Below are positions 1 to 64,000 of a stretch of 64,000 nt of DNA, in pieces. The DNA is taken from contig CAYXZV010000001.1 of the NCBI GenBank assembly GCA_964469645.1, positions 31,790 through 95,789 of the forward strand, written 5' to 3'. The first letter of the stretch is position 1. Every line of letters begins with the position of its first letter. This DNA comes from an uncultured Methanosarcinales archaeon (GTDB taxonomy: Archaea > Nanobdellota > Nanobdellia > Woesearchaeales > GW2011-AR4). A program made the position numbers and the translations under genes. The notes beneath the pieces are model-generated. The model was not told the origin of the DNA, did no database searches, and saw only the letters and a program-made list of their open reading frames with translations.

Positions 1-121
1 AGCTTGCTGGATTAATTGTTACTGGGACAGCAGAACCATAAACATTTTTATTTTTAAATTCTTTATTTTTTTGATGTGAGTTCTAGAAAACTTTAAATAC
101 AAAGATACGAATGTAATTTAG

Positions 122-1273
122 ATGAAAAAAAATTCTAAAGTAATTGGTCTGTTATTTGCGTTATTATTAGTAGTACAGGCAGGTACAATCAATGCGATTA
201 AGATAAGCCCTTCTTCCATAAAGATTGATTTTCAGCCCAATTATGAGGAAACATTTACTTTTTATACTGAAAGAGCAGAAAATATAGGAGTTTATATAGA
301 AGGTAATTTAGCAGAATATGTAACTGTAGAAGAAGATAATATAGCAAAAGAAGGGACTTTTGTTATTAAAGTAAAACTGCCAGCTGAAATTGAGACCCCT
401 GGGAAGAATCGTGTATTAGTTGGGCTTATTGAAACTGGTAAAGGTGGCGGAACTGTAGCAGGTATAGCGTCAATAAGAACACCCATAGATATCAAAGTTC
501 CTTATCCAGGAGTTTATGCTGAAATAAGCTTTAATGTTCAAGATTTGAACATAAATGAAACTGCTGATTTTGTTATTGCAATAAACAATTTGGGTAAAGA
601 GGATATTGGTAATGCAAAGGCAGTGATTGATGTATTGGATAATGATGAAAAGATTGTGGAAAAACTTTTTACTCAAGAAAAGAAGATTAAAGCTGATACA
701 AAGGAAAATTTAGAGGCTTTGTTTGACCCCTCAAAACATAATGCTGGCCAGCACAAGGCTATTGCGCATGTAACTTACGCTGATAAATCAAAGGATTTGG
801 AGTCTAGCTTTAAGATAGGGGCCTTAAATGTTGAGATTATCAACTATACTAAAACTTTTTTCAAAGATAAAATAACTAAATTTGATATTGAAATAAAGTC
901 CGGGTGGAACAGCAAAATAGATAATATTTTTGCGGAAGTAAGGGTTCTTAATAACTCTGAAGAAGTTTCTTCCTTTAAAACAATTTCTGTCAGTTTAGAA
1001 AAATGGGAAAAAAGGAAGATAAGCACTTTTTGGGATACCCAAGGCTTAGGTGAAGGAACTTATGATGTAGAAATCATCTTATTTTATGAAGGGCAAAGAA
1101 CTAAACTTGTGGAGAAAATAGAAATAATAGCCCCAAAAAAAGAAGAGTCAATGTTAGAATACCTTACTATGACAAATTTATTAATTGTTGCAGTGTTGCT
1201 GCTTATAATAATAAACATAATTATTTTGGTTAAGAAACCTAGAAAGTCTTTTGCAAAGAAAAGTAAAAAATGA
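122..1273 (+). CDS. Surface protein with signal peptide, beta-rich ectodomain and C-terminal membrane anchor
   Basis: ORF track. N-terminal hydrophobic signal (GLLFALLLVVQAGTINA). C-terminal TM (LLIVAVLLLIIINIIILV) followed by a basic tail. TATA-like CTTTAAATAC at 91-100, about 22 nt upstream of the ATG. Confidence 0.7.
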   Translation: MKKNSKVIGLLFALLLVVQAGTINAIKISPSSIKIDFQPNYEETFTFYTERAENIGVYIEGNLAEYVTVEEDNIAKEGTFVIKVKLPAEIETPGKNRVLVGLIETGKGGGTVAGIASIRTPIDIKVPYPGVYAEISFNVQDLNINETADFVIAINNLGKEDIGNAKAVIDVLDNDEKIVEKLFTQEKKIKADTKENLEALFDPSKHNAGQHKAIAHVTYADKSKDLESSFKIGALNVEIINYTKTFFKDKITKFDIEIKSGWNSKIDNIFAEVRVLNNSEEVSSFKTISVSLEKWEKRKISTFWDTQGLGEGTYDVEIILFYEGQRTKLVEKIEIIAPKKEESMLEYLTMTNLLIVAVLLLIIINIIILVKKPRKSFAKKSKK

Positions 1274-1695
1274 GAATAACCACCCTTTTCTTCTTGTTGT
1301 TATTTGCAGTTGTAATTTCCACTTTTTTAACCTATTTTTTCTACAAATCTTTTGTTATAGAAGACACAGTAATACTTGGTATGGAGGTAAAGGTTAATGA
1401 CCATTTTGGATTAAATGCAGATGCAGATGCAATAAAATTTGGCATGATAATTCCTGGAACATCAAGCCAGAGATCAATAATTATTGATAATAATGCAGCT
1501 TATGCTCTAAAAGTTGTAATCCTGAAATCAGGACATATTGCAGACTGGGTGAAAGTTTCTGAAAATAATTTTATTTTGAAAGGAAATGAAACTAGGCAAG
1601 TAATTTTTGAGGTTTCTGCTCCTGAAAACGCTGATTTTGAAAATTATGCAGGAGAAGTTAAGATTATTTTTAAAAAAATTTTATTCAATAAATAA
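1270..1695 (+). CDS. Small N-terminally anchored beta-rich envelope protein
   Basis: ATGA stop/start overlap with the upstream gene. N-terminal TM (TLFFLLLFAVVISTFLTYFF). The rest is beta-strand-like, with no recognisable catalytic motif. Confidence 0.6.
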   Translation: MRITTLFFLLLFAVVISTFLTYFFYKSFVIEDTVILGMEVKVNDHFGLNADADAIKFGMIIPGTSSQRSIIIDNNAAYALKVVILKSGHIADWVKVSENNFILKGNETRQVIFEVSAPENADFENYAGEVKIIFKKILFNK

Positions 1696-1761
1696 GGGCA
1701 ATAAAAATTTAATTAGTTTTTCTCAGCTAAACTTGTTTCACAGAGTGTTTTAAATTTACGC

Positions 1762-1775
1762 AATGTTTATATATC
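1762..1775 (+). promoter_or_regulatory. Putative TATA box for the RHH / giant surface protein transcript
   Basis: TTTATATAT at 1766-1774, about 23 nt upstream of the ATG at 1797. This spacing would fit a leaderless or short-leader archaeal mRNA. Confidence 0.4.
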
Positions 1776-1796
1776 AATATGATATATTTATGATAT

Positions 1797-1955
1797 ATGG
1801 CAAAATTATTGCATATTAGGGTAGGCAAGAGGTTAAAGCAGAGAATGCAGGTTTTGATAGATATAGGGCTGTTCAGCAACCAGGCAGAGATAGCCAGAGA
1901 GGCTATAAGAGAACTTTTGCTAAAGTATAGCAAGGAAACAAAAAAGAAAAAGTAA
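1797..1955 (+). CDS. Ribbon-helix-helix (CopG-like) DNA-binding protein, 52 aa, not in ORF track
   Basis: My translation: MAKLLHIRVGKRLKQRMQVLIDIGLFSNQAEIAREAIRELLLKYSKETKKKK. It shows the beta-strand / helix / helix pattern and the SxxAEIAREAIRExL signature typical of CopG/RHH regulators. The TAA stop at 1953-1955 lies 1 nt before the ATG of the next gene. Confidence 0.6.
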   Translation: MAKLLHIRVGKRLKQRMQVLIDIGLFSNQAEIAREAIRELLLKYSKETKKKK

Positions 1956-1956
1956 A

Positions 1957-4900
1957 ATGGCAAAGATATCAAATAACCTAATTGCAGTTTTGATTATAAT
2001 ATTTGGAATAATAATGTGCTATAACAACTGGCTTATTTACTCAAATGCAGAAATTATTGCTCTGACAGGACAAACAACAAAGACAAGCACCATTACACTT
2101 ACTCTAACAGCAGTAGGAAATACAAATGCGAGCATAACATCAACTCCAGTTACAACTGCGACTGAGGGTACACTTTACACATATAATGTGACTGCTACTG
2201 ACCTAGATGGGGACTACTTAAATTTTTATGATAATACTACCTTGTTTGATATAAATCCAACTACTGGCTTAATTAGCTTTACTCCTGGGACAGATACAGA
2301 AGCTGGCAACCATACAATTGAAATTTATGTGTTTGACTTTCAAGGAGGATTCGCCTCGCAGGTATATAACCTATCAATCACTGCTGTTAATGACGCGCCT
2401 GTTTTGAATTTTATTGGAATAATAACGCTCCAAGAAAACCTGACAATGCTTTATACTGCTACTGCAACAGATGAAGAAACCCTTATCTCAAATTTAACAT
2501 TTAATGTAAGTGGAGTAAGCTTTGCGAACATAAGCGAGAATAATATAATCAACTTTTCTCCGAAAGTTGGGGATGATGGAACCTATACAATTAATGTTAC
2601 AGTAAGCGACGGCTCTGCAATAGATTCGGAGAATGTTACAATATATGTGCTTGATATTGTAGATGAAAATAATGCTCCTGCAATATTAAGCTTCACACCA
2701 GCAGATTTGACACCTACAATTAAGGCAGATTCTAACCAGACATTTAACATAACTTACAGCGATGAAGATGGAAATAACACAGTAAGTGTCCAGTGGTTTT
2801 TAAATAGTTTAGAGGTTAGCGGAGAAAATAACAACTCTTACACTTTTATAGGAAATTATACAGATGCAGGCAGCAATGCTGGAATGCATACTGTAAGGGT
2901 TGATGTATCTGATGGCTTAACAACCGCTTCAAATTATTGGACCTTATATGTAAATATAACAAGGGATGCTGATGGTGATGGTATTCCAGACTATCTTGAC
3001 AGCTGCCCGTTTTTCTCCGGAACCTGCGATTCAACCAATTTGGATGCTGACAATGTTACAGATGCTGTTGATTTCCTGCTAGGAAATGTTACATTTATAG
3101 ACAAAAATATCCCATTAGATTTTGAAGTTAATGGCTCGACAGATTTGAACAAAATTTTTAATGAAACTCTGCCTGTTAAATTTGTGACTCAGATAGTAAT
3201 AAATGATACACTATATGACCAGCCAACAGTGGAATTTGATTTTGGGTTCAACAACGAAACAAAACTGAATTTGAATGATATAACTATAAAACAATATGAT
3301 ACTAACAACACGGGAAGTTTCTTAGTTGCAGGCATTAATTTGATGCCTCAAAATTTGACTAAGTCTGTACATTTTAAAAGAGTCAATGCTAGCATAAATG
3401 GCGTATGCATTAAAGATGAAATAATATCCTCTGTAAATGAGATGACATCTGCATGCAACGGCACTGCTGAAACCCAAGTTGAATGTGATGGGACAAATCA
3501 GAGCGGATACACATGCACCTTAAACACAACGACAAATTACTATAGAATACAAGGCCTTAACCATTCCGGAGGAAAACAAATAGATTATACCAAGCCAGCT
3601 GCACCTGCTGAAGAAGCTGAAGAGGAAGAAGAAGAGGCGGCTGCTGCACCATCTGCTGGTACGGCTGGGGGTGGTGCAGGCGGCGGAGGCGGAGGAGCAG
3701 TAGGTGCAGGAGCTATTCCTTCAGTGGAGATAGAGGCAGAAAAATCAGGGTTATGGGCTGACGTAGAAGAAGGATCACAAATTTTAATGAGCATTGATGA
3801 GCCAAAGATTCCTATTACTAGAATCACATTAAGCGCTAATACCCATATAAAAATTTTAGAGATTGGTGTAAAAAGCTTGAAAGGAAAACCCGTACAGGCT
3901 AGTGCTGCAGCAAAAGTATACCAATACCTGCAGATAACCCAAAAGAATACTCAAAATAAACAAATCAGCAACATCAATATAGAATTTAAAGTTGCAAAAA
4001 TATGGCTGAATGAAAACAGCATAAAATCAGAAGATGTTAGTTTGTTTAGGTATAAAAATAATGTATGGAACCGATTGCTTACAATAGTTACCGGCACTGA
4101 TACGGACTATGTTTATTACAAGGCCACTTCACCCGAATTCAGCTACTTTGCAATTGGGGCTGGTATTGTTGAAGATTACTTATCAGGGATTTTCATCGAG
4201 CAATTGCCCATAGCTGTTGACAGCGAGCTAATTAAGGCTGTTTTAAAAGAGGGAGAAACAACGACAAGGACATTTACAATTACGAATGAGGGCAACAAGG
4301 CATTGCAGCTTAGACTAGAGGTTGAGGGTTTAGAGGACTTTGTAATATTGAGCGATTATACTCTTATAATGAATCCAGGGGAAGAAAAAGTGATTACTGC
4401 AGATATCACCTCTCCAGAAGTCATTGATATTTATCATGGAAAAATACTGATTCAGGCGGATTCAAAAATTAAATCAGTAGCACTTTTAATTGAAACAAAA
4501 TCAAAAACATCAACTTTAGATGTATTAGTAAGAGTACCTAAAAGCTATAAGAAAATAAAAAAAGGCGAAGAAATAACAGGGGTTATAGATTTAATTTACC
4601 TTGGTGAAGTAAGGCCTATTGCTATCAAGTTGCTATATGCTATCAAGGATTTGGACGGTAAAATCCTAAGTTTTAAGGAGGAGACTCTAGAGGTTAATGA
4701 TGGCTTATTGGTTGACAGAAGCCTAAAAGTCCCGAAAAATGCAGAAGAGAGGGAATATATTTTTTATGTCAAGGCATCCTATAACGGAAATATTGCAATA
4801 AGCAGCGATTTTTTCGAGGTTTCAAGAGAATCCTGGACCCTATCCATGTTGAAGAATGAGGACTTATTTGAAAAATTGCTGTTTATTTTGGCACTGCTGC

Positions 4901-5595
4901 TGGCAACTTTAACTGTGCTTAATCTTATGGTGTATAAAGAAATTAAATTTGTTGCTATAGCATATAGTGTATTGAGCATTATTAAGCTTAGGGCTCAAGA
5001 AACTATTAAAAGGGTTCTTCTAAGAAAAAAAGTAGACTATTTTTTTGAGGAAAAAATGAAAAATCAGAAGATTTGTTTTCCGCCAAGAGTCCTATTTGGA
5101 TACTTGCTTAATGCTTTCAAGAAAAAATCAAAAGAGGAAAAGGAGTTTAAAGATTTAAAAAAACAGATTTCTAGCTTACATAATATTTTTGAAAAAGCAC
5201 CTAGGACAAATATATTAAAAATTAAAAGCTTTATTTTGAGATTTTTGCAGATTTTTCTTAGGACTAAAAAGAAAAAGGGTAAGGACATATGGGTCAATAA
5301 GAAAAAATTTACTGAAAGGAGGTTATACAAAGAATTGGATATTATAAGGGCTGATTTTGAGCAAGGCATTATTACTAAGGACATATATGATAAGCAAAAG
5401 AAAAAGATTTCGGGATTAATAAAAAAAGAATTAGATAGGCAATTACAAATACTAGAAGCAGATTTAGAAGATAAAATTATTACTAAAGATACTTATGTTA
5501 AGGAGAAGAAGAAGATTGAAGGGTTAATAAAAAAGAAGAACAGAAAAATTTGGAGATTAAAAAGGAAAGAAATAAACCCTTTATTGAAAAAATAG
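1957..5595 (+). CDS. Giant surface protein: Ig/cadherin-like repeats, TSP3-like Ca-binding motif, PGF-pre-PGF-like domain, TM, cytoplasmic SHOCT-like repeats
   Basis: N-terminal TM/signal. VNDAPV cadherin-like motif. DADGDGIPDYLDSCP calcium-binding motif. Glu/Ala/Gly low-complexity linker. A segment ending FSYFAIGAG resembles the PGF-pre-PGF domain. TM (LLFILALLLATLTVLNLMVY). Lys-rich tail with two IITKDxYxKxKKKIxGLIKK repeats. Confidence 0.8.
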   Translation: MAKISNNLIAVLIIIFGIIMCYNNWLIYSNAEIIALTGQTTKTSTITLTLTAVGNTNASITSTPVTTATEGTLYTYNVTATDLDGDYLNFYDNTTLFDINPTTGLISFTPGTDTEAGNHTIEIYVFDFQGGFASQVYNLSITAVNDAPVLNFIGIITLQENLTMLYTATATDEETLISNLTFNVSGVSFANISENNIINFSPKVGDDGTYTINVTVSDGSAIDSENVTIYVLDIVDENNAPAILSFTPADLTPTIKADSNQTFNITYSDEDGNNTVSVQWFLNSLEVSGENNNSYTFIGNYTDAGSNAGMHTVRVDVSDGLTTASNYWTLYVNITRDADGDGIPDYLDSCPFFSGTCDSTNLDADNVTDAVDFLLGNVTFIDKNIPLDFEVNGSTDLNKIFNETLPVKFVTQIVINDTLYDQPTVEFDFGFNNETKLNLNDITIKQYDTNNTGSFLVAGINLMPQNLTKSVHFKRVNASINGVCIKDEIISSVNEMTSACNGTAETQVECDGTNQSGYTCTLNTTTNYYRIQGLNHSGGKQIDYTKPAAPAEEAEEEEEEAAAAPSAGTAGGGAGGGGGGAVGAGAIPSVEIEAEKSGLWADVEEGSQILMSIDEPKIPITRITLSANTHIKILEIGVKSLKGKPVQASAAAKVYQYLQITQKNTQNKQISNINIEFKVAKIWLNENSIKSEDVSLFRYKNNVWNRLLTIVTGTDTDYVYYKATSPEFSYFAIGAGIVEDYLSGIFIEQLPIAVDSELIKAVLKEGETTTRTFTITNEGNKALQLRLEVEGLEDFVILSDYTLIMNPGEEKVITADITSPEVIDIYHGKILIQADSKIKSVALLIETKSKTSTLDVLVRVPKSYKKIKKGEEITGVIDLIYLGEVRPIAIKLLYAIKDLDGKILSFKEETLEVNDGLLVDRSLKVPKNAEEREYIFYVKASYNGNIAISSDFFEVSRESWTLSMLKNEDLFEKLLFILALLLATLTVLNLMVYKEIKFVAIAYSVLSIIKLRAQETIKRVLLRKKVDYFFEEKMKNQKICFPPRVLFGYLLNAFKKKSKEEKEFKDLKKQISSLHNIFEKAPRTNILKIKSFILRFLQIFLRTKKKKGKDIWVNKKKFTERRLYKELDIIRADFEQGIITKDIYDKQKKKISGLIKKELDRQLQILEADLEDKIITKDTYVKEKKKIEGLIKKKNRKIWRLKRKEINPLLKK

Positions 5596-5624
5596 GCTTT
5601 ATAAATTTGCTTTATTTGCTAGAA

Positions 5625-6980
5625 CTAAACCTTAAAATTACCAGGAATCTTGCCCTGAAATTTTTTCATCATTTTTTGCATATCCATTTTGCTGCCCTTG
5701 AACATCTTTACTATTTTCTTGCTTTGCCTATATTGTTTTATTAATTCTCTAATAATGCTTGTTGAGATGCCAGAGCCTTTGCTTATCCTATCTATGCGTT
5801 CACTTGTAATTTCTTGTGGATCTTCCAGCTCTTTTTTAGTCATTGACTGCATTGCTATTTTCCATTTTTCCAGTTTGCTTTCCTGCACATCAAGCATTTC
5901 TTTTGGCAGCTGCAAAGACGAAAAACCAGGTATCATCTCAACAATCTTTTTCAAAGAGCCCATTTTTTTCATTGCTGACATCTGCTCATATAGATCAATT
6001 AAATTAAATTCTCCTTTTAGGAATTTTTTCCCTAAATCTTCTGCATCTTCTACCTTAATAGCTTCTTTTGCTTTCTCTAATAAAGCTTCTAGGTCTCCCA
6101 TTCCCAGCAAACGACCAACGAAACCTTTTGGGTTAAAGTGCTCTAGGTCATTAATTTTTTCTCCGACACCGATGAATTTTATTGGTGCTTTTGTTGCGGC
6201 GCATGCAGTTAGAGCTCCGCCGCCTTTAGCTGTACCATCCATTTTTGAGACAATAACTCCTGAAATATTACAGCTTTTGTCAAATTGCTCTGCTTGTTTT
6301 TGAGCAGTTTGGCCGATATCTGCAGAAATTACTAATAAATTCTCATTTGGCTTTATGTTTACATTCAACGTTTCAATCTCTTCAATCAAATCTTTAGACA
6401 AAGCATCTCTTCCTGAAGTGTCTATTATTACAATATCATATTTATTTAATTCATCCTTATGCTTATTCCAAATGTTTAATGCATTTTTCTCTCCTTTTTC
6501 TGTGTAACATGGAACATTTACTTGTTTAGCTACCTGTTGTATCTGATCCATTGCTGCCGGTCTGTGGACATCGAGGCCAAGCATAGCAACTTTGTGGCCG
6601 CGTGTTGTGAAATATTTTGCCAGTTTACCTGCACTAGTTGTCTTTCCTGAACCGAACAGACCAACAAGCATTATTTTGAAAGGCTTTCCTTCGATTTCTA
6701 TCTTTTGCTGTTCTTTGCCTAGAAATTCAACTAATTCATCATAGACAATATTGATCAAATGCTCTTTTTTAGTTATTCCAGAAGGTGTATCTTCTTTCTT
6801 TATCCTTTCTTTAATCTTATTTGTCAGGTCAAATACTAATTGTACGTTAACATCTGCCTGCAATAAAGCACGCTGAATGTCCTTAACTAACTCGTTGATT
6901 AGTTTATCATCTACAAACATTGAGCTAGCTATTTTCTTCAATGTTTCTTTTAATGAAGTTCCTAATTTATCTAAGACCAT
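5625..6980 (-). CDS. srp54: Signal recognition particle protein SRP54
   Basis: NG domain motifs GLFGSGKTTSAGKLA, DTSGR and SKMDG. Met-rich C-terminal M domain. Confidence 0.95.
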   Translation of the reverse strand: MVLDKLGTSLKETLKKIASSMFVDDKLINELVKDIQRALLQADVNVQLVFDLTNKIKERIKKEDTPSGITKKEHLINIVYDELVEFLGKEQQKIEIEGKPFKIMLVGLFGSGKTTSAGKLAKYFTTRGHKVAMLGLDVHRPAAMDQIQQVAKQVNVPCYTEKGEKNALNIWNKHKDELNKYDIVIIDTSGRDALSKDLIEEIETLNVNIKPNENLLVISADIGQTAQKQAEQFDKSCNISGVIVSKMDGTAKGGGALTACAATKAPIKFIGVGEKINDLEHFNPKGFVGRLLGMGDLEALLEKAKEAIKVEDAEDLGKKFLKGEFNLIDLYEQMSAMKKMGSLKKIVEMIPGFSSLQLPKEMLDVQESKLEKWKIAMQSMTKKELEDPQEITSERIDRISKGSGISTSIIRELIKQYRQSKKIVKMFKGSKMDMQKMMKKFQGKIPGNFKV

Positions 6981-7017
6981 AGGAGTATAGAACGCGAAAT
7001 TGGTTTATAAATATTGC

Positions 7018-8946
7018 CTAAATCTCAAACTTTTCCTTCTTTTTCTCAATATTATCAAGAATCCTGTTAGCAAGATCTTTAACTTTCACATTAAACTTAA
7101 CCTTGCCATCTAAAGTCCTTACAGCAACAGTATTTGTTTTCTCTTCTTTTTCTCCTAAATTGATTATTATTGGAACTTTTTGCAGTTGTGCGTCTCGAAC
7201 TTTATAGCCTACAGACTCTACTCTTGTGTCAAGCTCTGTTCTTATATTGTCTCTGTCCAACTCTTCCTTGATCTTTTTTGCATATAAGTTGAATCTATCT
7301 GATACAGTAAGTATCTTTACCTGCATCGGAGCCAACCATAATGGAAATTTTCCTGCATAGTGCTCTATCAAAATGCCAAAAAACCGTTCTATGGAGCCGT
7401 AAATCGCGCGGTGAATCATGACCGGCTTTAATTTGTTGCTGTGCTCTTCCACATAGTTTAGATTGAACTTTTCAGGCATTGAGAAATCAACCTGTATTGT
7501 GCCGCACTGCCATGTCCTGCCTAAGCAATCCTTGACGTGGAAATCTATTTTTGGTCCGTAGAAAGCGCCATCTCCTGGATTTAGCTTATATTTTACATTT
7601 TTATTTTTTAGAGCGTCTTCTAATGCCTTTTCAGCCTTATCCCAGTTTTCCTTTTTTCCTGCAAATTTTTCCGGTCTTGTAGATAATTCAATATGGTAAG
7701 AAAAATTAAAGGTTTTGTAGATGAAATCCACTAAATCAATTAATTGTGTAACTTCTTTTTCAATTTGATTGTTCGTGCAGAATATATGCGCATCATCCTG
7801 TGTAAAAGCACGCACTCTAAACAAACCAGATAAAACACCTGAAAGTTCATTTCTATGATCTATACCAAATTCTGAAAGCCTTATCGGCAAATCCTTGTAA
7901 CTATGCAGCTTTTCCTTGAAAATTAAAGCAGCGCCAGGACAGTTCATTGGCTTCACTGCAAATTCCTTCCCTTCTACATTGGTAAAAAACATGTTTTCTT
8001 TGTAATGGTCCCAGTGGCCGGATTGTTCCCACAAAGTTTTGCTTAGGATCAATGGAGTCATTATTTCTTTGTAACCTAACCTGTCAAGCTCTTTCCTCAT
8101 GAAATCCTTGAGTAAATTAATCATTATTACTCCCTTGGGATGGAAGAAAATAAATCCAGGGCCTTCTTCATGCAGTGAAAATAAGTCAAGCTGCTTTCCA
8201 ATTACTCTATGGTCGCGTTTCTTTGCCTCTTCTATGAGGTTTAGATAGGCGTTAAGCTCTTTTTTTGTCGGAAAAGCCACTGCGTAGATCCTTGTCAGTT
8301 GCTGATTTTTTTGGTTGCCGCGCCAATACGCTCCGGCAGTATGTGTTAATTTAAAACAATCTGCAGGAATTTTTTTCATGCTGGAAACGTGGCCACCTTT
8401 GCATAAGTCAACATAGTTTCCGGATTTATAGAATGAAACTTTTTTACCTTCTTTAGTAAACTCATCGATAAGTTCCTGCTTGAATGGATTGTCTTTAAAT
8501 TCTTTTTTTGCTTCTGTAGCAGAAACTTCTTGTCTTGTGAATTTATCCCATTTTGGCAAAATAGCCTGCATCTTTTTCTCTATCTTTTTGAGGTCAGCAT
8601 CTGTTATCGGTTTCTTGAACTGGAAATCATAGTAAAAACCGTTCTCTATCGGAGGGCCTATGGTTCTTTTTGTTCCTGGATAAAGTTCCATGACAGCAGC
8701 CGCAAGAAGATGGGCTAGGGAATGACGTAAAACATCCAATCCTAGTTTGTCCTTAAATGTAATAATCTTTATTTTTGCGTTTTTATCTATTTTTTCATTT
8801 AGGTCAGTTATTTTTCCATTTACTTCGATTGCCAGAGCATCCTGAGCTAATCTTGGACCTATACTTTCAGCTATCTCAAGGCCGGTTATACCTTTGTTGT
8901 AGCCTTTGGATGTTCCATCCGGCAAGACTAAATTTATTTTTGGCAT
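7018..8946 (-). CDS. thrS: Threonyl-tRNA synthetase (TGS + editing + class II core + anticodon-binding domains)
   Basis: 642 aa. N-terminal TGS-like region. HSLAHLLAAAV editing-domain motif. Class II core (FRVRAFTQDDAHIF, GTIQVDF). Confidence 0.95.
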   Translation of the reverse strand: MPKINLVLPDGTSKGYNKGITGLEIAESIGPRLAQDALAIEVNGKITDLNEKIDKNAKIKIITFKDKLGLDVLRHSLAHLLAAAVMELYPGTKRTIGPPIENGFYYDFQFKKPITDADLKKIEKKMQAILPKWDKFTRQEVSATEAKKEFKDNPFKQELIDEFTKEGKKVSFYKSGNYVDLCKGGHVSSMKKIPADCFKLTHTAGAYWRGNQKNQQLTRIYAVAFPTKKELNAYLNLIEEAKKRDHRVIGKQLDLFSLHEEGPGFIFFHPKGVIMINLLKDFMRKELDRLGYKEIMTPLILSKTLWEQSGHWDHYKENMFFTNVEGKEFAVKPMNCPGAALIFKEKLHSYKDLPIRLSEFGIDHRNELSGVLSGLFRVRAFTQDDAHIFCTNNQIEKEVTQLIDLVDFIYKTFNFSYHIELSTRPEKFAGKKENWDKAEKALEDALKNKNVKYKLNPGDGAFYGPKIDFHVKDCLGRTWQCGTIQVDFSMPEKFNLNYVEEHSNKLKPVMIHRAIYGSIERFFGILIEHYAGKFPLWLAPMQVKILTVSDRFNLYAKKIKEELDRDNIRTELDTRVESVGYKVRDAQLQKVPIIINLGEKEEKTNTVAVRTLDGKVKFNVKVKDLANRILDNIEKKKEKFEI

Positions 8947-9156
8947 TTTTTGTTTATCGTTGTTTATTTTTTGTTTGGTTTATATATTTTATTGAATTTA
9001 AATCAAAGAAAAATAATTTTTAAACAATGAGCAGCATTTAAGCTGTTGTTGTAGTTGTAGAAGTAATTAAATTTGTTGTCTTATCTGGAAAAACTATTTT
9101 ATTAGTCATATAATTAATATTATTTGCTTTGTATTTAAAGTTTTCTTTTTTAAACC

Positions 9157-9258
9157 CAAACCAGCGGAAAACCTAAACCAACGGAAACCAACAGACTATT
9201 TTACTCGGTTTCCTGGGTATTCGGAAATGTTACACATTTCCGAAACCTTTTTAAATAA
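9157..9258 (+). promoter_or_regulatory. Palindrome-rich module ending in a consensus BRE/TATA (copy 1)
   Basis: AAACCAGCGGAAAA at 9158-9171. Inverted repeat GGAAACC(9183-9189)/GGTTTCC(9207-9213). Perfect palindrome TTCGGAAATGT-TAC-ACATTTCCGAA at 9220-9244, then ACCTTTTTAAATAA. Collinear with the module at 24914-24988. Confidence 0.5.
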
Positions 9259-9378
9259 TAAATCTAATAATACTAATACTTTTATTTTTTTTATTAAGAT
9301 TATTAATATTAATAATCAGGATTCGTATTAAGCTAACGCTTAATACTCTTGCCACCCCATTACAAGATACACAACATT

Positions 9379-9400
9379 ATGTGCCCACCCCTACGCACAT
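9379..9400 (+). repeat. GC-rich inverted repeat ATGTGC-N10-GCACAT, loosely related to the GTGC-N6-GCAC family
   Basis: ATGTGC (9379-9384) and GCACAT (9395-9400) flank CCACCCCTAC. It lies 50 nt upstream of the AbrB-like gene. Confidence 0.35.
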
Positions 9401-9449
9401 GATGAGATTAGTTCACAACTAAATTGAATATATGCATATGAGGAAATAA

Positions 9450-9659
9450 ATGAGTGTAAAATTCATCGGAAAGGCGAAGATAACGAAGCAAGGTCAGGTT
9501 ACGTTGCCTTTCGAAGCAAGAGAAGAGCTAAAACTAGATCTGAATAGTGATGTTTATTGGTATTTGGTGGATGATCATCTTGTTGTTGTGAAGGATCTAG
9601 TCAGTACTGAAGACTTACAGGGCATGATTAAAGGGAAAAAGAGCAAAAAAAGAGGTTGA
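9450..9659 (+). CDS. AbrB/SpoVT-type DNA-binding protein
   Basis: The segment KITKQGQVTLPFEAREELKL fits the swapped-hairpin AbrB pattern. The stop lies 1 nt before the next ATG. Confidence 0.7.
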   Translation: MSVKFIGKAKITKQGQVTLPFEAREELKLDLNSDVYWYLVDDHLVVVKDLVSTEDLQGMIKGKKSKKRG

Positions 9660-9660
9660 T

Positions 9661-11523
9661 ATGGGATTTGCAAACACTGCAGGATTATTTGCATTATTGA
9701 GTTTGATACCTTTCATAATCTTGTACTTAAGGAAGCCAAAGCCACAAGATAGGGTCATACCATCATTAATGTTCATACTGCAGAATAAAAAAAGGTCGAA
9801 ACAGAGTGACTTTTTTAGGAAATTTTTGACAAACCTGCTGTTTTTCATACAACTATTGGCTTTAATCGGATTGTCAATAGCAATAGCAGAGCCTTTTGCA
9901 AAAGTCCCTTATGACGTTTCTTTGGAAAACACAGTAACTGTTTTGGATGCCAGCGCATCAATGCAGGCAGAGGAAGGCAATAAGATGAGGTTTGAGAAAG
10001 CAATAAAAGAAGCTAAAAAAGTCCTTAGCGGAAAAAATACAATTATCCTTGCAGAAAACTTTCCGTTGATCATACTTGAGGATCAAGACGAGAAAACGGC
10101 ATCAACTATCCTTGACAGCATCAACCCAAAAGCAACAACAACAAATTTAGGGGACTCAATGCTGCTGGCTAAAGATATCTTGCAGGACAGACCGGGAAGG
10201 ATTGTTGTCATAAGTGATTTTAGTAATATCGACGGTCCGGATTTATTAGCAGTTAAGAAAGCAATAGGCTCAGACGAGATAATTGTGAATTTTGTTGATG
10301 TATCAAATGATGCAGAGAATGTAGGCATTATAGGGATGGATGTTGGAAAGCATAACATAAAAATTTTTGTGAAGAATTTCAACAGTGAAGGGAAGCAGAT
10401 AAATCTTAAGCTGATAAAAGACAAAAAGGTAATAGCAGAATCTGGTAGTATAGATATACTAGCTAATTCTGTCGAGAGCTTTTTGTTTGATGATACCCCT
10501 ACCGGTGTAAGCAAGATCGAGCTTGAGCCTAAAGATGATTTAAATGCGGATAATGTCGCTTACATAAGCGCTCCTTTGAAGAAGAGAGTAGATGTATTAT
10601 TAATAACAAATAAGCGAAGCACAAACCTGGAAAGTGCATTGCTCGCGTCAAGAGATATAGCACTTAATGTCGTGAATCCGCCAGTGTTTACGATCAATAC
10701 TAATGGAGATAGAATAGAGCCTTTTGAGCATGATGTGATAATTGTCCACAGCATAAACAACGTGGGTAACAGGGACGGGATTTTACCCGGGACATTTCTG
10801 GACCTGTCAAATTACGTCAAGAATGGAGGAAATCTAATAATTACCGGGCAGGATAACCTGGATAAATTCAACAAGGTTGACATGGATATCGTAAATCTAA
10901 GAACTTTACTTAGAGATACAAGAAGGGTTTGTTTAGAAGTTGTTAATGAAATGACTAAACCTCTTGAAAGCTGTTTTGCCACTGTAAGTCAATATTTCGA
11001 CGCTGATGCCAAGGAAGGAACAAACGTAATGGCGTCTATAAATGAGATACCTGTCCTTGTGATGAAAGAACATCACAAGGGAAAGATTTTCTATTATGGA
11101 ATCATTGATGATGCTTCTGATTTCAAGACATTGCCATCTTACCCGATACTCTGGAATTCGTTGATCAATTTCATGGCAGAGACGGAAGACATAAGGAATT
11201 TTAACTCAAAAACAGGGAGGGTTGTCACGATAAGCCAGCAGCGCGTCAAAACCCCATCTTCATCATTAACAACATCAAGGGTAATATTTGATGAGGTCGG
11301 AATATATGAATTTGATAACAAAAAATTCGCAGCCAATGTTCTTGATGAAAAAGAAAGTGATGTGACGAAAGAAAGCACCTTGGATGACGAAAGCGAAAGT
11401 ACGGATGTGCTAAAGCAGCGGGGAGTTGAAAAGAATTTCAGCTTAAGCAGCCTTATTTTGCTGGTTGTTTTTTTGCTTTTGGCCTTTGAAGTTTATTATC
11501 TCAAGAGAAGAGGTGACATATAG
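9661..11523 (+). CDS. BatA-like membrane protein with vWA domain
   Basis: N-terminal aerotolerance-regulator-type TM (LLSLIPFIILYLRKPK). vWA MIDAS-like VTVLDASASM. A GATase1-like middle region. C-terminal TM. Confidence 0.75.
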   Translation: MGFANTAGLFALLSLIPFIILYLRKPKPQDRVIPSLMFILQNKKRSKQSDFFRKFLTNLLFFIQLLALIGLSIAIAEPFAKVPYDVSLENTVTVLDASASMQAEEGNKMRFEKAIKEAKKVLSGKNTIILAENFPLIILEDQDEKTASTILDSINPKATTTNLGDSMLLAKDILQDRPGRIVVISDFSNIDGPDLLAVKKAIGSDEIIVNFVDVSNDAENVGIIGMDVGKHNIKIFVKNFNSEGKQINLKLIKDKKVIAESGSIDILANSVESFLFDDTPTGVSKIELEPKDDLNADNVAYISAPLKKRVDVLLITNKRSTNLESALLASRDIALNVVNPPVFTINTNGDRIEPFEHDVIIVHSINNVGNRDGILPGTFLDLSNYVKNGGNLIITGQDNLDKFNKVDMDIVNLRTLLRDTRRVCLEVVNEMTKPLESCFATVSQYFDADAKEGTNVMASINEIPVLVMKEHHKGKIFYYGIIDDASDFKTLPSYPILWNSLINFMAETEDIRNFNSKTGRVVTISQQRVKTPSSSLTTSRVIFDEVGIYEFDNKKFAANVLDEKESDVTKESTLDDESESTDVLKQRGVEKNFSLSSLILLVVFLLLAFEVYYLKRRGDI

Positions 11524-11525
11524 AA

Positions 11526-13955
11526 ATGGTATTTGTTTTTCCGGATCTAAGCAGTGTAATCTGCATATCAAAGTTTTGTTTGAGGTATTCTTATGTAGTT
11601 CTTGTAATCATACCTCTGATCATATTGCTATATTTTTCCATAAAGAAAAATTTCATAAAATTCTTTGATAGATCTGAGCAGGCAAGTTATGAACGCGAAA
11701 AAAAAGACCAAAGGTCCACTTTCTTCATGATCCGGGCAGCAATTTTTACTTTGGTGCTTATTGCTATAGCGAGTCCTTTCATCATGGAATCTACAACGGT
11801 AAAGGGGAATCCAAGAATAACTGTCTTAGTCGATAATTCCACATCTATTAATTTGTTTGAGTCCGGTCTTGAGAAAGAGCTGGCTTCGAAGCTTAAGAAC
11901 AAGATTCCTGTATCCATAAAGCATATTGTTTATGGTGATGAATCTGCAATCGGAGACGGCATCTTGAATAATCTGGAAAGGAATGAAAATGTTTTGGTAA
12001 TAACTGACGGGAACAATAATGAAGGGAAATTATTAGGGGACATCATGCTGCTGGCAACTTCGCTGAATGCAACAGTCAGCACTCTTGACATGGAGCCGAT
12101 AAATAGTGATATTGGTGTTGAGATCATAGGGCCTGATGAGGCTATCTTAGACACAACTGAGGATTTTATCATAGAAGTCAACAATGTCGGAAAAAATATC
12201 CCATATACTTTAGAAGTGAAGTTTGATGATGAGGTTGTTATAGCTAAGACGGATGATAAGAGCAGCAGCTCCATATTAAACAGAAAACTTTCAGAGGGCT
12301 ACCATAAAATCACTGCTGAACTGTTTGATGTAGGGAGCGAAGATTATTTCAGACAGAATAATGTGTTTTACAAAACGATCAAGGTTGTTCCAAGACCAAG
12401 GGTGTTATTTGTTTCAGAAAAAAGTTCTCTGATGATGGATCAATTAGGAGATATTTATGATTTGACAACTATGAGTGCAATTCCTAGCAACCTGGACAGT
12501 TATCTTGCAGTAATTTTAAATGACGTACCTGGAGATAAATTGTTGCCCCACATAAATTTGTTGAGCGATTATGTTTCCGACGGCAACGGATTGTTTGTAA
12601 TCGGAGGGGAAAGTTCCTATGACAGGGGCAACTATAAGGGGAGCTTGATAGAAACATTGCTTCCTGTCAAGGTCGGTGCCGGAGAGGAATCTGAAAAAAG
12701 CGATGTGTATATCATGGTTGTGATTGACATTTCGCATGGAACAGCAGACTATGTTGATATTGAAAAAGCACAGGCTGTCAGCATCGTAAACTCACTGAAT
12801 GAAAAGAATAATGTCGGCATCGTGGCCTTTAACACTGTTCCATACAAGGTTGCAGACATAAAACCATTAAGTGAGCACAAGGACGAAGTTGTTGACAAAA
12901 TTTCTAGGTTAGTTTTTGACGGACAGTCTTTTTTTAATCTTGGTTTAGATTCTGCAAATAAGATGTTAAGAGGAGTATCAGGGGGAAAGAATATAATTTT
13001 AATTACAGACGGCAAGACGACTTACAGCAAGCTTATGCAAAACACGAGAGAAGCTGCAAGACAGGCAGCTGCCCGGGGAATGAAGGTTTATGTGGCTGGT
13101 GTTGGGAACAACAGAAATGACCAGTTCCTTACAGAAGTCGCAACTTTCGGGGAAGGCATTTATTTCCCTGTAGGCGCTTCCAATAAACTAGAGATTCTGT
13201 TTGGAGAACCGGAAGGCAAAGATGATAAGGAATTTTTGAACAAACTGGTGTTATTAGATACAACTCATTTTGTAACATTTAACCAGAGCATTGATGCTGT
13301 TGTGAGCGGCTATAACTATGTCATACCTAAACCTGCGTCAAGATTGCTTGTGACGACAAACAAGAACATACCAGTCATGGTCTCATGGCGTTTTGGATTG
13401 GGAAGGGTAATGAGCATGGCCACTGATGACGGAAGCAAATGGGGCGGAGAGCTTCTGAGCAAGAAAAATTCCAAGCTACTGACAAAAACAATAAACTGGG
13501 TGATAGGAGATTTAGCAAGGAAGAAAAATTTTGATGTGAGCATCAAAGATACGACGCTGGGCAATGCAATGTTCGTAAGTGTCATATCTGATACATTACC
13601 TGAGCATGAAGACCTGAAATTTGTCAAGGCTGATGTAAATCTTTACAATGCGAAATTTGATCCTGAAAGAACAGGATTCTATAATTTTTTAGGAGCTGAT
13701 GTGGCTGTCAATTACAAGGAAGAGTTTAGGGATCTAGGCATCAATAGCAAGTTTATAGGGCTTGTTGAGCAAACCCAGGGAAAAGTTTTTGACAAGGATG
13801 ATATAAATGAGATAATTGAGTTTGCCAAGGAAAAATCAAAAAGAATCAAGGTTGACAGCACTGAATTCAAGTGGCCGTTTTTACTGATTGCTTTGGTTTT
13901 GTTTTTAGTCGAGATATGGTTAAGAAGATTATGGGAGATGAAGAGTTATAGATGA
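11526..13955 (+). CDS. Large vWA-domain membrane protein (BatB-like)
   Basis: N-terminal TMs. vWA-like motifs VLVDNSTS and IMVVIDISHGT ... LITDGKT. C-terminal TM (FLLIALVLFLVEIWL). Confidence 0.75.
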   Translation: MVFVFPDLSSVICISKFCLRYSYVVLVIIPLIILLYFSIKKNFIKFFDRSEQASYEREKKDQRSTFFMIRAAIFTLVLIAIASPFIMESTTVKGNPRITVLVDNSTSINLFESGLEKELASKLKNKIPVSIKHIVYGDESAIGDGILNNLERNENVLVITDGNNNEGKLLGDIMLLATSLNATVSTLDMEPINSDIGVEIIGPDEAILDTTEDFIIEVNNVGKNIPYTLEVKFDDEVVIAKTDDKSSSSILNRKLSEGYHKITAELFDVGSEDYFRQNNVFYKTIKVVPRPRVLFVSEKSSLMMDQLGDIYDLTTMSAIPSNLDSYLAVILNDVPGDKLLPHINLLSDYVSDGNGLFVIGGESSYDRGNYKGSLIETLLPVKVGAGEESEKSDVYIMVVIDISHGTADYVDIEKAQAVSIVNSLNEKNNVGIVAFNTVPYKVADIKPLSEHKDEVVDKISRLVFDGQSFFNLGLDSANKMLRGVSGGKNIILITDGKTTYSKLMQNTREAARQAAARGMKVYVAGVGNNRNDQFLTEVATFGEGIYFPVGASNKLEILFGEPEGKDDKEFLNKLVLLDTTHFVTFNQSIDAVVSGYNYVIPKPASRLLVTTNKNIPVMVSWRFGLGRVMSMATDDGSKWGGELLSKKNSKLLTKTINWVIGDLARKKNFDVSIKDTTLGNAMFVSVISDTLPEHEDLKFVKADVNLYNAKFDPERTGFYNFLGADVAVNYKEEFRDLGINSKFIGLVEQTQGKVFDKDDINEIIEFAKEKSKRIKVDSTEFKWPFLLIALVLFLVEIWLRRLWEMKSYR

Positions 13956-14123
13956 AACTCATACGATGAAAAATAAAATAATAATTAAAAATATTGAAAA
14001 AATAATCAAAAATAAAATAATTACAATGGAAATCAATTCAATGAATAAAAAACAATGAAAAAATTACAATGAAACTAACAATTACAATAAAAAATAATTC
14101 AAAATAATAAAATAAAAAATATC
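13956..14123 (+). other. Strand-asymmetric A-rich intercistronic spacer
   Basis: About 170 nt, almost entirely A and T with A dominant on the + strand. Three copies of ATTACAAT lie between about 14019 and 14090. It ends in the SD GAGGT (14124-14128), 8 nt before the ATG at 14137. Confidence 0.5.
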
Positions 14124-14136
14124 GAGGTTGATCAAA

Positions 14137-14631
14137 ATGTCAGTCATGAAAAAAGACGTGAACTTTGTATTGCTGGGCTTGATAATAGTTTCTATACTTT
14201 TATTCAGCGGATTTACCGTCTATTATCATACGACCTTCCAGGATGTTTCTCTGGAATACCAGCAAAAACTGGATGAGTTAGGTACTGTGACGCAGGAGCT
14301 GAGCAGCAAAAGACAGGAACTGAATGAAACGTATAGCTTGAGGGTAAAGGCAGAGCAGGACAAAAAAGCGCTTGACCTGAGCTACAAAGATCTAAGTGAC
14401 GAAAGAGATAGATTAGAGAACGATAAAATAAGCTTGCAGACAGAGCTTGGTTCTACTAAACTTGAACTGGGAGAGAAAGCTGCACAGTTGCAGTCTACCC
14501 GAAGCCAGCTTGCAAGTACGCAATCAGAGTTGAGCAGTGTAAAGGCCAGGAAGAACAGCCTTGAAAACGATCTGGATGAAGTGTGTGCTGCTTATGAGTC
14601 TGCTACAGGGAGTGCACATGATGAATGTTAA
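14137..14631 (+). CDS. Membrane-anchored coiled-coil protein
   Basis: N-terminal TM (FVLLGLIIVSILLFSGFTVYY), then heptad-like Q/E/L/S-rich sequence. Start moved to the ATG that has the SD. Confidence 0.65.
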   Translation: MSVMKKDVNFVLLGLIIVSILLFSGFTVYYHTTFQDVSLEYQQKLDELGTVTQELSSKRQELNETYSLRVKAEQDKKALDLSYKDLSDERDRLENDKISLQTELGSTKLELGEKAAQLQSTRSQLASTQSELSSVKARKNSLENDLDEVCAAYESATGSAHDEC

Positions 14632-14632
14632 T

Positions 14633-14664
14633 CGTGCGCACCCGCACACTAGTATCGGGCACGG
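14633..14664 (+). repeat. GC-rich motif copy A (CGTGC GCACCC GCACAC TAGT ...)
   Basis: CGTGCGCACCCGCACACTAGTATCGGGCACGG sits in an otherwise AT-rich 39-nt intercistronic gap. CGTGC and GCACG at its ends are complementary. Confidence 0.5.
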
Positions 14665-14670
14665 TAAAAA

Positions 14671-15447
14671 ATGAAGAATTTCGTCAATGTAATTAAGGAA
14701 ATAAATAAGACAATGAACTTTTTGGTTACTTTTGAGACTATTCTCAATGCAAGCATTTTCTTCCTTACCGTCTATTTGCTGTTGTCTCTTGTAAATCTTT
14801 ATCCGATTCTTGCAATCATACCTACTATAATCTATGTCTGGATGAGATTGTATGTAAACTATAAAAGCGACAAAAGAAAAATTGTGGAAAGCAAGTACGA
14901 GCCTCTTAAAGAAAAACTTAGGACAGCTGCAGATAATGTCAAAGAGGAAAATCCTGTTGTCAATGAACTGGAAGAGGAGGTTGTTTATGACCTAAAGCAT
15001 GTTGGATTGAGCTCTTTTATACAGACAAAGAAAGTATCTTACAAGATTTTTGCAACCATACTGCTTTCTTTTGCGATTGTCCTTGCAACAACCCTGAATC
15101 TTTACATTGTCGACATAAGTGAATTTCTAGGAGGAGTTCCAGGTCTTTTGGAAAATCTCGACCCTAGGAGAGCATCTAATGCAGCACTCGGAGAGATCAA
15201 TGAAAGCAATGATATTTACGGCGACAGCAAGCTAGCTATTTTGGGCAATCAGCAGATTGACATTAAGATAAGCCCTGTTAATTATGAAGTTAATGTGCGC
15301 GAGGAAGGAGATGTCGAGCAGAAACAGTTTGATGAGATTTTCCCTAAAGAGGTAGCGGTTGAGCAGGCATCTGCTTTTGAGGAAAAAATACCGGAGGAAG
15401 AGCAGGAATTGGTCAAAAAATATTTTGATAAGCTTGCAGGAAGGTAA
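14671..15447 (+). CDS. Multi-pass membrane protein of the Bat-like cluster
   Basis: ORF track. At least three hydrophobic segments and an acidic C-terminus. No family recognised. Confidence 0.6.
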   Translation: MKNFVNVIKEINKTMNFLVTFETILNASIFFLTVYLLLSLVNLYPILAIIPTIIYVWMRLYVNYKSDKRKIVESKYEPLKEKLRTAADNVKEENPVVNELEEEVVYDLKHVGLSSFIQTKKVSYKIFATILLSFAIVLATTLNLYIVDISEFLGGVPGLLENLDPRRASNAALGEINESNDIYGDSKLAILGNQQIDIKISPVNYEVNVREEGDVEQKQFDEIFPKEVAVEQASAFEEKIPEEEQELVKKYFDKLAGR

Positions 15448-15623
15448 AATTAATATAGTATAATTAAAGTTCATTAAAAAGAAAAACAACAAATAAAACA
15501 CAATACGATAATAATATAAACAATAAATTCAAATCAATTAAAAAACAGTTCATAAAGAAAAATTCATTAAAAATAACAAAATTAATAAAATAAATAATAA
15601 AAAAGATTAAATACTAATAAAAA
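15448..15623 (+). other. Second strand-asymmetric A-rich intercistronic spacer
   Basis: About 175 nt of A-dominated sequence with internal repeats AGTTCAT(T/A)AA. It ends in the SD AGAGGT before the moxR ATG. Confidence 0.5.
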
Positions 15624-15635
15624 AGAGGTACTTAT

Positions 15636-16571
15636 ATGAAGAATTACAAACATGTTTTTGATGCTGTCTTTAAGGAAGTAGAGAAAGTTGTTGTCGGGCA
15701 GAACCATGTTGTCGAGCAGATTCTGGTTTCTATATTGTGTGATTCTAATGCATTGTTAGAGGGTTATCCTGGTCTGGCTAAGACATTGACAATCAGAACG
15801 ATGGCTGATGTGATGAATCTTAAGTTCAACAGGATACAAAACACGCCGGATTTGATGCCTTCTGACATCACTGGGACTTATATAATAGAGGAAACTTCAG
15901 GGAAAAGGAATTTTAAATTTCAGCCAGGACCTATTTTTGCAAATATTGTTTTAGCGGACGAGGTCAACAGGGCAACACCTAAAACACAGTCTGCTTTGCT
16001 TGAGGCAATGCAGGAAAAGCAAGTCACAGTCGGTAATAATACTTATAAGCTTGATCTGCCATTTTTTGTTTTGGCTACTCAAAACCCAATTGAACAGGAA
16101 GGAACTTACCCATTACCTGAGGCACAGGCTGATAGGTTTTTGCTGAAAATCAAAGTGGGTTATCCTTCTTTTGAAGAGGAAAAAGAAATAGCGGATAGAT
16201 ATGCTGCTACATTAAGGCAGCATAGGTTGAAAACATTATTGAACAAGAATCATCTGTTGAGCCTGCAGACATTGACAAGACAAGTTCCGGTTGCCAATGA
16301 TATCAAGGACAGAGCAATAAAAATAATAGCGTCTACAAGGACAAATAAAGATGTTATCAGTTATGGTGCATCTCCAAGAGCTTCTATCGGCATATTGCTT
16401 GCATCAAAAGCGCGCGCTCTAGTCAAAGGCAGAAATCATGTCAGTACTGAGGACATCAATGAGATGGCTTATTCTATTTTGAGACATAGGATAATCCTAA
16501 ACTTTGAGGCAGAGAGAAAAGGAATGACGACTGATGACGCAATCAAGCACATACTAGACAAAATAAAATGA
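15636..16571 (+). CDS. moxR: MoxR-family AAA+ ATPase
   Basis: 311 aa. GYPGLAKT Walker A-like, LADEVNRATPKTQSALLEAMQE Walker B/sensor region, and a typical MoxR C-terminal lid. Confidence 0.9.
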   Translation: MKNYKHVFDAVFKEVEKVVVGQNHVVEQILVSILCDSNALLEGYPGLAKTLTIRTMADVMNLKFNRIQNTPDLMPSDITGTYIIEETSGKRNFKFQPGPIFANIVLADEVNRATPKTQSALLEAMQEKQVTVGNNTYKLDLPFFVLATQNPIEQEGTYPLPEAQADRFLLKIKVGYPSFEEEKEIADRYAATLRQHRLKTLLNKNHLLSLQTLTRQVPVANDIKDRAIKIIASTRTNKDVISYGASPRASIGILLASKARALVKGRNHVSTEDINEMAYSILRHRIILNFEAERKGMTTDDAIKHILDKIK

Positions 16572-17416
16572 TCAATACTGATTTTCTTGATCAGTTGGAC
16601 AGGTTTCATCTTGCCGTTAAGAAAAGGGTTACATCCAGCTATACAGGACCCAGAAAATCCGTGGCGACGGGGCACGGCTTAACATTCAAAGAACATAGGA
16701 TATATTCTCCTGGGGATGATATAAGGCTTATTGACTGGAAAGTTTTTGCCAGGACAGACGACCTGTATATCAAGACTTTTGAGGAAGAAAGAAATTTAAC
16801 TGCTCATATCATAATGGATGCAAGCGCTTCAATGGGTTTTGGAAAGCCGATGAGCAAGTTTGATTATTCTTCGATGCTGGGTGTTGGTTTTGCTTATCTG
16901 GCTATGAGAGAAAATGAAAAATTTCAATTCTCAACTTTTGCAGAAAGCCTTGATGTGTTCCAACCAAGAAGAGGAATGTCGCAGCTCGCTTCTATGGTCT
17001 TTCATCTGAACGGCACAAAAACACAAGGACATTCTAAACTGCTGGAGTCAGTAATGCAGTACAAGAAATTAATTGGCAGCAGGTCATTGCTTGTGCTTGT
17101 ATCGGATTTTTTGGTGGATATCAATGAGGTAATTGAAGCATTATATGCTCTTGGAGATCACGAAATCAAAATCGTACAGGTCCTGGACCCGATTGAAAAA
17201 GATTTAAAGTACAGCGGTGACTTTAAGTTAATTGACAGCGAGTCAAAAAGTATGTTGAGGACTTATGTGAGCCCAAGGTTGAGGGTAGAATATCAGCAGA
17301 TGCTTGATAACCATTCTGCGAGGATAGAAGAAACATGCAACAAATTAGGATACCATTTCTATCAGATCACAAGCGATACTCCGATTTTTGACGCGTTCTA
17401 TAAGGTTTTGGAATAG
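16568..17416 (+). CDS. DUF58-family protein (MoxR partner, vWA-like fold)
   Basis: ATGA overlap with moxR. IDWKVFARTDDLYIK motif typical of DUF58. About 280 aa. Confidence 0.85.
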   Translation: MINTDFLDQLDRFHLAVKKRVTSSYTGPRKSVATGHGLTFKEHRIYSPGDDIRLIDWKVFARTDDLYIKTFEEERNLTAHIIMDASASMGFGKPMSKFDYSSMLGVGFAYLAMRENEKFQFSTFAESLDVFQPRRGMSQLASMVFHLNGTKTQGHSKLLESVMQYKKLIGSRSLLVLVSDFLVDINEVIEALYALGDHEIKIVQVLDPIEKDLKYSGDFKLIDSESKSMLRTYVSPRLRVEYQQMLDNHSARIEETCNKLGYHFYQITSDTPIFDAFYKVLE

Positions 17417-18382
17417 TTAAAGCCACCCTTTCTTTCTGAAATAGATATAAGTAAGGATTACAGAAAGCAGCATCAATCCTAAAGCGAAAAAATAGCCGTA
17501 TTGCCAGTAAAGCTCCGGCATGTTGTATTGTGAGGCCTTGGAGAAATTCATCCCATAGATTCCTGAAATTAATGTTGGGATCAAAACAAAAGATGCAACT
17601 ATCGTCAGGGTTTTCATGACCTTGTTTAGGTTATTTGAGACTGAGCTTAGATAAATATCCAGAGTTCCTGTTAAAATATCACGATAAGTCCCTTCTGTGT
17701 CAATCAATTGGGTTACGTCATTGTATAACGCACGAAACCTTTTGATGTTTTTCTTGTCTATGTTGGCAACATACTCTTTTTCTATGGCTGAGATTACTTC
17801 GCGATTTGCTGTCAGGGCTTTGTGGAAAAATATTAGGGTTTTCTTCGCTGTGAAAATATTTTTTACGGAAATTTTGTCAGGCCTTTCGATGACATGGTCC
17901 TCGATTGTATCTATTTTTTCTTCCAGGACATCTAATATGTTGAAGTATGCATTTAGTATCTCGTCAAGCAGCTTGTATGTGAAGAAGCTTATGCCTTTCT
18001 CGTGCATATCGATCTTATTTGTAGCTGCTAGATGCTTTATTTTGTTGATGGACTTTACTTCTTTGAGTGATATGGTGATTATGTTGTTCTTATTTTTTGA
18101 AATGAAAATAGAAACAGGAGTTGTCAATATTTCATCATGTTCTATCAATGGGGCTCTTATTATGATTAGTGAATCATTTTCCAGGTCAGAAACTTTAGGC
18201 CTTTCCTCGGGATCAAGAATCTTTTCCAGCTCATTTAAACTTATGTTGCCATTTTCAGAAATAGTCTTTAATTCCTTTTTTGTCGGGTTTACACAGTCTG
18301 CCCAGCATTTTGAAGTATTGCCTAGATCACTCGGGGAACCGGAATTTACACCTCCTTTTTGAAACTTATAAACTTTAAGCAT
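17417..18382 (-). CDS. corA: CorA-family magnesium/cobalt transporter
   Basis: GIYGMNF signature between two C-terminal TM helices. 321 aa. Confidence 0.9.
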   Translation of the reverse strand: MLKVYKFQKGGVNSGSPSDLGNTSKCWADCVNPTKKELKTISENGNISLNELEKILDPEERPKVSDLENDSLIIIRAPLIEHDEILTTPVSIFISKNKNNIITISLKEVKSINKIKHLAATNKIDMHEKGISFFTYKLLDEILNAYFNILDVLEEKIDTIEDHVIERPDKISVKNIFTAKKTLIFFHKALTANREVISAIEKEYVANIDKKNIKRFRALYNDVTQLIDTEGTYRDILTGTLDIYLSSVSNNLNKVMKTLTIVASFVLIPTLISGIYGMNFSKASQYNMPELYWQYGYFFALGLMLLSVILTYIYFRKKGWL

Positions 18383-18520
18383 CTAAATCTGAATTTAGTT
18401 GAGATGTATTTAAATTTTTGTATTATTTTTGCTTTATTATGTTATTACAGTTTTAATCCATATTTAGTCCATATTTAATCCGTATATCTGTATTTCAATG
18501 ATAATCTGAGAATTAGTAGC

Positions 18521-19960
18521 TTACTTAACTTCCAAAACAGCGCACCATTCATCCTCATAAACTGCTTTGTAGTTTTCTTTATTTCTTACGATGTAATTGA
18601 ATAGTTGAATATCCTGTTTTATTTTTCCAGAGAAGACATAATCAGGTTGGTAATCCTTTACAATATAATCTTCATTGCCTTTTGCTGTTCCCTCTAATAC
18701 TTCCATGTACCTCTCAAACTTTTCAGGCTCGTAAAGGTAAGAATAAGTTAAGTCTATGCCATGGGTGTAAATTATGTCGGAGTTTTTGAAAAATAGATAA
18801 GGGAATGCATAAGCGTTTGTGAAAACCAAAGAATTTTTTGGGATATTGTTTTTCATCCAATCCGCGCAGTTGTCGTAATTGTGGACAAAATCGTTGTTTG
18901 TTATATCCTGCCTCAATAAAGTAAAATTTAAGAGGGCGGCAATAACTAAAATCAATACTGCGCTTATTTTAATTACATTATAAAATTTTATTTTACTTAT
19001 TCTGTCATAATAATCATTAAACAAAAAAGCTAATGCGAGAATAGAGAACGGAACTAAAAATTCCTGCATCCTTCTCGACAATAAGGTGTAAACCAAGAAG
19101 AAAATGGTCAATGAAAAATACAATGTTTGGATTTTAGTTATTTTTTTATTCTTAAAAACTAAAAACAATGAAACTAAAATAAATAATAAAACTAAAATAT
19201 TATTTTTTATGAATTCAAACAATGTCCAGGGCTTCCATTCGACATTAAATAAATTTGCAATAAGATTTACCTTGAATATTTGTGTAAATAATAACAGAAT
19301 ATTATTCGGGAAATATGGATTTATTACTAAACCTAAAATCATTCCAACAAAGGGATACAATAATAATTTTAAATCAACTTTCTTTGAAAATATTTTTTCT
19401 GAAATTACGAATAAAATTATGATTAATATCTGAAATACAAAACTGCTGTGTATTGAGACAAAAACAAAAGATGTTATTGCTAAAAACAAATATTTTCTTT
19501 TTTGCAAGAAATAGATTGTAAGGATCAACAATGCTATAACTAGTGGCATCTGTCGAGGTAATAGGAATCTGAACATCAATGCTGAGGATGTAAAGAGATA
19601 CAACAAAGACCAGAAAAAAGGATATCTTATTCTGTTTTTATTCAAGAACCAATAAAAGATAATGAACGCTATTGCGCTGAATAAGATTGAGGCTAGTTTT
19701 GCTCCGAGAGTTAATCCGAAAAATGTAAACGGAATCAATAAAATCCTGAATAAGATCTGTATGTCTGCATAATTCTCTGATAATATAGTATGCTTTGCCC
19801 ATGGAAATTCCTTGACAAAGCCTTCTTCTTTGATAATATCTGCAGATTTTATATGGTAATAGCCGTCGAAACCTATTATATTGGGAATTGTAGACTGCAT
19901 TATGCTAAAAATGATAAGAAATGCTATAAATGTAAAAATTATCCTGGTTTTAGTTGACAT
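18521..19960 (-). CDS. Polytopic membrane protein, possible GT-C-type glycosyltransferase
   Basis: More than 10 hydrophobic segments followed by a soluble C-terminal domain. The function is only a guess from topology. Confidence 0.5.
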   Translation of the reverse strand: MSTKTRIIFTFIAFLIIFSIMQSTIPNIIGFDGYYHIKSADIIKEEGFVKEFPWAKHTILSENYADIQILFRILLIPFTFFGLTLGAKLASILFSAIAFIIFYWFLNKNRIRYPFFWSLLYLFTSSALMFRFLLPRQMPLVIALLILTIYFLQKRKYLFLAITSFVFVSIHSSFVFQILIIILFVISEKIFSKKVDLKLLLYPFVGMILGLVINPYFPNNILLLFTQIFKVNLIANLFNVEWKPWTLFEFIKNNILVLLFILVSLFLVFKNKKITKIQTLYFSLTIFFLVYTLLSRRMQEFLVPFSILALAFLFNDYYDRISKIKFYNVIKISAVLILVIAALLNFTLLRQDITNNDFVHNYDNCADWMKNNIPKNSLVFTNAYAFPYLFFKNSDIIYTHGIDLTYSYLYEPEKFERYMEVLEGTAKGNEDYIVKDYQPDYVFSGKIKQDIQLFNYIVRNKENYKAVYEDEWCAVLEVK

Positions 19961-20160
19961 TAAATAGGGTAATAATAGGCATTGTATAAATAAATTATGG
20001 GTATGGCTAATTAATATATTCTCTAGAATATGCTTGGAAGCAAAGATTTATAAAGAGTAATTGACAAATAGACGGTATAACCATTAAAGTTTGAGCATTG
20101 ATGTGCTATGAACTTGTATAATGGAATATATATATCAAAAAAGGTGACGTAACCGTAACA

Positions 20161-20168
20161 TTTAAATA
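20161..20168 (+). promoter_or_regulatory. TATA box of the S-layer gene
   Basis: TTTAAATA lies about 100 nt upstream of the ATG. A strong SD GGAGGTG at 20250-20256 implies a long leader. Confidence 0.45.
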
Positions 20169-20266
20169 TGATTGGTTTCATTCATGCTCATTAGGAACTC
20201 AGATCTATAGAGAGTTTCCTATAAGAATAATAAAAAACAAAAAAGCACTGGAGGTGTTTAGTTCAA

Positions 20267-22858
20267 ATGGAATTTAAAAAAGCGATTAAAAGGATTGTTG
20301 CTCTAGGTACAGGAGCATCTATGGTTGGAGCTACTCTTTTCGGAGCAATGGCTGCCGATTTAGCACAGTATCCAAACCAATTTATACAAGATGGTAAATT
20401 TACAGGAGTTCTAGTTGTAGGGGACAAAGCTGCAGCAGAAGATGTTATAGGTGTTTCAGATATAGCTGTTAGTCTACAGTTCGCAGCTACAACACCAGCT
20501 GAAGCTAGCGCAGCATCAGAAGCAGCTTCAGGAGATGCATGGAAAGTTGGAACAAGCACAAAAATTTTGGAAATCAGTGAGGATCTTGCAGACAGTGCTG
20601 GAAACAAAAGGGAAACCCTAAGAAACATTACAACATTTATAGATGATTCTGAGCTAGATGCTTTGGCATCTGGAACCATTTCAAACGGAAAAGGAGATGC
20701 GCCATATGACCAATACTTTTATCTTCTTGGTCCTGGAACAGATAGGACAATAGAGTCTGGTTATGTTGTCTATTTAGAAGACGATGCGGATGTTACAGCA
20801 GATTTCCTATATTTTAAAACAGGAACTGAAATAGGAAGATACCTATTAGAGTTTACAACCGCTCTTGAGTCAGACGTTGACGATAGTGCAGGAGCTGCAG
20901 CAACAACAGGTCTTTACCTGACAGACATGGAAGATATTGATGTTGAACTGTTTGGTAAGAGCTATACAATTGTACAAGCTAGGAGACCAACTGCTACTGG
21001 CGATGATATAAAATTAATTTTGATGGGCGGAGCAGTAAAAGATACCCTAGTGGAAGGAAGCACAAAAACATATACAATTGACGTAGTTGATTATGAGGTT
21101 ACAGTAGATTTCGTAGATGCAAACAGCGCTAAGTTTACTATAAATGGTGAAGGAACCAGAGACCTACTAGATGGAGAAACAGACAAGCTTGCTGATGGAA
21201 CAACTGTTGGAGTTTCAGAGATCCTATACCAGGATTATGCTGGTGGTGTGCATCAAGTAGAGTTTTTCATAGGCGCCCAAAAATTGGAGCTAAAAGATAC
21301 AGAGATAACTGATGCAGACTCATCTAACAGCCTTAAGGTTGACGATGATACAATAGATGATGCAGTTGTTATAATTGAGGGAAGTGATGACAACAGCACA
21401 TTTAAGATTGATAGGATTCATATCAATATGACAGCAGATGATGACTTTTTCGTGCCTGCTGGAGGCAAATTAAGCGAAAACCCAGATTTGGATGAGTCAG
21501 AAGTGTTGTTCACCAATAATTGGGATATAGAGTATAGAGGATTAAGTGATGAGCTAACAGAGGAAATAAGGCTAACAACCAGCGGTAACAAGAAATACAA
21601 ATTAAAATTCAAGGATGGAGGTGGCAATGAGGTAAGCCTTCCAATAATTGAAGCTGTTGCCGCTTCAAATCTTGAATTTGGAGAAAAAGACAAGGCTTTG
21701 ATTAATGCAGAGGCTAGGAATGTAACCGAAGATGACTACCTTATCTTAACCGATAGTACAGAAAACAGGGGAGAAAGAAAATCCTATGTGTTACAGTATA
21801 AGGGTGCAGATAAGTTAAGTGCTGATAGCCCAGTGCTGAAGTTTAAGGATTTGGGAAGTGGTGACACAATTGAGCAGAGTTATACAAACTCTTCGCCATT
21901 AGCAACATTGAAGATAGGTGGAGCTGACTACAGAGTTTTCCTTGGAGCTGACGCAGACGCTAGCAATAATGACTTTTACATCCAAGTTGATATGGATGCA
22001 AGTGGCGCTCTGAATACAGTTGTGAATGATACTGTAAACCTAACAACATGGTATGGTATGGAGATTGGAATAGAAAACGCTACTCAATTATCTACTACCG
22101 AATATGTCATTGTGTCATTCAAGACGCCAGATAATACTAGGGACGGAGGAAGTACACAGGATAATGTAGAGACACTACAGGCAACAGACTATGTAGTCAA
22201 TCTATCAGTTGACTCAAACACAAAAGTGGCTCTTGCTACTTTGAATGGTTATACAGCTGGTCAAGGCGGAACAGCTCTTAATGAGAGAACACCTGATGGA
22301 GAGACGGATGTGCAGTACTCGTATACTAGTTATGGAGCATTCATAACAAGAGAAAGCCCATCAAGCGAGCCTGGAACAGTGAAGATAGAATATCCAAAAG
22401 CACAAAGAGAAGCCGTGGTTTACATAACAACAAAAGGAACAAGCTTCTCAGCAGCAGCAGCAGCATCAAGCGGGGCTGTTACAGTGCAGAGGATAGATGT
22501 TGGAGCTACAAAGCTTGCTTCAGAAGTTCCAGACATCAATGCAGTAAACTCAATCCTTGTTGGAGGACCATGTGCTAACGCAGCATCTGCAACAGTACTA
22601 GGAAACCCAGCAGACTGTACAGCAGGATTTGAACCTGGTGTAGGAAAAGTTGAGTTGTATGATGTTGGTACTGGTAACGTAGCAATGTTAGTAGCAGGAT
22701 TTGCAGCAGAAGATACCAGAAATGCAGCAGCAGTTGTTGCTAACTCAGGTGACTACAGCCTATCAGGTGCTAAGATGGAAGTTAGAAAGGTTGGAACAAC
22801 CTTAACCGTTGCTGAACCAAGCGTAGCAGCACCAGCAGCTGACGCAGGAACTGAATAA
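20267..22858 (+). CDS. S-layer protein
   Basis: Signal MEFKKAIKRIVALGTGASMVGATLFGAMAADL. Ala/Thr/Asp/Gly-rich acidic protein. C-terminal ILVGGPCANAASA motif as in euryarchaeal S-layer proteins. Visibly more G+C than flanking genes. Confidence 0.8.
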   Translation: MEFKKAIKRIVALGTGASMVGATLFGAMAADLAQYPNQFIQDGKFTGVLVVGDKAAAEDVIGVSDIAVSLQFAATTPAEASAASEAASGDAWKVGTSTKILEISEDLADSAGNKRETLRNITTFIDDSELDALASGTISNGKGDAPYDQYFYLLGPGTDRTIESGYVVYLEDDADVTADFLYFKTGTEIGRYLLEFTTALESDVDDSAGAAATTGLYLTDMEDIDVELFGKSYTIVQARRPTATGDDIKLILMGGAVKDTLVEGSTKTYTIDVVDYEVTVDFVDANSAKFTINGEGTRDLLDGETDKLADGTTVGVSEILYQDYAGGVHQVEFFIGAQKLELKDTEITDADSSNSLKVDDDTIDDAVVIIEGSDDNSTFKIDRIHINMTADDDFFVPAGGKLSENPDLDESEVLFTNNWDIEYRGLSDELTEEIRLTTSGNKKYKLKFKDGGGNEVSLPIIEAVAASNLEFGEKDKALINAEARNVTEDDYLILTDSTENRGERKSYVLQYKGADKLSADSPVLKFKDLGSGDTIEQSYTNSSPLATLKIGGADYRVFLGADADASNNDFYIQVDMDASGALNTVVNDTVNLTTWYGMEIGIENATQLSTTEYVIVSFKTPDNTRDGGSTQDNVETLQATDYVVNLSVDSNTKVALATLNGYTAGQGGTALNERTPDGETDVQYSYTSYGAFITRESPSSEPGTVKIEYPKAQREAVVYITTKGTSFSAAAAASSGAVTVQRIDVGATKLASEVPDINAVNSILVGGPCANAASATVLGNPADCTAGFEPGVGKVELYDVGTGNVAMLVAGFAAEDTRNAAAVVANSGDYSLSGAKMEVRKVGTTLTVAEPSVAAPAADAGTE

Positions 22859-22894
22859 AGGAAGTAAAAAACTTCCTTAATTTTTTCTTTTTTT
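22858..22894. terminator. Hairpin plus T-run terminator shared by convergent genes
   Basis: AAGGAAGT-AAAAA-ACTTCCTT (22858-22878) followed by TTTTTTCTTTTTTT (22881-22894). Confidence 0.55.
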
Positions 22895-22924
22895 CTTATC
22901 TCTTTTATATTTTTAATTTCTTAG

Positions 22925-24178
22925 TTAGCTTAATAACTCTCCCAGAAATATATTGTGTTTAGTTCTTTTTATCTTTAGCTTTACAGATCCTTCTTGTTTG
23001 TAACAATTTGGGACAGAGATGAGCCGATTTTTAGGGAGGTTCGCGGGCAAGAGCTTGTCGCTCTTGCAATTCACGGCCAGCATTTCTTTGTTTAATCTAC
23101 CAGGGCATATGAGTTTTGCTTCTACAATGTCTCCTTTTTTGAACGGTTTCGGGTATTCTTTACATTCTTTTATCTTGAATCCCTGCTCATAAATGAGCTT
23201 TATACCATGTTTTTGCTCTAAATTACGCATTTTTTTGTAGAAAACGTCCATGTCTGCCCCTTTAACCGGATTTCTTCCAAGACGGTAATGCAGGAAGTTC
23301 TGTATGCCTATTCCTGGACAATTTTTTCCTGCGCCTACTTCCTTAGCAAATTTAGCCAGTTTGACAAGCTCATCATCATTATAACCTGGAAGCCATACCG
23401 GAGCTATGATAAGATCCATTTTTTTAGGTATGTACTTTGCAAGAGCCATGACTTTTTTTAGATTGTAAGGAAAACCTGCCATCTTGTCTGCTATTTGTTG
23501 GTCTAAAGCGTTTAGAGAAAGGTTTATTCTTGTTAATCCTGCAGTTGCAAGATCATCAATAAGCTTCTTGTAGAGCAAAGTTCCATTTGTGTCTATGGAA
23601 ATAGATTTTACCTGAGGTATTTTTGCTATGTCTGCCACTAGCTCAACCATATTTGCATATAATGTAGGTTCTCCCTGTGCATTTATGTGAGCATCTATAT
23701 AGTCTTCCTGCTTAAAATCCACAAGCTTTTTTAGCTCCTCTATTATATAGTCTTTCTCGACGATAAAATCGACTTTTCTTCTTGATAATGGCCCTTCGTC
23801 AACAGAACAGTATACACAGCCTAAGTTGCAGCTGGTTATTGGCTTGACTTCTATTGTGTTAGTGCCTCTGTCCACCAAACCAAAATAATTGGTGCCCATC
23901 AAAGGAATTCCGGAATTTTTGTGGACATAAACTGTTGTTTTATTGTTTAACCTGTTTTTAAGATGGAGAAATCCTTTTGACAGCAGCATGTTAAATTTTC
24001 TTTGTGCTTTTTTGTCGCTTATGCCTTTAAATTCAATTTTATTACCATTTACCTTGAAATTGCCAATAGTTTTGAGCATAGATCTATCTATTTCAAAATA
24101 AAATATCTTAAGGAAATTTACTTTTATCTTTTCATCCTTTTCCTCGAATGAAAGGTCCTTGAATTCCAGCTCTGCCAT
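22925..24178 (-). CDS. Radical SAM protein (archaeal COG2100-like)
   Basis: CNLGCVYCS CxxxCxxC cluster motif. 417 aa with a C-terminal beta-barrel-like extension. Confidence 0.8.
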   Translation of the reverse strand: MAELEFKDLSFEEKDEKIKVNFLKIFYFEIDRSMLKTIGNFKVNGNKIEFKGISDKKAQRKFNMLLSKGFLHLKNRLNNKTTVYVHKNSGIPLMGTNYFGLVDRGTNTIEVKPITSCNLGCVYCSVDEGPLSRRKVDFIVEKDYIIEELKKLVDFKQEDYIDAHINAQGEPTLYANMVELVADIAKIPQVKSISIDTNGTLLYKKLIDDLATAGLTRINLSLNALDQQIADKMAGFPYNLKKVMALAKYIPKKMDLIIAPVWLPGYNDDELVKLAKFAKEVGAGKNCPGIGIQNFLHYRLGRNPVKGADMDVFYKKMRNLEQKHGIKLIYEQGFKIKECKEYPKPFKKGDIVEAKLICPGRLNKEMLAVNCKSDKLLPANLPKNRLISVPNCYKQEGSVKLKIKRTKHNIFLGELLS

Positions 24179-24253
24179 GATATGCAGAAAAAAAGGAAAT
24201 TATATAAAGATATGCTCATAAATATAGCTGGATTTTAACGTTTGGGGGCAAGT

Positions 24254-24901
24254 ATGGAAACTAAGGAAGTCAATATCACTTATGAGACACTGTTTGAGTT
24301 GTTGAAAAGAGAGAAAGATAGAGCAGACTTGCAGAAACTGAACCCTAATTTTTTCAATGATTTTGTTGATTACCTGAATGAAAAGAAAAAAATACGGAGT
24401 AAAGAGGACTCTTTGTTTTCTTACGATGAGAAAAAGAAAGTTGAGAGGCAGATAGATAATGCCAAGAGGCTGATAAAGGAGATATATGAGAGGAGAGAAA
24501 AGAAAATATTGAACATTGCATTGATAAAAAGCAGGACAAAGTCAAATGTCATGGATACATCTGCTTTTCTTGAGAATGAGAAGAGACTTTTTGATGATGC
24601 GGTCAAAGTTTTGGATGTTTTTAGGAATGATATCATTGACAATATTCTAAATGAGAAACATATCTCTGAGACTGCAACGGAAAAAAAAGAAATAAGCCAG
24701 GAAACTAATGAGAATGCTGATAATAAAGAAAAATCGAAAGATACTAAACTGGTAAGATTCCTTTATGCAGTTCCAAAGTTTGTCGGGAAAGAACTGGAAG
24801 AATATGGTCCTTTCCAGGAAGAAGATATAGCTAATTTACCGTCGGAGATTGCTGAGCTTCTCATAAGCAAAGGCCGCGTAGAGGAAATTAAGGGGAATTG
24901 A
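24254..24901 (+). CDS. GINS-family DNA replication complex subunit (Gins51-like)
   Basis: N-terminal ITYETLFELLKREKDRADLQKLNPNFFNDFVDYL resembles the archaeal GINS A-domain. Start moved to the first ATG. Confidence 0.5.
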   Translation: METKEVNITYETLFELLKREKDRADLQKLNPNFFNDFVDYLNEKKKIRSKEDSLFSYDEKKKVERQIDNAKRLIKEIYERREKKILNIALIKSRTKSNVMDTSAFLENEKRLFDDAVKVLDVFRNDIIDNILNEKHISETATEKKEISQETNENADNKEKSKDTKLVRFLYAVPKFVGKELEEYGPFQEEDIANLPSEIAELLISKGRVEEIKGN

Positions 24902-24913
24902 ACCAGTTAATAG

Positions 24914-24988
24914 AAACCAGCGGAAAATGTTCCATTTTCTAGGTATTTGGAAATTCTTGGGAGGATTTCCAAAACCTTTTTAAATTAA
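24914..24988 (+). promoter_or_regulatory. Palindrome-rich module ending in a consensus BRE/TATA (copy 2), promoter of the rpl44e operon
   Basis: AAACCAGCGGAAAA at 24914-24927. Inverted repeat GAAAATG/CATTTTC. Inverted repeat TTTGGAAAT (24946-24954) / ATTTCCAAA (24965-24973), then ACCTTTTTAAATTAA. The ATG lies 20 nt downstream. Confidence 0.6.
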
Positions 24989-25007
24989 CTTTAGATTCTA
25001 GAATGAT

Positions 25008-25316
25008 ATGAAATTTCCAAAAACTATTAGAAGATACAATCCAAAACTTAGAAAGCATACTGTGCATAAGATTGTAGTTGTTAAGAGAAAAAATCCCGGA
25101 AGCATGACTTATGGAAGCAAGAATAGAGCTAAGAGAAGGGGAAGCGCCAGAGGTTTAGGAAATATGGGAAGATACAGCAAGCCGGCGATAACAAAATTCA
25201 AGATGACCGGAAAAAAGAGTAGCAAGAAAGTAGATTTAAGGTATGAATGCACAGAAACTAAGAAGCAGCATGCCAGGAAAGAAGGTTTCAGGACAAAGAA
25301 ACTTGAGTTTAAGTGA
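25008..25316 (+). CDS. rpl44e: Ribosomal protein L44e (eL42)
   Basis: The pattern KTIRRYNPKLRKHTVHK ... KKVDLRYECTETKKQHARKEGFRTKKLEF matches L44e. Three of the four usual zinc-ligand cysteines are replaced. Confidence 0.85.
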   Translation: MKFPKTIRRYNPKLRKHTVHKIVVVKRKNPGSMTYGSKNRAKRRGSARGLGNMGRYSKPAITKFKMTGKKSSKKVDLRYECTETKKQHARKEGFRTKKLEFK

Positions 25317-25328
25317 TGAGGAATACAA

Positions 25329-25508
25329 ATGACAAGAGAGCCTACAAGCAAATTCATAAAGATAAGATGCCCTAAATGCAAGAATGAGCAAGTGATGTTC
25401 GGTAAAGCATCTTCAAGAGTCATATGTTTGGTATGTGGTAAAATACTGGCTGATCCTACTGGTGGAAAAAGCAGAGTCAAAGCCAGAATTCTAGAAGTGC
25501 TTGAATAA
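25329..25508 (+). CDS. rps27e: Ribosomal protein S27e (eS27), 59 aa, not in ORF track
   Basis: My translation: MTREPTSKFIKIRCPKCKNEQVMFGKASSRVICLVCGKILADPTGGKSRVKARILEVLE. C4 zinc ribbon CPKC...CLVC. Conserved position after rpl44e. Confidence 0.9.
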   Translation: MTREPTSKFIKIRCPKCKNEQVMFGKASSRVICLVCGKILADPTGGKSRVKARILEVLE

Positions 25509-25521
25509 ACTTATATTCAAA

Positions 25522-26304
25522 ATGCTGTTACAAAAGAAAGGATTTCCTGAAGAAGACGAACTTGTTATGTGCACCGTTACAAAAGTGCAGTTTCATTCTG
25601 TTTTTGCTAATTTAGACGAATACGGAAAAGGCGGGATGATACACATTTCTGAGGTAAGCCCAGGTAGAATAAGAAATATAAGAGATTTTGTAAAAGAAGG
25701 GAAGAAGGTAGTGTGCAAAGTTTTGAGAATCAATACCGAGAGGGGTCATATAGACCTGTCTTTGAGAAGAGTGACTGAGACGCAAAAAAGAAAAAAAGTA
25801 GATGGAATAAAGCAGCAGCAGAAATCAGAAAAGATTTTGGAATTTGTTTCTAAGGATCTTAAACTGGACGTAAAAGAGCTGTATGAAAAAATAACCAAGA
25901 ATATATCCGAGAAATATGAATCGCTTTATGATTTTTTTCAACAGATAGTTACAGACAGCGATGCAATCAAGGATGCTGATCTTGATGCAAAGACAGCAAA
26001 GAAGCTCGAAGAAGCGGTTAAGTCAAGGATCAAGGAAGTAAGCGTCAAGATCGAGGGTAAGCTGAAATTAACCAGTTATGCCGGAAATGGCGTGGATATT
26101 GTTAAGGAAGCTCTTGGAAAGGCAGAGGAATCAGGAAAGGAAAATCTGTCAATAAAATACCTAGGTGCAGGCATATATGGTGTCATTGCTACTGCAAAAG
26201 ATTACAAGGAAGCTGAGAAGTTAATTAAAGAGAGTTCCGAAAAAGCGTTGAATCATGTAAGGGAAAATGAAGGGGAAGGAGAATTTGAGAGAGTAGAAGC
26301 ATGA
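25522..26304 (+). CDS. eif2a: Translation initiation factor aIF-2 alpha
   Basis: N-terminal S1 domain (GFPEEDELVMCTVTKVQFHSVFANLDEYG..GMIHISEVS..RIRNIRDFVKEG). Start moved to the ATG at 25522. Confidence 0.9.
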   Translation: MLLQKKGFPEEDELVMCTVTKVQFHSVFANLDEYGKGGMIHISEVSPGRIRNIRDFVKEGKKVVCKVLRINTERGHIDLSLRRVTETQKRKKVDGIKQQQKSEKILEFVSKDLKLDVKELYEKITKNISEKYESLYDFFQQIVTDSDAIKDADLDAKTAKKLEEAVKSRIKEVSVKIEGKLKLTSYAGNGVDIVKEALGKAEESGKENLSIKYLGAGIYGVIATAKDYKEAEKLIKESSEKALNHVRENEGEGEFERVEA

Positions 26305-26309
26305 GAATT

Positions 26310-26372
26310 GTGCATGCCTGCACACTAGCGTATAGGGTGATGTTCGCTACGCTCAATCACCCGAGACTGTGG
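26310..26372 (+). repeat. GC-rich motif copy B (GTGC ATGCCT GCACAC TAGC ...) with a downstream hairpin
   Basis: GTGCATGCCTGCACACTAGCG followed by GGGTGAT-N14-ATCACCC. Sits in the 78-nt gap between eif2a and nop10. Confidence 0.5.
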
Positions 26373-26382
26373 TATGTAAAAA

Positions 26383-26556
26383 ATGAAAACCATAATGAAA
26401 TGCGAGAAATGCGGAAGATATACAATGAAAGATGTTTGCGTTTGCAAGGGTAAAAGTCTGACACCAAAACCTGCTAAATTCAGCGTAGAAGATAAATATG
26501 GGAGTTACAGAAGAAAAGCCAAACTTAATTTTTTTAAGGAAGAAGATCTACTATGA
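26383..26556 (+). CDS. nop10: H/ACA RNP protein Nop10, 57 aa, not in ORF track
   Basis: My translation: MKTIMKCEKCGRYTMKDVCVCKGKSLTPKPAKFSVEDKYGSYRRKAKLNFFKEEDLL. Zinc ribbon plus the PxKFSxxDKY Nop10 signature. The stop overlaps the next ATG. Confidence 0.9.
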   Translation: MKTIMKCEKCGRYTMKDVCVCKGKSLTPKPAKFSVEDKYGSYRRKAKLNFFKEEDLL

Positions 26557-27350
26557 GCACATGGAAAATTGATCAAATAGGGAAAAAACCAAAACTTAAC
26601 AATCCTATATTGATAGAGGGTTTGCCGGGTATTGGTAATGTGGGCAAGGTTGCTGTAGATTTTTTAGTAGATGAGCTAAAAGCAAAAAAATTGTATGAGG
26701 TAACATCTCACTCTTTTCCGCATTCTGTCTTTGTCAATGAAGATAATTTGGTGGAGCTGCCTATGATAGAGATATTCTACAAGAAATTTAATGGCAAAAA
26801 ACAGGATCTTATACTTTTAGGAGGAGATGTACAGCCTACTGATGAAGTGAGCAGCTATGAATTTTCTGACAAAGTTCTTGGCATAGCAGAGCAGTTTAAG
26901 GGCAGTGAGATAATAACCTTGGGAGGCATTGGCCTTGCAGAAGTTCCTAAAAAACCCAAAGTTTATTGCACTGGCAACACAAAAAAGATAATCCAGAAAT
27001 ACAAGAGTGGAATGGTAAATGACAAGCTATATGGCGTTGTCGGTCCAATTGTCGGTGTGTCTGGTTTATTGGTTGGCTTGGCAAGAAAAAGAAATATGGA
27101 TGCTATAACATTTTTGTCAGAGACTTATGGTCATCCGATGTATCTTGGAATCAAAGGAGCGATGGAAATCCTTAAGGTTTTGGATAAACAATTAAAACTC
27201 AACATAAATATGGGCAGATTAAATAAGGAAATAAAAGAGATAGAATCTGATTTGTTGGGAAGGACAGAGCAGATAAGCGAAGTAGCAAGACAGACTGCTT
27301 TGAAGAAGCTGAAAGGCAAGATTGGTGAAGGTGTAGACTATATAGGATAA
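26553..27350 (+). CDS. PAC2-family proteasome assembly chaperone (COG1938)
   Basis: LIEGLPGIGNVGKVAVDFL motif. Conserved archaeal position after nop10. Confidence 0.75.
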   Translation: MSTWKIDQIGKKPKLNNPILIEGLPGIGNVGKVAVDFLVDELKAKKLYEVTSHSFPHSVFVNEDNLVELPMIEIFYKKFNGKKQDLILLGGDVQPTDEVSSYEFSDKVLGIAEQFKGSEIITLGGIGLAEVPKKPKVYCTGNTKKIIQKYKSGMVNDKLYGVVGPIVGVSGLLVGLARKRNMDAITFLSETYGHPMYLGIKGAMEILKVLDKQLKLNINMGRLNKEIKEIESDLLGRTEQISEVARQTALKKLKGKIGEGVDYIG

Positions 27351-27404
27351 AGATTCCAAAATATTTATAAATAATGATTCTAGTTCTGAGTAAAAGGTGG
27401 TTTT

Positions 27405-28673
27405 GTGTCTAAAATCAAAAGAGTGGTAGCAAGGGAAGTTCTTGATTCAAGAGGTAATCCTACTATTGGTGTTACTGTTGCAACTGAAAAATATATTGCT
27501 AGTGCAATTGTTCCTAGCGGTGCGTCAACAGGGTCACATGAGGCTTTAGAGTTAAGGGATAATGATAAAAAAAGATATAATGGAAAAGGTGTATTAAAAG
27601 CAGTAGATAATGTCAACAAAGTTATTTCTAAGAAGGTTGTTGGATTGAGATGTGAAAATCAGAAGAAGATAGATGAACTTATGATCAAGCTGGATGGAAC
27701 AGAAAACAAATCAAAACTTGGAGGAAATGCAATTTTAGGGGTTTCGATGGCTGTATGTAAAGCTGCTTCATTAGAAAAAAACATTAGTTTATTCCAATAT
27801 ATCAAAAATATTTCAAATAATAAAAATAAAAAATTTTCATTGCCTATCCCTCAACTAAATATAATCAACTCCGGTCAGCATGTTGGTGTAGAAAACGATA
27901 TACAGGAACATATGATACTGCCAGTCAATTTTAAAAGTTTTAAAGATGCTTTAAGAGCCGGTGTTGAAACTTACCATTCTTTAAAAAAAATCCTTAGGAA
28001 AAGATACGGCGCCAAAGAAACGCTTTTGGGAGATGAGGGGGGTTTTTCCCCGCACGTGTTAAGTGTTGAAAAAAGACTTGACTTGATTTTGGAAGCGATC
28101 CATGAAGCTGGCTATGACGGAAAAATAAAAATTGGTTTAGATTGTGCTGCTTCGGAGTTTTTTTACTCTGATTATTACAAAATTAATGGCAAGAGTTACA
28201 GTCCTGGAGAACTTATAGATTTCTACAGGAATCTTGTCAAGAAATATAAGATAATCTCTATAGAGGATGGAATGGCAGAAGACCATTGGACTGGATGGAA
28301 GCAGATGAATAAGGAATTAGGCAATAAAATACAGATTGTAGGAGATGATTTATTGGTCACAAATGTTGATAGAATCAATCAAGCAGTTGAGGATAAGGCA
28401 TGTAATGCTTTATTGTTGAAAGTAAATCAGATTGGAACAGTAAGTGAGACAATTGATGCAGCAAACTTAGCTTTCAAAAACAAATGGAATGTTGTTGTAA
28501 GCCATAGAAGCGGAGAGACTGAAGACAGTTTCATAGCGGATTTGGTTGTTGGATTAAACGCTAATCAATCAAAATTCGGAGCTCCTGCACGATCAGAAAG
28601 AACTGCAAAATATAATAGATTATTAAGCATAGAAGAACAGTTGGGGAGTAAGGCTGGGTTTGCTAAATTGTGA
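27405..28673 (+). CDS. eno: Enolase
   Basis: GTG start. REVLDSRGNPT, SHRSGETED and LLLKVNQIGT motifs. Confidence 0.95.
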   Translation: MSKIKRVVAREVLDSRGNPTIGVTVATEKYIASAIVPSGASTGSHEALELRDNDKKRYNGKGVLKAVDNVNKVISKKVVGLRCENQKKIDELMIKLDGTENKSKLGGNAILGVSMAVCKAASLEKNISLFQYIKNISNNKNKKFSLPIPQLNIINSGQHVGVENDIQEHMILPVNFKSFKDALRAGVETYHSLKKILRKRYGAKETLLGDEGGFSPHVLSVEKRLDLILEAIHEAGYDGKIKIGLDCAASEFFYSDYYKINGKSYSPGELIDFYRNLVKKYKIISIEDGMAEDHWTGWKQMNKELGNKIQIVGDDLLVTNVDRINQAVEDKACNALLLKVNQIGTVSETIDAANLAFKNKWNVVVSHRSGETEDSFIADLVVGLNANQSKFGAPARSERTAKYNRLLSIEEQLGSKAGFAKL

Positions 28674-28681
28674 ATAATTCT

Positions 28682-29566
28682 TTATGTATTTTCTCCCACT
28701 AATGGAACAAAACCTATTCCACTGAGTACTGGTTCTGAACTTTCAATTATTCCATCTTTGTATACCTGTTTTATTAAATAACCTTCTTGTTGAGGAAATA
28801 ATAATATACCCCATTTTGGATTTAGCTGTTTTCCCAATACAGAAGGATTGAAAGATTTTAAATCTACACCAGCAGTTAGATAAATTCTGTCAAAAGGTGC
28901 ATATTCTTCTGCTCCAATTGAACCATCTTCGTCGGGAATGATTTTTATTCTTTTTTCTAGGTCGTCCTTGCCAAAATGAGCTTCTAGATTCCCTTGAGCT
29001 AACTCTGCCAACTGTGGTATTTTTTCCACAGTAACTAGATAACCAGAATCTTCAATCAGATGGGAGACAATAGCAGCATGATAACCACAACCACTGCCAA
29101 TCTCTAGTACTCTTAACCCATCTTGTAGCTCTATTTGATAAGCCATAAAAGCAACAAGGGAAGGTTGAGAACAAGTTTGCTGGTGTCCGATGGGCAAAGG
29201 CATATCATTATAAGCCAAATGCTCTGCTTCTACAAAATATGGGCGTGCAGAGTTAGCTACACTACCTGCAGATTCTATTAAATCTGCAACTTCTCGACTA
29301 TTATCTATATTAGGTATTAGGCCTGCAAAAAAATCATCCATTTGAAAATTGAAGCCTATTTTAGGTTCTTTTAATCTTTGTAGGGCTCCTCTCATATTTT
29401 GAAGTATAAGGGAGTGAACACCAACTAAAGTAACTGGCTCAGTACCTAAGAAATCTTTTCTATCTACACCCCTCATAGTTTCTACTACTCTTTCATACTC
29501 TGGGGATTTATGTTCCTCAAAAATAGAACCATTTAATATTGTTCCCACCAAATCATCATTATTCAT
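28682..29566 (-). CDS. Protein-L-isoaspartate O-methyltransferase-like protein with an N-terminal insertion
   Basis: PLPIGHQQTCSQPSLVA and VLEIGSGCGYHAAIV motifs. About 80 extra residues lie between the N-terminal helix and the PLPIG motif. Confidence 0.7.
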   Translation of the reverse strand: MNNDDLVGTILNGSIFEEHKSPEYERVVETMRGVDRKDFLGTEPVTLVGVHSLILQNMRGALQRLKEPKIGFNFQMDDFFAGLIPNIDNSREVADLIESAGSVANSARPYFVEAEHLAYNDMPLPIGHQQTCSQPSLVAFMAYQIELQDGLRVLEIGSGCGYHAAIVSHLIEDSGYLVTVEKIPQLAELAQGNLEAHFGKDDLEKRIKIIPDEDGSIGAEEYAPFDRIYLTAGVDLKSFNPSVLGKQLNPKWGILLFPQQEGYLIKQVYKDGIIESSEPVLSGIGFVPLVGENT

Positions 29567-29665
29567 TCTCCTAAAGAATGATTCTTATTTTTTAAATGTT
29601 ACTATGCTAGAAGAACAATTCCAATAATCAATAAATTTAAATAAAAAGCTAATAAAAATTAAAAA

Positions 29666-30412
29666 ATGATTAAACTTGTACTGCTTAGACACGGAGAAAG
29701 TACCTGGAACAAAGCAAACAAATTTACAGGTTGGACTGATGTTCCGTTGACAGAGAAAGGCATCGAAGAGGCTAAAGAATCGGGGCAAGTGCTTAAAAAA
29801 GAAGGTTATACTTTTGATGTTGTTTTTACAAATGTGCTGGAAAGAGCCACTAAAACAACTGAGATAGTTCTAAAAGAGATAGGATTAGAAATCCCTGTGT
29901 ATGAGTCATGGCAATTAAATGAAAGGCATTATGGAGCGTTGCAAGGCCTGAATAAAGCAGAGATGGCAGCAAAATTCGGGGAGGAACAAGTTTTAAAGTG
30001 GCGAAGAAGTTATGATATAAGGCCACCTGTACTGAAAAAAGATGATGAAAGATACCCTGGTAATGATCCAAGATACAAGGATTTGGATGAGAAGGATCTT
30101 CCTCTGACAGAGTCATTAAAAGATACTGTTGCTAGAGTGTTGCCTTACTGGAAAAAGAAGATGATACCTGAATTAAAATCCGGGAAAAAAGTTTTAGTTT
30201 CTGCAAGCGGCAATAGTTTAAGAGCTTTAGTAAAAATTATTGATGATGTACCTAATGAAGAGATAGTTCATTTTAACATACCTACTGGCGTTCCTTTAGT
30301 TTATGAGCTGGATGATGATTTCAAGGCAGTAAAACATTATTTCTTAGGGGATGCAGAAGAAATAAAGGAAAAAATGGAAGCTGTTGCAGCGCAAGGTAAG
30401 GCAAAAAAATAA
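29666..30412 (+). CDS. gpmA: 2,3-bisphosphoglycerate-dependent phosphoglycerate mutase
   Basis: [12 protein letters not shown] catalytic motif. ERHYG. 248 aa. Confidence 0.9.
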
Positions 30413-31273
30413 TTATTTCTCCAAAACCAAAGCACCTGCACCTAAAATCCCAGCTTCTTTTAAATTTGACTTAACTATCTTTTGGGGTTTGGAAAAGTAT
30501 CTTTCTTTTACTGCTTTGTTCATGCTTTTGCTGAAGAATTTCCAGGAATTTGATATTTTTCCTCCTACGACGATAATATCCGGATCTAAGGCATAAATTA
30601 TATTTGTCAGGCCTATTCCTAAATAATTTCCCATACTATCAAATGTTTTAATGGCTTTTTTGTTTCCTTTCAAGGCTAATTGGTAGATAGAGTGAGGATT
30701 ACTGCTTCCGAATGTTTTTTTTATTCCTCTTGCTGCAACATGAGTTTCTATGCATCCATGATTTTTGCATCTGCTTTTAGGGCCGTCGTAATTTATTGTC
30801 ATGTGCCCTAGTTCTGCTGCATTATTCCTACCATGATATATTTTTTTGTTGATTACGAATCCACCACCAATGCCCGTGCCTAAAGTTATTCCTACAATAT
30901 TTTCATATTTTTTTCCATAACCAAAAGTTGCTTCAGCAAGAGCAAAACAATTTGCATCATTATCCAGAAAAGCTTTTATTTTGAATTTATTTTGAATTAT
31001 TTTTCTTAATGGAGTGTTATGGAAAGGCAGGTTTACTGGATTTGTAATTGTCCCGGTCTTGTAATTTAATGGACCTGGGCTTCCTATGCCTATCCCGGAT
31101 ATTTTTCCGGACTTAACTTCTTTTATTGAAGAAATAATATTATTTATTACTGTTTTAGTTCCTTTTTTTGTTTGTGTCGGCGTTTCATATTTTTTTATTA
31201 TCCTGCCTTTTGATGTAATCAGTGCTGCCTTTACGTTTGTTCCGCCTAAATCGACTCCTATTATGTTTTGCAT
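30413..31273 (-). CDS. ROK-family sugar kinase (glucokinase-like)
   Basis: GVDLGGTNVK ATP-binding motif. A Cys/His cluster (CKNHGCIETH). Gly-rich ROK signature. Confidence 0.85.
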   Translation of the reverse strand: MQNIIGVDLGGTNVKAALITSKGRIIKKYETPTQTKKGTKTVINNIISSIKEVKSGKISGIGIGSPGPLNYKTGTITNPVNLPFHNTPLRKIIQNKFKIKAFLDNDANCFALAEATFGYGKKYENIVGITLGTGIGGGFVINKKIYHGRNNAAELGHMTINYDGPKSRCKNHGCIETHVAARGIKKTFGSSNPHSIYQLALKGNKKAIKTFDSMGNYLGIGLTNIIYALDPDIIVVGGKISNSWKFFSKSMNKAVKERYFSKPQKIVKSNLKEAGILGAGALVLEK

Positions 31274-31549
31274 AGCTATAATTAAAGAAGCAATGGTATT
31301 TATAAATATCGGTTGCTATAAACTTAATTAAGAATCTTGCAGATTAAAATTAGTTTTTAGAAAAATTGAATCTGGTGGTCAATTCTTTTTGAATTTTCCA
31401 GTTTTTTCAACCTTTCCTACATATCAAATTAATGTTGTGAAAAACTTGCGCTTTTCATATTAATTTTCTATGATTTTCCAATTTCAATCTGCAAGATCAT
31501 GAGTAATATTGGACCCTATCTTGTGCTAGGGAAATGAATGTTTGTGTGC

Positions 31550-31645
31550 TTATTTGTTATCAAAGTTGTCAGCTCTGTTATTGGGGTCTACGGAAATGAT
31601 GTCATCAAGTACTGATTCGGGTTCTTTTTTTGAAAGAATTTCCAT
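31550..31645 (-). CDS. Candidate 31-aa acidic micro-ORF with a strong Shine-Dalgarno
   Basis: On the minus strand, GGAGGTG lies 6 nt upstream of the ATG. My translation: MEILSKKEPESVLDDIISVDPNNRADNFDNK. No family recognised. Confidence 0.25.
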   Translation of the reverse strand: MEILSKKEPESVLDDIISVDPNNRADNFDNK

Positions 31646-31763
31646 TAGATCCACCTCCGCAAGCTAACGAATGTAGAGATTATATAAATTCATTGGCAAA
31701 AAAGCAGATTATTTGAACTAAAATAACAACATTTATATAGTAAAATGGTTTAAATGAACCAAA

Positions 31764-32222
31764 ATGAACCAATTAATAGATGAAAAAGACAAAAAGATAC
31801 TGGAAGTATTGCAAGAAAACTCCAATTTGTCTTCCCATAAGATATCCAAGAAGACATTGATTCCAATTACAACAGTCAATAATAGAATAAAGAAGCTTAA
31901 GAAAGAAGGTGTAATAAAAAAATTCACAATCGAGACTGATCAATTCAAACTTGGGTTTAATCTTTCAGCTTATATCCTTATCATGGTATCATTGGATGAG
32001 CTTAAGCAGCATAAGATGAAAACAAAGGATCTTTTAAGGACAATAAAAACTAGTCCTCTTGTGGAATCAGCGGATACTGTTTCAGGAGATGTTGATGTGA
32101 TAGTTAAAATGCACATTAGGGATATAAATGAGCTTAACGATTATGTTGTTAACATATTGTCATATTACAAAGGTGTTGAAAAAACGAAAACTGCTTTGAT
32201 ACTTACACATGTTAAACAATAA
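31764..32222 (+). CDS. Lrp/AsnC-family transcriptional regulator
   Basis: N-terminal HTH (DKKILEVLQENSNLSSHKISKKTLIPITTVNNRIKKLKKEGVI) plus a RAM-like C-terminal domain. Confidence 0.85.
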   Translation: MNQLIDEKDKKILEVLQENSNLSSHKISKKTLIPITTVNNRIKKLKKEGVIKKFTIETDQFKLGFNLSAYILIMVSLDELKQHKMKTKDLLRTIKTSPLVESADTVSGDVDVIVKMHIRDINELNDYVVNILSYYKGVEKTKTALILTHVKQ

Positions 32223-33173
32223 TCATCTGCTTCTGTAGAAACTTGCAGCATCTTCCGGCATCGTCGAGTTTATTGTCGCTCCTGTTGAAAGCTCAAATCC
32301 GCCCCATTTTGCCAGTCTTGGAGTAATTTCGATGTGGAAGTGCAGGTCATGGCCTTGCGGGGCATAGTGCAGGAAGAAATTGTAAGAGATATTTGATTTT
32401 TTTAATTTCAAGAGAATTTTTTTTAATACAGATGCCATGTCATAAAGCTCTTCATCATACATAGCTGTTATATTCTTAACGTGTCTTTTCGGGAATACCC
32501 AGGCTTCGAAATTAAATCTCGATGCATATGGTGCAAATGCAACGATGCTTTTGTTTTCTGTTATTCTTCTTTTGCTTTTTGATTCTAGCTTTATTATGCT
32601 GCAATATGGACAATTCTTAGATTTTTTTGCAGCTTTAACTTTGTCCATCACGTCGTCCGGCAACAAAGGAAGAGCAACTATTTGAGTATGGGAATGCACT
32701 AAAGAAGTTGCTGCATGGGAGCCTTTATTCTTGAATACAGTTATATACTTTATCCCTTTTAGTTTTGATAATGCTTTTATTCTTAATATGTATACATCAA
32801 GGATCTCTTTTATATGCTCTATACTTAAGTCTGCAAGCTGTTTTTTATGATCGTTTGTTTCTGCAATCACTTCATGAATGCCGTAATTGTTGCCTTCTAT
32901 GAGAAACTTGTTTTTTGCCTTTATTTTTGCACTGCCTTTTTTCTCTACAACAGGAAACTTGTTCGGAAACCATCTTATTTTCCATGAGTTTTTGTACTCT
33001 ACACGCCCAATTTCTTTGGGTGTTAGGTTCTCGTTTCCGGGGCAGAAGAAGCATGTTTTTGAATTACTGGTCTCATTTACACCATCTTCTTTGAATTCAT
33101 GCTTTCTTTTTTTCCTTTCAGTTGCGTAATAAACCCACCTGTCAAGGATGTAGTCTTTTCTTATTACTCCCAT
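32223..33173 (-). CDS. HIT-family galactose-1-phosphate uridylyltransferase-like enzyme
   Basis: CFFCPGNE zinc motif and HSHTQI (HxHxQ) active-site motif. Confidence 0.8.
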   Translation of the reverse strand: MGVIRKDYILDRWVYYATERKKRKHEFKEDGVNETSNSKTCFFCPGNENLTPKEIGRVEYKNSWKIRWFPNKFPVVEKKGSAKIKAKNKFLIEGNNYGIHEVIAETNDHKKQLADLSIEHIKEILDVYILRIKALSKLKGIKYITVFKNKGSHAATSLVHSHTQIVALPLLPDDVMDKVKAAKKSKNCPYCSIIKLESKSKRRITENKSIVAFAPYASRFNFEAWVFPKRHVKNITAMYDEELYDMASVLKKILLKLKKSNISYNFFLHYAPQGHDLHFHIEITPRLAKWGGFELSTGATINSTMPEDAASFYRSR

Positions 33174-33255
33174 ATTAAGATTCCACTAATAGAATTATTT
33201 AAAACTTTTGAATTATTTCACAATATTTAATAAAGAAAGAAATATCCTGAATTGT

Positions 33256-33927
33256 ATGGAATTTAAATCTATAAAAGATAAGATACCTAAGGGACTGTAT
33301 GGTGTTCTTGAAAAAGATATAAAGAAATTAAGGCCAGCACAGGAGAAAGCAATTAATAAAGGATTGTTGGACAGGAAAAACCTGCTTGTCTGCACGCCAA
33401 CTGCTTCCGGGAAAACTCTAATAGCTGAACTAGCTGCCTTGAAGTCCATTATTGATGGCAATGGCAAGGCAATCTATATAGTGCCCTTAAAGGCATTAGC
33501 TTCTGAAAAATACAAGGATTTTAAGAAAAGATATGATGGAGTTGCAAAGGTTGCCTTATCTATTGGAGATATTGACAGCTCTGATTCTTATCTGGTTGAT
33601 TATGACCTAATCATTGTTACGGCAGAGAAACTTGATTCATTAATAAGGCATCATGCTCCATGGTTGAGTTTGATAAGTACGATAATAATTGATGAGATAC
33701 ATCTGCTTAACGACGCAGGAAGAGGGCCAACATTGGAAATACTAATTACAATACTAAGACAATTATTAAAAAAATCTCAAATTATCGGCTTAAGCGCTAC
33801 AATAGGAAATCCTAAAGAGTTAGCTGAATGGTTGGATGCAGAACTTGTGGAAGATGATTGGAGACCTGTAAAACTGCATAAAGGCGTTTATTTAGACGGA
33901 GAAATCGAATTTTCTACGCGCCCTTAG
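33256..33927 (+). pseudogene. Hel308/Ski2-like helicase N-terminal fragment (first RecA domain only)
   Basis: Motif I TPTASGKT, motif II DEIH and motif III SAT are present. The ORF stops after about 224 aa, 18 nt before the convergent ftsY. Full-length relatives are about 700 aa. Confidence 0.55.
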
Positions 33928-33944
33928 AACAGAGTATTGTTCGA

Positions 33945-35054
33945 TTAAAACAAGCTTTCAACGATTAAATTAGGCTCAAATTCTTTTAAGTCAGAATATT
34001 CCTGGCCAACACCTAAGTAAACTATTGGTTTTTTTGTGACGTAGCTTACAGATATGGCAGCGCCGCCTTTTTCATCGACATCAGATTTTGTCAAAATTAT
34101 TCCGTCTATTCCGATAATCTCATTGAATTTTTGGGCTTGCTCCACACAGTCATTGCCTGCGATGCTTTCTCCGACGAATAATTTTAAGTCAGGCTTTGCA
34201 ACGTTAACAATTTTCTTTAATTCATCCATGAGGTTAGCTTGGTTCTGCAGTCTTCCAGCAGTATCTATCAAGACAACATCAATGTTTTTTGCCTGTGCGT
34301 GCTTTACTGCGTCGAATGCGACTGCAGCAGGATCCGAGCCGTAATCATGCTTTATCAGTTTTATTCCTAATTTATCCGCATGTATCTGCAGCTGCTCAAT
34401 CGAAGCTGCACGGAAAGTGTCAGATGCTGCCAGCACGCAGGATAGATTATTATTTTTTAATAAATCTGCAACTTTTGCTATTGTTGTTGTCTTGCCGGAA
34501 CCATTGATTCCGAAAAAAGATATTACAAAAGGCTTTTCAACCTTATTTTTGATATTTTTCAACAAACTTATTTTTTCAATGTTAAATAGGTCTTCTACAG
34601 AATTTTTTAACGTGGTTTTAATTGTTTCTTCTATTCCAGTTCTTTTTATCGGCTTCTCCACTAGATTTTGCCTTAAATCTGTTTTTATTTTTTCGACAAC
34701 TTCCAGGGCAACGTTGTTTTCCATCAACACCAATTCCAGATCTGAGAATAAATTTTCAAATTTTTCGTAGGAAAGCTTTGTTGTTACTATCTTTTCTTTT
34801 ATTTTGCCGAAAAAACCCTTTTTTTCTTCAACTTCTGTTTCTTCTTCAGTTTCAGGGGTTTCTGTTTTAACTTCTTTCTGTTTTACTTCTTCTTTAGTCT
34901 CTATTGTTTCTTTTTTTTCTTCCACTACTTCTTTTTCAATTATTTCTTCCTTTATTTCTTCTTTTGGCCCTTCTTCTGCCTTGACCTCTTCCTCTGCTTT
35001 CTTGGAAAACTTAGAGATAGCTCCTTTTAATTTATCTTTTAAGAAATTAAACAT
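33945..35054 (-). CDS. ftsY: SRP receptor FtsY
   Basis: N-terminal MFNFLKDKLKG amphipathic start, acidic A region, NG domain GINGSGKTTT, DTAGR, TKSDV. Start moved to the internal ATG. Confidence 0.9.
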   Translation of the reverse strand: MFNFLKDKLKGAISKFSKKAEEEVKAEEGPKEEIKEEIIEKEVVEEKKETIETKEEVKQKEVKTETPETEEETEVEEKKGFFGKIKEKIVTTKLSYEKFENLFSDLELVLMENNVALEVVEKIKTDLRQNLVEKPIKRTGIEETIKTTLKNSVEDLFNIEKISLLKNIKNKVEKPFVISFFGINGSGKTTTIAKVADLLKNNNLSCVLAASDTFRAASIEQLQIHADKLGIKLIKHDYGSDPAAVAFDAVKHAQAKNIDVVLIDTAGRLQNQANLMDELKKIVNVAKPDLKLFVGESIAGNDCVEQAQKFNEIIGIDGIILTKSDVDEKGGAAISVSYVTKKPIVYLGVGQEYSDLKEFEPNLIVESLF

Positions 35055-35064
35055 ATTATAGCAC

Positions 35065-35490
35065 CTACTTATTTTGCAATGCAGAAGCAATTGTATTTAT
35101 TTCCTGTTCCATCATCGCTGCTTTTGTTGTCTGTTCCTGCAGCTGATTTACAAGAGTTTCCTGGAGTTTTTTCATTTCATCAATTTGTGTTTCCATGAGC
35201 TTTTTTGTTGAGTTGATATCTTTCACTAAAGTTGTGTTAGCGCCTACATTTACAATGAAGTTTTTGTTGTCTTTTAGCTCTGCTTTTGCATAAATGCCTG
35301 AGCTTAATGGGACTAATATCTCTGTTTTTTCCTTTAGTTTTTCCATATCATCCAAGCTTTGTTTAGTTGCCATAAGCTCCATGAGCTGGTTGTTAAGGGC
35401 TGTATTCTGCTGATCAAGCTGCTTTATCTGCTGATCAAGCATCTGAAACTCTAAATACTTCTTTTGGAGCTTTTCTTCTTTCTCTGTCAT
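35065..35490 (-). CDS. pfdA: Prefoldin alpha subunit
   Basis: Coiled coil - beta hairpins (ILVPLSSGIYAKAELKD..FIVNVGAN) - coiled coil. 141 aa. Confidence 0.8.
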   Translation of the reverse strand: MTEKEEKLQKKYLEFQMLDQQIKQLDQQNTALNNQLMELMATKQSLDDMEKLKEKTEILVPLSSGIYAKAELKDNKNFIVNVGANTTLVKDINSTKKLMETQIDEMKKLQETLVNQLQEQTTKAAMMEQEINTIASALQNK

Positions 35491-36458
35491 CGTACTTTCT
35501 TCTTTAGTTTTTGATATAATTTATCATAAACAACACCCATAGGGGTTCCATCATGCTGCCTTTTTATTGTTTCTGCAAGCAAAGGAGCTACAGAAATAAC
35601 AGTTATTTTCTTGATTCTCTTTTCCTTTGGAAGCTCAATTGTGTTTGTGGTTAAAATTTCCTTTATCTTTGATTTTTGGAGTCTTTTTATTGCCGGTCCT
35701 GACAGCACAGGGTGGGTTGTAACTGCATAAGTGTCTTTTGCACCATGTTTTTTCAGGATTGCAGCTGCTTCTGTTATGGTTCCTGCTGTATCCAGGATAT
35801 CATCAACTAAGATTGTTGTTTTGTTCTTTACGTCACCTATAACATGGCCCATTACAACATTGCCTTTTTCATCTCGTCTTTTGTCTATAATTGCTATCGG
35901 AGCATGTAAAACCGCGGCTAATGTTCTTGTCCTTTTAGCCCCCCCGACGTCAGGTGCGACAAAAACTACATTCTTTAGTTTTTTGTTTAGTATATGTTCA
36001 GCGTATATTGGCCTTAAATCAAGATTATCGGAGGGTATGTCAAAAAATCCCTGTACCTGGTCAACATGCAGCTCAAATGTCATTATTCTGTCAGCACCTG
36101 CTGATTCCAGCATTTTTGCCACTAGTTTTGCACTGATTGGCTCGCGAGCTTTTGCTTTTCTGTCTTGTCTTGCATATCCAAAGTAAGGTATCACTGCTGT
36201 TATTCTTTGCGGTGAGGAACGCTTTAGCGCGTCTATGGTGATTAGAAGTTCCATCAAATTTAGGTTTGCATCAGGACTTGTAGGCTGTACAACATAAACA
36301 TCTGAACCACGGACACTTTCCAGGATTCTTACATATATTTCTCCATCGTTGAATTTATGTATGTCTGCCGGAGTGAGCTTGACTTTTAGGTGTTTAGCTA
36401 CTTCTATGGCTAGGCTTTTGTTAGCTGTACCTGATATTACCTTTAATTCTCCTTGCAT
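35487..36458 (-). CDS. prs: Ribose-phosphate pyrophosphokinase
   Basis: YFGYARQDRK, ELHVDQVQGFF and VDDILDTAGT PRPP-binding motifs. Confidence 0.95.
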   Translation of the reverse strand: MQGELKVISGTANKSLAIEVAKHLKVKLTPADIHKFNDGEIYVRILESVRGSDVYVVQPTSPDANLNLMELLITIDALKRSSPQRITAVIPYFGYARQDRKAKAREPISAKLVAKMLESAGADRIMTFELHVDQVQGFFDIPSDNLDLRPIYAEHILNKKLKNVVFVAPDVGGAKRTRTLAAVLHAPIAIIDKRRDEKGNVVMGHVIGDVKNKTTILVDDILDTAGTITEAAAILKKHGAKDTYAVTTHPVLSGPAIKRLQKSKIKEILTTNTIELPKEKRIKKITVISVAPLLAETIKRQHDGTPMGVVYDKLYQKLKKKVR

Positions 36459-36519
36459 TTTACCCCCAAGCTGTTACATAATTATATGTTTTAGTTTAAA
36501 AATGTTGCCATTTTATGAC

Positions 36520-37269
36520 TTATGTCTCTGCACCTAGCTCCTTATCTACTTCTTTTTCGGTGTTGAGTATTATCTCTATCTCTCCAAAGTGCTCTTTTTG
36601 CTCTAAATTAACTTTTCTTTGAGTTGTTAAATGGAGTAACGGGATAAATGTGTAGATTTTGTCTTCTTTTGATTTTGAAGGTACTAGTTGAGTAAAAGTA
36701 AGAGTTTTTTGCTTGTTGATGATGAAAAATGACCTTATTTTAGAGTAGACTTCCCTTATTATTTGGGTTATATCTATCTTTTTTTCAGGTATTTTGACAT
36801 CCATTGGCGGAATTGAGTTTAAAACGCGTCTTTGCTTCACTTCTAATGCTTTTTCCAGAGCATTTACAAGGTCAAAAACAGAGACTTTTCTTTTTCTTGG
36901 TTGTGGTGTCCTTGGAATAAGGATAGGCCTTTCTCCGGGTTCATAATGCTGTTGCTCTTCTAAGTCAAGCTCTTCAGCAAGATCTTCTTCTTCAGTCAGC
37001 AGCCTGTCAAGTTCAGATAGATCCTCATTTAGAAGCCTGTTTGATTTAACTTTCAGTAGAATAGCGGCTGCCAGGAGCACTTTACCTGAAATCCTGAAAT
37101 CAAGCTCTTTTAGCTTTTTTATAGTATCAATGTATTTTTTTGTTAATTCGCTTATGTTAATGTCCCATGGATTCATGCCTTCTTTTTTTACTAGTTCATA
37201 AAGCAAAGCCTGCCAAGTAACTTCATCCTTGCTGTACAGTATCTGGAATATCCTGGCATTGCTGTCCAT
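36520..37269 (-). CDS. scpA: Segregation and condensation protein A (kleisin)
   Basis: ScpA-like N-terminus (MNPWDINISELTKKYI) and C-terminal winged helix. 249 aa. Confidence 0.75.
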   Translation of the reverse strand: MDSNARIFQILYSKDEVTWQALLYELVKKEGMNPWDINISELTKKYIDTIKKLKELDFRISGKVLLAAAILLKVKSNRLLNEDLSELDRLLTEEEDLAEELDLEEQQHYEPGERPILIPRTPQPRKRKVSVFDLVNALEKALEVKQRRVLNSIPPMDVKIPEKKIDITQIIREVYSKIRSFFIINKQKTLTFTQLVPSKSKEDKIYTFIPLLHLTTQRKVNLEQKEHFGEIEIILNTEKEVDKELGAET

Positions 37270-37465
37270 TTAATTAATTTTATAGTTTAGTAGTATTTAA
37301 ATTTAATGTTAAAAATATTTTTATGTCTTGTTTATTATTAATTCTTCTCAGTTCTAGGCCTCCCCATTGTGGTCGGCATCTATTTCTATCTACAACACTA
37401 AGAACTCGCTGGCAATGGTTGCGGGACTATATATCTTTACTTGCACAACCACTTAAATATTGTAT

Positions 37466-37481
37466 CAAAACATTTTTATAT
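37466..37481 (+). promoter_or_regulatory. BRE/TATA promoter of the tRNA-Val / tRNA-Gly pair
   Basis: AAAACATTTTTATAT ends 26 nt before the first tRNA nucleotide. Confidence 0.55.
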
Positions 37482-37506
37482 TGTCTGTAGTTCTAGGTTT
37501 CTTAAT

Positions 37507-37662
37507 GGGCCTGTAGTTCAGCGGCTAGAACGTCGCCCTTACAAGGCGGAGGTCGTCGGTTCAAAACGATCTTTTACAAAAAGCTCGACCAAAAGTGTGC
37601 AATGCGGTATCTTCGATACCGCGGAACGACGTAAAAGATTGGTGGAAGTCCGATCGGGCCCA
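37507..37662 (+). tRNA. tRNA-Val (UAC) with an 83-nt intron in the T-loop (59/60)
   Basis: Manual cloverleaf. Acceptor GGGCCTG/CGGGCCC. D arm GTTC..GAAC. Anticodon arm TCGCC-CTTACAA-GGCGG. T stem GTCGG/CCGAT. Intron 37566-37648 is flanked by a BHB: a 4-bp helix TTCA/TGGA between 3-nt bulges AA|A and AG|T. Confidence 0.85.
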
Positions 37663-37674
37663 TTCATTTTTCAT

Positions 37675-37815
37675 GCGGCAGTTGTCCAGTGGTTAAGATT
37701 CGGCCTTGCCACGGCTTTTTAGGAAAAACCCGAGAAAAATCGGGCTTTTTGCTAAAGCAAAAAGGCTGAGACCCGAGATGCTTTTAGCACGGGATTTCGA
37801 ATCTCGGCTGCCGCA
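37675..37815 (+). tRNA. tRNA-Gly (GCC) with two introns (3' anticodon stem, about 51 nt; T arm 53/54, 18 nt)
   Basis: Acceptor GCGGCAG/CTGCCGC. Anticodon arm CGGCC-TTGCCAC-GGC[intron about 37716-37766]TG. Variable AGAC. T stem CCGAG [intron 37778-37795] TTCGAAT CTCGG. The first intron boundary is ambiguous because GGC is duplicated. Confidence 0.7.
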
Positions 37816-37892
37816 TTCATTATTTCGGAATTTCTCATTCAAAAAGAAATATTTATAAAAAAGAAGTTGATTCGTTCTCTCCTTTATACAAA

Positions 37893-38363
37893 ATGATTAC
37901 TGAAACAATATTACCAAAAATAATCGTAAAAAAATCAAGTATCCATGGTTCTGGAGTATTTGCAGCAGAACATATCAAAGAAGGCCAGAAAATTGTTGAG
38001 TATCAGGGAGAGAAAATACCTACTGAAGAAGGAGATAAGAGATCTGAGATTGATGAGAAGCTTACTTATATTTTTGTTTTGAATGATGAATATGATGTGG
38101 ATGGCAGCGTTAATGGGAATGAAGCGAGATTAGTAAATCATTCATGCGACCCTAACGCATATACTGACATAATTGATGATAAGATATGGATCATAGCGGA
38201 CAGAGACATTGCAGAAGGAGAAGAGATAGCATATGATTATAGTTTTGATGCAGATGAATTAGAAGAATGCCGTTGCGGTTCTGAGAAATGCAGAGGTTAT
38301 ATAAATGAACCTGATAGCGAAGATACAAAGAAATTGTTGGAGAAGAATGGCAAAAAGGTTTAA
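37893..38363 (+). CDS. SET-domain protein-lysine methyltransferase
   Basis: NHSCDPN, the EELxYDY-like EEIAYDY, and post-SET CRCGSEKCRG. Confidence 0.85.
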   Translation: MITETILPKIIVKKSSIHGSGVFAAEHIKEGQKIVEYQGEKIPTEEGDKRSEIDEKLTYIFVLNDEYDVDGSVNGNEARLVNHSCDPNAYTDIIDDKIWIIADRDIAEGEEIAYDYSFDADELEECRCGSEKCRGYINEPDSEDTKKLLEKNGKKV

Positions 38364-38424
38364 ATATTGATGATGTTTCTATTATCTTGCAAGCGACAAA
38401 TGAGTAAACTCATTTGCAATTCAC

Positions 38425-38658
38425 GGGCCCGTAGCTCAGTCTGGTTAGAGCGCCGTTTTTCAGAGATTATTTTCTGATGAGCGTAAGTCTTATATGGCCA
38501 CTAGTGGTGCAAAAATTTAAGCCATTAGGGAGCTAAGCCAGCCGGAGGTCAGGAGTTCAAAACAAATTTTTACAAAAAATTTGACTAAAAGTATGCAATG
38601 CGATATCTTTGATATCGCGGAACGATGTAAAAGTTTGATGAAAGTCTCCCCGGGCCCA
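38425..38658 (+). tRNA. tRNA, isotype unresolved, with two introns (about 76 nt in the 5' anticodon stem; 83 nt in T-loop 59/60)
   Basis: Acceptor GGGCCCG/CGGGCCC. D arm GCTC-AGTCTGGTTA-GAGC. 3' anticodon stem GCCGG, variable AGGTC, T arm AGGAG-TTCAAA[38562-38644]T-CTCCC. The 5' stem has only CCG before the interruption at 38456. The simplest join gives the loop TAAGCCA, which lacks U33. Confidence 0.7.
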
Positions 38659-38660
38659 CT

Positions 38661-39101
38661 TTATTTTTTAATTAATTTCTTCATCCTTTGAGAATGTAGA
38701 ATTTTATCTAAGACTTTTAAAAATGGCTCACTTTGCTCTACAGGAACTGTGATAGAATGTTCATGAACCCATTCATTTTCAACTTTTTTCTTTTTTTGTA
38801 TCAATAAATATCTTCCATATTCGTTTTCTAGAATATCGAACCATATCGTTTTGTTATTATAATTTAGCTTTTCAAAATCAAGATGATTAACTCTATGGTT
38901 AGGATAATAGACTTTAGTAACGCCAAATTGTTTCATATATATCTCATTCTCGAGAATTAAAATTTGTAGGTGTTTTTCAATAGCTTTTCTAGAGAATTTA
39001 GTGCCTCGCACTAGTTCTGTCATTGTCTGTCCTTTGGTATTATTTCTTAAAAATTGGAGAACTTTCTCATGCATTGTTTTTTCTTTTTTTGCCGGATACA
39101 T
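38661..39101 (-). CDS. Winged-helix DNA-binding protein
   Basis: N-terminal wHTH-like VLQFLRNNTKGQTMTELVRGTKFSRKAIEKHLQILILENEIY. The stop lies 2 nt from the tRNA 3' end. Confidence 0.6.
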   Translation of the reverse strand: MYPAKKEKTMHEKVLQFLRNNTKGQTMTELVRGTKFSRKAIEKHLQILILENEIYMKQFGVTKVYYPNHRVNHLDFEKLNYNNKTIWFDILENEYGRYLLIQKKKKVENEWVHEHSITVPVEQSEPFLKVLDKILHSQRMKKLIKK

Positions 39102-39183
39102 CTTAATATATGTTATTAAGTACCATAATCTTTATATATTTATTGTTACTTATATTGGTTACCAATAGTGGTACTTAATCAAA

Positions 39184-39381
39184 ATGAAAATAAAATTTCA
39201 AAATATAGGTTGGAAAAGTAAAGTAGCACAGAAAAGAGCTACTTTTAGTGTTTCTATCAATAAGTTAGTTGCTATTGGTTGTATGATAGAGAAAGGTAAG
39301 GAATTGTATTGTTATTTAGCAGAAGACAAAGAAAATAGGCCTTTAATGCTTGTGTATTTAGATGGAAAAAAGAAAGTGTAA
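39184..39381 (+). CDS. Hypothetical small protein
   Basis: ORF track only. The stop abuts the tRNA-like element. Confidence 0.4.
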   Translation: MKIKFQNIGWKSKVAQKRATFSVSINKLVAIGCMIEKGKELYCYLAEDKENRPLMLVYLDGKKKV

Positions 39382-39382
39382 A

Positions 39383-39453
39383 GCCCGTGCTACTGGATGT
39401 AGACGAGATCTCCGCAAGATTTTGAATTGGGTTCGATTCCCAACACGGGCGCA
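39383..39453 (+). tRNA. Degenerate tRNA-like element (possible att remnant or element-borne tRNA)
   Basis: Acceptor GCCCGTG/CACGGGC. Good T arm TTGGG-TTCGATT-CCCAA. Anticodon-like arm AGATC-TCCGCAA-GATTT, but with C at position 33, a shortened D region and a 3-nt variable loop. Confidence 0.35.
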
Positions 39454-39562
39454 CTTATTACATACAAAAGCAAGCTTATATTTAAATGTTATGCGTATGT
39501 TTTTGTACCCGCAAAAACGTACGTTATGGTTATTTAAGTAAATCTGATCTTTATTACTAAAT

Positions 39563-39886
39563 ATGAAAAAAGTGCAAAAAAATCCATTTAGAATATCAAA
39601 GAATGTCTCAAGTAAAGATTTTATTACAGCAATTTTTAAACTTAAAAAAGAACATCTAATGATAATACCGTATGAAATTAGTAAAGCTTTTGGTATACAG
39701 ATCGATGATATTGCAATATTTGAATCTTCAGATAAATTTGTTAAAATCAAATTTGTTAAAAAGACAATGTTTGGTTTTGTAAAAGATTTGGATATTGAAA
39801 AATTATTGAAAAATAAAAAAATAAAGTTTAGTTTAGTTAGAGGAAATGTAGAAAATGATTCTATTATTTTCAGGAAAAAAGGGTGA
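39563..39886 (+). CDS. Hypothetical protein, possible AbrB/SpoVT-like fold
   Basis: The segment IIPYEISKAFGIQIDDIAIFESSDKFVKIKF weakly resembles a swapped-hairpin motif. Confidence 0.4.
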   Translation: MKKVQKNPFRISKNVSSKDFITAIFKLKKEHLMIIPYEISKAFGIQIDDIAIFESSDKFVKIKFVKKTMFGFVKDLDIEKLLKNKKIKFSLVRGNVENDSIIFRKKG

Positions 39887-39974
39887 AGAAAAAAATGGAC
39901 ACACATTGATAGACCAGCTCTAGTTGAGCGAATTAATCAAAGGCAAGGCCGTCTTTGGTTAGTATGTCTGGAGT

Positions 39975-40190
39975 GTGTCCAGAGTGAAGAAGAAACTACT
40001 AGAATGTGATATACATGACCTAACATTATTTAGATGTAAAAGAAGATGTTGGCAAAGTGGCGGTAAAAAAGATAAAAGTTACTCAGATGAATATACAGAA
40101 AAATGTTTCAAATGCATAGGTGAAGGAAGATACAAAAAAGGTGTTAAGCTAATGCAAAAAAAGAAAAGACATGTGTATGTTAAAATATGA
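39975..40190 (+). CDS. Hypothetical Cys-containing basic protein
   Basis: ORF track only, non-ATG start. Confidence 0.3.
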   Translation: MSRVKKKLLECDIHDLTLFRCKRRCWQSGGKKDKSYSDEYTEKCFKCIGEGRYKKGVKLMQKKKRHVYVKI

Positions 40191-40273
40191 TGCAAGTTGG
40201 GTATTGTCTTCATCTGAAGTTTGGGATTGGGAATGATCGAACCACAAAAATTAGGTGTTGTTGATGGTCTCAA

Positions 40274-40477
40274 ATGGGTTATACAAAAGAACACACAGAA
40301 GACGAATGTGATAAATGTCTAAAAAATGTTGGTAAGAATAATTTAACCCCCGTCCCATTTTTATATTTGGATGTGAATGACAGGATACATCCTGATTTAA
40401 GTAGTGGTTATCATCAATATTATGTATGTAAAAGATGCTATAAAATAGAATTGAGAACAGTTAAAAGTGGATACTAA
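40274..40477 (+). CDS. Small zinc-ribbon protein
   Basis: CDKC ... CKRC paired CxxC motifs. Confidence 0.5.
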   Translation: MGYTKEHTEDECDKCLKNVGKNNLTPVPFLYLDVNDRIHPDLSSGYHQYYVCKRCYKIELRTVKSGY

Positions 40478-40479
40478 AA

Positions 40480-40920
40480 ATGAAAAATAAGTTACAAGAA
40501 AAATTGTTTAGCAAATATCCTAAGATATTCAGACAGAAAGATTTGCCTATGACTCAAACTTGCATGTGTTTTGGGATAGATTGTGGTGATGGGTGGTATT
40601 GGCTGTTAGACATGCTTTGTGGATGTATTCAAAGTTATATTGATAATAATTCAGAGGTACATCAAGTAGAAGCATCACAAGTCAAGCAGAAATTCGGAGG
40701 ATTGAGATTTTATACAGAGGGTGGCGATGAAAATACATGCGGAACTATTGAGTTAGCTGAACACATGAGTTATCATATCTGTGAAAGATGCGGTTCAACA
40801 GAATGCATTCCACCTCAAAAAACAACTAAGGGTTGGATTAGTACCATTTGTAATAAATGTATCAAAGAAAAAAAGGTGAGTTTAAAGAATGAAAAAACTC
40901 CAAGAAAATTATCAGAATAA
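40480..40920 (+). CDS. Phage-type Cys-rich protein
   Basis: The pattern CFGIDCGDGWYWLL ... QVKQKFGGLRFY ... ICERCG ... WISTICNKC is one I recognise from bacterial prophage proteins of unknown function. Confidence 0.6.
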   Translation: MKNKLQEKLFSKYPKIFRQKDLPMTQTCMCFGIDCGDGWYWLLDMLCGCIQSYIDNNSEVHQVEASQVKQKFGGLRFYTEGGDENTCGTIELAEHMSYHICERCGSTECIPPQKTTKGWISTICNKCIKEKKVSLKNEKTPRKLSE

Positions 40921-41665
40921 ATCCGAGATGAACTTATCAAATATTTGTCAAAATCTTGCAAAAAGAGATAAAAATGTATTGTCGGTTATTTTAAGTGGTT
41001 CTAGGGCTAGGGGTGATTATAGAGAAAATAGTGATTATGATCTTACGTTTGTCACTAAATCTCCGATTAAGAATTACGATGAAGAATTAACAATTGAACA
41101 TAATTATAAAAACAAAATTAGTGAAAAAACAAAGATAGACAGAGATCTAATTCAAGTTTCTGTGTGGTCTTTTAACGGTTTCAAGAAAGAATACAAAAGA
41201 GGCAATAGTTTTGTATATTGTGCTTTAAGGGATGGAAAAATCCTTTTTTCAAGGTCAAAAATAAATTTCAAGAAACCAACCAATTTCCGACAATATGCTT
41301 TAGATAGATTAGACCTTGCTAAAAGAAATATTGAAGATATAAAATTTTCCTTAAAATACTATAAGGAACCTACACCACGCTCTCGTGAATTAGAGGATTT
41401 AGGATACATTTCGATGCATCTTTGCTGGGCAGTATGTATGTTCAATAATCATTGTCCTATCTCTAAATATACTGTCTTAAAAGAATGCAGAAAATATTTT
41501 AGTGAAAATGAGTTAGTACATATTAAAAAGGCATATCAATTATATGCTAAAAAAGGTAGTAAAAAACTCCATAGGAAAACATTCTTGGTTTTGTTTAATA
41601 ATTTGAAAAAAACTATGAAAAGAGTTGAGAAAAAATATGTTGAAAAACAAGAAATATTTGACTGA
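40889..41665 (+). CDS. Nucleotidyltransferase-domain protein with a C-terminal helical (HEPN-like) domain
   Basis: GSRARGDYRENSDYDL (GS-x-DxD minimal NTase motif). The helical C-terminal half has no clear RxxxxH motif. Confidence 0.6.
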   Translation: MKKLQENYQNKSEMNLSNICQNLAKRDKNVLSVILSGSRARGDYRENSDYDLTFVTKSPIKNYDEELTIEHNYKNKISEKTKIDRDLIQVSVWSFNGFKKEYKRGNSFVYCALRDGKILFSRSKINFKKPTNFRQYALDRLDLAKRNIEDIKFSLKYYKEPTPRSRELEDLGYISMHLCWAVCMFNNHCPISKYTVLKECRKYFSENELVHIKKAYQLYAKKGSKKLHRKTFLVLFNNLKKTMKRVEKKYVEKQEIFD

Positions 41666-41813
41666 AGAGGAAGTTAAGGAGTATCTTTGGAAAGAATTTA
41701 AAAAATTTATGAAAGGACAAACAAATATGGTAGATACAAAAGGAAAACATCTTTATTATAGATGGGATGTAGATAATTTTTTAACAAATCCAGAAAAAAG
41801 ATTTTTTGATTAG
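41637..41813 (+). CDS. Small phage-like protein
   Basis: Start moved to ATG. The pattern FKKFMKGQT..VD.KGKHLYYRWDVDNFL resembles small phage proteins. Confidence 0.4.
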   Translation: MLKNKKYLTEEEVKEYLWKEFKKFMKGQTNMVDTKGKHLYYRWDVDNFLTNPEKRFFD

Positions 41814-41827
41814 AACGATGATTGAAT

Positions 41828-42046
41828 ATGAAAAGACAAGCAATGCAAGTTTCAATAAAAGAATTGGAAGATACAATTAAATGTTTAAAAAAAGAAAAAT
41901 TGGAAATTAAAAGAAAAACCGGAATTGAGTACCCAAAAGATAAGAAGTTTCAAGTGAATATTATAAATAAAGAACCAAAATGTTCAGATACCTGGGAATT
42001 TGAACAAAAGAAAGAAATAAATAGAAGAAGATATAACCCAATTTAA
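41828..42046 (+). CDS. Hypothetical small protein
   Basis: ORF track, start moved to ATG. Confidence 0.35.
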   Translation: MKRQAMQVSIKELEDTIKCLKKEKLEIKRKTGIEYPKDKKFQVNIINKEPKCSDTWEFEQKKEINRRRYNPI

Positions 42047-42076
42047 ATAGAAAAGTACAGATGCAGACTGATTAAT

Positions 42077-42535
42077 ATGAAAACTAATCAAGATAAGGCT
42101 TTAGTTGTGTTTCAAGGCAAGCAGATTAGAAGAATATGGTACAAGGATAGTTGGTTTTTCTCTGTTATTGATGTTGTAGAAGTATTGACAGGAAGTTCAA
42201 TTCCTAAGAGGTATTGGTCTGATCTTAAGATAAAGCTTAAAGAAGAAGGATTTGAGATGTACGATATTATCGTACGGTTGAAAATACAGGCTCCTGATGG
42301 GAAACTTAGAGAGACAGACTGCGCAAGTACAGAGACTATATTCAGAATTATCCAGTCTATTCCGTCACCGAAAGCAGAACCATTCAAAAGATGGTTAGCT
42401 GAAGTTGGCTATGAGAGAGTGCAAGAGATAGAAAATCCTGAACTTGCTCAAGATAGAGCAAAAGAGTACTATGAACTAAAAGGCTACCCTAAGGATTGGA
42501 TTGATAAGAGACTTAGGGGAATCGCTGTAATTTAG
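42077..42535 (+). CDS. Bro-N domain protein (prophage antirepressor-like), apparently C-terminally truncated
   Basis: FQGKQIRRIWYKDSWFFSVIDVVEVLT ... PKAEPFKRWLAEV is a Bro-N signature. The ORF ends at RLRGIAVI, where relatives continue. Confidence 0.7.
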   Translation: MKTNQDKALVVFQGKQIRRIWYKDSWFFSVIDVVEVLTGSSIPKRYWSDLKIKLKEEGFEMYDIIVRLKIQAPDGKLRETDCASTETIFRIIQSIPSPKAEPFKRWLAEVGYERVQEIENPELAQDRAKEYYELKGYPKDWIDKRLRGIAVI

Positions 42536-42546
42536 ATTTGCAAAAA

Positions 42547-43404
42547 ATGAAAAAAGATATTATTACTAAACTTAGAAAATCTTTTGAAGATTATGTAAAT
42601 GAAGCTGATGGTTTAGAATTCTGGTTTGCTAGAGATTTGCAAAAACTTCTTGATTATGATGAATGGAGAAATTTTGTCAATGTTATAGAAAAAGCAAAAA
42701 TAACATGCGGAAAATCAAGACAAAATATTTCTGACCATTTTGTTGATGTCAACAAAAAGGTCAAGATTGGTTCTGAAGCAGAAAGGGAAATTAATGATAT
42801 CATGCTTACAAGATATGCATGCTATCTTATTGCACAAAATGGAGATCCTAGAAAAGAGCAGATAGCTTTTGCTCAAAGTTATTTTGCTGTACAAACAAGG
42901 AAACAAGAATTGATTGAAGAAAGAATAGCTTTAGTTGAAAGATTAGGTGCAAGGCAAAAGCTTGTAGCTTCTGAAACTGAACTTTCTAAGCTTATCTATG
43001 AAAAAGGAGTTGATGAAGCAGGATTTGCAAGGATAAGGAGCAAAGGTGATAAAGCGTTATTTGGTGGTTTTACAACTTCTATGATGAAAGGTAAGCTTAA
43101 AATACCTAAGAGTAGGCCTTTGGCAGATTTTCTTCCAACAATAACAATAACAGCTAAGAATCTAGCAACAGAAATTACTAATTTTAACGTCAAGAAGAGC
43201 AGCTTACTTGGTGAAGATAACATCACAAATGAGCATGTAAGGAACAATTGGGAAGTAAGGGGGTTGTTGTCAAAAAGAGGGATAAAACCAGAAGAGTTGC
43301 CTCCTGAGGAAGATATTAAAAAGCTTGAAAGAAGAGTTAAGAAAGATGAGGAAATGATTGCAGTTGATTCAAAAAGTGGAAAGAAAAAATTGCTTAAAAA
43401 ATAA
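42547..43404 (+). CDS. DinD-like DNA-damage-inducible protein family member
   Basis: LEFWFARDLQKLLDYDEWRNFVNVIEKAK ... LTRYACYLIAQNGDPRKEQIAFAQSYFAVQTRKQE matches the DinD family pattern. Confidence 0.7.
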   Translation: MKKDIITKLRKSFEDYVNEADGLEFWFARDLQKLLDYDEWRNFVNVIEKAKITCGKSRQNISDHFVDVNKKVKIGSEAEREINDIMLTRYACYLIAQNGDPRKEQIAFAQSYFAVQTRKQELIEERIALVERLGARQKLVASETELSKLIYEKGVDEAGFARIRSKGDKALFGGFTTSMMKGKLKIPKSRPLADFLPTITITAKNLATEITNFNVKKSSLLGEDNITNEHVRNNWEVRGLLSKRGIKPEELPPEEDIKKLERRVKKDEEMIAVDSKSGKKKLLKK

Positions 43405-43462
43405 AAGTATAAAAGTTTAAAATAACAAATTTTAAGAATGCATTACTTTTTCTTATTATTGT

Positions 43463-43684
43463 GCTCCCATGGTGTAGTCCGGCCCAGCGGGAAATCTAGG
43501 ATTTCCTAGGTTTGTCTTGGGGACAAACAATCATCTCGGCCTCTCGCGCCGAGGACTCGGGTTCAAAACAGCTTTTTTGCCAAGGCAAAAAACCTGGGAA
43601 AATGCAGCTCACTTCCCGTTGGTCGTTCGCCTAGGATTTTGCTTCGCAAAATCAAAGAAGCTGATGAAAGTCCCGATGGGAGCA
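43463..43684 (+). tRNA. tRNA-Glu (CUC) with two introns (D-loop about 44 nt; T-loop 59/60, 103 nt)
   Basis: Acceptor GCTCCCA/TGGGAGC. D region GGTGTAGTCCGGCC[about 43485-43528]AATCAT. Anticodon arm TCGGC-CTCTCGC-GCCGA. T arm TCGGG-TTCAAA[43568-43670]T-CCCGA. The T-loop intron ends CTGATGAAAG, like the other two. Confidence 0.85.
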
Positions 43685-43774
43685 TTTATTTTTTCTGTTT
43701 TGTAGGCCTTTTCTGAATAGATAAATTTTTAAATGATTTCTTCTATGGATTATAAAAGCATTAAAAAGAGGAAA

Positions 43775-44779
43775 ATGAGCTTATTTTCAAATTTATTCAA
43801 AAAAAAAGAGAAGTTAACTAAAGAACAGATAGATGCAATAGATGCAAAAGTAGAGGAAACTAAGAAGAAATATTCTAAAAAAGAAAAATCAAGTGCTGAG
43901 CTGCCAAAGCATGTCGTTAAGAAGATTAAAAATGATACTCTTGAGCATCATCACAAACAGATTCTAAAGCAAAGAATAGAGCCTCATGAAACCATAAAAA
44001 AATCAGAACATCCTGAGAAGGAGAATATGCATAAGGGGCATGTCCATGATTTTGTTAAGACTGGAATTGTAGGTTTTGATGAGCTGATTGATGATGGGAT
44101 ACCTAAAGGTGCTGCTACATTGCTTTGTGGAGGTCCGGGTTCTGGAAAGACTATAATGGGATTGCAAATGTTGCATAATGCTGCATTGAAAGGAGAAAAA
44201 TGCATTTACATGACTTTTGAGGAGAATGAAGATAAATTAAGACAGCATATGGAAGATTTCGGGTGGGATTGGAAGAAATTAGAGAAAAGCGGGAATTTTA
44301 TAATTAAGAGATATGATCCTTTCTCGATAACAAGAGCTGTTGAAGCATTACTGGAAAAAGCAAAAGGAGAATTAATGATTGATGTAGCCCCTGTTTTATT
44401 TCCAAAGGGTTTTAAGCCAGAATGGGTAGTTATTGATTCGGTAACAGCTATTGCATCAGCATTTTATGGAAGAGAAGAGACCTATAGGATTTATATTGAA
44501 CAATTGTTTAGATTGCTAGAAGGTGTAGGGGCTACTTCCTTTTTAATAACAGAATCAAACCAAATTCCGTTAAAAATAACTGAGAGTGGAGTAGAAGAAT
44601 TTTTGGCAGATGGTGTTATTATTCTCTATAATATGAAATCTGGAAACGTAAGGGAAAGTGCAATTGAAGTTTTGAAATTAAGGGGCACAAGCTTCCAAAA
44701 GAAGATAGTGGCCATGAAAGTTGAAAGTGACAAAGGAATAGTGGTTTATCCAGAACAGGAAGTGTTTGGCGGGACTTAA
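43775..44779 (+). CDS. Single-domain KaiC/RadA-like ATPase with an N-terminal amphipathic, Lys-rich extension
   Basis: GFDELIDDGIPKGAATLLCGGPGSGKT Walker A. VVIDSV Walker B-like. N-terminus MSLFSNLFKKKEKLTKEQIDAIDAKVEE. Start moved to the ATG at 43775. Confidence 0.8.
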   Translation: MSLFSNLFKKKEKLTKEQIDAIDAKVEETKKKYSKKEKSSAELPKHVVKKIKNDTLEHHHKQILKQRIEPHETIKKSEHPEKENMHKGHVHDFVKTGIVGFDELIDDGIPKGAATLLCGGPGSGKTIMGLQMLHNAALKGEKCIYMTFEENEDKLRQHMEDFGWDWKKLEKSGNFIIKRYDPFSITRAVEALLEKAKGELMIDVAPVLFPKGFKPEWVVIDSVTAIASAFYGREETYRIYIEQLFRLLEGVGATSFLITESNQIPLKITESGVEEFLADGVIILYNMKSGNVRESAIEVLKLRGTSFQKKIVAMKVESDKGIVVYPEQEVFGGT

Positions 44780-44786
44780 ACAAAAA

Positions 44787-45335
44787 ATGAAAAGTCAACT
44801 GGAAAAAGAATTTACAGAACTTCCAAATGACGCTGTAGCTTTGGTTCTTTTACCTAATAAAAATTATGAAGAATTGAATATGGAGATGATTAAAATTCTA
44901 GTTAATCAAAAAAAACTTAGTGGAGCTTATGTAACTATTAACAGGCCATATGGAAACATAGTCAAAATAATGGAGAAGGAGGGAATTGACCCAAAGAAGC
45001 TATTTTTTGTGGATTGCGTTACTGAAAAAGACGAGAAAGAGGACAATTGCACTTTTATCAAGTCTGCAGAAATGTTGGAAGATATGGGAATCTCCTTAGA
45101 ACCTATGTATAGCAATAAATCCTACTCTTTTATCTTTTTTGACTCTATAGATGCATTATCAATATATCATGATACAAATACAGTAATAAGATTCGTACGT
45201 TCATTGATCAATAGACTTAGAGAAAATAATATGGGTGGGATCTTGGTGGGATTGCATGAGGAGACTGATAAGAGGACAGTTGATGAACTGGCAGCTGTTT
45301 GCGACAAGATCATTGATGCGAATGATAATCAATAA
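44787..45335 (+). CDS. KaiC/RecA-fold protein lacking a P-loop (pseudo-ATPase), paralog 1
   Basis: Aligns by eye with the KaiC-like domain. LPNDAVALVLLPNKNYEE replaces IPKGAATLLCGGPGSGKT. FIFFDSIDAL corresponds to VVIDSVTAI. Confidence 0.65.
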   Translation: MKSQLEKEFTELPNDAVALVLLPNKNYEELNMEMIKILVNQKKLSGAYVTINRPYGNIVKIMEKEGIDPKKLFFVDCVTEKDEKEDNCTFIKSAEMLEDMGISLEPMYSNKSYSFIFFDSIDALSIYHDTNTVIRFVRSLINRLRENNMGGILVGLHEETDKRTVDELAAVCDKIIDANDNQ

Positions 45336-45340
45336 GCAAT

Positions 45341-45892
45341 TTACAAATGTATAACCTTATCGCAGAACTGGCTTAATTGTGATGTTAATTTCTGGTCTGA
45401 TTCTTCATGTTGGGATAATATGATTCCATTAAACCCAAAGACCCTCATTTTTCCTGTTACAGAATGCACAAATTTCAATATAGAATCCATGTTATTGTGG
45501 ATTAATAATGATGAGATTGAGTCTATGTAAACAAACCTATTTTTTTCTCCAGTTGATGTAAAATAATCATGTAAGGCAATGCCAAGCTCTGTTAAATGCG
45601 CCGGGCTTTCTACCAAGACGCATTTGTCACCCTTACATATTTCCCCCCCTAGACCTTTTGATATGCAGTCAATAAACTGTATATTGTCTGTACTGATCTC
45701 CTTATTTTTTAATGAGTTCAGAATAGAGCTATAAGGCTTGCTTACAGAGACATATCCACCAGAAGATTTTTTCCTGTTTATAAGAAAGCTTAGCAAGTGC
45801 ATATTTGCCTCTTCATACTTGTCATTTGGCATTACAACGCCTACAATGAAATTCTCAGGCAAATCTTCCAATTCTTTTTCTAATTCTTCCAT
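45341..45892 (-). CDS. KaiC/RecA-fold protein lacking a P-loop (pseudo-ATPase), paralog 2
   Basis: Clear paralog of 44787-45335 (LPENFIVGVVMPNDKYEEANMHLLSFLINRKKSSGGYVSVSKPY vs LPNDAVALVLLPNKNYEELNMEMIKILVNQKKLSGAYVTINRPY). Confidence 0.65.
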   Translation of the reverse strand: MEELEKELEDLPENFIVGVVMPNDKYEEANMHLLSFLINRKKSSGGYVSVSKPYSSILNSLKNKEISTDNIQFIDCISKGLGGEICKGDKCVLVESPAHLTELGIALHDYFTSTGEKNRFVYIDSISSLLIHNNMDSILKFVHSVTGKMRVFGFNGIILSQHEESDQKLTSQLSQFCDKVIHL

Positions 45893-45927
45893 AATAAACC
45901 TTTTATTTTACTCATATATAAATTTTC

Positions 45928-46485
45928 TTATGTACTGTACTCAAACTTTATTATTGGCTTTAGATTCTTTATGTTGTACCATGCCAGGAAAGCCATTATT
46001 GAAGCCATAATGCCTAGGATAAATGCTATCAGGGCAAAATTCCATACAAATGACATAAGCTCTTTTGTGGCTGGAATAAATAAAAGCATAGTGAATGGAA
46101 TTGAAAAATTTGAAAATGCTGCGCCTAGGACAACATCCAAGGGTATGTTCTTGATCTCTTTTTTTAGCAATAGAAAGAATAATTCAAATATGATTGCAGC
46201 TATGAATAAGATAGGTACTTTGTAGAATCCTAACCCTCCAAGATTATTTATTGGGATTGATATTAGTGCTGCGAATAGATAAAACAATGTAACAGCTCCT
46301 AACTTTCTGATTAATAAGGCAGTAAAAGCCATAAACATAGTTGTTATGAACAAAGAAAGGAAAAAAGTGAATTGGTTGTCTGGAATGTTGGTTATCCATG
46401 TAATCAGTGCCCAAATGAAAGCTAATGCAACTATGACCAATAAATCTATTTTTCTGTAGCTCCTAAAGCTTTCCAGATTCATCAT
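45928..46485 (-). CDS. Polytopic membrane protein (5-6 TM)
   Basis: Hydrophobic throughout. Its start abuts the stop of the upstream gene. Confidence 0.65.
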   Translation of the reverse strand: MMNLESFRSYRKIDLLVIVALAFIWALITWITNIPDNQFTFFLSLFITTMFMAFTALLIRKLGAVTLFYLFAALISIPINNLGGLGFYKVPILFIAAIIFELFFLLLKKEIKNIPLDVVLGAAFSNFSIPFTMLLFIPATKELMSFVWNFALIAFILGIMASIMAFLAWYNIKNLKPIIKFEYST

Positions 46486-47526
46486 TCATAACACCCTCTT
46501 TGATTTTAATCTTTTATCCAATAATGTCTCTGTTACAGGCAGTTTTTGCTTTATTTCCACTAACCTTTCCTTGAATTTAGACATCTTTATCTCAAAAGTC
46601 TGTTTTGTAATGTCTCCTTTTGTAAAGTAATCTGACTGCGCTTTTTTCATCAGTTCATCTAAAATATCTTTTTCTACTTTCATATCTTTTATATTGCGCC
46701 TTAAGATTGCTATTCTGATCCTGTTATATAATAAGATTGCAATGACCAATAAAGAGCCAAGCAATAACAATAATGCCATAAGATGCTCTTTTACGAAATC
46801 AACAATGTTCTCTTTTCCTGCACGGTAGATTGTCCTTACTATGGTTGTTTCTGCGCTTAGATCTATCAGTTTAGCATCTACATTGTTTAAAATTTCTTCA
46901 ATGCTTTCAAACCTTTCATTTTCAAATTCGTTAATTGCAGTGGAAAGCATCTCTTCAGCTTCAAATGTATCTACATTTTGTTCCTTGAATTCCAAGATTC
47001 TTATTTCTGATGCTCTTATTAAATCACTAATCTCATAAGTTCTTTGTTTTCTTTCTGATATTGTTTTTGTTATTTCCAAAACTTTTTTGTAATTAACATC
47101 AACACCGATTTTTTCCTGGGCCGCAAGCAACAGACTTTTTGCATTTTCCCTCTTTTCTGTATCATTTATTCTTTCTATATCTTCCAATAAAGCGGTATAA
47201 TCCTCACCTTCGAAATATTTTTTAGTTTCTATTAAAGTGTCATTGAACCAACTGATTCCGAAGCCAGCTTCTTTTATTTCTACCATATCTGCTTCTGCTT
47301 GTAAGATTGCACTCAAAGCCTGTTCTTGAGTTATAACTTCTTCCGGTGTTTCATTAGTTGTTGCAGACAACTCTTCATTATCTTCAGCATCAAGAACTAC
47401 ATTACCGGTTATATTACCTGCACTATTGAAACCAACAAATACTAATAAAAATGTGCAGGCAACTAGAGTAATGAAGCTAACTCCGTACATTGATTTCTCT
47501 TCTTCTGTTAAATTATTTTCTTTCAT
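46486..47526 (-). CDS. Bitopic protein: helical ectodomain, TM, cytoplasmic SHOCT-like motif; paralog of the giant protein's C-terminal module
   Basis: N-terminal TM, helical Glu-rich ectodomain, second TM (LMALLLLLGSLLVIAILLY), then KDILDELMKKAQSDYFTKGDITKQTFEIKMSKFKERL. Collinear with residues around the TM of the 1746-aa protein. The start is uncertain (47526 or 47490). Confidence 0.7.
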   Translation of the reverse strand: MKENNLTEEEKSMYGVSFITLVACTFLLVFVGFNSAGNITGNVVLDAEDNEELSATTNETPEEVITQEQALSAILQAEADMVEIKEAGFGISWFNDTLIETKKYFEGEDYTALLEDIERINDTEKRENAKSLLLAAQEKIGVDVNYKKVLEITKTISERKQRTYEISDLIRASEIRILEFKEQNVDTFEAEEMLSTAINEFENERFESIEEILNNVDAKLIDLSAETTIVRTIYRAGKENIVDFVKEHLMALLLLLGSLLVIAILLYNRIRIAILRRNIKDMKVEKDILDELMKKAQSDYFTKGDITKQTFEIKMSKFKERLVEIKQKLPVTETLLDKRLKSKRVL

Positions 47527-48325
47527 TCTCCATGAGCAATCTATTGATGTTATCTTTTGCAATATCTTTCTTAAACATTGATTTTACTCTGGACCATAGT
47601 CTTGGATCTTTGTAGTTCTCTCCAATAAGAGCAGCTGCCAATTTTTTATATCCTATAGCTGCATTAGCTTTTGGCTTGTGAAGTGCTACTGGGTTTGTTG
47701 CTGTAACTGACTCCAAGACACTGATGTCTTCCGGAAGAACACTGACTACTGGAACACCAGCAGCTTCTTCTATATCCTCAATGCTCAACTCAAACTTTTT
47801 GTTTCTGACACGGTTTAAGATCAATCCAGTTATCGGCGTTTTTTTCTGCTTTGCTAATCTCACTGCACGCAAAGTAGTACTTAGCGTAGGGTAATCAGGG
47901 CTTGTCACTACAAGCAATTCATCAGAAGCTATCATTGTTGATAGTATCTCTTCGTTCAGATTTGGGCTGGAATCTATTAAGATCATATCATAGTGGTCTT
48001 TTAGATAGCCGATCTTGTGCTTTAATTTGAACGGATTTACTTTTCTTGATATATACGCTCCTGGAATGAAATGGAATCCAGATTCATGTTCATATATTGC
48101 GTCGTTCACATCCGCTTTGCCCAGCAGTATATCATGTATTGTCGCTCCCGGCTCTACTAAACCCAGATGCAGGCCTAAATTTGGCGCTGTAAAGTTCGCA
48201 TCTATAATTAAAGTTTTTTTGCCGAATTCGGATGCCAGCGCTGCGCCTAGATTTGCAACCGAGCTGGTTTTACCTACTCCACCTTTCAAACTTATTACTC
48301 CAATAATTTTTCCATTTTTACTCAT
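47513..48325 (-). CDS. MinD/ParA-family P-loop ATPase
   Basis: Deviant Walker A ISLKGGVGKTSS. IIDANFTAPN. DMILIDSSP Walker B. The start overlaps the upstream stop by 8 nt. Confidence 0.85.
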   Translation of the reverse strand: MSKNGKIIGVISLKGGVGKTSSVANLGAALASEFGKKTLIIDANFTAPNLGLHLGLVEPGATIHDILLGKADVNDAIYEHESGFHFIPGAYISRKVNPFKLKHKIGYLKDHYDMILIDSSPNLNEEILSTMIASDELLVVTSPDYPTLSTTLRAVRLAKQKKTPITGLILNRVRNKKFELSIEDIEEAAGVPVVSVLPEDISVLESVTATNPVALHKPKANAAIGYKKLAAALIGENYKDPRLWSRVKSMFKKDIAKDNINRLLMENERK

Positions 48326-51300
48326 TTTTGTACACCTCCTTAAAGTGTCTTATAATTCTATGTTTAGTGTGAGTTCTTGCTTTTGGCATAACATAAGTCG
48401 GCTCTGGTTTTTTGTGTTCTGCTACCTTAAAGCCATGCTTTTTCAAAGACTTTGCATCATCTGAATATTGTTTTACACGCGCTTTTGGCTTTATTTTATC
48501 CAATTCAAATCTATTTTTTATTTTAGAAATTATTTCCTTCCTCTTTTCTCCTGATTTATTGATTGATTTTTTACTTATCTTTACTTTGGGCATCTTGATC
48601 AAATTTTTCAAGGAGAATTTCTTCTTTATTTGATCTATTTTTTCAGTTGCTTTTTCTTTTCCCTGGAACAATTCTTTTATTGCGAGTTTGTTCTTTAGCG
48701 TTTGGATGCTTTCTTTTGATTTAGGAGGTATTGATTTAGGCTTGTCTTTCCTTTTTATCAAATCATCAAGCAGCTCATGGACACTTTCAGAATGGCCATC
48801 TTTTTCAGGCGCTGCTTTGGCAGAAATATGTTTACCTCTGCTAAACAACTTCTTAAGATTTAATTTACCAGTTAATTTCGGAATGAAAGCTAGGTTTTTC
48901 TTAATGCCAATGAATTTACTTTTAGGCATAATTGGAGGCAGCTTTCCAAATTTCCTGTCTTTCTTCTTGATTCTTGAGATTATCTCTTTTTTTGTGGCTT
49001 CTTTTGCTTCCAGATCTTCCAGTTTTTCTTTTTTGGCAAGCTTTGCTTCCATGACGGCTATGGATTTTTCAATTTCAATTGTGCGTGTTTTGTATTCTTT
49101 TATTCTTTTAAGGTAGGTTTTTCTTGGCACTGCCTGTTTGTTATAGTAACTGTCCTGCAATTGCTTAATCAAATTAGCAACATTTTCACTTTCTTTTTCC
49201 AGGTTCTTTATTTCATTGGAAATTTGTATTATTCCGACTCTTTTGGACCTTAGTCTGGAGACTGTTTGTGAAGCCTCACTCAACCTTTTCTCGTAACCAT
49301 ACATTGCCTTATGATACTCTGTTGTGTTGATTTTTTTGTCTTTGTAGTACTTGTTTTGGGTTTCCTGCATAAGTTCGTTAATGGTTGTTTCCTCCTTCTG
49401 CAGGTCCTCAAGCCTCCTTGAGATTACTATCAAAGCCAATTTTTTACGTGCAGTATAGCCAGCAATTGATAGTAAAATAAAGACAATTAAAAGAGGCCAC
49501 CAGTAATCGATCACGAACTTCAGTATGTTGAATTTACCTTTAGTTTCTATTACAATGGAAAGCTCTGCGTCTTTTGCGCGCTGTATAGCAGCTGAGAAAT
49601 CCTCTCTTTCAAATGCAGCCAGAGCAAGATTAAGTAGCTTTTTGGTTTCTTCTACTAACAGACCTATATCTTCTGATTTTCGTATTTTTGTCTTAATTTC
49701 ATAAATCAGGAAATCTGCTGAGAAAGCATTTTCTCCTATATTTTTGATTTGGTCAATAAGATTCTTTGCAGGAAGGTATTTTCTGTTATCTATGTTTTGC
49801 TCTGCTTCTTCCAGTAGTTTCAATGCTTTTGTTACTGGTATTCCTGAACTTTGCAGATTTGCTATAACACCCTCTGCATCTATTAGAGCATTAGTTACAT
49901 CGTCTTTGCTTGTTTCGTGGACTATCAGCGAAATGAAATTTTTGAGGCTATAAAGTGTTTTTGTTGTTATTGTGACATTTTCCGATTGCTCTGTCTTAAC
50001 TATCATCCCAGTAACAAGGGCCTGTAAAGTGTATTCTTCATAGCTCTTGTAAGTTGGTGCAGCTACATTTACAGTGAATGATTTGGTTTGCTGGAAGCCT
50101 AGATTGCTGATTACTGGTGGATTTACTGAAAGATATTGTGACAAGAACCCTGTTACTTTTAATGTAAGATTATTCATAACAGAATCATTGAATGTATTTG
50201 TTACATTTATTGTAAAGATATTTTCGCTGCCCCTGACTAAATCAACATTCTGCGATATCTCTATCTTTTCGGGCTCTACCGGAACTCTGACTATGCTGCC
50301 TCCTCCACCGCCACCGCCACTTCCACCTCCTCCACCGCCACCGCTACTGGTAGTAGTGGTTGTGGTTGTTGTGCTAGTAGAAGTTTCGGTAACTACAATT
50401 GAAGCAGTTGCACTATCACTAGCGCTATTATTTGAGGCTGCTGTGACATTTACTTTTTGTGTTCCTGTCGAAGCACTAGATGTAAGGTTTACAGTTATGT
50501 TATGGTAGACCGTTTCGCTAGTTGTAACATTCGTGAAATTTTTGGTTAAATTGGTGCCAGATATATTAAGCCAATTAGCTGGTAATGTCCAATTTATGAA
50601 AGTTACGCCAGCAGTTTCATTGCCTATATTCTTTAATGAAGCGTTTAAGTGATGCACTCCAGGATCACTCTTGTTTGCTTCTGTTGGAGGATTTATTATA
50701 TTAACTTCAAATAGAGGGCCTCCTGCAGACTCTGTGAATGTAAAATTGGTTGTTTCTGAATCCGGATCTGCATTAGAAGTTGTTGCGTCTATAGTTATGA
50801 TAACACTATTTTCAGATGCTGATGTGCCTGCAGTTAAACTTACATTTACAACTTTAACTTCTTTGGCAACTAAATCAAATGGCTCTGTTATATTATAAGA
50901 AGTATCTCCAAAATTAGAGCTTAAGTCGAAGTTTAATGTGAAGTCTCCAGTATTGTTTATTGTTAAATTTCCAGCTTCACATGTCGTGGAGAAGCCACAA
51001 GCTAAATTAGTAAATGTTCCTGGTTGCCTTTTCCAGGTACGATCGTTTTCTACAGAAATATTTTGAGTAAGCGAACTGTCATTGTTTCCTGCATGGTCAA
51101 GAGTATATATCCTATAACTCCAAGTATCAGCAATGTCTGGGGTGAAGGATGCATTGTAGAGGCCTGAACCTACGTTATATTGCATAGTTGAATTTGTGAA
51201 TGCTCCTGCCCCTGACTGCTTGTATTGTAGAATAGCTGTTTTTATTGCAGACACGTTATCTGTTACATTTACTGTAAAGTTAAGCAGCACATCCTGGTCA

Positions 51301-53558
51301 ACGTCATCTGTAGTGTTTGGGAAAAAACTTATTTTTTTAATTATTGGAGCGGTTAAATCTACGCTAAAGTTCCTTTGCTGGCTGCTATTCGAGTTTCCTG
51401 CCGGGTCCAAACAGGTTATATTCCAATTATGCCATCCTTCATTGAAGTTTTCAATGGTAAACGAAGTATTTGTTCCATTTTGTGTAGCTTCATTTGTAGA
51501 ATTTAATATTGCATCAACATTAATTGAACAATTTATGTCTATGGTGCTTATTTTATCTGTTACGTTGAAACTAAATGTAACATTCTGAGAGCTGAAATTA
51601 AACGTATCTATTGGAGTAATCAGGCTTATGTTTGGCTTTATGGTATCAATAGTGAAATTGACAGTTACATTAGCGCTGTAAGAAGTTGCAGTCACATTAT
51701 CAAATATAGTCACATTTAAAATATAAACTCCATCAGAAGCGTTAAATGTTGTGTTTAGTTCTGTTTGAGTTTGATTTAATACACTGTCGATATAATAAGT
51801 TATATTAATTACATCTCCATCGATATCAGCAGTATAGGTTATATTTAAATCTAAAGGCTGTAGATTTGTCTTGAAGTCATTAGTTGGATAAACTATGGTT
51901 GGTGTTGGAATTAAGTTTGCAACTTCTATCAACTGTCCAATAACTTCAGCACCGCCATCACTTCTATTTACGCTTTGGTTTATATTTCCACCAGGAGTAT
52001 CTATATCTGTATCATTTACAATAACTGTAAAGTTAATTACATTTCCTCTTCCCAAATCAATCGTCCAATTTTGAGAACATTGATCCTCTGTGTTAACAAC
52101 TGATTTATTTAAGATTATAAAGCTCCCATCAGAAGTTCCGTTCATGAAAAATCTGCAGGTATCTAAACCGATATTATCAGTTACGTTTGCCGTTAAATTT
52201 ACAATATCATTTAAAAGAGGAACTGAATTATTAAGGGAAGCATTAATTCTTGGTGTTCTATTGTCTACATTTTTCCTGCTATAAGCGACATCACCTCTCC
52301 ATAAGTCATCACCACGGGAAACTCCGTTATTTGATAGCTCTCCAAGACTAGACAATGAACTACCATCCCATAAAAACAAGTTTGCATCGTTTCCGGCATC
52401 CACATCCAAAGCAAGAATTTCATCTGAGCTTGAGTCGTTTTTTGAAACCATTCTAATAAGGGCATTATGATGATTATCTCCTGTATCAGGCCCGTTATTA
52501 GTTCCATCAATGGTTCCAGATGTATAGGTTTGGTAGTCTGGAGTATCTTCATTATTTTCATCCCCATACAAGAATAACCCTTCCAGAGAATTATGCTCAA
52601 AAGCAACTCCAATTGGATAACTGGTTAAATCAAGAATATCCCCACCAACTTCTCCTTCATCCTCCCACGCAGTACCACTCCACGAGAAAAAATTTGTGTC
52701 TCCATCATGATCAGCAATTATTAATAAAATTTCGTCGCTTCCAGGATTAGATGCAAGATCAATTTGGTTTGAATCATCACCCACTCCACCTTGTGTTAAT
52801 TGATCACTCCATGAACCAGTCCATGTTTGATAGTAAAGGGTACCAGCATCATTATCTGAACCTAATGCTATGGCTTCTCCTGATGTTGATTCAAATGCAC
52901 AGCCAATAGACACATGACCAACATTGTCTTGGTAATTGCCATCAGTATGTATCTCATCTGCAGTTCCCCATGTATCGCCATCCCAAACAACACCGTGTGA
53001 ATCCGCATCTGAACCTTCAACCACTAAAATTATCTCATCCTCTGTTGGGTCAGAGCAAAGCTCTACAATTTTTACAACAGCTCCAATGTCTTGACCAGTG
53101 CTTTCTTCACCACTCCAAGATAAATTTGTTTGGTTCCAAATTCGGTATTTGGGAATATTGGTTCCATCTCCGAAAACAACTAACCCATCTCCAGATTGAG
53201 ATTCAAAGATTACATCCATACCTTTAGAAAGAACATCTCCATCGGTCTCAATTTCAAGTAAGTCACTCCAATTTTTTGAATTTGCGTCCCAAGTCTGGAC
53301 ATTGACGTCACTATCAGCATCTAAAGTTGCCATAATTACTGTTGTAAGGTTAGGACTTGTGGCTAGCTCAACCCAATGTGCTACTGCCCCGATATCCAAC
53401 GCATTTATCTCAGATGAAACTGTTCCATTATATGTTACATATTTTGGATTATTTGAACTTTCTATGTAAACGGCCAAATATTGGTCAATATAGGCAAGGG
53501 TGGTAGTACTAGCTAACAAAATCATTAATACTAGTCCTAATAATAATTTATTATTCAT
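48318..53558 (-). CDS. Giant surface protein: signal, about 7 propeller-like repeats, sequon-rich Ig-like repeats, Thr/Gly linker, helical stalk, TM, about 480-aa Lys-rich cytoplasmic tail
   Basis: Start moved to MNNKLLLGLVLMILLASTTTLA (ATGA overlap with the wHTH gene). Repeats of type IGAVxxxVELxSxP...DxDxxxxxWDGxxW. Very dense N-x-S/T sequons. TTTTTTTTSSGGGGGGGSGGGGGGGS linker. TM YWWPLLIVFILLSIAGY. Coiled-coil K-rich tail. Confidence 0.85.
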   Translation of the reverse strand: MNNKLLLGLVLMILLASTTTLAYIDQYLAVYIESSNNPKYVTYNGTVSSEINALDIGAVAHWVELATSPNLTTVIMATLDADSDVNVQTWDANSKNWSDLLEIETDGDVLSKGMDVIFESQSGDGLVVFGDGTNIPKYRIWNQTNLSWSGEESTGQDIGAVVKIVELCSDPTEDEIILVVEGSDADSHGVVWDGDTWGTADEIHTDGNYQDNVGHVSIGCAFESTSGEAIALGSDNDAGTLYYQTWTGSWSDQLTQGGVGDDSNQIDLASNPGSDEILLIIADHDGDTNFFSWSGTAWEDEGEVGGDILDLTSYPIGVAFEHNSLEGLFLYGDENNEDTPDYQTYTSGTIDGTNNGPDTGDNHHNALIRMVSKNDSSSDEILALDVDAGNDANLFLWDGSSLSSLGELSNNGVSRGDDLWRGDVAYSRKNVDNRTPRINASLNNSVPLLNDIVNLTANVTDNIGLDTCRFFMNGTSDGSFIILNKSVVNTEDQCSQNWTIDLGRGNVINFTVIVNDTDIDTPGGNINQSVNRSDGGAEVIGQLIEVANLIPTPTIVYPTNDFKTNLQPLDLNITYTADIDGDVINITYYIDSVLNQTQTELNTTFNASDGVYILNVTIFDNVTATSYSANVTVNFTIDTIKPNISLITPIDTFNFSSQNVTFSFNVTDKISTIDINCSINVDAILNSTNEATQNGTNTSFTIENFNEGWHNWNITCLDPAGNSNSSQQRNFSVDLTAPIIKKISFFPNTTDDVDQDVLLNFTVNVTDNVSAIKTAILQYKQSGAGAFTNSTMQYNVGSGLYNASFTPDIADTWSYRIYTLDHAGNNDSSLTQNISVENDRTWKRQPGTFTNLACGFSTTCEAGNLTINNTGDFTLNFDLSSNFGDTSYNITEPFDLVAKEVKVVNVSLTAGTSASENSVIITIDATTSNADPDSETTNFTFTESAGGPLFEVNIINPPTEANKSDPGVHHLNASLKNIGNETAGVTFINWTLPANWLNISGTNLTKNFTNVTTSETVYHNITVNLTSSASTGTQKVNVTAASNNSASDSATASIVVTETSTSTTTTTTTTSSGGGGGGGSGGGGGGGSIVRVPVEPEKIEISQNVDLVRGSENIFTINVTNTFNDSVMNNLTLKVTGFLSQYLSVNPPVISNLGFQQTKSFTVNVAAPTYKSYEEYTLQALVTGMIVKTEQSENVTITTKTLYSLKNFISLIVHETSKDDVTNALIDAEGVIANLQSSGIPVTKALKLLEEAEQNIDNRKYLPAKNLIDQIKNIGENAFSADFLIYEIKTKIRKSEDIGLLVEETKKLLNLALAAFEREDFSAAIQRAKDAELSIVIETKGKFNILKFVIDYWWPLLIVFILLSIAGYTARKKLALIVISRRLEDLQKEETTINELMQETQNKYYKDKKINTTEYHKAMYGYEKRLSEASQTVSRLRSKRVGIIQISNEIKNLEKESENVANLIKQLQDSYYNKQAVPRKTYLKRIKEYKTRTIEIEKSIAVMEAKLAKKEKLEDLEAKEATKKEIISRIKKKDRKFGKLPPIMPKSKFIGIKKNLAFIPKLTGKLNLKKLFSRGKHISAKAAPEKDGHSESVHELLDDLIKRKDKPKSIPPKSKESIQTLKNKLAIKELFQGKEKATEKIDQIKKKFSLKNLIKMPKVKISKKSINKSGEKRKEIISKIKNRFELDKIKPKARVKQYSDDAKSLKKHGFKVAEHKKPEPTYVMPKARTHTKHRIIRHFKEVYKNE

Positions 53559-53776
53559 CTCTTCATCTCCCAAACATTTAGATTGCTGATCCTGTATCCG
53601 TTTATTTTGCCAGCAAGTTGTAATCTGAAACAATGACCTTGAACAGAATGCCATGCTCTTTTGATTTTCAGAGCAATATCTCTTGTAGAAATTGGCTTTG
53701 AAGAATCTTGAAGAACTCTAAGTATGTCTGACTCTATTTTTTTGCCTAATTTAGCTTTTCTGGTTTGTGTTGCCAT
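53555..53776 (-). CDS. Small winged-helix DNA-binding protein
   Basis: 73 aa. ESDILRVLQDSSKPISTRDIALKIKRAWHSVQGHCFRLQLAGKI fits a wHTH. A TATA-like TTTATAAATA lies upstream on the minus strand at about 53808-53820. Confidence 0.65.
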   Translation of the reverse strand: MATQTRKAKLGKKIESDILRVLQDSSKPISTRDIALKIKRAWHSVQGHCFRLQLAGKINGYRISNLNVWEMKR

Positions 53777-53949
53777 ACTCCTCTTTTTGAGTATTAATTG
53801 AATTCCCTATTTATAAAGCTTTCGATTCGTATTAACATTCTCATTAATATTAGTGCTAACATTCGCACTTAGGAATATCATGGAAAATTGCACCAAAAGA
53901 TTTAAATAGGAGTTTTGGCAGAGTAGTATAAAACAAAAAGAGGGTAAAA

Positions 53950-54252
53950 ATGGGATTTTTTGACCTGTTCAAGAAAAAAAGCGGAAAATTAACACAAGAA
54001 CAAGTTGATGAGATAGAAGAAAAAGTTGAAGAGTCGGAAGAAAAGCACCCAGAAGACGAGACAATATTCTCTAATTTAAGAAAACCTACACAAATAGTTA
54101 AACCTGTTAAAAAGACAGCTAAAAAACCTATTAAAAAGAAAGTTAAAAAATCCAGTGCAAAGAGGGCTAAGAAACAAAGTAAAAAGAAAGTTAAGAAGCA
54201 AGTTAGGAAAGCTAAGAGACCTGCTAAGAAGAAGGGGAAGAAGAAAAGATAA
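53950..54252 (+). CDS. Small protein: amphipathic N-terminus, acidic segment, extremely Lys-rich basic tail
   Basis: MGFFDLFKKKSGKLTQEQVDEIEEKVEE ... then KKPIKKKVKKSSAKRAKKQSKKKVKK. TATA TTTAAATA lies about 45 nt upstream. Confidence 0.6.
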   Translation: MGFFDLFKKKSGKLTQEQVDEIEEKVEESEEKHPEDETIFSNLRKPTQIVKPVKKTAKKPIKKKVKKSSAKRAKKQSKKKVKKQVRKAKRPAKKKGKKKR

Positions 54253-54319
54253 TTCTTAAGTAAACTTTTGGAAATCTTATTCCCAAAACTTTTTAAATAA
54301 ACTCATTCTTATTCAGGCT

Positions 54320-56071
54320 ATGAAAGCTAAAGATCTGAAGAAAAAATATTTTGAATTTTTTAAGGGTAAAAAGCATAAATTAATCAGTTCTGCTTCCTTG
54401 GTTCCTGAGCATGATCCTACTGTCTTATTTACAACTGCAGGGATGCATCCTTTAGTTCCATATCTGATGGGAGAAAAGCATCCTTCTGGTAAGCGTATAG
54501 TGGATGTACAGAAATGCATCCGAACAGGGGATATAGATGAAGTATGGGATCCTAGCCATCTGACATTTTTTGAGATGCTTGGCAACTGGTCTTTAGGGGA
54601 TTACTGGAAAAAGGAAGCTATTGAATGGAGTTTTGAGTTTTTGACATCAAAAAAGTGGCTTAATTTAGATAAAAATAAGCTGTACATAACTGTTTTTAAG
54701 GGAGATAAAGATGCACCTAAAGATGAAGAATCAGTTGAAATATGGAATGGTTTGGGAATCCCTAAAGAAAGGATTTTTTATCTGCCGAAAGAAGATAACT
54801 GGTGGGGGCCTGCCGGTTCAACAGGACCTTGCGGCCCTTGCACAGAAATGTTTTATGACACTGGAAAAGAAAAGTGCGGTAAAGATTGCAAACCGGGCTG
54901 TAGCTGTGGAAAATACTTTGAGGTTTGGAATGATGTCTTTATGCAGTACAATAAAACAAAAGAAGGAAAATATACTGCTTTAAAGCAAAAGAATGTTGAT
55001 ACTGGGATGGGTGTTGAAAGGACAGCAGCAATGCTGCAAGGCAAAAAAACAGTGTATGAAACAGAAATGTTTACCCCCCTTATAGATAAAATAAAATCAG
55101 AAGCAAAAGAACAGAATATAAAATCTATTAGGATAATAACAGATCATCTGAAAGCAGCAACTTTCATTTTAGCAGAAAATATCGCTCCAAGCAACTTAGA
55201 TCAAGGTTACATCCTAAGAAGGTTAATCAGGAGAGCTATAAGGCATTTTAGGTTGTTAGGGATAGAAAAAGAAAATTTTACGTCAGAAATGGCTAAGATA
55301 GTGATTGGTATCTATAAAGATGATTATAAAGAGTTAAAGCAAAATAAGAATTTTATTCTTAATGAACTTGAAAAGGAAGAAAAGAAATTCAAAAAAACTT
55401 TGGAGACTGGTTTAAGAGAGTTTAACAAATTGATTGATAAAGGAATAAAAATAACTGGAAAAGAAGCTTTTATTTTGTTCTCAAGTTACGGTTTTCCTTT
55501 GGAGATGACACAGGAATTAGCAGAAGAGAAAAAATTGAGGATTAATAAAGAAGAGTTTGAAAAAGAATTCAAAAAACACCAAAAACTTTCAAGAGCAGGA
55601 GCAGAAAAAAGATTTAAAGGTGGCTTGGCTGACAGCTCAGAAGAAACAAAAAGATTGCATACTGCAACTCATTTGTTGAATGAGGCTTTGCGGAAAGTTA
55701 TTTCAAAAGATATTGTGCAGAAAGGCTCTAATATAACTCCTGAAAGATTAAGGTTTGACTTTAATTTTGACAGGAAGTTAACTTCTGAAGAAATAAAGAA
55801 AGTTGAAGACCTTATTAATAAAAAAATAAAGGAAGCGATACCTGTTAAAAGGGAAGAGATGTCGTTGGAAGAGGCTAAGAAGAAAAACGCACAAGACGTG
55901 TTTGGACATAAATATACAGATAAGGTTTCTGTTTATACTGTAGGTAATTTTTCTGTTGAGATTTGTGGTGGACCACATGTTTCTAATACCAAAGAATTAG
56001 GAAAATTTAAAATAACAAAAGAAGAGAGTTCTGCTGCTGGTATTAGAAGGATAAAAGCTGTGCTGGAATAA
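54320..56071 (+). CDS. alaS: Alanyl-tRNA synthetase, short form (583 aa)
   Basis: Class IIc core (TFFEMLGNWSLGDYWK, VDTGMGVERT). C-terminal editing-type motifs HTATHLL and CGGPH. No C-Ala/DHHA1-like extension. Confidence 0.85.
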   Translation: MKAKDLKKKYFEFFKGKKHKLISSASLVPEHDPTVLFTTAGMHPLVPYLMGEKHPSGKRIVDVQKCIRTGDIDEVWDPSHLTFFEMLGNWSLGDYWKKEAIEWSFEFLTSKKWLNLDKNKLYITVFKGDKDAPKDEESVEIWNGLGIPKERIFYLPKEDNWWGPAGSTGPCGPCTEMFYDTGKEKCGKDCKPGCSCGKYFEVWNDVFMQYNKTKEGKYTALKQKNVDTGMGVERTAAMLQGKKTVYETEMFTPLIDKIKSEAKEQNIKSIRIITDHLKAATFILAENIAPSNLDQGYILRRLIRRAIRHFRLLGIEKENFTSEMAKIVIGIYKDDYKELKQNKNFILNELEKEEKKFKKTLETGLREFNKLIDKGIKITGKEAFILFSSYGFPLEMTQELAEEKKLRINKEEFEKEFKKHQKLSRAGAEKRFKGGLADSSEETKRLHTATHLLNEALRKVISKDIVQKGSNITPERLRFDFNFDRKLTSEEIKKVEDLINKKIKEAIPVKREEMSLEEAKKKNAQDVFGHKYTDKVSVYTVGNFSVEICGGPHVSNTKELGKFKITKEESSAAGIRRIKAVLE

Positions 56072-56120
56072 TCCCTAGAATTTCGAAATCTTTATATTGA
56101 GTTCTAATTAAAAAACTTGT

Positions 56121-58433
56121 ATGCAAGAAAATAATAAAATCTACTTCGGCATATTCTTAATTTCACTAGCAACTCTAGCTCTAGAAATAAGCTTAATTCG
56201 ATTTTTCTCAATAAGCCAATGGTACCATTTTGCTTTTATGGTTGTGAGTATTGCTTTGTTTGGCATTGCTGCGTCTGGGACTTTTTTGACAATAAAAAAG
56301 TTAAAAAATCCTTTATTTTTATCGTCAATACTATTTTCTATTTCTGTTTTAATTAGCTTTTTTATTACAAATAATTTGATTTTTGACCCTTTTGAGGCAA
56401 TAATAAATTTTAAACATGTTTTTGTTTTATTGGTTTATTATATTTTTCTTGGTTTACCATTTTTCTTTTTTGGGATTATTGTTGCTTATTCTTTTTTAAA
56501 ATTTCAGAATAAAGCAGGGAAAGTATATTTTTACAATATGTCAGGCTCTGCTTTAGGGACGGTAGCTTCATTGTTTTTTATTTCAATCTTTAATGTTAAG
56601 ACAATATTTGTTATTTCATTATTAGGATTATTGTCTTCATTGTTTTTTATGAGTAATAGGAAAAGTATGAATATTGTTTTTGTTTTAATTACAATTAATT
56701 TATCGTTGTTTTTTATTCCCATTGAACTTAATATTTCTAAATATAAAGAATTAAGCCAGGCATTAAATGTTCCTAATTCTAAGCTAATAGACACAAAGTA
56801 TAATTCATTTTCTAGGGTTGATATTGTTGAAAGCTCTTTTACAAGATATGCTCCTGGTTTGAGTCCGACTTTTAGAGGTATTTTGCCAGAGCAGATTGGC
56901 ATTACAGTAGATGCTAGCAGTATGAATTCTATTACAAAATATGAGAATTTAGATTTTATTGATGATTTACCTTCTTCAATTCCATATAAGTTAATAAAAA
57001 ATCCAAAAACATTGATTATTAATTCCGGTGCTGGATTGGATATTTTAGCTGCAGTAAAAAATGATGCTACGGTAACTGCAATAGAAAATAATCCAATTAT
57101 TATTGATTTATTAAAAAATGAATATGCAGACTTTTCTGGAAATATTTACAACAATGCAAATATAATTTTTGGAGAAGGTAGAAGCTTTATTGAAGACAAT
57201 GATGGGAAATATGATGTTATTGTATTATCTTTGGCTGGAAATGTTTTAAGTGGTTCAGCAGGAATTTCTGGATTAAGCGAGAATTATTTATTGACAAAAG
57301 AGGCTTTTGAGGATTATTATGATGCTTTAAGTGATGATGGATTTTTAGTAATAACAAGGTGGCTTTTATTCCCTCCAAGGGAAAGTTTAAGGTTGTTTTC
57401 TTTAGCTTTAGAAATTGATAAAGATGCTAAAAAAACTGCAATGTTTAGGTCATGGACTACTGTTACATTAGTTTTGTCGAAAAAAGATTTGGATGTAATG
57501 ACAACAGCAAGGATTAAGAATTTCATTAATAAAAATAAATTTGATATTATTTATTTGCCGTCTAATTTTGCACCAAATAAAAATCTTAAGTTCGAGGAGC
57601 CTTATTATTACAATGCTGTTCAGAATTTAATTAAAAATAAAAAAGATTTTTATGAAAATTATGTTTTTGATGTAAAACCAGTAACTGATAATAGACCTTT
57701 TTATTTTAATTTCTTTAAAGTTTCAAGAATTAATGAGCTAAGAAGTTTAATTAATCAGAAATGGAATCCATTATTCGATTCTGGGTTTTTATTATTTGTA
57801 ATTTTTATCCAAGCATTAATTTTAGCATTGATTTTTATTTTATTGCCAATAAGATTTTTTAATAAGATCAATAAGAAGATAAGTAAGAAACCACTATTTT
57901 ATTTCTTTGCAATTGGTTTGAGCTATTTATTTATAGAAATTGTTTTGATGCAGAAATTTGTTTTGTTTTTGGGCCATGTTATGTTTTCTTCTTCCACAAT
58001 AATATTCTCAATGTTATTATTTTCCAGTCTAGGAGCTTTATATTCGCAAAGATTTAATATTAAGAAGTTAAATAAGATTATTTTTATGATTTTTATTTTA
58101 ATTATTTTTTATTTATTTTTATTGAATTTTATTATTAATTCTTTTATTTCAATGAATTTAATATCAAAAATAGTATTAAGTGTAATAATTACTGCTCCTT
58201 TGGGATTTATAATGGGCTTTCCGTTTCCATTAGGAATGAGAGCAATAAAGAAAGAATTAATACCCTGGGCATGGGGTGTTAATGGGAGTGCTTCTGTTTT
58301 AAGCCCGATATTAGCAATTTTATTTGCATTATTTATTGGTTATAATTTTGTTTTACTTTTGGCTGGATTGATTTATTTAGTTGGGCTTATATTTATTTTT
58401 CCAAAGCCTTACCTGTCAAAGGCACAAATCTGA
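56121..58433 (+). CDS. Polytopic membrane protein with a central spermidine-synthase-like (class I methyltransferase fold) domain
   Basis: About 7 N-terminal and 6 C-terminal TMs flank a soluble region ([15 protein letters not shown] ... YDVIVLSL). The palindrome ATTTCGAAAT (56080-56089) abuts a TATA-like CTTTATAT. Confidence 0.6.
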
Positions 58434-59154
58434 CACCAGTTATGAATTCAGTTTCTAGGTCATTACCTTTTTTGGTTACTAAGGTCAATGTTTGGAATGT
58501 TAAAGTGCTTCCTAATGGAATTATTAACTTGCCATTATCCTTTAATTGCTCTAATAAAGGAAGAGGTATATGGTTTGCGGCTGCTGTAACAATTATTGCA
58601 TCATATGGCGCAAATTCTTCCCAGCCAAAATAACCATCTGCATTTTTTACTTTTACATTATTATATCCTAAATTTTTTAATCTTTGTTCTGCAGAATCTG
58701 CTAATTTACTAATGATCTCAATAGTATAAACTTCTTTTACTAGCTTAGATAAAACAGCTGCCTGGTAGCCTGAACCAGTTCCTAATTCCAAAACTTTGTT
58801 ATTTTTATCTACTTCTAAGGCTTGTGTCATTAAAGCTACAATATATGGCTGGCTTATGGTTTGTCCGTAACCAATGGGCAATGGATTATCATCATATGCA
58901 TTATTTTTTAATACATCTGGAACAAATTTATGACGTTCTATTTTTCCCATGACATCAAGAACTTTTTCATCAATAATATAACGAGTTTTTAATTGTTGCT
59001 CAACCATGTTTTTTCTTAGTTCAGTATACTTATCAACATCTTCTATAATCTCTTTTTTCTCAATATTATTTCCATTAGATATTAAGATAAAAATTATTAG
59101 AACTATTATTAAGAATAAGATTATCTTTTTTGTATTTTTTTTGTCCTTTTTCAT
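58393..59154 (-). CDS. pcm: Protein-L-isoaspartate O-methyltransferase with an N-terminal TM anchor
   Basis: [39 protein letters not shown]-terminus [26 protein letters not shown]. Confidence 0.85.
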
Positions 59155-59226
59155 AGTGACGGAAAAAAATTTATTGGTTTGTATAATATCATCCTACTCA
59201 TTTTTCTAAGAATTATTTTTAACGGG

Positions 59227-59535
59227 TCACTTTAACTTATACACAACATCATTCTGCCTTACTTGATCTTTTACTTTTAAGCCAACACTTTTTCCTTTTT
59301 TTGCTTCCTCTACCTTATCATGCTCTATCTGCATGCTATCCACTTTTTGCTCAAAGTCTGTTGTTGCGCCTTTGATTCTTATTTTGTCTCCAACTTTTAG
59401 AGTTCCTTTTAGTTCTATAATTCCAACACCCAGATTTGTGAAGTAATGGCTTATTTTGCCAACTTCTTTTCCAAGTTCCTCAGTCTTTTCCTTTTTCCCT
59501 GGAGCCTTTTTCTTAGTTTTTTTTGCTTCAGCCAT
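59227..59535 (-). CDS. EF-Tu domain-2-like beta-barrel protein
   Basis: ISHYFTNLGVGIIELKGTLKVGDKIRIKGATTDFEQKVDSMQIEH..VEEAKKG.SVGLKV matches small translation-factor-like beta-barrel proteins. Confidence 0.6.
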   Translation of the reverse strand: MAEAKKTKKKAPGKKEKTEELGKEVGKISHYFTNLGVGIIELKGTLKVGDKIRIKGATTDFEQKVDSMQIEHDKVEEAKKGKSVGLKVKDQVRQNDVVYKLK

Positions 59536-59601
59536 AAAAACCACCCATTTGAGTACTTTTACTATTAAAATATATAAACTTGTCGAATGTTTTCTAAAAT
59601 C

Positions 59602-61032
59602 TCAATCACTAACATTCGCCCTATTAGAACTTGAAGTGAAGGTTTTATTATTGTGTTTGAAGACTGCTCTTGCAACCGGTAATGAGAAGCTTCCAAGTAT
59701 GGACAATCTTGATTTTATCCTGTAAGATAATACGCGTTCTTCTGAGGTATCCAGAGAATCTATGCTCCATTTTACAATAGTAGTGCCTTTTCTTTCGTGC
59801 TTCAGGACTTTTGTTGGCTGCAAAGAACCGATAGGAACATCTCCCCCTACAGAAACCAAGCCAGGAATATAATCAGTTATGTCAAGACCACCTATCTTAT
59901 TCTGGCCTCGGTTTTTTATATGCAAAACAACAGTCATTGCTGAGATACCACCTTCACTCTTGGTGATGTTCTTTGTCTCTTTTAACATAGTCAATGGTGA
60001 CCTAAGGAGATAATATCCTGCTACTGTCGCAATTAACAATGCGATAACTGCAAACAAGGGTATGTAATTCTTTGTGACTACAACCTGCATGCGATTGTTT
60101 TCCAGTTCAACGTCAAGAACAAAGTATTTTTTACCGTTTTCTTTTACAACCTTTGCTTTTGGGCTTGTAGAGGAGAATATTGATTCAAATGAAGAAGTCT
60201 CGACCTTAAATTTCCCCTCATATTCGTTGTTGTTTGACCTAAAGTCATAATAGCTTCTTGTCAGCAACAGTCTTTTATCTTCCTTGACGAGTTCTTTGTC
60301 TCCGTATTCAACTATCTCTATCTTCCTTACAATAGGATTTATTATCTTTTTGTCACCTTTAAATACGGTGACTGCTAATTGATCTTCTTGAGGTTCTGTT
60401 AAAGGATCAAGGTTTACTTTAACTTCCAAAGTTTTTTCGCCTTTTGGTTCCAGTTGTGTGGTTATAGTTTCCTGGATAAGATCGCTTTCCAGCTTTACAA
60501 CTAAATCCGGATAATCTATAACATTCTGGTTATTAAGGCTGATTTTGATTGTTATTTCTTCTCTGGGATCTATCTTTTCAGGTATTTCCACTCCAGTTAC
60601 AACTGTCGGGACATAGCCACCGATTAAGGGGGATGTTGATAATATCGTAACTTTCAAAGGTACGGAGACAAAGCTATCTGTAGCTTTTGATTTGACGTTT
60701 ACACTTACTTGGTATGTTCCGATGTCTCTTATTTTCAATGGATCAACTACAAGTTCTACGCTTCCCTGTTCTCCGGGCTTTAGTTCAAGTGTTATTGGAT
60801 TCACTATAGGATCTGTTCGGATATCCCATGTTGGGAAGGCAAGACTATAGATTCTGTATTCATCGCTTTTCGCAAGATTGTTTTTTACATCTAATTTGAA
60901 AGTTGCAAATTCATCAATAACAATCCTGTTATTTATCGGAGTTGCACCCACATCAAAAGAAGAAGCATTTGCTATTGAGATAAATAGCGAGAATATTATA
61001 GTAATGAGTATGAATTTTCTAAGTAAAATCAT
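59602..61032 (-). CDS. Envelope protein with signal peptide, Ig-like/CARDB-like domains and an internal TM
   Basis: Signal ILITIIFSLFISIANA. Repeated beta-rich domains. TM IPLFAVIALLIATVAGYYLL. C-terminal beta domain. Confidence 0.7.
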   Translation of the reverse strand: MILLRKFILITIIFSLFISIANASSFDVGATPINNRIVIDEFATFKLDVKNNLAKSDEYRIYSLAFPTWDIRTDPIVNPITLELKPGEQGSVELVVDPLKIRDIGTYQVSVNVKSKATDSFVSVPLKVTILSTSPLIGGYVPTVVTGVEIPEKIDPREEITIKISLNNQNVIDYPDLVVKLESDLIQETITTQLEPKGEKTLEVKVNLDPLTEPQEDQLAVTVFKGDKKIINPIVRKIEIVEYGDKELVKEDKRLLLTRSYYDFRSNNNEYEGKFKVETSSFESIFSSTSPKAKVVKENGKKYFVLDVELENNRMQVVVTKNYIPLFAVIALLIATVAGYYLLRSPLTMLKETKNITKSEGGISAMTVVLHIKNRGQNKIGGLDITDYIPGLVSVGGDVPIGSLQPTKVLKHERKGTTIVKWSIDSLDTSEERVLSYRIKSRLSILGSFSLPVARAVFKHNNKTFTSSSNRANVSD

Positions 61033-61157
61033 GGAATTCCACCAGATTTCCCTATTAATATACTTATATATAAATGTTTTTGATTGTAGAACTCTATAAA
61101 AACCTCACGCGCATATGCCCAATGGTTAGAATAAAGAATTTTAAAAAATAAGTGAAA

Positions 61158-61607
61158 TTATGATATAGTTCGCGAAAAAAATTTATTTTTAGGTCGGTAT
61201 TTAGTTTCACCTGGTGAAAATCTTTTGATAAATCTTTTTCCCCGATACAAATCAACAAAATCAATAGAAACTGGATCCTCAGGTATAATTCTTATAATGC
61301 CTCTTCTTACGTTTTCACGCTCAATACCTTCAGCATAATAGAGTCTTACACTATAAAGATCTTCTTCATTAGGTCTAATGTGACGATCTCGAGTACCCAT
61401 AATTGCTCTCATTTCCAAGTCTGAAAAAGGACCCAATAAAGCGACTCCATCTATACCATCAGGTTGGTATCGGGGTTCTCTTCTAAAAAGCTCAACTATA
61501 ATTTCTGCATCAACTGACATGGAAGAATCAACACTCAAAAATTGTTGAAATGTAGGATAGGCACTACCTGTATCATTGTAATTCAATTGGAGTACATTTA
61601 ATGTCAT
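61158..61607 (-). CDS. Hypothetical protein
   Basis: ORF track. Start moved to the ATG just after the upstream stop. No family recognised. Confidence 0.5.
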   Translation of the reverse strand: MTLNVLQLNYNDTGSAYPTFQQFLSVDSSMSVDAEIIVELFRREPRYQPDGIDGVALLGPFSDLEMRAIMGTRDRHIRPNEEDLYSVRLYYAEGIERENVRRGIIRIIPEDPVSIDFVDLYRGKRFIKRFSPGETKYRPKNKFFSRTIS

Positions 61608-61611
61608 TTTA

Positions 61612-62040
61612 TTATTTCCCTTCCGGAACAATGATCCATGCAATTATGTAAGCTAAAACTCCTACTCCACCAGTGATGAGGGTAGCTACAACCCATAATA
61701 ATCTTACAACAGTAGGATCAACATCTAAATACTTTCCTATGCCTGCACAAACACCAGCTATCATCCTGTTTTTCCTGCTTCTCAAAAGTTTTTTGCCCTT
61801 GAATTTTTTTGATTTCATCGGTTTCCACCTCATCGATTTTGCGAATATGAAATAAATCAAAGCCCCTATAAGACTAAAAAAGAATATTATTATTAGCCAA
61901 AAGAGTTTTTCAGGAACACTTAATCTGGAAGATAAGCAACTGATTATTGCCCAAATCCAGAATATAAATAAAAAAATAACAAATAAAAATACAAGAATCA
62001 TAATCCATAATGGAAAAAACATCAGTTCGAAAAATACCAT
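61612..62040 (-). CDS. PLD-N-like TM domain + PspC-domain membrane protein
   Basis: RSRKNRMIAGVCAGIGKYLDVDPTVVRLLWVVATL is a PspC signature. The N-terminal LFWLIIIFFFSLIGALIYFIF resembles the cardiolipin-synthase N-terminal TM motif. Confidence 0.75.
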   Translation of the reverse strand: MVFFELMFFPLWIMILVFLFVIFLFIFWIWAIISCLSSRLSVPEKLFWLIIIFFFSLIGALIYFIFAKSMRWKPMKSKKFKGKKLLRSRKNRMIAGVCAGIGKYLDVDPTVVRLLWVVATLITGGVGVLAYIIAWIIVPEGK

Positions 62041-62041
62041 C

Positions 62042-63151
62042 TTACAGCACTATATATGGTTTCAGCTTTATTTTTAAAGTTTCCTCTATATTCCCCTCTT
62101 CTTCATAAGTAGTGTAGATGAATTTTTTCTTATTCTTTTCATACTGCTTGATTTTTGATTTTATTACCTTATCATTGCTCTTAACATTATTGAGTTTAAA
62201 ATGATCCAAGTACAAATCAAGCTTTGGCACAAAAAATGTAGCTTTAAAGTCATCTTTATCAGCCCAGGAAACAACCATGTTGTACTGGAAGATTAAATTA
62301 TTTTCAAACAAGAAATTAGCAATCATTTTCTCTGCTTTGTTTGCAACATAATGTCCTGTTTTCGTCTTGAATTTCATATCATTGTCAGGAACTTTGGAAT
62401 GTTTTCCTTTGATCCCCATCTCTTTCCTTATATCCTCAAATAACTCCAAATTCTCCCGATTTTCATAGTCTTTCTTTATCATCAATACGTTATCAAACGA
62501 AAGCATTGCATCTTTTACCTGGCCTAATAACAATTCCATATGCCCTTTTTTGTACCATGCATCAGCATCATTCCTGTCCATCTCAGTTGTTTTTGTGAAG
62601 CAGTCATGGGCCAACTTAAGCAGATTATCTTTCTCGTCAATTTTCTTGAAAATTTCCAATGTCTTCTCATCAACATCGAATTCCGATTCCATCTTTATCG
62701 CATAGGTACTTTCATCACGATCTTCCTTAAGAAACTGTTTTACACCATAATAGCAGTTCCCTTTGCTCATCAAGGCTTTTACCTTATTTTCATCTTCGAT
62801 ATTTTCTATTTTCAGGGATTTATCAAAAAATTCTATCGACTCATCGAATTTATTTAAGAAAGAATAAGATGCTGCTATGTTGAAATAAAGCTTGAAGAAG
62901 AATTCAGCAGGTTTCTTGAACATCTGCTCATTTTCATTGAATGGGTATATTTCCAAGGCCTTATTGTACTCATCAATTGCAGTCTTGTATTGTTTCAGAT
63001 GAGCTAACCTGTCAGCCTCTTTTTTTATTTGCTCTGCTTTCTGCAGCTGTTCGTTTTCCCTGTAACTTTCAAGCTTATTTTTTTCAATGTCTTCTTCTAC
63101 TTTTCTCTGCTTTCTTTTTTCCAAAGCTTCCTTTATTTTTCCTATCACCAT
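62042..63151 (-). CDS. TPR-repeat protein with a C-terminal domain of possible PD-(D/E)xK-like type
   Basis: TPR-like helices (AIDEYNKALEIYP, ESIEFFDKSLKI, DAWYKKGHMELLLG). The C-terminal ANKAEKMIANFLFENNLIFQYN...VPKLDLYLDHF weakly resembles nuclease-related domains. Confidence 0.55.
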   Translation of the reverse strand: MVIGKIKEALEKRKQRKVEEDIEKNKLESYRENEQLQKAEQIKKEADRLAHLKQYKTAIDEYNKALEIYPFNENEQMFKKPAEFFFKLYFNIAASYSFLNKFDESIEFFDKSLKIENIEDENKVKALMSKGNCYYGVKQFLKEDRDESTYAIKMESEFDVDEKTLEIFKKIDEKDNLLKLAHDCFTKTTEMDRNDADAWYKKGHMELLLGQVKDAMLSFDNVLMIKKDYENRENLELFEDIRKEMGIKGKHSKVPDNDMKFKTKTGHYVANKAEKMIANFLFENNLIFQYNMVVSWADKDDFKATFFVPKLDLYLDHFKLNNVKSNDKVIKSKIKQYEKNKKKFIYTTYEEEGNIEETLKIKLKPYIVL

Positions 63152-63194
63152 TCTAAAGTGCTAATAATCAAAGAAATATTTAAACTTTGCTTTT

Positions 63195-63270
63195 GTGCGT
63201 ACCCGCACACCAGTAGTGGGGTGCAAAGCACCCCACAGTGTTTTACGGCAACGTAAAATCTGGCATGCAC
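63195..63270 (+). ncRNA. GC-rich structured element, motif copy C (candidate small RNA or operator)
   Basis: GTGCGTACCCGCACACCAG, then the perfect hairpins TGGGGTGC-AAA-GCACCCCA and TTTTACG-GCAA-CGTAAAA (GNRA loop). The ends GTGCGT/ATGCAC and CCAG/CTGG can pair. Confidence 0.35.
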
Positions 63271-63314
63271 AAAACAAAATCATTAAATAGGATTAGGTTT
63301 ACTTCATCAATTAA

Positions 63315-63809
63315 ATGGATTACAAACATTCTCTGCAAAAGGCAAAAGATTTTGCTGATATATTCCATTTGGTAAAGAAGATAGTGAAAAATTACCTTAA
63401 TACTGATCAAGCAGGGCTTCTTCTTGGATTGAGCGATCTAGGAGCTTATGGCCAGTCTTATCTTGGTGCTTTTTATTCATTTGATGCAAATACTATTGTT
63501 ATCAACAAAAGGCCATTGAACAATATTAAACAAACGAAACCTAATTTATACAATCCCTATATTTTCCATGTTTTACTGCATGAATATGTACATAGCTTGG
63601 GAGTAGTTGAAGAATCAGAAGTAAGGCAGTTTGTTTATGAGATAACTGAAAAATATTTTGGTAAAAATCATTTGGCTACGCAGATCGCTTTGGACCTGGA
63701 AAAATTTCTCCCTAACTTAACCTTTGGAGAAGATTTTGAGGTTCCTGAAGACATGAGCATAGAGTTCATTTCCGGGATTGACAGAGATAATACTGATTAT
63801 ATTATGTAG
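63315..63809 (+). CDS. Small putative zinc metallopeptidase
   Basis: HExxH motif in VLLHEYVHSLG. 164 aa. Confidence 0.55.
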   Translation: MDYKHSLQKAKDFADIFHLVKKIVKNYLNTDQAGLLLGLSDLGAYGQSYLGAFYSFDANTIVINKRPLNNIKQTKPNLYNPYIFHVLLHEYVHSLGVVEESEVRQFVYEITEKYFGKNHLATQIALDLEKFLPNLTFGEDFEVPEDMSIEFISGIDRDNTDYIM

Positions 63810-63925
63810 ATATTTCATTTAAAACTAATCAAAATCCGAAAGGTTTTTATTTACCTTATAGATTAACTTATCAAAAAAGGGGTGACAGAGACTTATTTAA
63901 GCAGTAATAGTTCAGTTTTGTTAAA

Positions 63926-64000
63926 ATGAAGAAAAAAACCCCGAAACGTTCTAAAAAGAGCCGTAAACTAAAAAAAGAAAGGAATGAAAAGATAGTCGTG
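63926..64000 (+). CDS. Start of a Lys-rich ORF truncated by the window end
   Basis: ATG at 63926 followed by MKKKTPKRSKKSRKLKKERNEKIVV. Incomplete. Confidence 0.3.
   Translation, partial: MKKKTPKRSKKSRKLKKERNEKIVV

Follow-up and report, generated by a model that had tools for sequence, protein, structure and literature searches.

Eight bulge-helix-bulge introns in four clustered tRNA genes of a marine Woesearchaeal archaeon

Four interrupted tRNA genes

A tiny marine Woesearchaeal (DPANN) archaeon with a genome of 1.13 Mb carries a cluster of tRNA genes for Val(UAC), Gly(GCC), Ile(UAU) and Glu(CUC), each of them interrupted, and in unspliced form these genes are missed or truncated by ARAGORN and Rfam. 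This raises the question of whether they are functional genes, and of which introns their transcripts would have to lose. The window analysed is a stretch of 64,000 nucleotides; all coordinates refer to it, and the genes and introns lie on its + strand. When spliced, the four sequences give complete cloverleaves in ARAGORN (Val-UAC, Gly-GCC, Ile-UAU, Glu-CUC) with U33, R37 and TPsiC features, in agreement with the initial annotation, which had recognized four tRNA genes, all interrupted. The same solutions were top-ranked for three of the four genes, all but Gly, in an independent search combining bulge-helix-bulge (BHB) motifs with ARAGORN. The ORFs 37441-37722 and 43517-43705, which had been called across these genes, are indeed present and overlap them.

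We count eight BHB introns with sizes of 18-103 nt, rather than the seven reported previously, the extra one being in tRNA-Ile(UAU). Three are located at position 59/60 (Val, Ile, Glu), two at 37/38 (Gly, Ile), and one each at 19/20 in the D-loop, at 29/30 and at 53/54. The three 59/60 introns had already been described as having TTCA paired with TGGA or TGAA and 3-nt bulges, which we confirm, with the T-stem as the outer helix. Of the other reported locations, we likewise confirm the D-loop, position 29/30 on the 5' side of the anticodon stem and 53/54 (18 nt), but not the 3' side of that stem; and the canonical 37/38 site, said to be empty, is occupied twice. The revised junctions are supported by orthologous sequences, from metagenome contigs and from genomes of the same genus, in which the introns are lacking.

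The central helix (H) has 4/4 base pairs at all eight junctions, that of the Gly 37/38 intron being read from the sequence. The full h-B-H-B-h' motif is found in the MFE fold for the Ile and Glu 59/60 introns and a near-BHB for Val 59/60; the MFE folds for Ile 29/30, Ile 37/38 and Gly 37/38 favour competing registers. At least two motifs are relaxed, namely those of the Glu D-loop intron (almost no outer helix) and of the Gly 37/38 intron (poor inner helix). No Rfam match to group I, group II or C/D-box sRNA models was obtained at E <= 10 within any of the eight introns, and neither C/D boxes nor a K-turn were seen on inspection of the conserved intron core. Two metatranscriptome runs from the same sample gave zero coverage of the locus.

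In all likelihood, these are four functional tRNA genes whose transcripts must lose eight BHB introns before they can work, and the intron families are mobile within the genus. In the proposed process, the pre-tRNA would fold such that four nucleotides of exon or intron sequence pair with four nucleotides located two positions before the 3' splice site, and the resulting 4-bp helix would have two 3-nt flanking bulges. A single alpha-type EndA, presumably a homotetramer, would then cut each bulge after its second base, and the exons would be joined by RtcB. We infer both the splicing itself and the form of the enzyme that would perform it.

Alternatively, the genes could be pseudogenes, inactivated by insertions of small repeats that are never removed. 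The inserts do fall in repeated families, and one copy of the conserved core is free-standing; however, the exons are intact and conserved across the genus while the inserts vary, and every insert lies within a BHB with compensatory changes. Moreover, of the tRNA genes that could be resolved in the genome, at least about 70% are interrupted, including the only Asp, Pro and Gln tRNA genes found, so that the cell could not translate without splicing. We therefore consider inactivation by repeats most improbable. No intron-free copy of Val-UAC, Gly-GCC, Ile-UAU or Glu-CUC was found in the host genome, which is 87.6% complete, so that such copies, or a second endonuclease subunit, could be absent from the assembly.

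Genes with T-loop and D-loop introns: tRNA-Val and tRNA-Glu

The tRNA-Val(UAC) gene (37507-37662; mature form 73 nt) had been assigned one intron, and the spliced sequence indeed folds into a full ARAGORN cloverleaf; the Rfam tRNA model matches the 5' part of the gene with 33.6 bits. Its 83-nt intron at 59/60 (37566-37648) has H = UUCA/UGGA, bulges AA^A and AG^U (^ marks the splice site), the T-stem as outer helix and an h' of 11 bp. It belongs to a family designated A and is homologous to four other introns in the same genome. Orthologues of the gene are present in the same-genus genomes G406 and G407.

Two introns were also reported correctly for tRNA-Glu(CUC) (43463-43684), the spliced sequence of which is accepted by ARAGORN and which has orthologues in the same-genus genomes G401, G406 and G407. 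The D-loop intron (after G19; 44 nt, 43483-43526) has a junction that is ambiguous by 2 nt, the alternative register being 43485-43528. A 4/4 central helix is formed in one register only (GUCC/GGAC, bulges GG^C and AA^A, weak outer helix); the G407 orthologue, which is free of this intron, reads GGCCAATCAT and fits the alternative register. The 59/60 intron (family D; 103 nt, 43568-43670) has H = UUCA/UGAA and an exact BHB in the MFE fold. It is missing from G406, which reads GGGTTCAAATCCCGT, and is homologous to introns that G406 and G407 carry at 59/60 in tRNA-Val and tRNA-Ile.

Between tRNA-Ile and tRNA-Glu lies a lineage-specific insertion of 4.8 kb (38659-43462, no strand assigned), which stands outside the tRNA system. 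It contains small ORFs, two Bro-N proteins and one nucleotidyltransferase (Pfam), and no att-like repeats were found flanking it. Elsewhere, the Ile-Glu spacer is 12 nt (G401), about 60 nt (G406) or about 170 nt (G407).

Genes with canonical introns: tRNA-Gly and tRNA-Ile

The spliced form of tRNA-Gly(GCC) (37675-37815) is accepted by both the solver and ARAGORN with two introns, the number given originally; the Rfam tRNA model scores 22.9 bits, spanning gaps. A three-intron tRNA-Leu, ranked just above the Gly solution by the BHB-plus-ARAGORN search, is implausible. The first intron (51 nt, 37712-37762), placed earlier on the 3' side of the anticodon stem, is actually at the canonical position 37/38, with H = UUGC/GCAA, bulges CA^C and AA^A and the anticodon stem as outer helix. 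The same exon ends, finishing in TTGCCA and resuming with AGGCTG, flank unrelated introns in G406, G407 and metagenome strains. The second intron, of only 18 nt (37778-37795), is located at 53/54 (H = CCCG/CGGG, bulges AG^A and AU^U, h' UGCU/AGCA) and is missing from G406, G407 and other strains, which have contiguous CCCGAG^TTCGAAT.

The third gene, previously left without an identity and with two introns, can be resolved as tRNA-Ile(UAU) (38425-38658) with three introns at 29/30, 37/38 and 59/60; this is the best solver solution and gives a full ARAGORN cloverleaf. Its anticodon lies in an exon of 8 nt, GTCTTATA, and CGGTCTTATA is contiguous in the Ile orthologues of G401, G406 and G407. The 29/30 intron (31 nt, 38456-38486; H = GCGC/GCGU, bulges CG^U and AA^G, h = AGA/UCU) is missing in G406, G407 and one metagenome strain, and has a homologous copy in G401. 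In the canonical 37/38 intron (45 nt, 38495-38539), H = CUUA/UAAG is flanked by bulges UA^U and CC^A, and the anticodon stem serves as the outer helix; G406 and G407 have homologous introns at this position. The family A intron at 59/60 (83 nt, 38562-38644; H = UUCA/UGAA) shows the exact h-B-H-B-h' in the MFE fold, and is missing from G401 and G407, which read GTTCAAATC.

The earlier arrangement, with seven introns, none at 37/38, a Gly intron on the 3' side of the anticodon stem, and a third tRNA with two introns, draws on the facts that the two-intron splice of the third gene gives an ARAGORN cloverleaf for tRNA-Ala(AGC), and that sliding the Gly junction leaves the same stem (GGC^...^UG). 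However, the putative Ala(AGC) product has A33 and C37 and lacks G3:U70, the Gly junctions from 38/39 to 42/43 are on inspection devoid of any 4-bp central helix, and the orthologues have contiguous CCGGTCTTATA (Ile) and exon ends GCCA^...^AGGCTG (Gly). There is thus very little chance that this arrangement is right. The eight-intron solution corrects the annotation of four tRNAs missed by standard tools, among them the AUA decoder tRNA-Ile(UAU). TiaS was not found in the host genome (87.6% complete). Nanoarchaeum equitans also decodes AUA by tRNA-Ile(UAU) and is not known to encode TiaS.

Intron gain, loss and swapping within the genus

The Val-Gly-...-Ile-Glu cluster is kept in same-genus genomes with different intron sets. 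Depending on the sister genome, one tRNA has from zero to three introns, and orthologous tRNA genes carry different intron families. Intron-free orthologue copies fix nearly every junction, and the comparison indicates that within the genus intron families undergo gain, loss and exchange and have moved from one tRNA gene or position to another. This marine Woesearchaeal genus thereby offers a natural series for intron gain, loss and swapping.

The interrupted genes could also be products of faulty assembly or binning, if contigs were chimeras of different strains, and breaks in Logan contigs do fall within tRNA exons and repeated introns, at points where the sequences of several strains are collapsed. 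On the other hand, four independent metagenome runs contain 69-87% of the sampled words of the locus, a contig of 841 nt covers 37601-38441 with zero differences, and syntenic loci of the same architecture occur in four other same-genus MAGs. An artefact is consequently the least probable of the explanations considered, and we give it almost no weight.

T-loop introns and mobile families

Genome-wide, introns at 59/60 were found in at least 14 tRNA genes. The tetranucleotide in the intron matches T-loop base 57 in 14 of 14 cases, nine with TTCA opposite TGAA or TGGA and five with TTCG opposite CGAA; the four pairing intron bases thus covary with T-loop nucleotide 57. The helix at 59/60 would be formed by the near-universal T-loop bases U54-U55-C56-R57 and an intron-borne UGAA, UGGA or CGAA. 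Since these T-loop bases are near-universal, any tRNA can host such an intron, which would account for 59/60 being used more often than any other position in this genome. Invariant T-loop bases combined with a 4-nt intron guide make up a simple rule for the T-loop as preferred landing site.

Family A introns are present in Val, Ile, Ser, Asp and Glu-UUC genes with 80-95% identity, and constitute a transposed intron group in the sense of Fujishima 2010 (introns more than 70% similar in evolutionarily distinct tRNA genes). Their common structure has 98.8% paired cells and 12 pairs with changes on both sides, which was matched by none of 500 shuffles. The cargo of this family, (A)UGCAAUG-hairpin-CGGAACGAYG with a conserved 3x3 internal loop, is also found at 59/60 of Gln in the host genome and at 37/38 of Glu-CUC in G401. 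Furthermore, in other Woesearchaeales a BHB intron of the 16S rRNA 790 loop contains the family A core. Whether one BHB-intron family moves between tRNA and 16S rRNA genes bears on how archaeal introns spread.

A more far-reaching proposal, which we regard as rather doubtful, is that the introns are actively mobile, modular structured RNAs and, separately, that the loop-less alpha-type EndA of Woesearchaeota is a new route to broad specificity. The introns would then consist of a conserved cargo and a short adaptor (inner stem and 4-nt guide complementary to the target loop). The guide would be re-tailored to tRNA T-loops (UUCR), anticodon loops or the 16S rRNA 790 loop (UUAG), and the core would be selected for its own spread (e.g. 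as a stable reverse-splicing circular intron) or for binding of a host protein.

Splicing enzymes

Encoded in the genome are a single EndA, an alpha-type protein of 190 aa with N and C domains (PF02778 and PF01974) whose gene adjoins an RNase Z-like gene, and an RtcB ligase (PF01139, 539 bits). Neither a beta subunit nor a three-unit fusion of EndA was found, with one PF01974 match in the 87.6% complete genome. The one weak self-match, C15, is an unrelated 187-aa protein. The closest solved relative of EndA is the N. equitans alpha subunit (3IEY_A, E = 1e-38). In pairwise HMMER alignments no Lys-bearing loop insertion was detected near the catalytic His, at the CSL/ASL or NEQ/ARMAN-2 position: there is a 9-residue gap relative to the CSL of A. 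pernix alpha and a 6-residue gap relative to loop 90-98 of N. equitans, and apart from one residue EndA aligns collinearly with the strict alpha4 enzyme of M. jannaschii. Around the catalytic His, EndA has GVKPGEDH versus GVIPKKGKRSEREH in N. equitans.

The broad-specificity endonuclease that had been thought necessary is accordingly not apparent from the sequence, which shows none of the three described loops (CSL of (alpha-beta)2, ASL of epsilon2 and L3 of NEQ/ARMAN-2 enzymes), the insertions so far associated with cutting of non-canonical or relaxed motifs. Since most of the introns have a full 4-bp central helix and two 3-nt bulges, a plain alpha-type enzyme may suffice for them; how a loop-less EndA handles about 70% interrupted tRNA genes, some with relaxed motifs, is open to testing. 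N. equitans resembles the host in its EndA alpha (the closest solved relative), its tRNA-Ile(UAU) and the absence of a known TiaS, which was not found in the host, but has an (alpha-beta)2 EndA and split tRNAs, whereas the host has introns in cis and no beta subunit was found.

Comparison with known systems

Multi-intron tRNA genes with large-scale intron transposition are already known from Thermoproteales (Sugahara et al. 2008; Fujishima et al. 2010; reviewed in PMC4090602), and the pattern observed here matches theirs: as many as three BHB introns in one gene, at non-canonical sites, highly similar introns in unrelated tRNA genes, and sites limited to BHB-capable places. In contrast, the present host is a DPANN member of the Woesearchaeales with a single alpha EndA lacking the Crenarchaea-specific loop, its 59/60 position dominates, and one of its intron families is common to 16S rRNA introns of relatives; neither of the latter two features was found described in the literature searched. 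In DPANN, Kaneta et al. 2018 linked alpha4-type EndA with an L3 loop to raised tRNA gene disruption, in a sample including one Woesearchaeota MAG and one Pacearchaeota MAG; the available text (PMC5829648) gives no Woesearchaeota intron positions or families. The host shares superphylum and enzyme class with those archaea, as well as disrupted genes through which tools miss the full tRNA set, but its EndA is without an insertion at the NEQ/ARMAN-2 loop.

Archaeal 16S rRNA BHB introns are known from Thermoproteales and have been noted in DPANN rRNA alongside group I introns (PMC6125680). The 790-loop inserts of G240, G376 and G018 are alike in motif, with a 4-bp helix UUAG/CUAA and two 3-nt bulges, but differ in that the 5' half of each shows homology to the host's family of tRNA T-loop introns.

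Interrupted tRNA genes

Four tRNA genes could be identified in the window, all of them interrupted, with eight introns in total, two of which are at the canonical position 37/38. The gene for tRNA-Val(UAC) (37507–37662) contains a single intron of 83 nt at 59/60. That for tRNA-Gly(GCC) (37675–37815), separated from it by 12 nt, has introns of 51 nt at 37/38 and 18 nt at 53/54. Three introns were found in tRNA-Ile(UAU) (38425–38658), at 29/30 (31 nt), 37/38 (45 nt) and 59/60 (83 nt), and two in tRNA-Glu(CUC) (43463–43684), in the D-loop after G19 (44 nt) and at 59/60 (103 nt). The genes were first parsed by hand and then with a SPLITS-like solver, in which candidate bulge-helix-bulge (BHB) junctions were enumerated, up to three were removed, and the products were tested with ARAGORN and scored for tRNA features. 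On the raw window ARAGORN recovered none of the four genes, its sole call being a dubious 'tRNA-Ala(CGC)', and all four were likewise missed when introns were permitted. Rfam gave a single truncated tRNA match at the gathering threshold (37513–37571), and a sub-threshold match with two large gaps across 37675–37815.

The solver, together with ARAGORN on the spliced products, bears out the initial annotation as to four tRNA genes that are all interrupted, and the two ORFs that it had called spurious indeed overlap them. Its count of seven introns, none at 37/38, was wrong, as tRNA-Gly and tRNA-Ile each have one there. The Gly intron had been placed in the 3' strand of the anticodon stem, where registers 38/39 to 42/43 have no central helix, whereas 37/38 has UUGC/GCAA. 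The tRNA left unresolved with two introns is the three-intron tRNA-Ile(UAU): removal of only two introns leads to an 'Ala(AGC)' that is implausible in its spliced form, with A33 and C37, and the preferred three-intron splice yields a textbook tRNA-Ile(UAU). The observation was thus largely right and its interpretation partly so. The Ile(UAU) identity fits the genome of this organism (G000), in which no match to TiaS was found; TiaS is present in all four archaeal control genomes.

A AAACATTTTTATAT motif is conserved at 37468–37481 and at equivalent sites in two related stretches, L152 and L153 (three of three genomes), about 26–39 nt upstream of tRNA-Val. The motif is a probable archaeal TATA box, from which Val and Gly would be transcribed as one unit.

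Splice junctions

At each of the eight junctions the central helix of 4 bp is fully paired, with 3-nt bulges and a predicted cut after the second bulge base (the Gly 37/38 helix, which adjoins the anticodon stem, being read from the sequence). The three BHBs initially annotated at 59/60 were confirmed: the minimum-energy folds of the Ile and Glu introns have exactly the order outer helix, bulge, central helix, bulge, inner helix, and that of Val is a near-BHB with three of the four helix positions paired. The T-stem serves as outer helix of the 59/60 introns, with a single extra base opposite the 5' bulge. The outer helix of the Glu D-loop intron is almost missing, the inner helix of the Gly 37/38 intron is poor, and several junctions have competing registers in their minimum-energy folds.

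Five genomes of the same genus match parts of the locus, four of which were read; G406 and G407 have the whole Val-Gly-...-Ile-Glu cluster, and G401 has its Ile-Glu end. At Ile 29/30, G406 and G407 are free of the insert, reading GCGACGGTCTTATA and GCGCCGGTCTTATA, and G401 has a homologous intron of 31 nt. The Ile T-loop GTTCAAATC is intact in G401 and G407. The Glu 59/60 intron is missing from G406, the Glu D-loop intron from G407, and the Gly 53/54 intron from both. At Gly 37/38 the exon ends TTGCCA and AGGCTG surround three unrelated introns. Forms without the Gly 53/54 and Ile 29/30 introns also occur in the source metagenomes, on contigs from other strains. In the Glu D-loop the sole register with a 4-bp helix is GUCC/GGAC, with the intron at 43483–43526 and a predicted mature GGACAA. 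The junction considered first, between GGCC and AATCAT, has no BHB; it is retained as a 2-nt alternative (43485–43528), because the intron-less G407 orthologue reads GGCCAA.

Position 59/60 as a hot spot

In the G000 assembly (1.13 Mb, 35% G+C, 65 contigs, completeness 87.6%), where the window is C1:31790–95789, only about nine tRNA genes are free of introns, and at least 14 with a 59/60 intron were resolved by the solver: Gln-CUG, Val-UAC, Ile-UAU, Glu-CUC, Gly-UCC, Phe-GAA, Val-GAC, Lys-CUU, a Leu, Ser-GGA, Asp-GUC, Pro-UGG, Glu-UUC and Ile-GAU. Each of the 14 introns has a guide of four bases, located two positions upstream of the 3' cut, that pairs with U54-U55-C56-R57; the loop is TTCA in nine, opposite TGAA or TGGA, and TTCG in five, opposite CGAA. 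The introns of Val-UAC and Glu-UUC are 95% identical over 77 nt and differ exactly in the guide (TGGA versus CGAA), a compensatory change that supports the central helix. The hot spot is thereby accounted for, the T-loop of every tRNA presenting an identical 4-nt target. A covariance model comprising the T-arm and the intron recovered 59/60 introns, with strict filters, in 40 of 301 Woesearchaeales genomes.

The Phe(GAA) gene with a 59/60 intron is of archaeal type (C6:49515–49628). A second, intron-free and bacterial-looking tRNA-Phe(GAA) lies on a small contig (C55:1505–1577), which may be a contaminant.

Intron families and mobility

Four sequence families could be distinguished among the tRNA introns. 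Family A comprises the introns of Val and Ile, each of 83 nt, and those of Ser-GGA, Asp-GUC and Glu-UUC; family B (69–104 nt) is found in Gly-UCC, a Leu and Val-GAC, family C in Gln, Lys-CUU and Pro, and family D in Glu-CUC. The common structure of family A is 98.8% paired, with both sides changed in 12 pairs. At 59/60 of the Val and Ile orthologues in G406 and G407, family D takes the place of family A, and in G401 family A occupies tRNA-Lys(UUU), intron-free in G000, and a Leu gene that has family B in G000. The family-C cargo (about 80 nt) of the G000 Gln 59/60 intron recurs nearly unchanged at 37/38 of tRNA-Glu(CUC) in G401. In these comparisons the families act as movable parts within the genus. 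Intron transposition has been described in Thermoproteales (Fujishima 2010, as cited in PMC4090602), and the swaps and moves between tRNA genes in this genus match it. Multi-intron tRNAs with intron transposition are of a known kind.

The family-D intron measures 41 nt in G406, 103 nt in G000 and about 225 nt in G407 (L153:335–569), and the family-A intron of the G401 tRNA-Lys (L159) has an additional internal block of about 60 nt; some 59/60 introns are enlarged by nested insertions.

A family shared with 16S rRNA

The core of family A reads ...AAAAG-RY-GCAAUG, a hairpin, then CGGAACGRYG; its hairpin shows covariation across the order, and its internal loop is constant. No Rfam family matches this core, and no K-turn, C/D box or H/ACA motif was seen by inspection. 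A model built from the core alone matches the five tRNA introns in G000 and one free-standing copy (C19:13134–13203), 22 nt downstream of tRNA-Ser(CGA) and directly after a TTTATAAAA motif, with exactly the hairpin of the Val intron. A further free-standing copy is found in a distant family (G173:C7:382661–382717; L087:1501–1599 / L113); neither has T-arm or rRNA flanks. Such copies may represent sRNA genes or relics.

Three other matches lie inside 16S rRNA genes of other Woesearchaeales, as inserts in the 790 loop: L116:1493–1626 (G376), L115 at about 1447–1575 on the minus strand (G240) and L118 at about 484–627 (G018). The insert, AC...CTAAT(T/G), follows GGATTAGAT and precedes ACCCGAG, and its 5' half is a homologue of the family-A core. 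It has a BHB (helix UUAG/CUAA, 3-nt bulges), and its alignment with the G000 tRNA introns starts at the first intron base. One BHB-intron family is thus present both in T-loops of tRNAs and in a loop of 16S rRNA, though in different genomes. The G000 assembly lacks a 16S rRNA gene. In a non-exhaustive literature search no description was found of 59/60 intron families or of BHB introns shared by tRNA and rRNA in DPANN.

Splicing enzymes

A broad-specificity splicing endonuclease had been expected. The assembly, 87.6% complete, encodes one EndA of 190 residues with both Pfam domains, adjoining an RNase Z-like gene; no beta subunit or second EndA was detected in it, and a weak match on contig C15 is an unrelated protein. 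The closest solved relative is the alpha subunit of N. equitans, whose Lys/Arg-rich loop around the catalytic His is lacking, as is the Crenarchaea-specific loop; the protein aligns collinearly with the M. jannaschii enzyme, a strict alpha4 type. In PMC5829648 and PMC3488258, cleavage of non-canonical introns is tied to such loops, and L3-bearing alpha4 enzymes are noted among DPANN with many disrupted tRNAs. None of these three specificity loops is present here, which does not fit the expected enzyme. Either near-strict BHBs would suffice for a loop-less EndA, or another determinant would be used, for which its Lys-rich N-terminal tail (residues 1–25) is a candidate. Of specialist interest are this loop-less EndA, the mobile and modular intron families, the guide rule for the T-loop and the family shared by tRNA and 16S rRNA.

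All EndA relatives are labelled as Woesearchaeota or Nanoarchaeota MAGs and the metagenome runs with the tRNA locus are marine, which makes the organism a Woesearchaeal DPANN archaeon of marine origin. Coverage of the locus is zero in two metatranscriptome runs of a sample that contains it.

The ligase RtcB is also encoded. Its gene, outside the window (C1:14639–15984, minus strand), seems to be interrupted between ...CMPDGH and WGYGFPIGG by an insert of 32 nt, ATTGCTATGTAGGTAATCTACGGCAAGACAAG, which includes a stop codon; no clean BHB register was found for this insert.

An insertion between tRNA-Ile and tRNA-Glu

A block of 4.8 kb (38659–43462) separates tRNA-Ile from tRNA-Glu, where the spacers of the same-genus genomes are 12–170 nt. 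It contains small ORFs, two Bro-N proteins, a Pol-beta-type nucleotidyltransferase and a PurA/HTH-like protein, and is probably what remains of an integrated mobile or viral element; neither att-like direct repeats nor, in the ten ORFs scanned, an integrase domain could be found. Within it lies a tRNA-like element (39383–39452, or 39348–39451) with a perfect acceptor stem of 7 bp, a canonical T-arm (TTCGATT) and weak D and anticodon arms, which ARAGORN calls Ala(CGC) and which scores 30.2 bits with the Rfam tRNA model on a span of 104 nt.

What the first reader, a model, noticed from the sequence alone, without database searches (positions are those of the whole stretch)
43775..54252. Coupled wHTH / giant adhesin / MinD / stalk paralog / membrane protein / pseudo-KaiC operon with flanking KaiC-like ATPase: candidate undescribed surface-protein organising system
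Seen: six minus-strand ORFs are packed with overlapping or abutting stop/start codons.
- wHTH (53776-53555) has an ATGA overlap with the 1746-aa surface protein (53558-48318).
- That protein overlaps a MinD/ParA ATPase (48325-47513) by 8 nt.
- The ATPase overlaps a 346-aa bitopic protein (47526-46486).
- That protein abuts a 185-aa polytopic membrane protein (46485-45928).
- After 35 nt comes a RecA/KaiC-fold protein without a P-loop (45892-45341).
Converging on this operon are a second P-loop-less paralog (44787-45335) and an intact KaiC-like ATPase (43775-44779). On the other flank sits a small basic protein (53950-54252) that shares the KaiC-like protein's N-terminal motif.
No pilin or archaellin, FlaI/VirB11-type ATPase, or FlaJ/PilC-type platform gene is present. 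It therefore does not read as an archaellum, type IV pilus or known secretion locus.
Inference: the cytoplasmic ATPases (MinD plus KaiC with two pseudo-KaiC partners) may position, cluster or remodel the giant envelope protein. They would act through its roughly 480-aa Lys-rich coiled-coil tail and the paralogous stalk protein. In an episymbiotic DPANN-like cell this could be a host-attachment apparatus.
Basis: partly seen in the sequence, partly recalled or inferred. Interest (0 to 1): 0.8.

Follow-up and report, generated by a model that had tools for sequence, protein, structure and literature searches.

The report
DPANN surface receptor wired to KaiC
A tiny marine archaeon encodes a very large cell-surface protein and a small partner protein that, across many related genomes, sit next to cytoplasmic signalling genes, so the cluster is probably an undescribed surface sensor (possibly for host contact) and not just an adhesin-positioning machine.

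Summary
All nine ORFs, their overlaps and their family assignments were confirmed: KaiC, two P-loop-less KaiC paralogs (iKaiC, DUF7504), an archaeal MinD, a 1746-aa type I surface protein and its 346-aa paralog.

Two corrections apply. The cytoplasmic tail is about 380 aa, not 480. The last gene of the "six-gene operon" probably has its own promoter.

Comparison with about 48 related loci from Woesearchaeota, Pacearchaeota and "Nanoarchaeota" MAGs and metagenomes changes the emphasis.
- **Universal core:** the gene pair giant protein plus small paralog. Both share a helical stalk, one TM helix and a conserved cytoplasmic hairpin. The family has no Pfam model and has 1855 representatives.
- **Recurrent neighbours:** signalling genes, either iKaiC with KaiC, or iKaiC with receiver domains and histidine kinases. 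Their density is 3.4 per 10 kb within 2 kb of the pair and falls to 0 beyond 8 kb.
- **Subclade additions:** MinD, the wHTH-like protein and the 185-aa membrane protein (ECF S-component-like fold).

Best reading: a two-chain surface receptor coupled to the archaeal KaiC/iKaiC signalling hub, with MinD as a later clustering accessory. I found no description of it in the searchable literature. Nothing is experimentally tested. I file it as a new variant of a known kind, interest about 0.6.

The parts
53555..53776 (-). 73-aa small protein, probable winged-HTH regulator. It is the first gene of the operon and is found only in the MinD-containing subclade.
   Evidence: ORF. ATGA overlap with the giant gene. 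Orthologs 49-77% identical in L003, L007, L008, L011, L013 and L051. Weak HTH_12 hit (0.013). Best PDB profile hit is the Lrp DNA-binding domain at E 0.58.
53808..53817 (-). TATA-like box TTTATAAATA, 32-41 nt upstream of the wHTH ATG, followed by an AGAGGAG Shine-Dalgarno-like sequence. Putative operon promoter.
   Evidence: Sequence read directly. The reading is an inference from the pattern of TATA boxes upstream of other genes in the window.
48318..53558 (-). 1746-aa type I membrane glycoprotein, the 'giant' receptor chain.
   Evidence: ORF. Signal peptide at 6-24 and a single TM at 1348-1366. There are 67 N-x-S/T sequons before the TM (5.0 per 100 aa) against 2 after it (0.5 per 100 aa). 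Orthologs in all related loci.
51789..53486 (-). Variable N-terminal head (residues 25-590) with four motif copies spaced about 100 aa apart (hhhh-D-x-D-x-D...W).
   Evidence: Not alignable to orthologous giants, whose similarity starts at about residue 430-630. Only 3 remote homologs in 5.8 billion proteins, one of which starts with a pilin N_methyl motif. Motif positions.
49989..51788 (-). Conserved ectodomain (residues 591-1190): an Ig-like array interrupted by a Thr/Gly-rich linker at about residues 1064-1100.
   Evidence: 27-66% identity to orthologs. Weak Big_13 and DUF7035 hits here. NPCBM_assoc (1.5e-9) and CARDB (1.2e-5) hits in orthologs. PDB hits to scFv chains come only from the Gly-rich linker and are artefacts.
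48321..49988 (-). Stalk-TM-tail module of the giant protein (residues 1191-1746): helical membrane-proximal stalk, TM at 1348-1366, and a 377-aa Lys-rich tail with two copies of the roughly 55-aa juxtamembrane motif.
   Evidence: Homology to the 346-aa protein. Tail composition. Tail alignment.
48333..48340 (-). Shine-Dalgarno AGGAGGTG embedded in the last codons of the giant gene, 7 nt before the MinD ATG. It gives translational coupling.
   Evidence: GAGGT is invariant across all six MinD-containing loci, and its codons barely vary at synonymous sites (one G/A change at each flank), whereas the I/L and F/L codons upstream vary freely. Absent from 19 MinD-less giants.
47513..48325 (-). 270-aa archaeal MinD-type ATPase with a C-terminal amphipathic helix.
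   Evidence: TIGR01969 3e-58; AAA_31, CbiA and ParA hits. Deviant Walker A SLKGGVGKT and a conserved C-terminal R(V/L)KS(M/I/L)FKK in orthologs.
46486..47526 (-). 346-aa small paralog of the receptor: N-terminal signal anchor, helical ectodomain, TM at 252-270 and a cytoplasmic helical hairpin.
   Evidence: Hydropathy. AF2 model with pLDDT 79, all-helical. No PDB fold match and no Pfam hit. 1855 family representatives. The cytoplasmic motif is the most conserved part.
45928..46485 (-). 185-aa polytopic membrane protein with an ECF S-component-like fold.
   Evidence: AF2 pLDDT 82, pTM 0.80. Top Foldseek PDB hits are ECF S components: 5edl (TM 0.65, prob 1.0, E 0.04), ThiT and RibU. No Pfam hit. 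56 homologs, all about 185 aa. Found only in the close clade plus L006.
45915..45922 (-). TATA-like box TTTATATA, 23-30 nt upstream of the iKaiC ATG at 45892. Probably a separate promoter.
   Evidence: About ten other genes in the window have a box at a similar distance (21-35 nt upstream of the start codon).
45341..45892 (-). 183-aa inactivated KaiC (iKaiC, DUF7504).
   Evidence: DUF7504 1.1e-6, DUF835 and KaiC hits. No Walker A and no catalytic EE; Walker B D-S retained. Orthologs 63-68% identical in L007 and L008.
44787..45335 (+). 182-aa second iKaiC (DUF7504), convergent with the first.
   Evidence: DUF7504 7e-7 and KaiC 8e-7. 32% identical to the other iKaiC. Active-site losses shown.
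43775..44779 (+). 334-aa single-domain KaiC-family ATPase with a roughly 90-aa Lys-rich N-terminal extension.
   Evidence: PF06745 1.3e-55. Walker A and catalytic EE present. Orthologs 54-81% identical next to the receptor genes in 8 loci. The N-terminal MS(L/I)FS.LFKK.EKLT.EQ motif is conserved in 4 loci.
53950..54252 (+). 100-aa basic ORF: a stand-alone copy of the KaiC N-terminal module plus a poly-Lys tail. Lineage-specific; its membership in the system is uncertain.
   Evidence: 47% identity over 68 aa to the N-terminus of L008 KaiC. The motif census finds it only in KaiC N-termini, this ORF and the tail of the L003 giant. Absent at other loci.

Best explanation
The locus encodes a two-chain transmembrane receptor of DPANN archaea coupled to KaiC-type signal transduction.

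**Shown.**
- The 1746-aa protein is a Sec-exported type I protein. It has a variable head, a conserved Ig-like array, a helical stalk, one TM helix and a basic cytoplasmic tail. The sequon bias suggests it is N-glycosylated.
- The 346-aa protein is a paralog of the stalk-TM-juxtamembrane part.
- The two genes are adjacent in essentially every related locus.
- The best-conserved element of the whole family is the roughly 55-aa cytoplasmic helical hairpin.
- Signalling genes are strongly concentrated next to the pair.

**Inferred.**
- The two chains form a hetero-oligomeric stalk/TM bundle.
- Engagement of the ectodomain (a ligand, or contact with another cell such as a host) changes the cytoplasmic hairpins and tail.
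- These dock the P-loop-less iKaiC adaptors, which in turn modulate the active KaiC ATPase. In distant relatives the partners are receiver-domain and histidine-kinase proteins instead.
- The flow could also run inside-out, with KaiC state setting receptor conformation.

**Subclade additions in this window.**
- A membrane-binding MinD is translated in tight coupling with the receptor and probably clusters or positions it.
- A six-helix ECF-S-like membrane protein is a possible co-sensor or small-molecule binding subunit.
- A small wHTH-like protein is a probable autoregulator or output.
For: **Receptor architecture.**
- Signal peptide, single TM, and 5.0 against 0.5 sequons per 100 aa outside against inside.
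- Paralogy of the two chains.
- A giant gene sits directly upstream of the paralog gene in essentially every locus with upstream DNA, across sequences only 25-30% identical.
- The cytoplasmic hairpin is the most conserved region and is modelled with pLDDT of about 90.
- Large family without annotation: 1855 representatives, 593 at E<=1e-30.

**Link to signalling.**
- KaiC, iKaiC, REC or HK genes number 3.37 per 10 kb within 2 kb of the pair, then 1.18, 0.75, 0.52 and 0 with increasing distance.
- 19 of 27 non-redundant loci with at least 4 kb of flank have at least one such gene within 6 kb.
- In L036, L040, L015 and L049, REC and iKaiC genes follow the paralog gene in the same orientation, directly after it except in L015 (about 1.1 kb downstream).
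- The linkage survives rearrangement: KaiC is convergent downstream (window, L003, L005, L011-L013), upstream in the same orientation (L006, L028, L030, L034), or divergent (L020, L022).
- iKaiC is a recognised signalling and output domain fused to REC in other archaea (PMC5847659).
- A short module, KLT.EQ..I..KV.E, occurs only in KaiC N-termini, in the 100-aa ORF and inside the cytoplasmic tail of the L003 giant: 7 hits in 2208 ORFs.

**MinD.**
- MinD is coupled through an embedded perfect Shine-Dalgarno sequence and carries a MinD-like C-terminal amphipathic sequence.
- Archaeal MinD4 positions chemosensory arrays and archaella (bioRxiv 10.1101/2020.04.03.021790).

**Not the S-layer.** A separate S-layer-like protein exists in the window (PF05124, 5e-10).
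Against: - No experiment exists for any component. Everything beyond architecture and linkage is guilt by association.
- The direction of information flow is unknown.
- 8 of 27 informative loci show no signalling gene in the DNA available.
- The window itself has no REC or HK gene.
- The only physical fusion with a kinase (the L001/L002 giant) has no TM segment between the HATPase domain and the ectodomain-like part. It is topologically inconsistent and may be a deletion chimera.
- The stalk model has no structural analogue among known sensors.
- Lys-rich tails may partly reflect the AT-rich genome (34% GC).
- The iKaiC-hairpin contact is untested.
- The main source paper on KaiC hubs (PMC5717392) could not be read.
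Confidence: 0.5

Rival explanations
1. The cytoplasmic ATPases (MinD, plus KaiC with two pseudo-KaiC partners) are a machine that positions, clusters or remodels a giant adhesin. The primary function is attachment, not sensing.
For: - MinD is translationally coupled between the two receptor genes.
- MinD+ giants tend to have longer tails (305-381 aa where measurable, against 141-297 aa in MinD- loci).
- The ectodomain is adhesin-like: Ig-like, CARDB and NPCBM_assoc domains, and a remote homolog of the head starts with a pilin motif.
- Archaeal and bacterial MinD/ParA proteins position membrane complexes.
Against: - MinD is absent from 19 of 25 giant-plus-paralog loci, so it cannot be the ancestral mechanism.
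- In the MinD-less clades the partners are REC, HK and iKaiC, which are classical signalling parts.
- In L013 the 'giant' is only 563 aa with almost no ectodomain, yet MinD, the paralog and KaiC are kept. A large adhesin is therefore not required.
- The conserved C-terminal 'KEV' of MinD+ giants is a Shine-Dalgarno sequence, not demonstrably a MinD-binding peptide.
Confidence: 0.22
2. The giant protein and its paralog are structural envelope components: an S-layer-like canopy plus a membrane stalk, analogous to SlaA/SlaB. The neighbouring KaiC, iKaiC and TCS genes merely regulate their expression.
For: - C-terminally anchored protein with many N-glycosylation sequons, Ig-like arrays and a Thr-rich linker.
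- A small 'stalk' partner.
- A wHTH-like gene at the operon head.
Against: - A different ORF in the same window carries the S-layer domain PF05124.
- The most conserved part of the family is cytoplasmic, not extracellular.
- The tails are long (150-390 aa).
- The head is hypervariable and the ectodomain can be nearly absent (L013).
- Tight co-orientation with REC and iKaiC genes is unusual for a purely structural gene.
Confidence: 0.12
3. The operon is a substrate-uptake or transport module built around the ECF-S-like 185-aa membrane protein. The large proteins would be accessory capture factors.
For: The fold of the 185-aa protein matches ECF S components best: 5edl at TM 0.65, then ThiT and RibU.
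Against: - The Foldseek E-values are weak (0.04-1.6).
- There is no Pfam S-component hit.
- No EcfT or EcfA genes are in the locus.
- The 185-aa protein is absent from most loci that keep the giant-plus-paralog pair.
Confidence: 0.04
4. Two unrelated units, the receptor operon and a KaiC/iKaiC unit, lie side by side by chance.
For: - They are on opposite strands in the window.
- iKaiC2 probably has its own promoter.
Against: - Adjacency recurs in different arrangements in at least 19 independent loci.
- Gene density decays steeply with distance from the pair.
- A sequence module is shared between KaiC and a giant tail.
Confidence: 0.02

Closest known systems
Archaeal KaiC/iKaiC signal-transduction neighbourhoods (Makarova, Galperin & Koonin 2017, mBio; iKaiC and REC-iKaiC architectures in Galperin et al. 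2018, PMC5847659)
   Same: - An active single-domain KaiC ATPase lies next to P-loop-less KaiC paralogs (DUF7504/DUF7090/DUF835-like).
- In relatives the same iKaiC genes sit beside receiver domains and histidine kinases.
   Different: - The constant partner here is a giant surface protein plus its bitopic paralog. That family has no Pfam or PDB match, and I found no description of it.
- The 2017 paper itself could not be read, so prior mention there cannot be excluded.
MinD/ParA-family positioning of membrane signalling arrays (Haloferax MinD4; bacterial ParC/PpfA for chemoreceptor arrays)
   Same: - Deviant Walker A ATPase with a C-terminal amphipathic membrane-targeting sequence.
- It is encoded with a large membrane receptor complex.
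   Different: - The gene is embedded between the two receptor genes with a Shine-Dalgarno sequence inside the upstream coding sequence.
- There are no chemotaxis (MCP/CheA) or archaellum genes.
- MinD is dispensable in most of the family.
Two-component sensor kinases and bitopic receptors with accessory membrane co-sensors
   Same: - An extracellular sensing part, a single TM and a conserved juxtamembrane helical element.
- HK and REC genes are adjacent in distant relatives.
   Different: - The receptor chains carry no HAMP, HisKA or HATPase domain.
- The one fusion, in L001, is topologically odd.
- The cytoplasmic part is a hairpin plus a basic low-complexity tail.
Integrin-type adhesion receptors (functional analogy only, recalled from general knowledge)
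   Same: A heteromeric type I membrane protein with a repeat-built head, Ig-like 'legs', single TM helices and short cytoplasmic elements that could signal in both directions.
   Different: - No sequence or demonstrated fold relationship.
- The propeller is unverified.
- The partners are KaiC/iKaiC and MinD.
ECF-transporter S components (ThiT, RibU, 5edl)
   Same: The predicted six-helix fold of the 185-aa protein.
   Different: - No sequence-family hit.
- No EcfT or EcfA genes nearby.
- The protein is linked to receptor genes, not transporter genes.

Membership tests
Archaeal KaiC/iKaiC signalling hub | KaiC-family RecA-fold ATPase with intact Walker A, Walker B and catalytic Glu | tested here: met
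   PF06745 1.3e-55. GGPGSGKT, TFEENE and hhhhDS are present in the alignment.
Archaeal KaiC/iKaiC signalling hub | Adjacent inactivated KaiC homolog(s) lacking the P-loop | tested here: met
   Two DUF7504/KaiC-like ORFs. Walker A and the catalytic EE are replaced; the D-S of Walker B is kept.
Archaeal KaiC/iKaiC signalling hub | Genomic association with sensor or two-component domains | tested here: met
   Not in the window itself. REC and HK genes flank the iKaiC genes in L001, L003, L015, L027, L030, L034, L036, L040 and L049.
Archaeal KaiC/iKaiC signalling hub | ATPase activity, autophosphorylation and partner switching | not testable with these tools
   Biochemistry is required.
Archaeal MinD (MinD/ParA superfamily) | Match to the family model at its curated cut-off | tested here: inconclusive
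   TIGR01969 scores 196.8 bits (E 3e-58) against a cut-off of 201.75. Pfam AAA_31, CbiA and ParA are above their cut-offs.
Archaeal MinD (MinD/ParA superfamily) | Deviant Walker A with signature Lys (KGGxGK[ST]) | tested here: met
   SLKGGVGKT at residues 12-20, conserved in 5 orthologs.
Archaeal MinD (MinD/ParA superfamily) | C-terminal amphipathic membrane-targeting sequence | tested here: inconclusive
   A conserved R(V/L)KS(M/I/L)FKK lies about 20 residues from the C-terminus. It resembles the bacterial MinD MTS by eye. No helical-moment or binding test was done.
Archaeal MinD (MinD/ParA superfamily) | Cognate cargo or activator | not testable with these tools
   Inferred to be the receptor tails. 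The conserved giant C-terminus is largely explained by an embedded Shine-Dalgarno sequence.
Archaellum / type IV pilus | ArlI/PilB-type ATPase, ArlJ/TadC platform and class III signal-peptide pilins in the locus | tested here: not met
   No such Pfam or NCBIfam hits for any of the nine ORFs. ArlH is only a weak sub-threshold hit of KaiC (38.8 bits against 215).
ECF transporter | S-component fold | tested here: inconclusive
   The top five Foldseek PDB hits are S components, but with E 0.04-0.7 and TM 0.47-0.65.
ECF transporter | EcfT and EcfA/A' energising module, or an S-component sequence family | tested here: not met
   No Pfam hit for the 185-aa protein. No ABC or EcfT genes in the cluster, in the window or in relatives.
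Two-component sensor histidine kinase | HisKA and HATPase_c domains in the membrane protein | tested here: not met
   Absent from the window's giant and paralog. Present N-terminally in the L001 giant, but without an intervening TM.
S-layer protein | S-layer domain family or lattice formation | tested here: not met
   No S-layer Pfam hit for the giant. ORF 20267-22858 carries PF05124 instead. Lattice formation is not testable here.
Archaeal AspA-ParB-ParA segrosome (gene order wHTH - adaptor - ParA) | ParB-like adaptor and a nucleoid-binding ParA | tested here: not met
   The middle gene is a membrane glycoprotein. The ATPase is MinD-type with a membrane-targeting-like C-terminus. Only the gene order is reminiscent.

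The most novel reading that the evidence does not exclude
The giant protein and its paralog define a DPANN-wide, previously unrecognised class of heteromeric cell-surface receptors. These would sense contact with a host or partner cell and relay it through a conserved cytoplasmic hairpin to iKaiC adaptors and a KaiC (or REC/HK) switch. That would make it the first candidate contact-sensing pathway of episymbiotic archaea. The head domain would be swapped between lineages to match different targets, and MinD would have been recruited in one clade to cluster the receptor at the contact site.
Probability: 0.3. Interest if true: 0.8.

Novelty: new variant of a known kind. Interest (0 to 1): 0.62.

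Why it matters
Woesearchaeota and Pacearchaeota-type DPANN archaea are abundant and uncultivated, and are thought to depend on other cells. How they recognise or respond to partners is unknown.

This cluster supplies a concrete and widespread candidate, with 1855 family representatives:
- a modular surface receptor with a hypervariable head;
- a conserved cytoplasmic docking element;
- genetically linked KaiC, iKaiC and two-component parts.

It would also give the still hypothetical archaeal 'KaiC signalling hub' a defined membrane input and a defined role for the inactivated KaiC paralogs. Both can be tested by complex prediction, pull-downs and metatranscriptomics.

Tried and rejected
- **SHOCT-like motif.** I suspected the cytoplasmic motif was SHOCT-like. 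Pfam scans of 33 members at E<=1 gave no consistent family, so I dropped the idea.
- **PDB sequence hits of the giant.** All 279 hits are scFv or similar chains that match only the Gly-rich linker. They are artefacts.
- **Fold search of the paralog model.** Foldseek of the 346-aa model against PDB returned only nonspecific long-helix proteins (best E 0.25).
- **HK-giant fusion in L001/L002.** I first read it as a Rosetta-stone link. There is no TM between the HATPase domain and the ectodomain part, so I downgraded it to evidence of adjacency, possibly a deletion chimera.
- **Conserved giant C-terminus I(I/L)..(F/L)KEV(Y/H).** It perfectly separates MinD+ from MinD- loci and looked like a MinD-binding peptide. 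Codon inspection shows that KEV is the Shine-Dalgarno AGGAGGTG of MinD. Only the I/L..F/L part varies synonymously.
- **Stalk C-terminal KRLKSKRVL.** Similar endings occur in MinD-less L005, so it is not MinD-specific.
- **Head domain.** No Pfam hit, no BLAST self-repeats, and only 3 remote homologs.
- **Broad alignment A3.** It was too divergent for the locus finder. A4 worked.
- **Makarova 2017 KaiC paper.** It is not held in the library.
- **Literature.** Searches for DPANN+KaiC+MinD, for DUF7504 and for KaiC+Woesearchae found nothing relevant.
- **Sigma-70 promoter and terminator scan.** Not used, because the organism is archaeal. TATA-box positions were read instead. The motif is not enriched overall (28 found against 23 expected), so each individual box is only suggestive.

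Full report
**1. Observation**

Reading the junctions base by base confirms five things:
- an ATGA stop/start overlap between the 73-aa gene and the 1746-aa gene;
- an 8-nt overlap between the 1746-aa gene and the MinD gene;
- a 14-nt overlap between MinD and the 346-aa gene;
- a stop codon directly abutting the ATG of the 185-aa gene;
- a 35-nt spacer before the next gene.

The start at 47526, not the upstream TTG at 47562, agrees with the N-termini of 32 homologs. The KaiC start at 43775 agrees with its orthologs.

Profile searches gave these assignments:

| ORF (window) | Assignment | Evidence |
|---|---|---|
| 43775-44779 | KaiC | PF06745, 1.3e-55 |
| 44787-45335 and 45341-45892 | DUF7504/KaiC-like | 32% identical to each other, 5e-38 |
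| 47513-48325 | archaeal MinD | TIGR01969, 3e-58, 5 bits under the curated cut-off |

An alignment shows that the two paralogs have lost the Walker A loop and the catalytic Glu pair. They keep the Walker B Asp-Ser.

Hydropathy and sequon counts define the large protein as a type I membrane protein:
- signal peptide at residues 6-24 and a single TM at 1348-1366;
- 67 N-x-S/T sequons outside against 2 inside;
- a 377-aa tail that is 22% Lys.

The 346-aa protein aligns to residues 1286-1441 of the giant, across the TM helix (3e-11).

Context genes show the organism is an archaeon: eIF2-alpha, PAC2 and SRP54/FtsY. Identical proteins come from a Tara Oceans mesopelagic scaffold. Related genomes are labelled Nanoarchaeota, Woesearchaeota and Pacearchaeota MAGs.

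**2. Transcription units**

An exact TATA-like octamer (TTTAWATA) lies 21-35 nt upstream of the start codons of about ten genes in the window. One of them (45915-45922, minus strand) sits 23-30 nt before the ATG of the first P-loop-less paralog, inside the 35-nt spacer. The motif is not enriched overall (28 found, 23 expected), so this is suggestive only. It does make a five-gene operon plus a separate iKaiC unit more likely than a six-gene operon.

Upstream of the 73-aa gene there is a TTTATAAATA box and an AGAGGAG Shine-Dalgarno-like sequence.

The last codons of the giant gene contain a perfect Shine-Dalgarno sequence, AGGAGGTG, 7 nt before the MinD ATG. Its GAGGT core is invariant in six orthologous loci and its codons barely vary at synonymous sites. 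MinD is therefore translationally coupled to the giant protein.

**3. Relatives and conserved linkage**

The 346-aa protein has 47 word-index hits. A profile search of 1.84 billion cluster representatives finds 1855 hits, 593 of them at E<=1e-30. Most are 290-360 aa. Some are 1400-2100 aa with the module at the C-terminus. No member hits a consistent Pfam family.

I collected 58 loci. I annotated them with HMMs built from the components. Four results follow.

- **(i) The pair is constant.** A giant gene carrying the conserved ectodomain and the stalk module lies directly upstream of the small paralog in essentially every locus with upstream DNA. This holds down to 25-30% identity.
- **(ii) Signalling genes cluster at the pair.** Their density by distance from the pair is shown below.

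| Distance from the pair | Signalling genes per 10 kb |
|---|---|
| 0-2 kb | 3.37 |
| 2-4 kb | 1.18 |
| 4-6 kb | 0.75 |
| 6-8 kb | 0.52 |
| 8-10.5 kb | 0 |

  Of 27 non-redundant loci with at least 4 kb of flank, 19 have at least one signalling gene within 6 kb. In the window's clade these genes are KaiC plus iKaiC. L003 adds a HAMP histidine kinase and a receiver. L008 adds a CheC-like protein. In the distant clades they are REC-REC-(REC)-iKaiC, often with a Cache/HAMP kinase. These lie in the same orientation as the paralog gene, directly after it in L036 and L040 and about 1.1 kb downstream in L015.
- **(iii) The linkage survives rearrangement.** KaiC is found convergent, upstream or divergent.
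- **(iv) Three genes are subclade additions.** MinD and the 73-aa gene occur only in the window plus five related loci: L003, L007, L008, L011 and L013. The 185-aa membrane protein occurs only in the close clade and L006. In L013 the 'giant' is just 563 aa and consists essentially of the stalk-TM-tail module.

The head of the giant (residues 1-590) is not conserved even among close orthologs. It has only three remote homologs in 5.8 billion proteins, one of which begins with a pilin N-methylation motif.

**4. The unknown proteins**

*The 346-aa protein.* The AF2 model has mean pLDDT 79 and is entirely helical. It shows an N-terminal signal anchor, a helical ectodomain, a TM helix that continues into a cytoplasmic helix, a four-residue turn and a second helix. 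This hairpin has pLDDT of about 90. Foldseek finds no PDB analogue.

The hairpin motif is E..vL..LMKK.Q.ERFK.NKISGLVYNIRMKKY.ER...IK..LPVLE. It is the best conserved part of the whole family. The giant's tail carries two copies.

*The 185-aa protein.* The model has pLDDT 82 and pTM 0.80. It matches ECF-transporter S components best: 5edl at TM 0.65, then ThiT and RibU. The E-values are weak, there is no sequence-family hit, and no EcfT or EcfA genes lie nearby.

*The 73-aa protein.* It has the spacing of an AsnC/Lrp-type winged helix by eye, but only marginal scores.

**5. A module shared by KaiC and the receptor tail**

The KaiC orthologs of this clade carry a Lys-rich N-terminal extension that begins MS(L/I)FS.LFKK.EKLT.EQ.D.I..KV.E. 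A pattern for the helical part finds 7 matches in 2208 ORFs of the window and all loci. The matches are the KaiC N-termini, the window's 100-aa basic ORF, and one site inside the cytoplasmic tail of the L003 giant.

The 100-aa ORF is therefore a stand-alone copy of this module. It is not conserved elsewhere. Its presence in a receptor tail is a small independent hint that KaiC and the tail meet.

**6. Most likely mechanism**

*Shown:* the architecture, topology and paralogy, the constant gene pairing, the conservation of the cytoplasmic hairpin, the concentration of KaiC, iKaiC, REC and HK genes next to the pair, and the MinD coupling.

*Inferred:*
- The two chains form a hetero-oligomeric stalk/TM bundle.
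- The hairpins and tail dock iKaiC adaptors, which modulate KaiC. In other clades the partners are receiver and kinase proteins.
- The variable head binds a ligand or another cell's surface.
- MinD has a MinD-like amphipathic C-terminus. Together with the 185-aa protein and the wHTH-like protein, it is a later addition for clustering, co-sensing and regulation. Archaeal MinD4 positions chemosensory arrays and archaella.

iKaiC domains (DUF835, MEDS) are already recognised as partners of receiver domains in archaea. KaiC-family ATPases have been proposed as signalling hubs (cited). The source paper could not be read.

I put about 0.5 on this reading. The direction of signalling is open.

**7. 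Rivals**

It is compatible with the MinD data but cannot be ancestral. MinD is missing from 19 of 25 giant-plus-paralog loci, and the large ectodomain is dispensable in L013.
- **A structural, S-layer-like role (0.12).** Three points weaken it. The window has a separate PF05124 S-layer-like ORF. The family's conservation is cytoplasmic. The genes are tightly co-oriented with REC and iKaiC genes.
- **A transport role centred on the ECF-S-like protein (0.04).** It lacks the energising module, and the protein is absent from most loci.
- **Chance adjacency (0.02).** The distance decay contradicts it.

**8. Comparison with known systems, and novelty**

The cytoplasmic side is a member of the predicted archaeal KaiC/iKaiC signalling class. 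The MinD is an ordinary archaeal MinD by sequence. The new part is the membrane input: a very large, unannotated family of paired receptor chains. It has a hypervariable head and a conserved cytoplasmic hairpin, and in one clade it is combined with MinD, an ECF-S-like protein and a small regulator.

Archaellum and type IV pilus membership, two-component kinase membership (for the receptor chains), ECF transporter membership, S-layer membership and segrosome membership were each tested and not met. I found no paper describing the cluster.

I file it as a new variant of a known kind, with interest 0.62. The most novel reading not excluded is a DPANN-wide contact-sensing receptor class. I give that 0.3 probability and 0.8 interest if true.

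Noticed in passing
window 43461-43688 (+): A GC-rich element of about 228 nt lies between the Bro-N gene and KaiC. Its ends pair (GUGCUCCCA...UGGGAGCA). It folds at -90.3 kcal/mol, z = -4.9 against shuffles. It contains tRNA-like D-arm and T-loop strings. Neither Rfam in E-value mode nor ARAGORN recognises it, and a 12-mer from it is absent from all fetched loci. It may be a multi-intron archaeal tRNA or an unknown ncRNA.
   Followed up: partly
window 9661-17416 and 20267-22858: A BatA/vWA protein (620 aa), a vWA protein (809 aa), a MoxR AAA_3 ATPase and a DUF58 protein lie together, followed by an 863-aa protein with the S-layer domain PF05124 (5e-10). The set resembles the 'putative novel secretion system' of MoxR, vWA and S-layer-like proteins described by Makarova et al. 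2015 (PMC5898192).
   Followed up: partly
L001 5316-10004 (same in L002): A 1562-aa ORF joins a complete sensor kinase (two TMs, HAMP, HisKA, HATPase_c; residues 1-545) directly to the conserved ectodomain-stalk-TM-tail of the giant family, with no TM in between. It is found in two independent assemblies. The topology is paradoxical. It may be a deletion-derived chimera or a pseudogene.
   Followed up: partly
window, many intergenic regions (e.g. 24201, 33196, 37294, 42042, 54292, 29636, 63177, 18407): The TATA-like octamer TTTAWATA sits 21-35 nt upstream of start codons. This suggests mostly leaderless or short-leader transcripts in this genome.
   Followed up: no
window 40889-43404: A nucleotidyltransferase (Polbeta/NTP_transf_2) protein and two consecutive Bro-N domain proteins lie just upstream of the KaiC unit. 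This may be a small mobile or defence-related islet. The flanks of the cluster differ between genomes.
   Followed up: no
window 37513-37571 (+) and 39383-39452 (+): The two tRNA finders disagree. Rfam calls a tRNA at 37513-37571 (33.6 bits) that ARAGORN misses. ARAGORN calls tRNA-Ala(CGC) at 39383-39452 that Rfam misses at gathering threshold.
   Followed up: no
L008 11621-12254 and 17814-20708: In the closest MAG, a HepT/MNT toxin-antitoxin pair is inserted between the 185-aa gene and the iKaiC genes. The signalling block there also contains a CheC-like protein (6e-8) and a second, divergent MinD/ParA.
   Followed up: no
window 56121-58433 (+): A 770-aa polytopic membrane protein with no Pfam hit at E<=0.001 lies directly downstream of a short (583-aa) alanyl-tRNA synthetase.
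   Followed up: no
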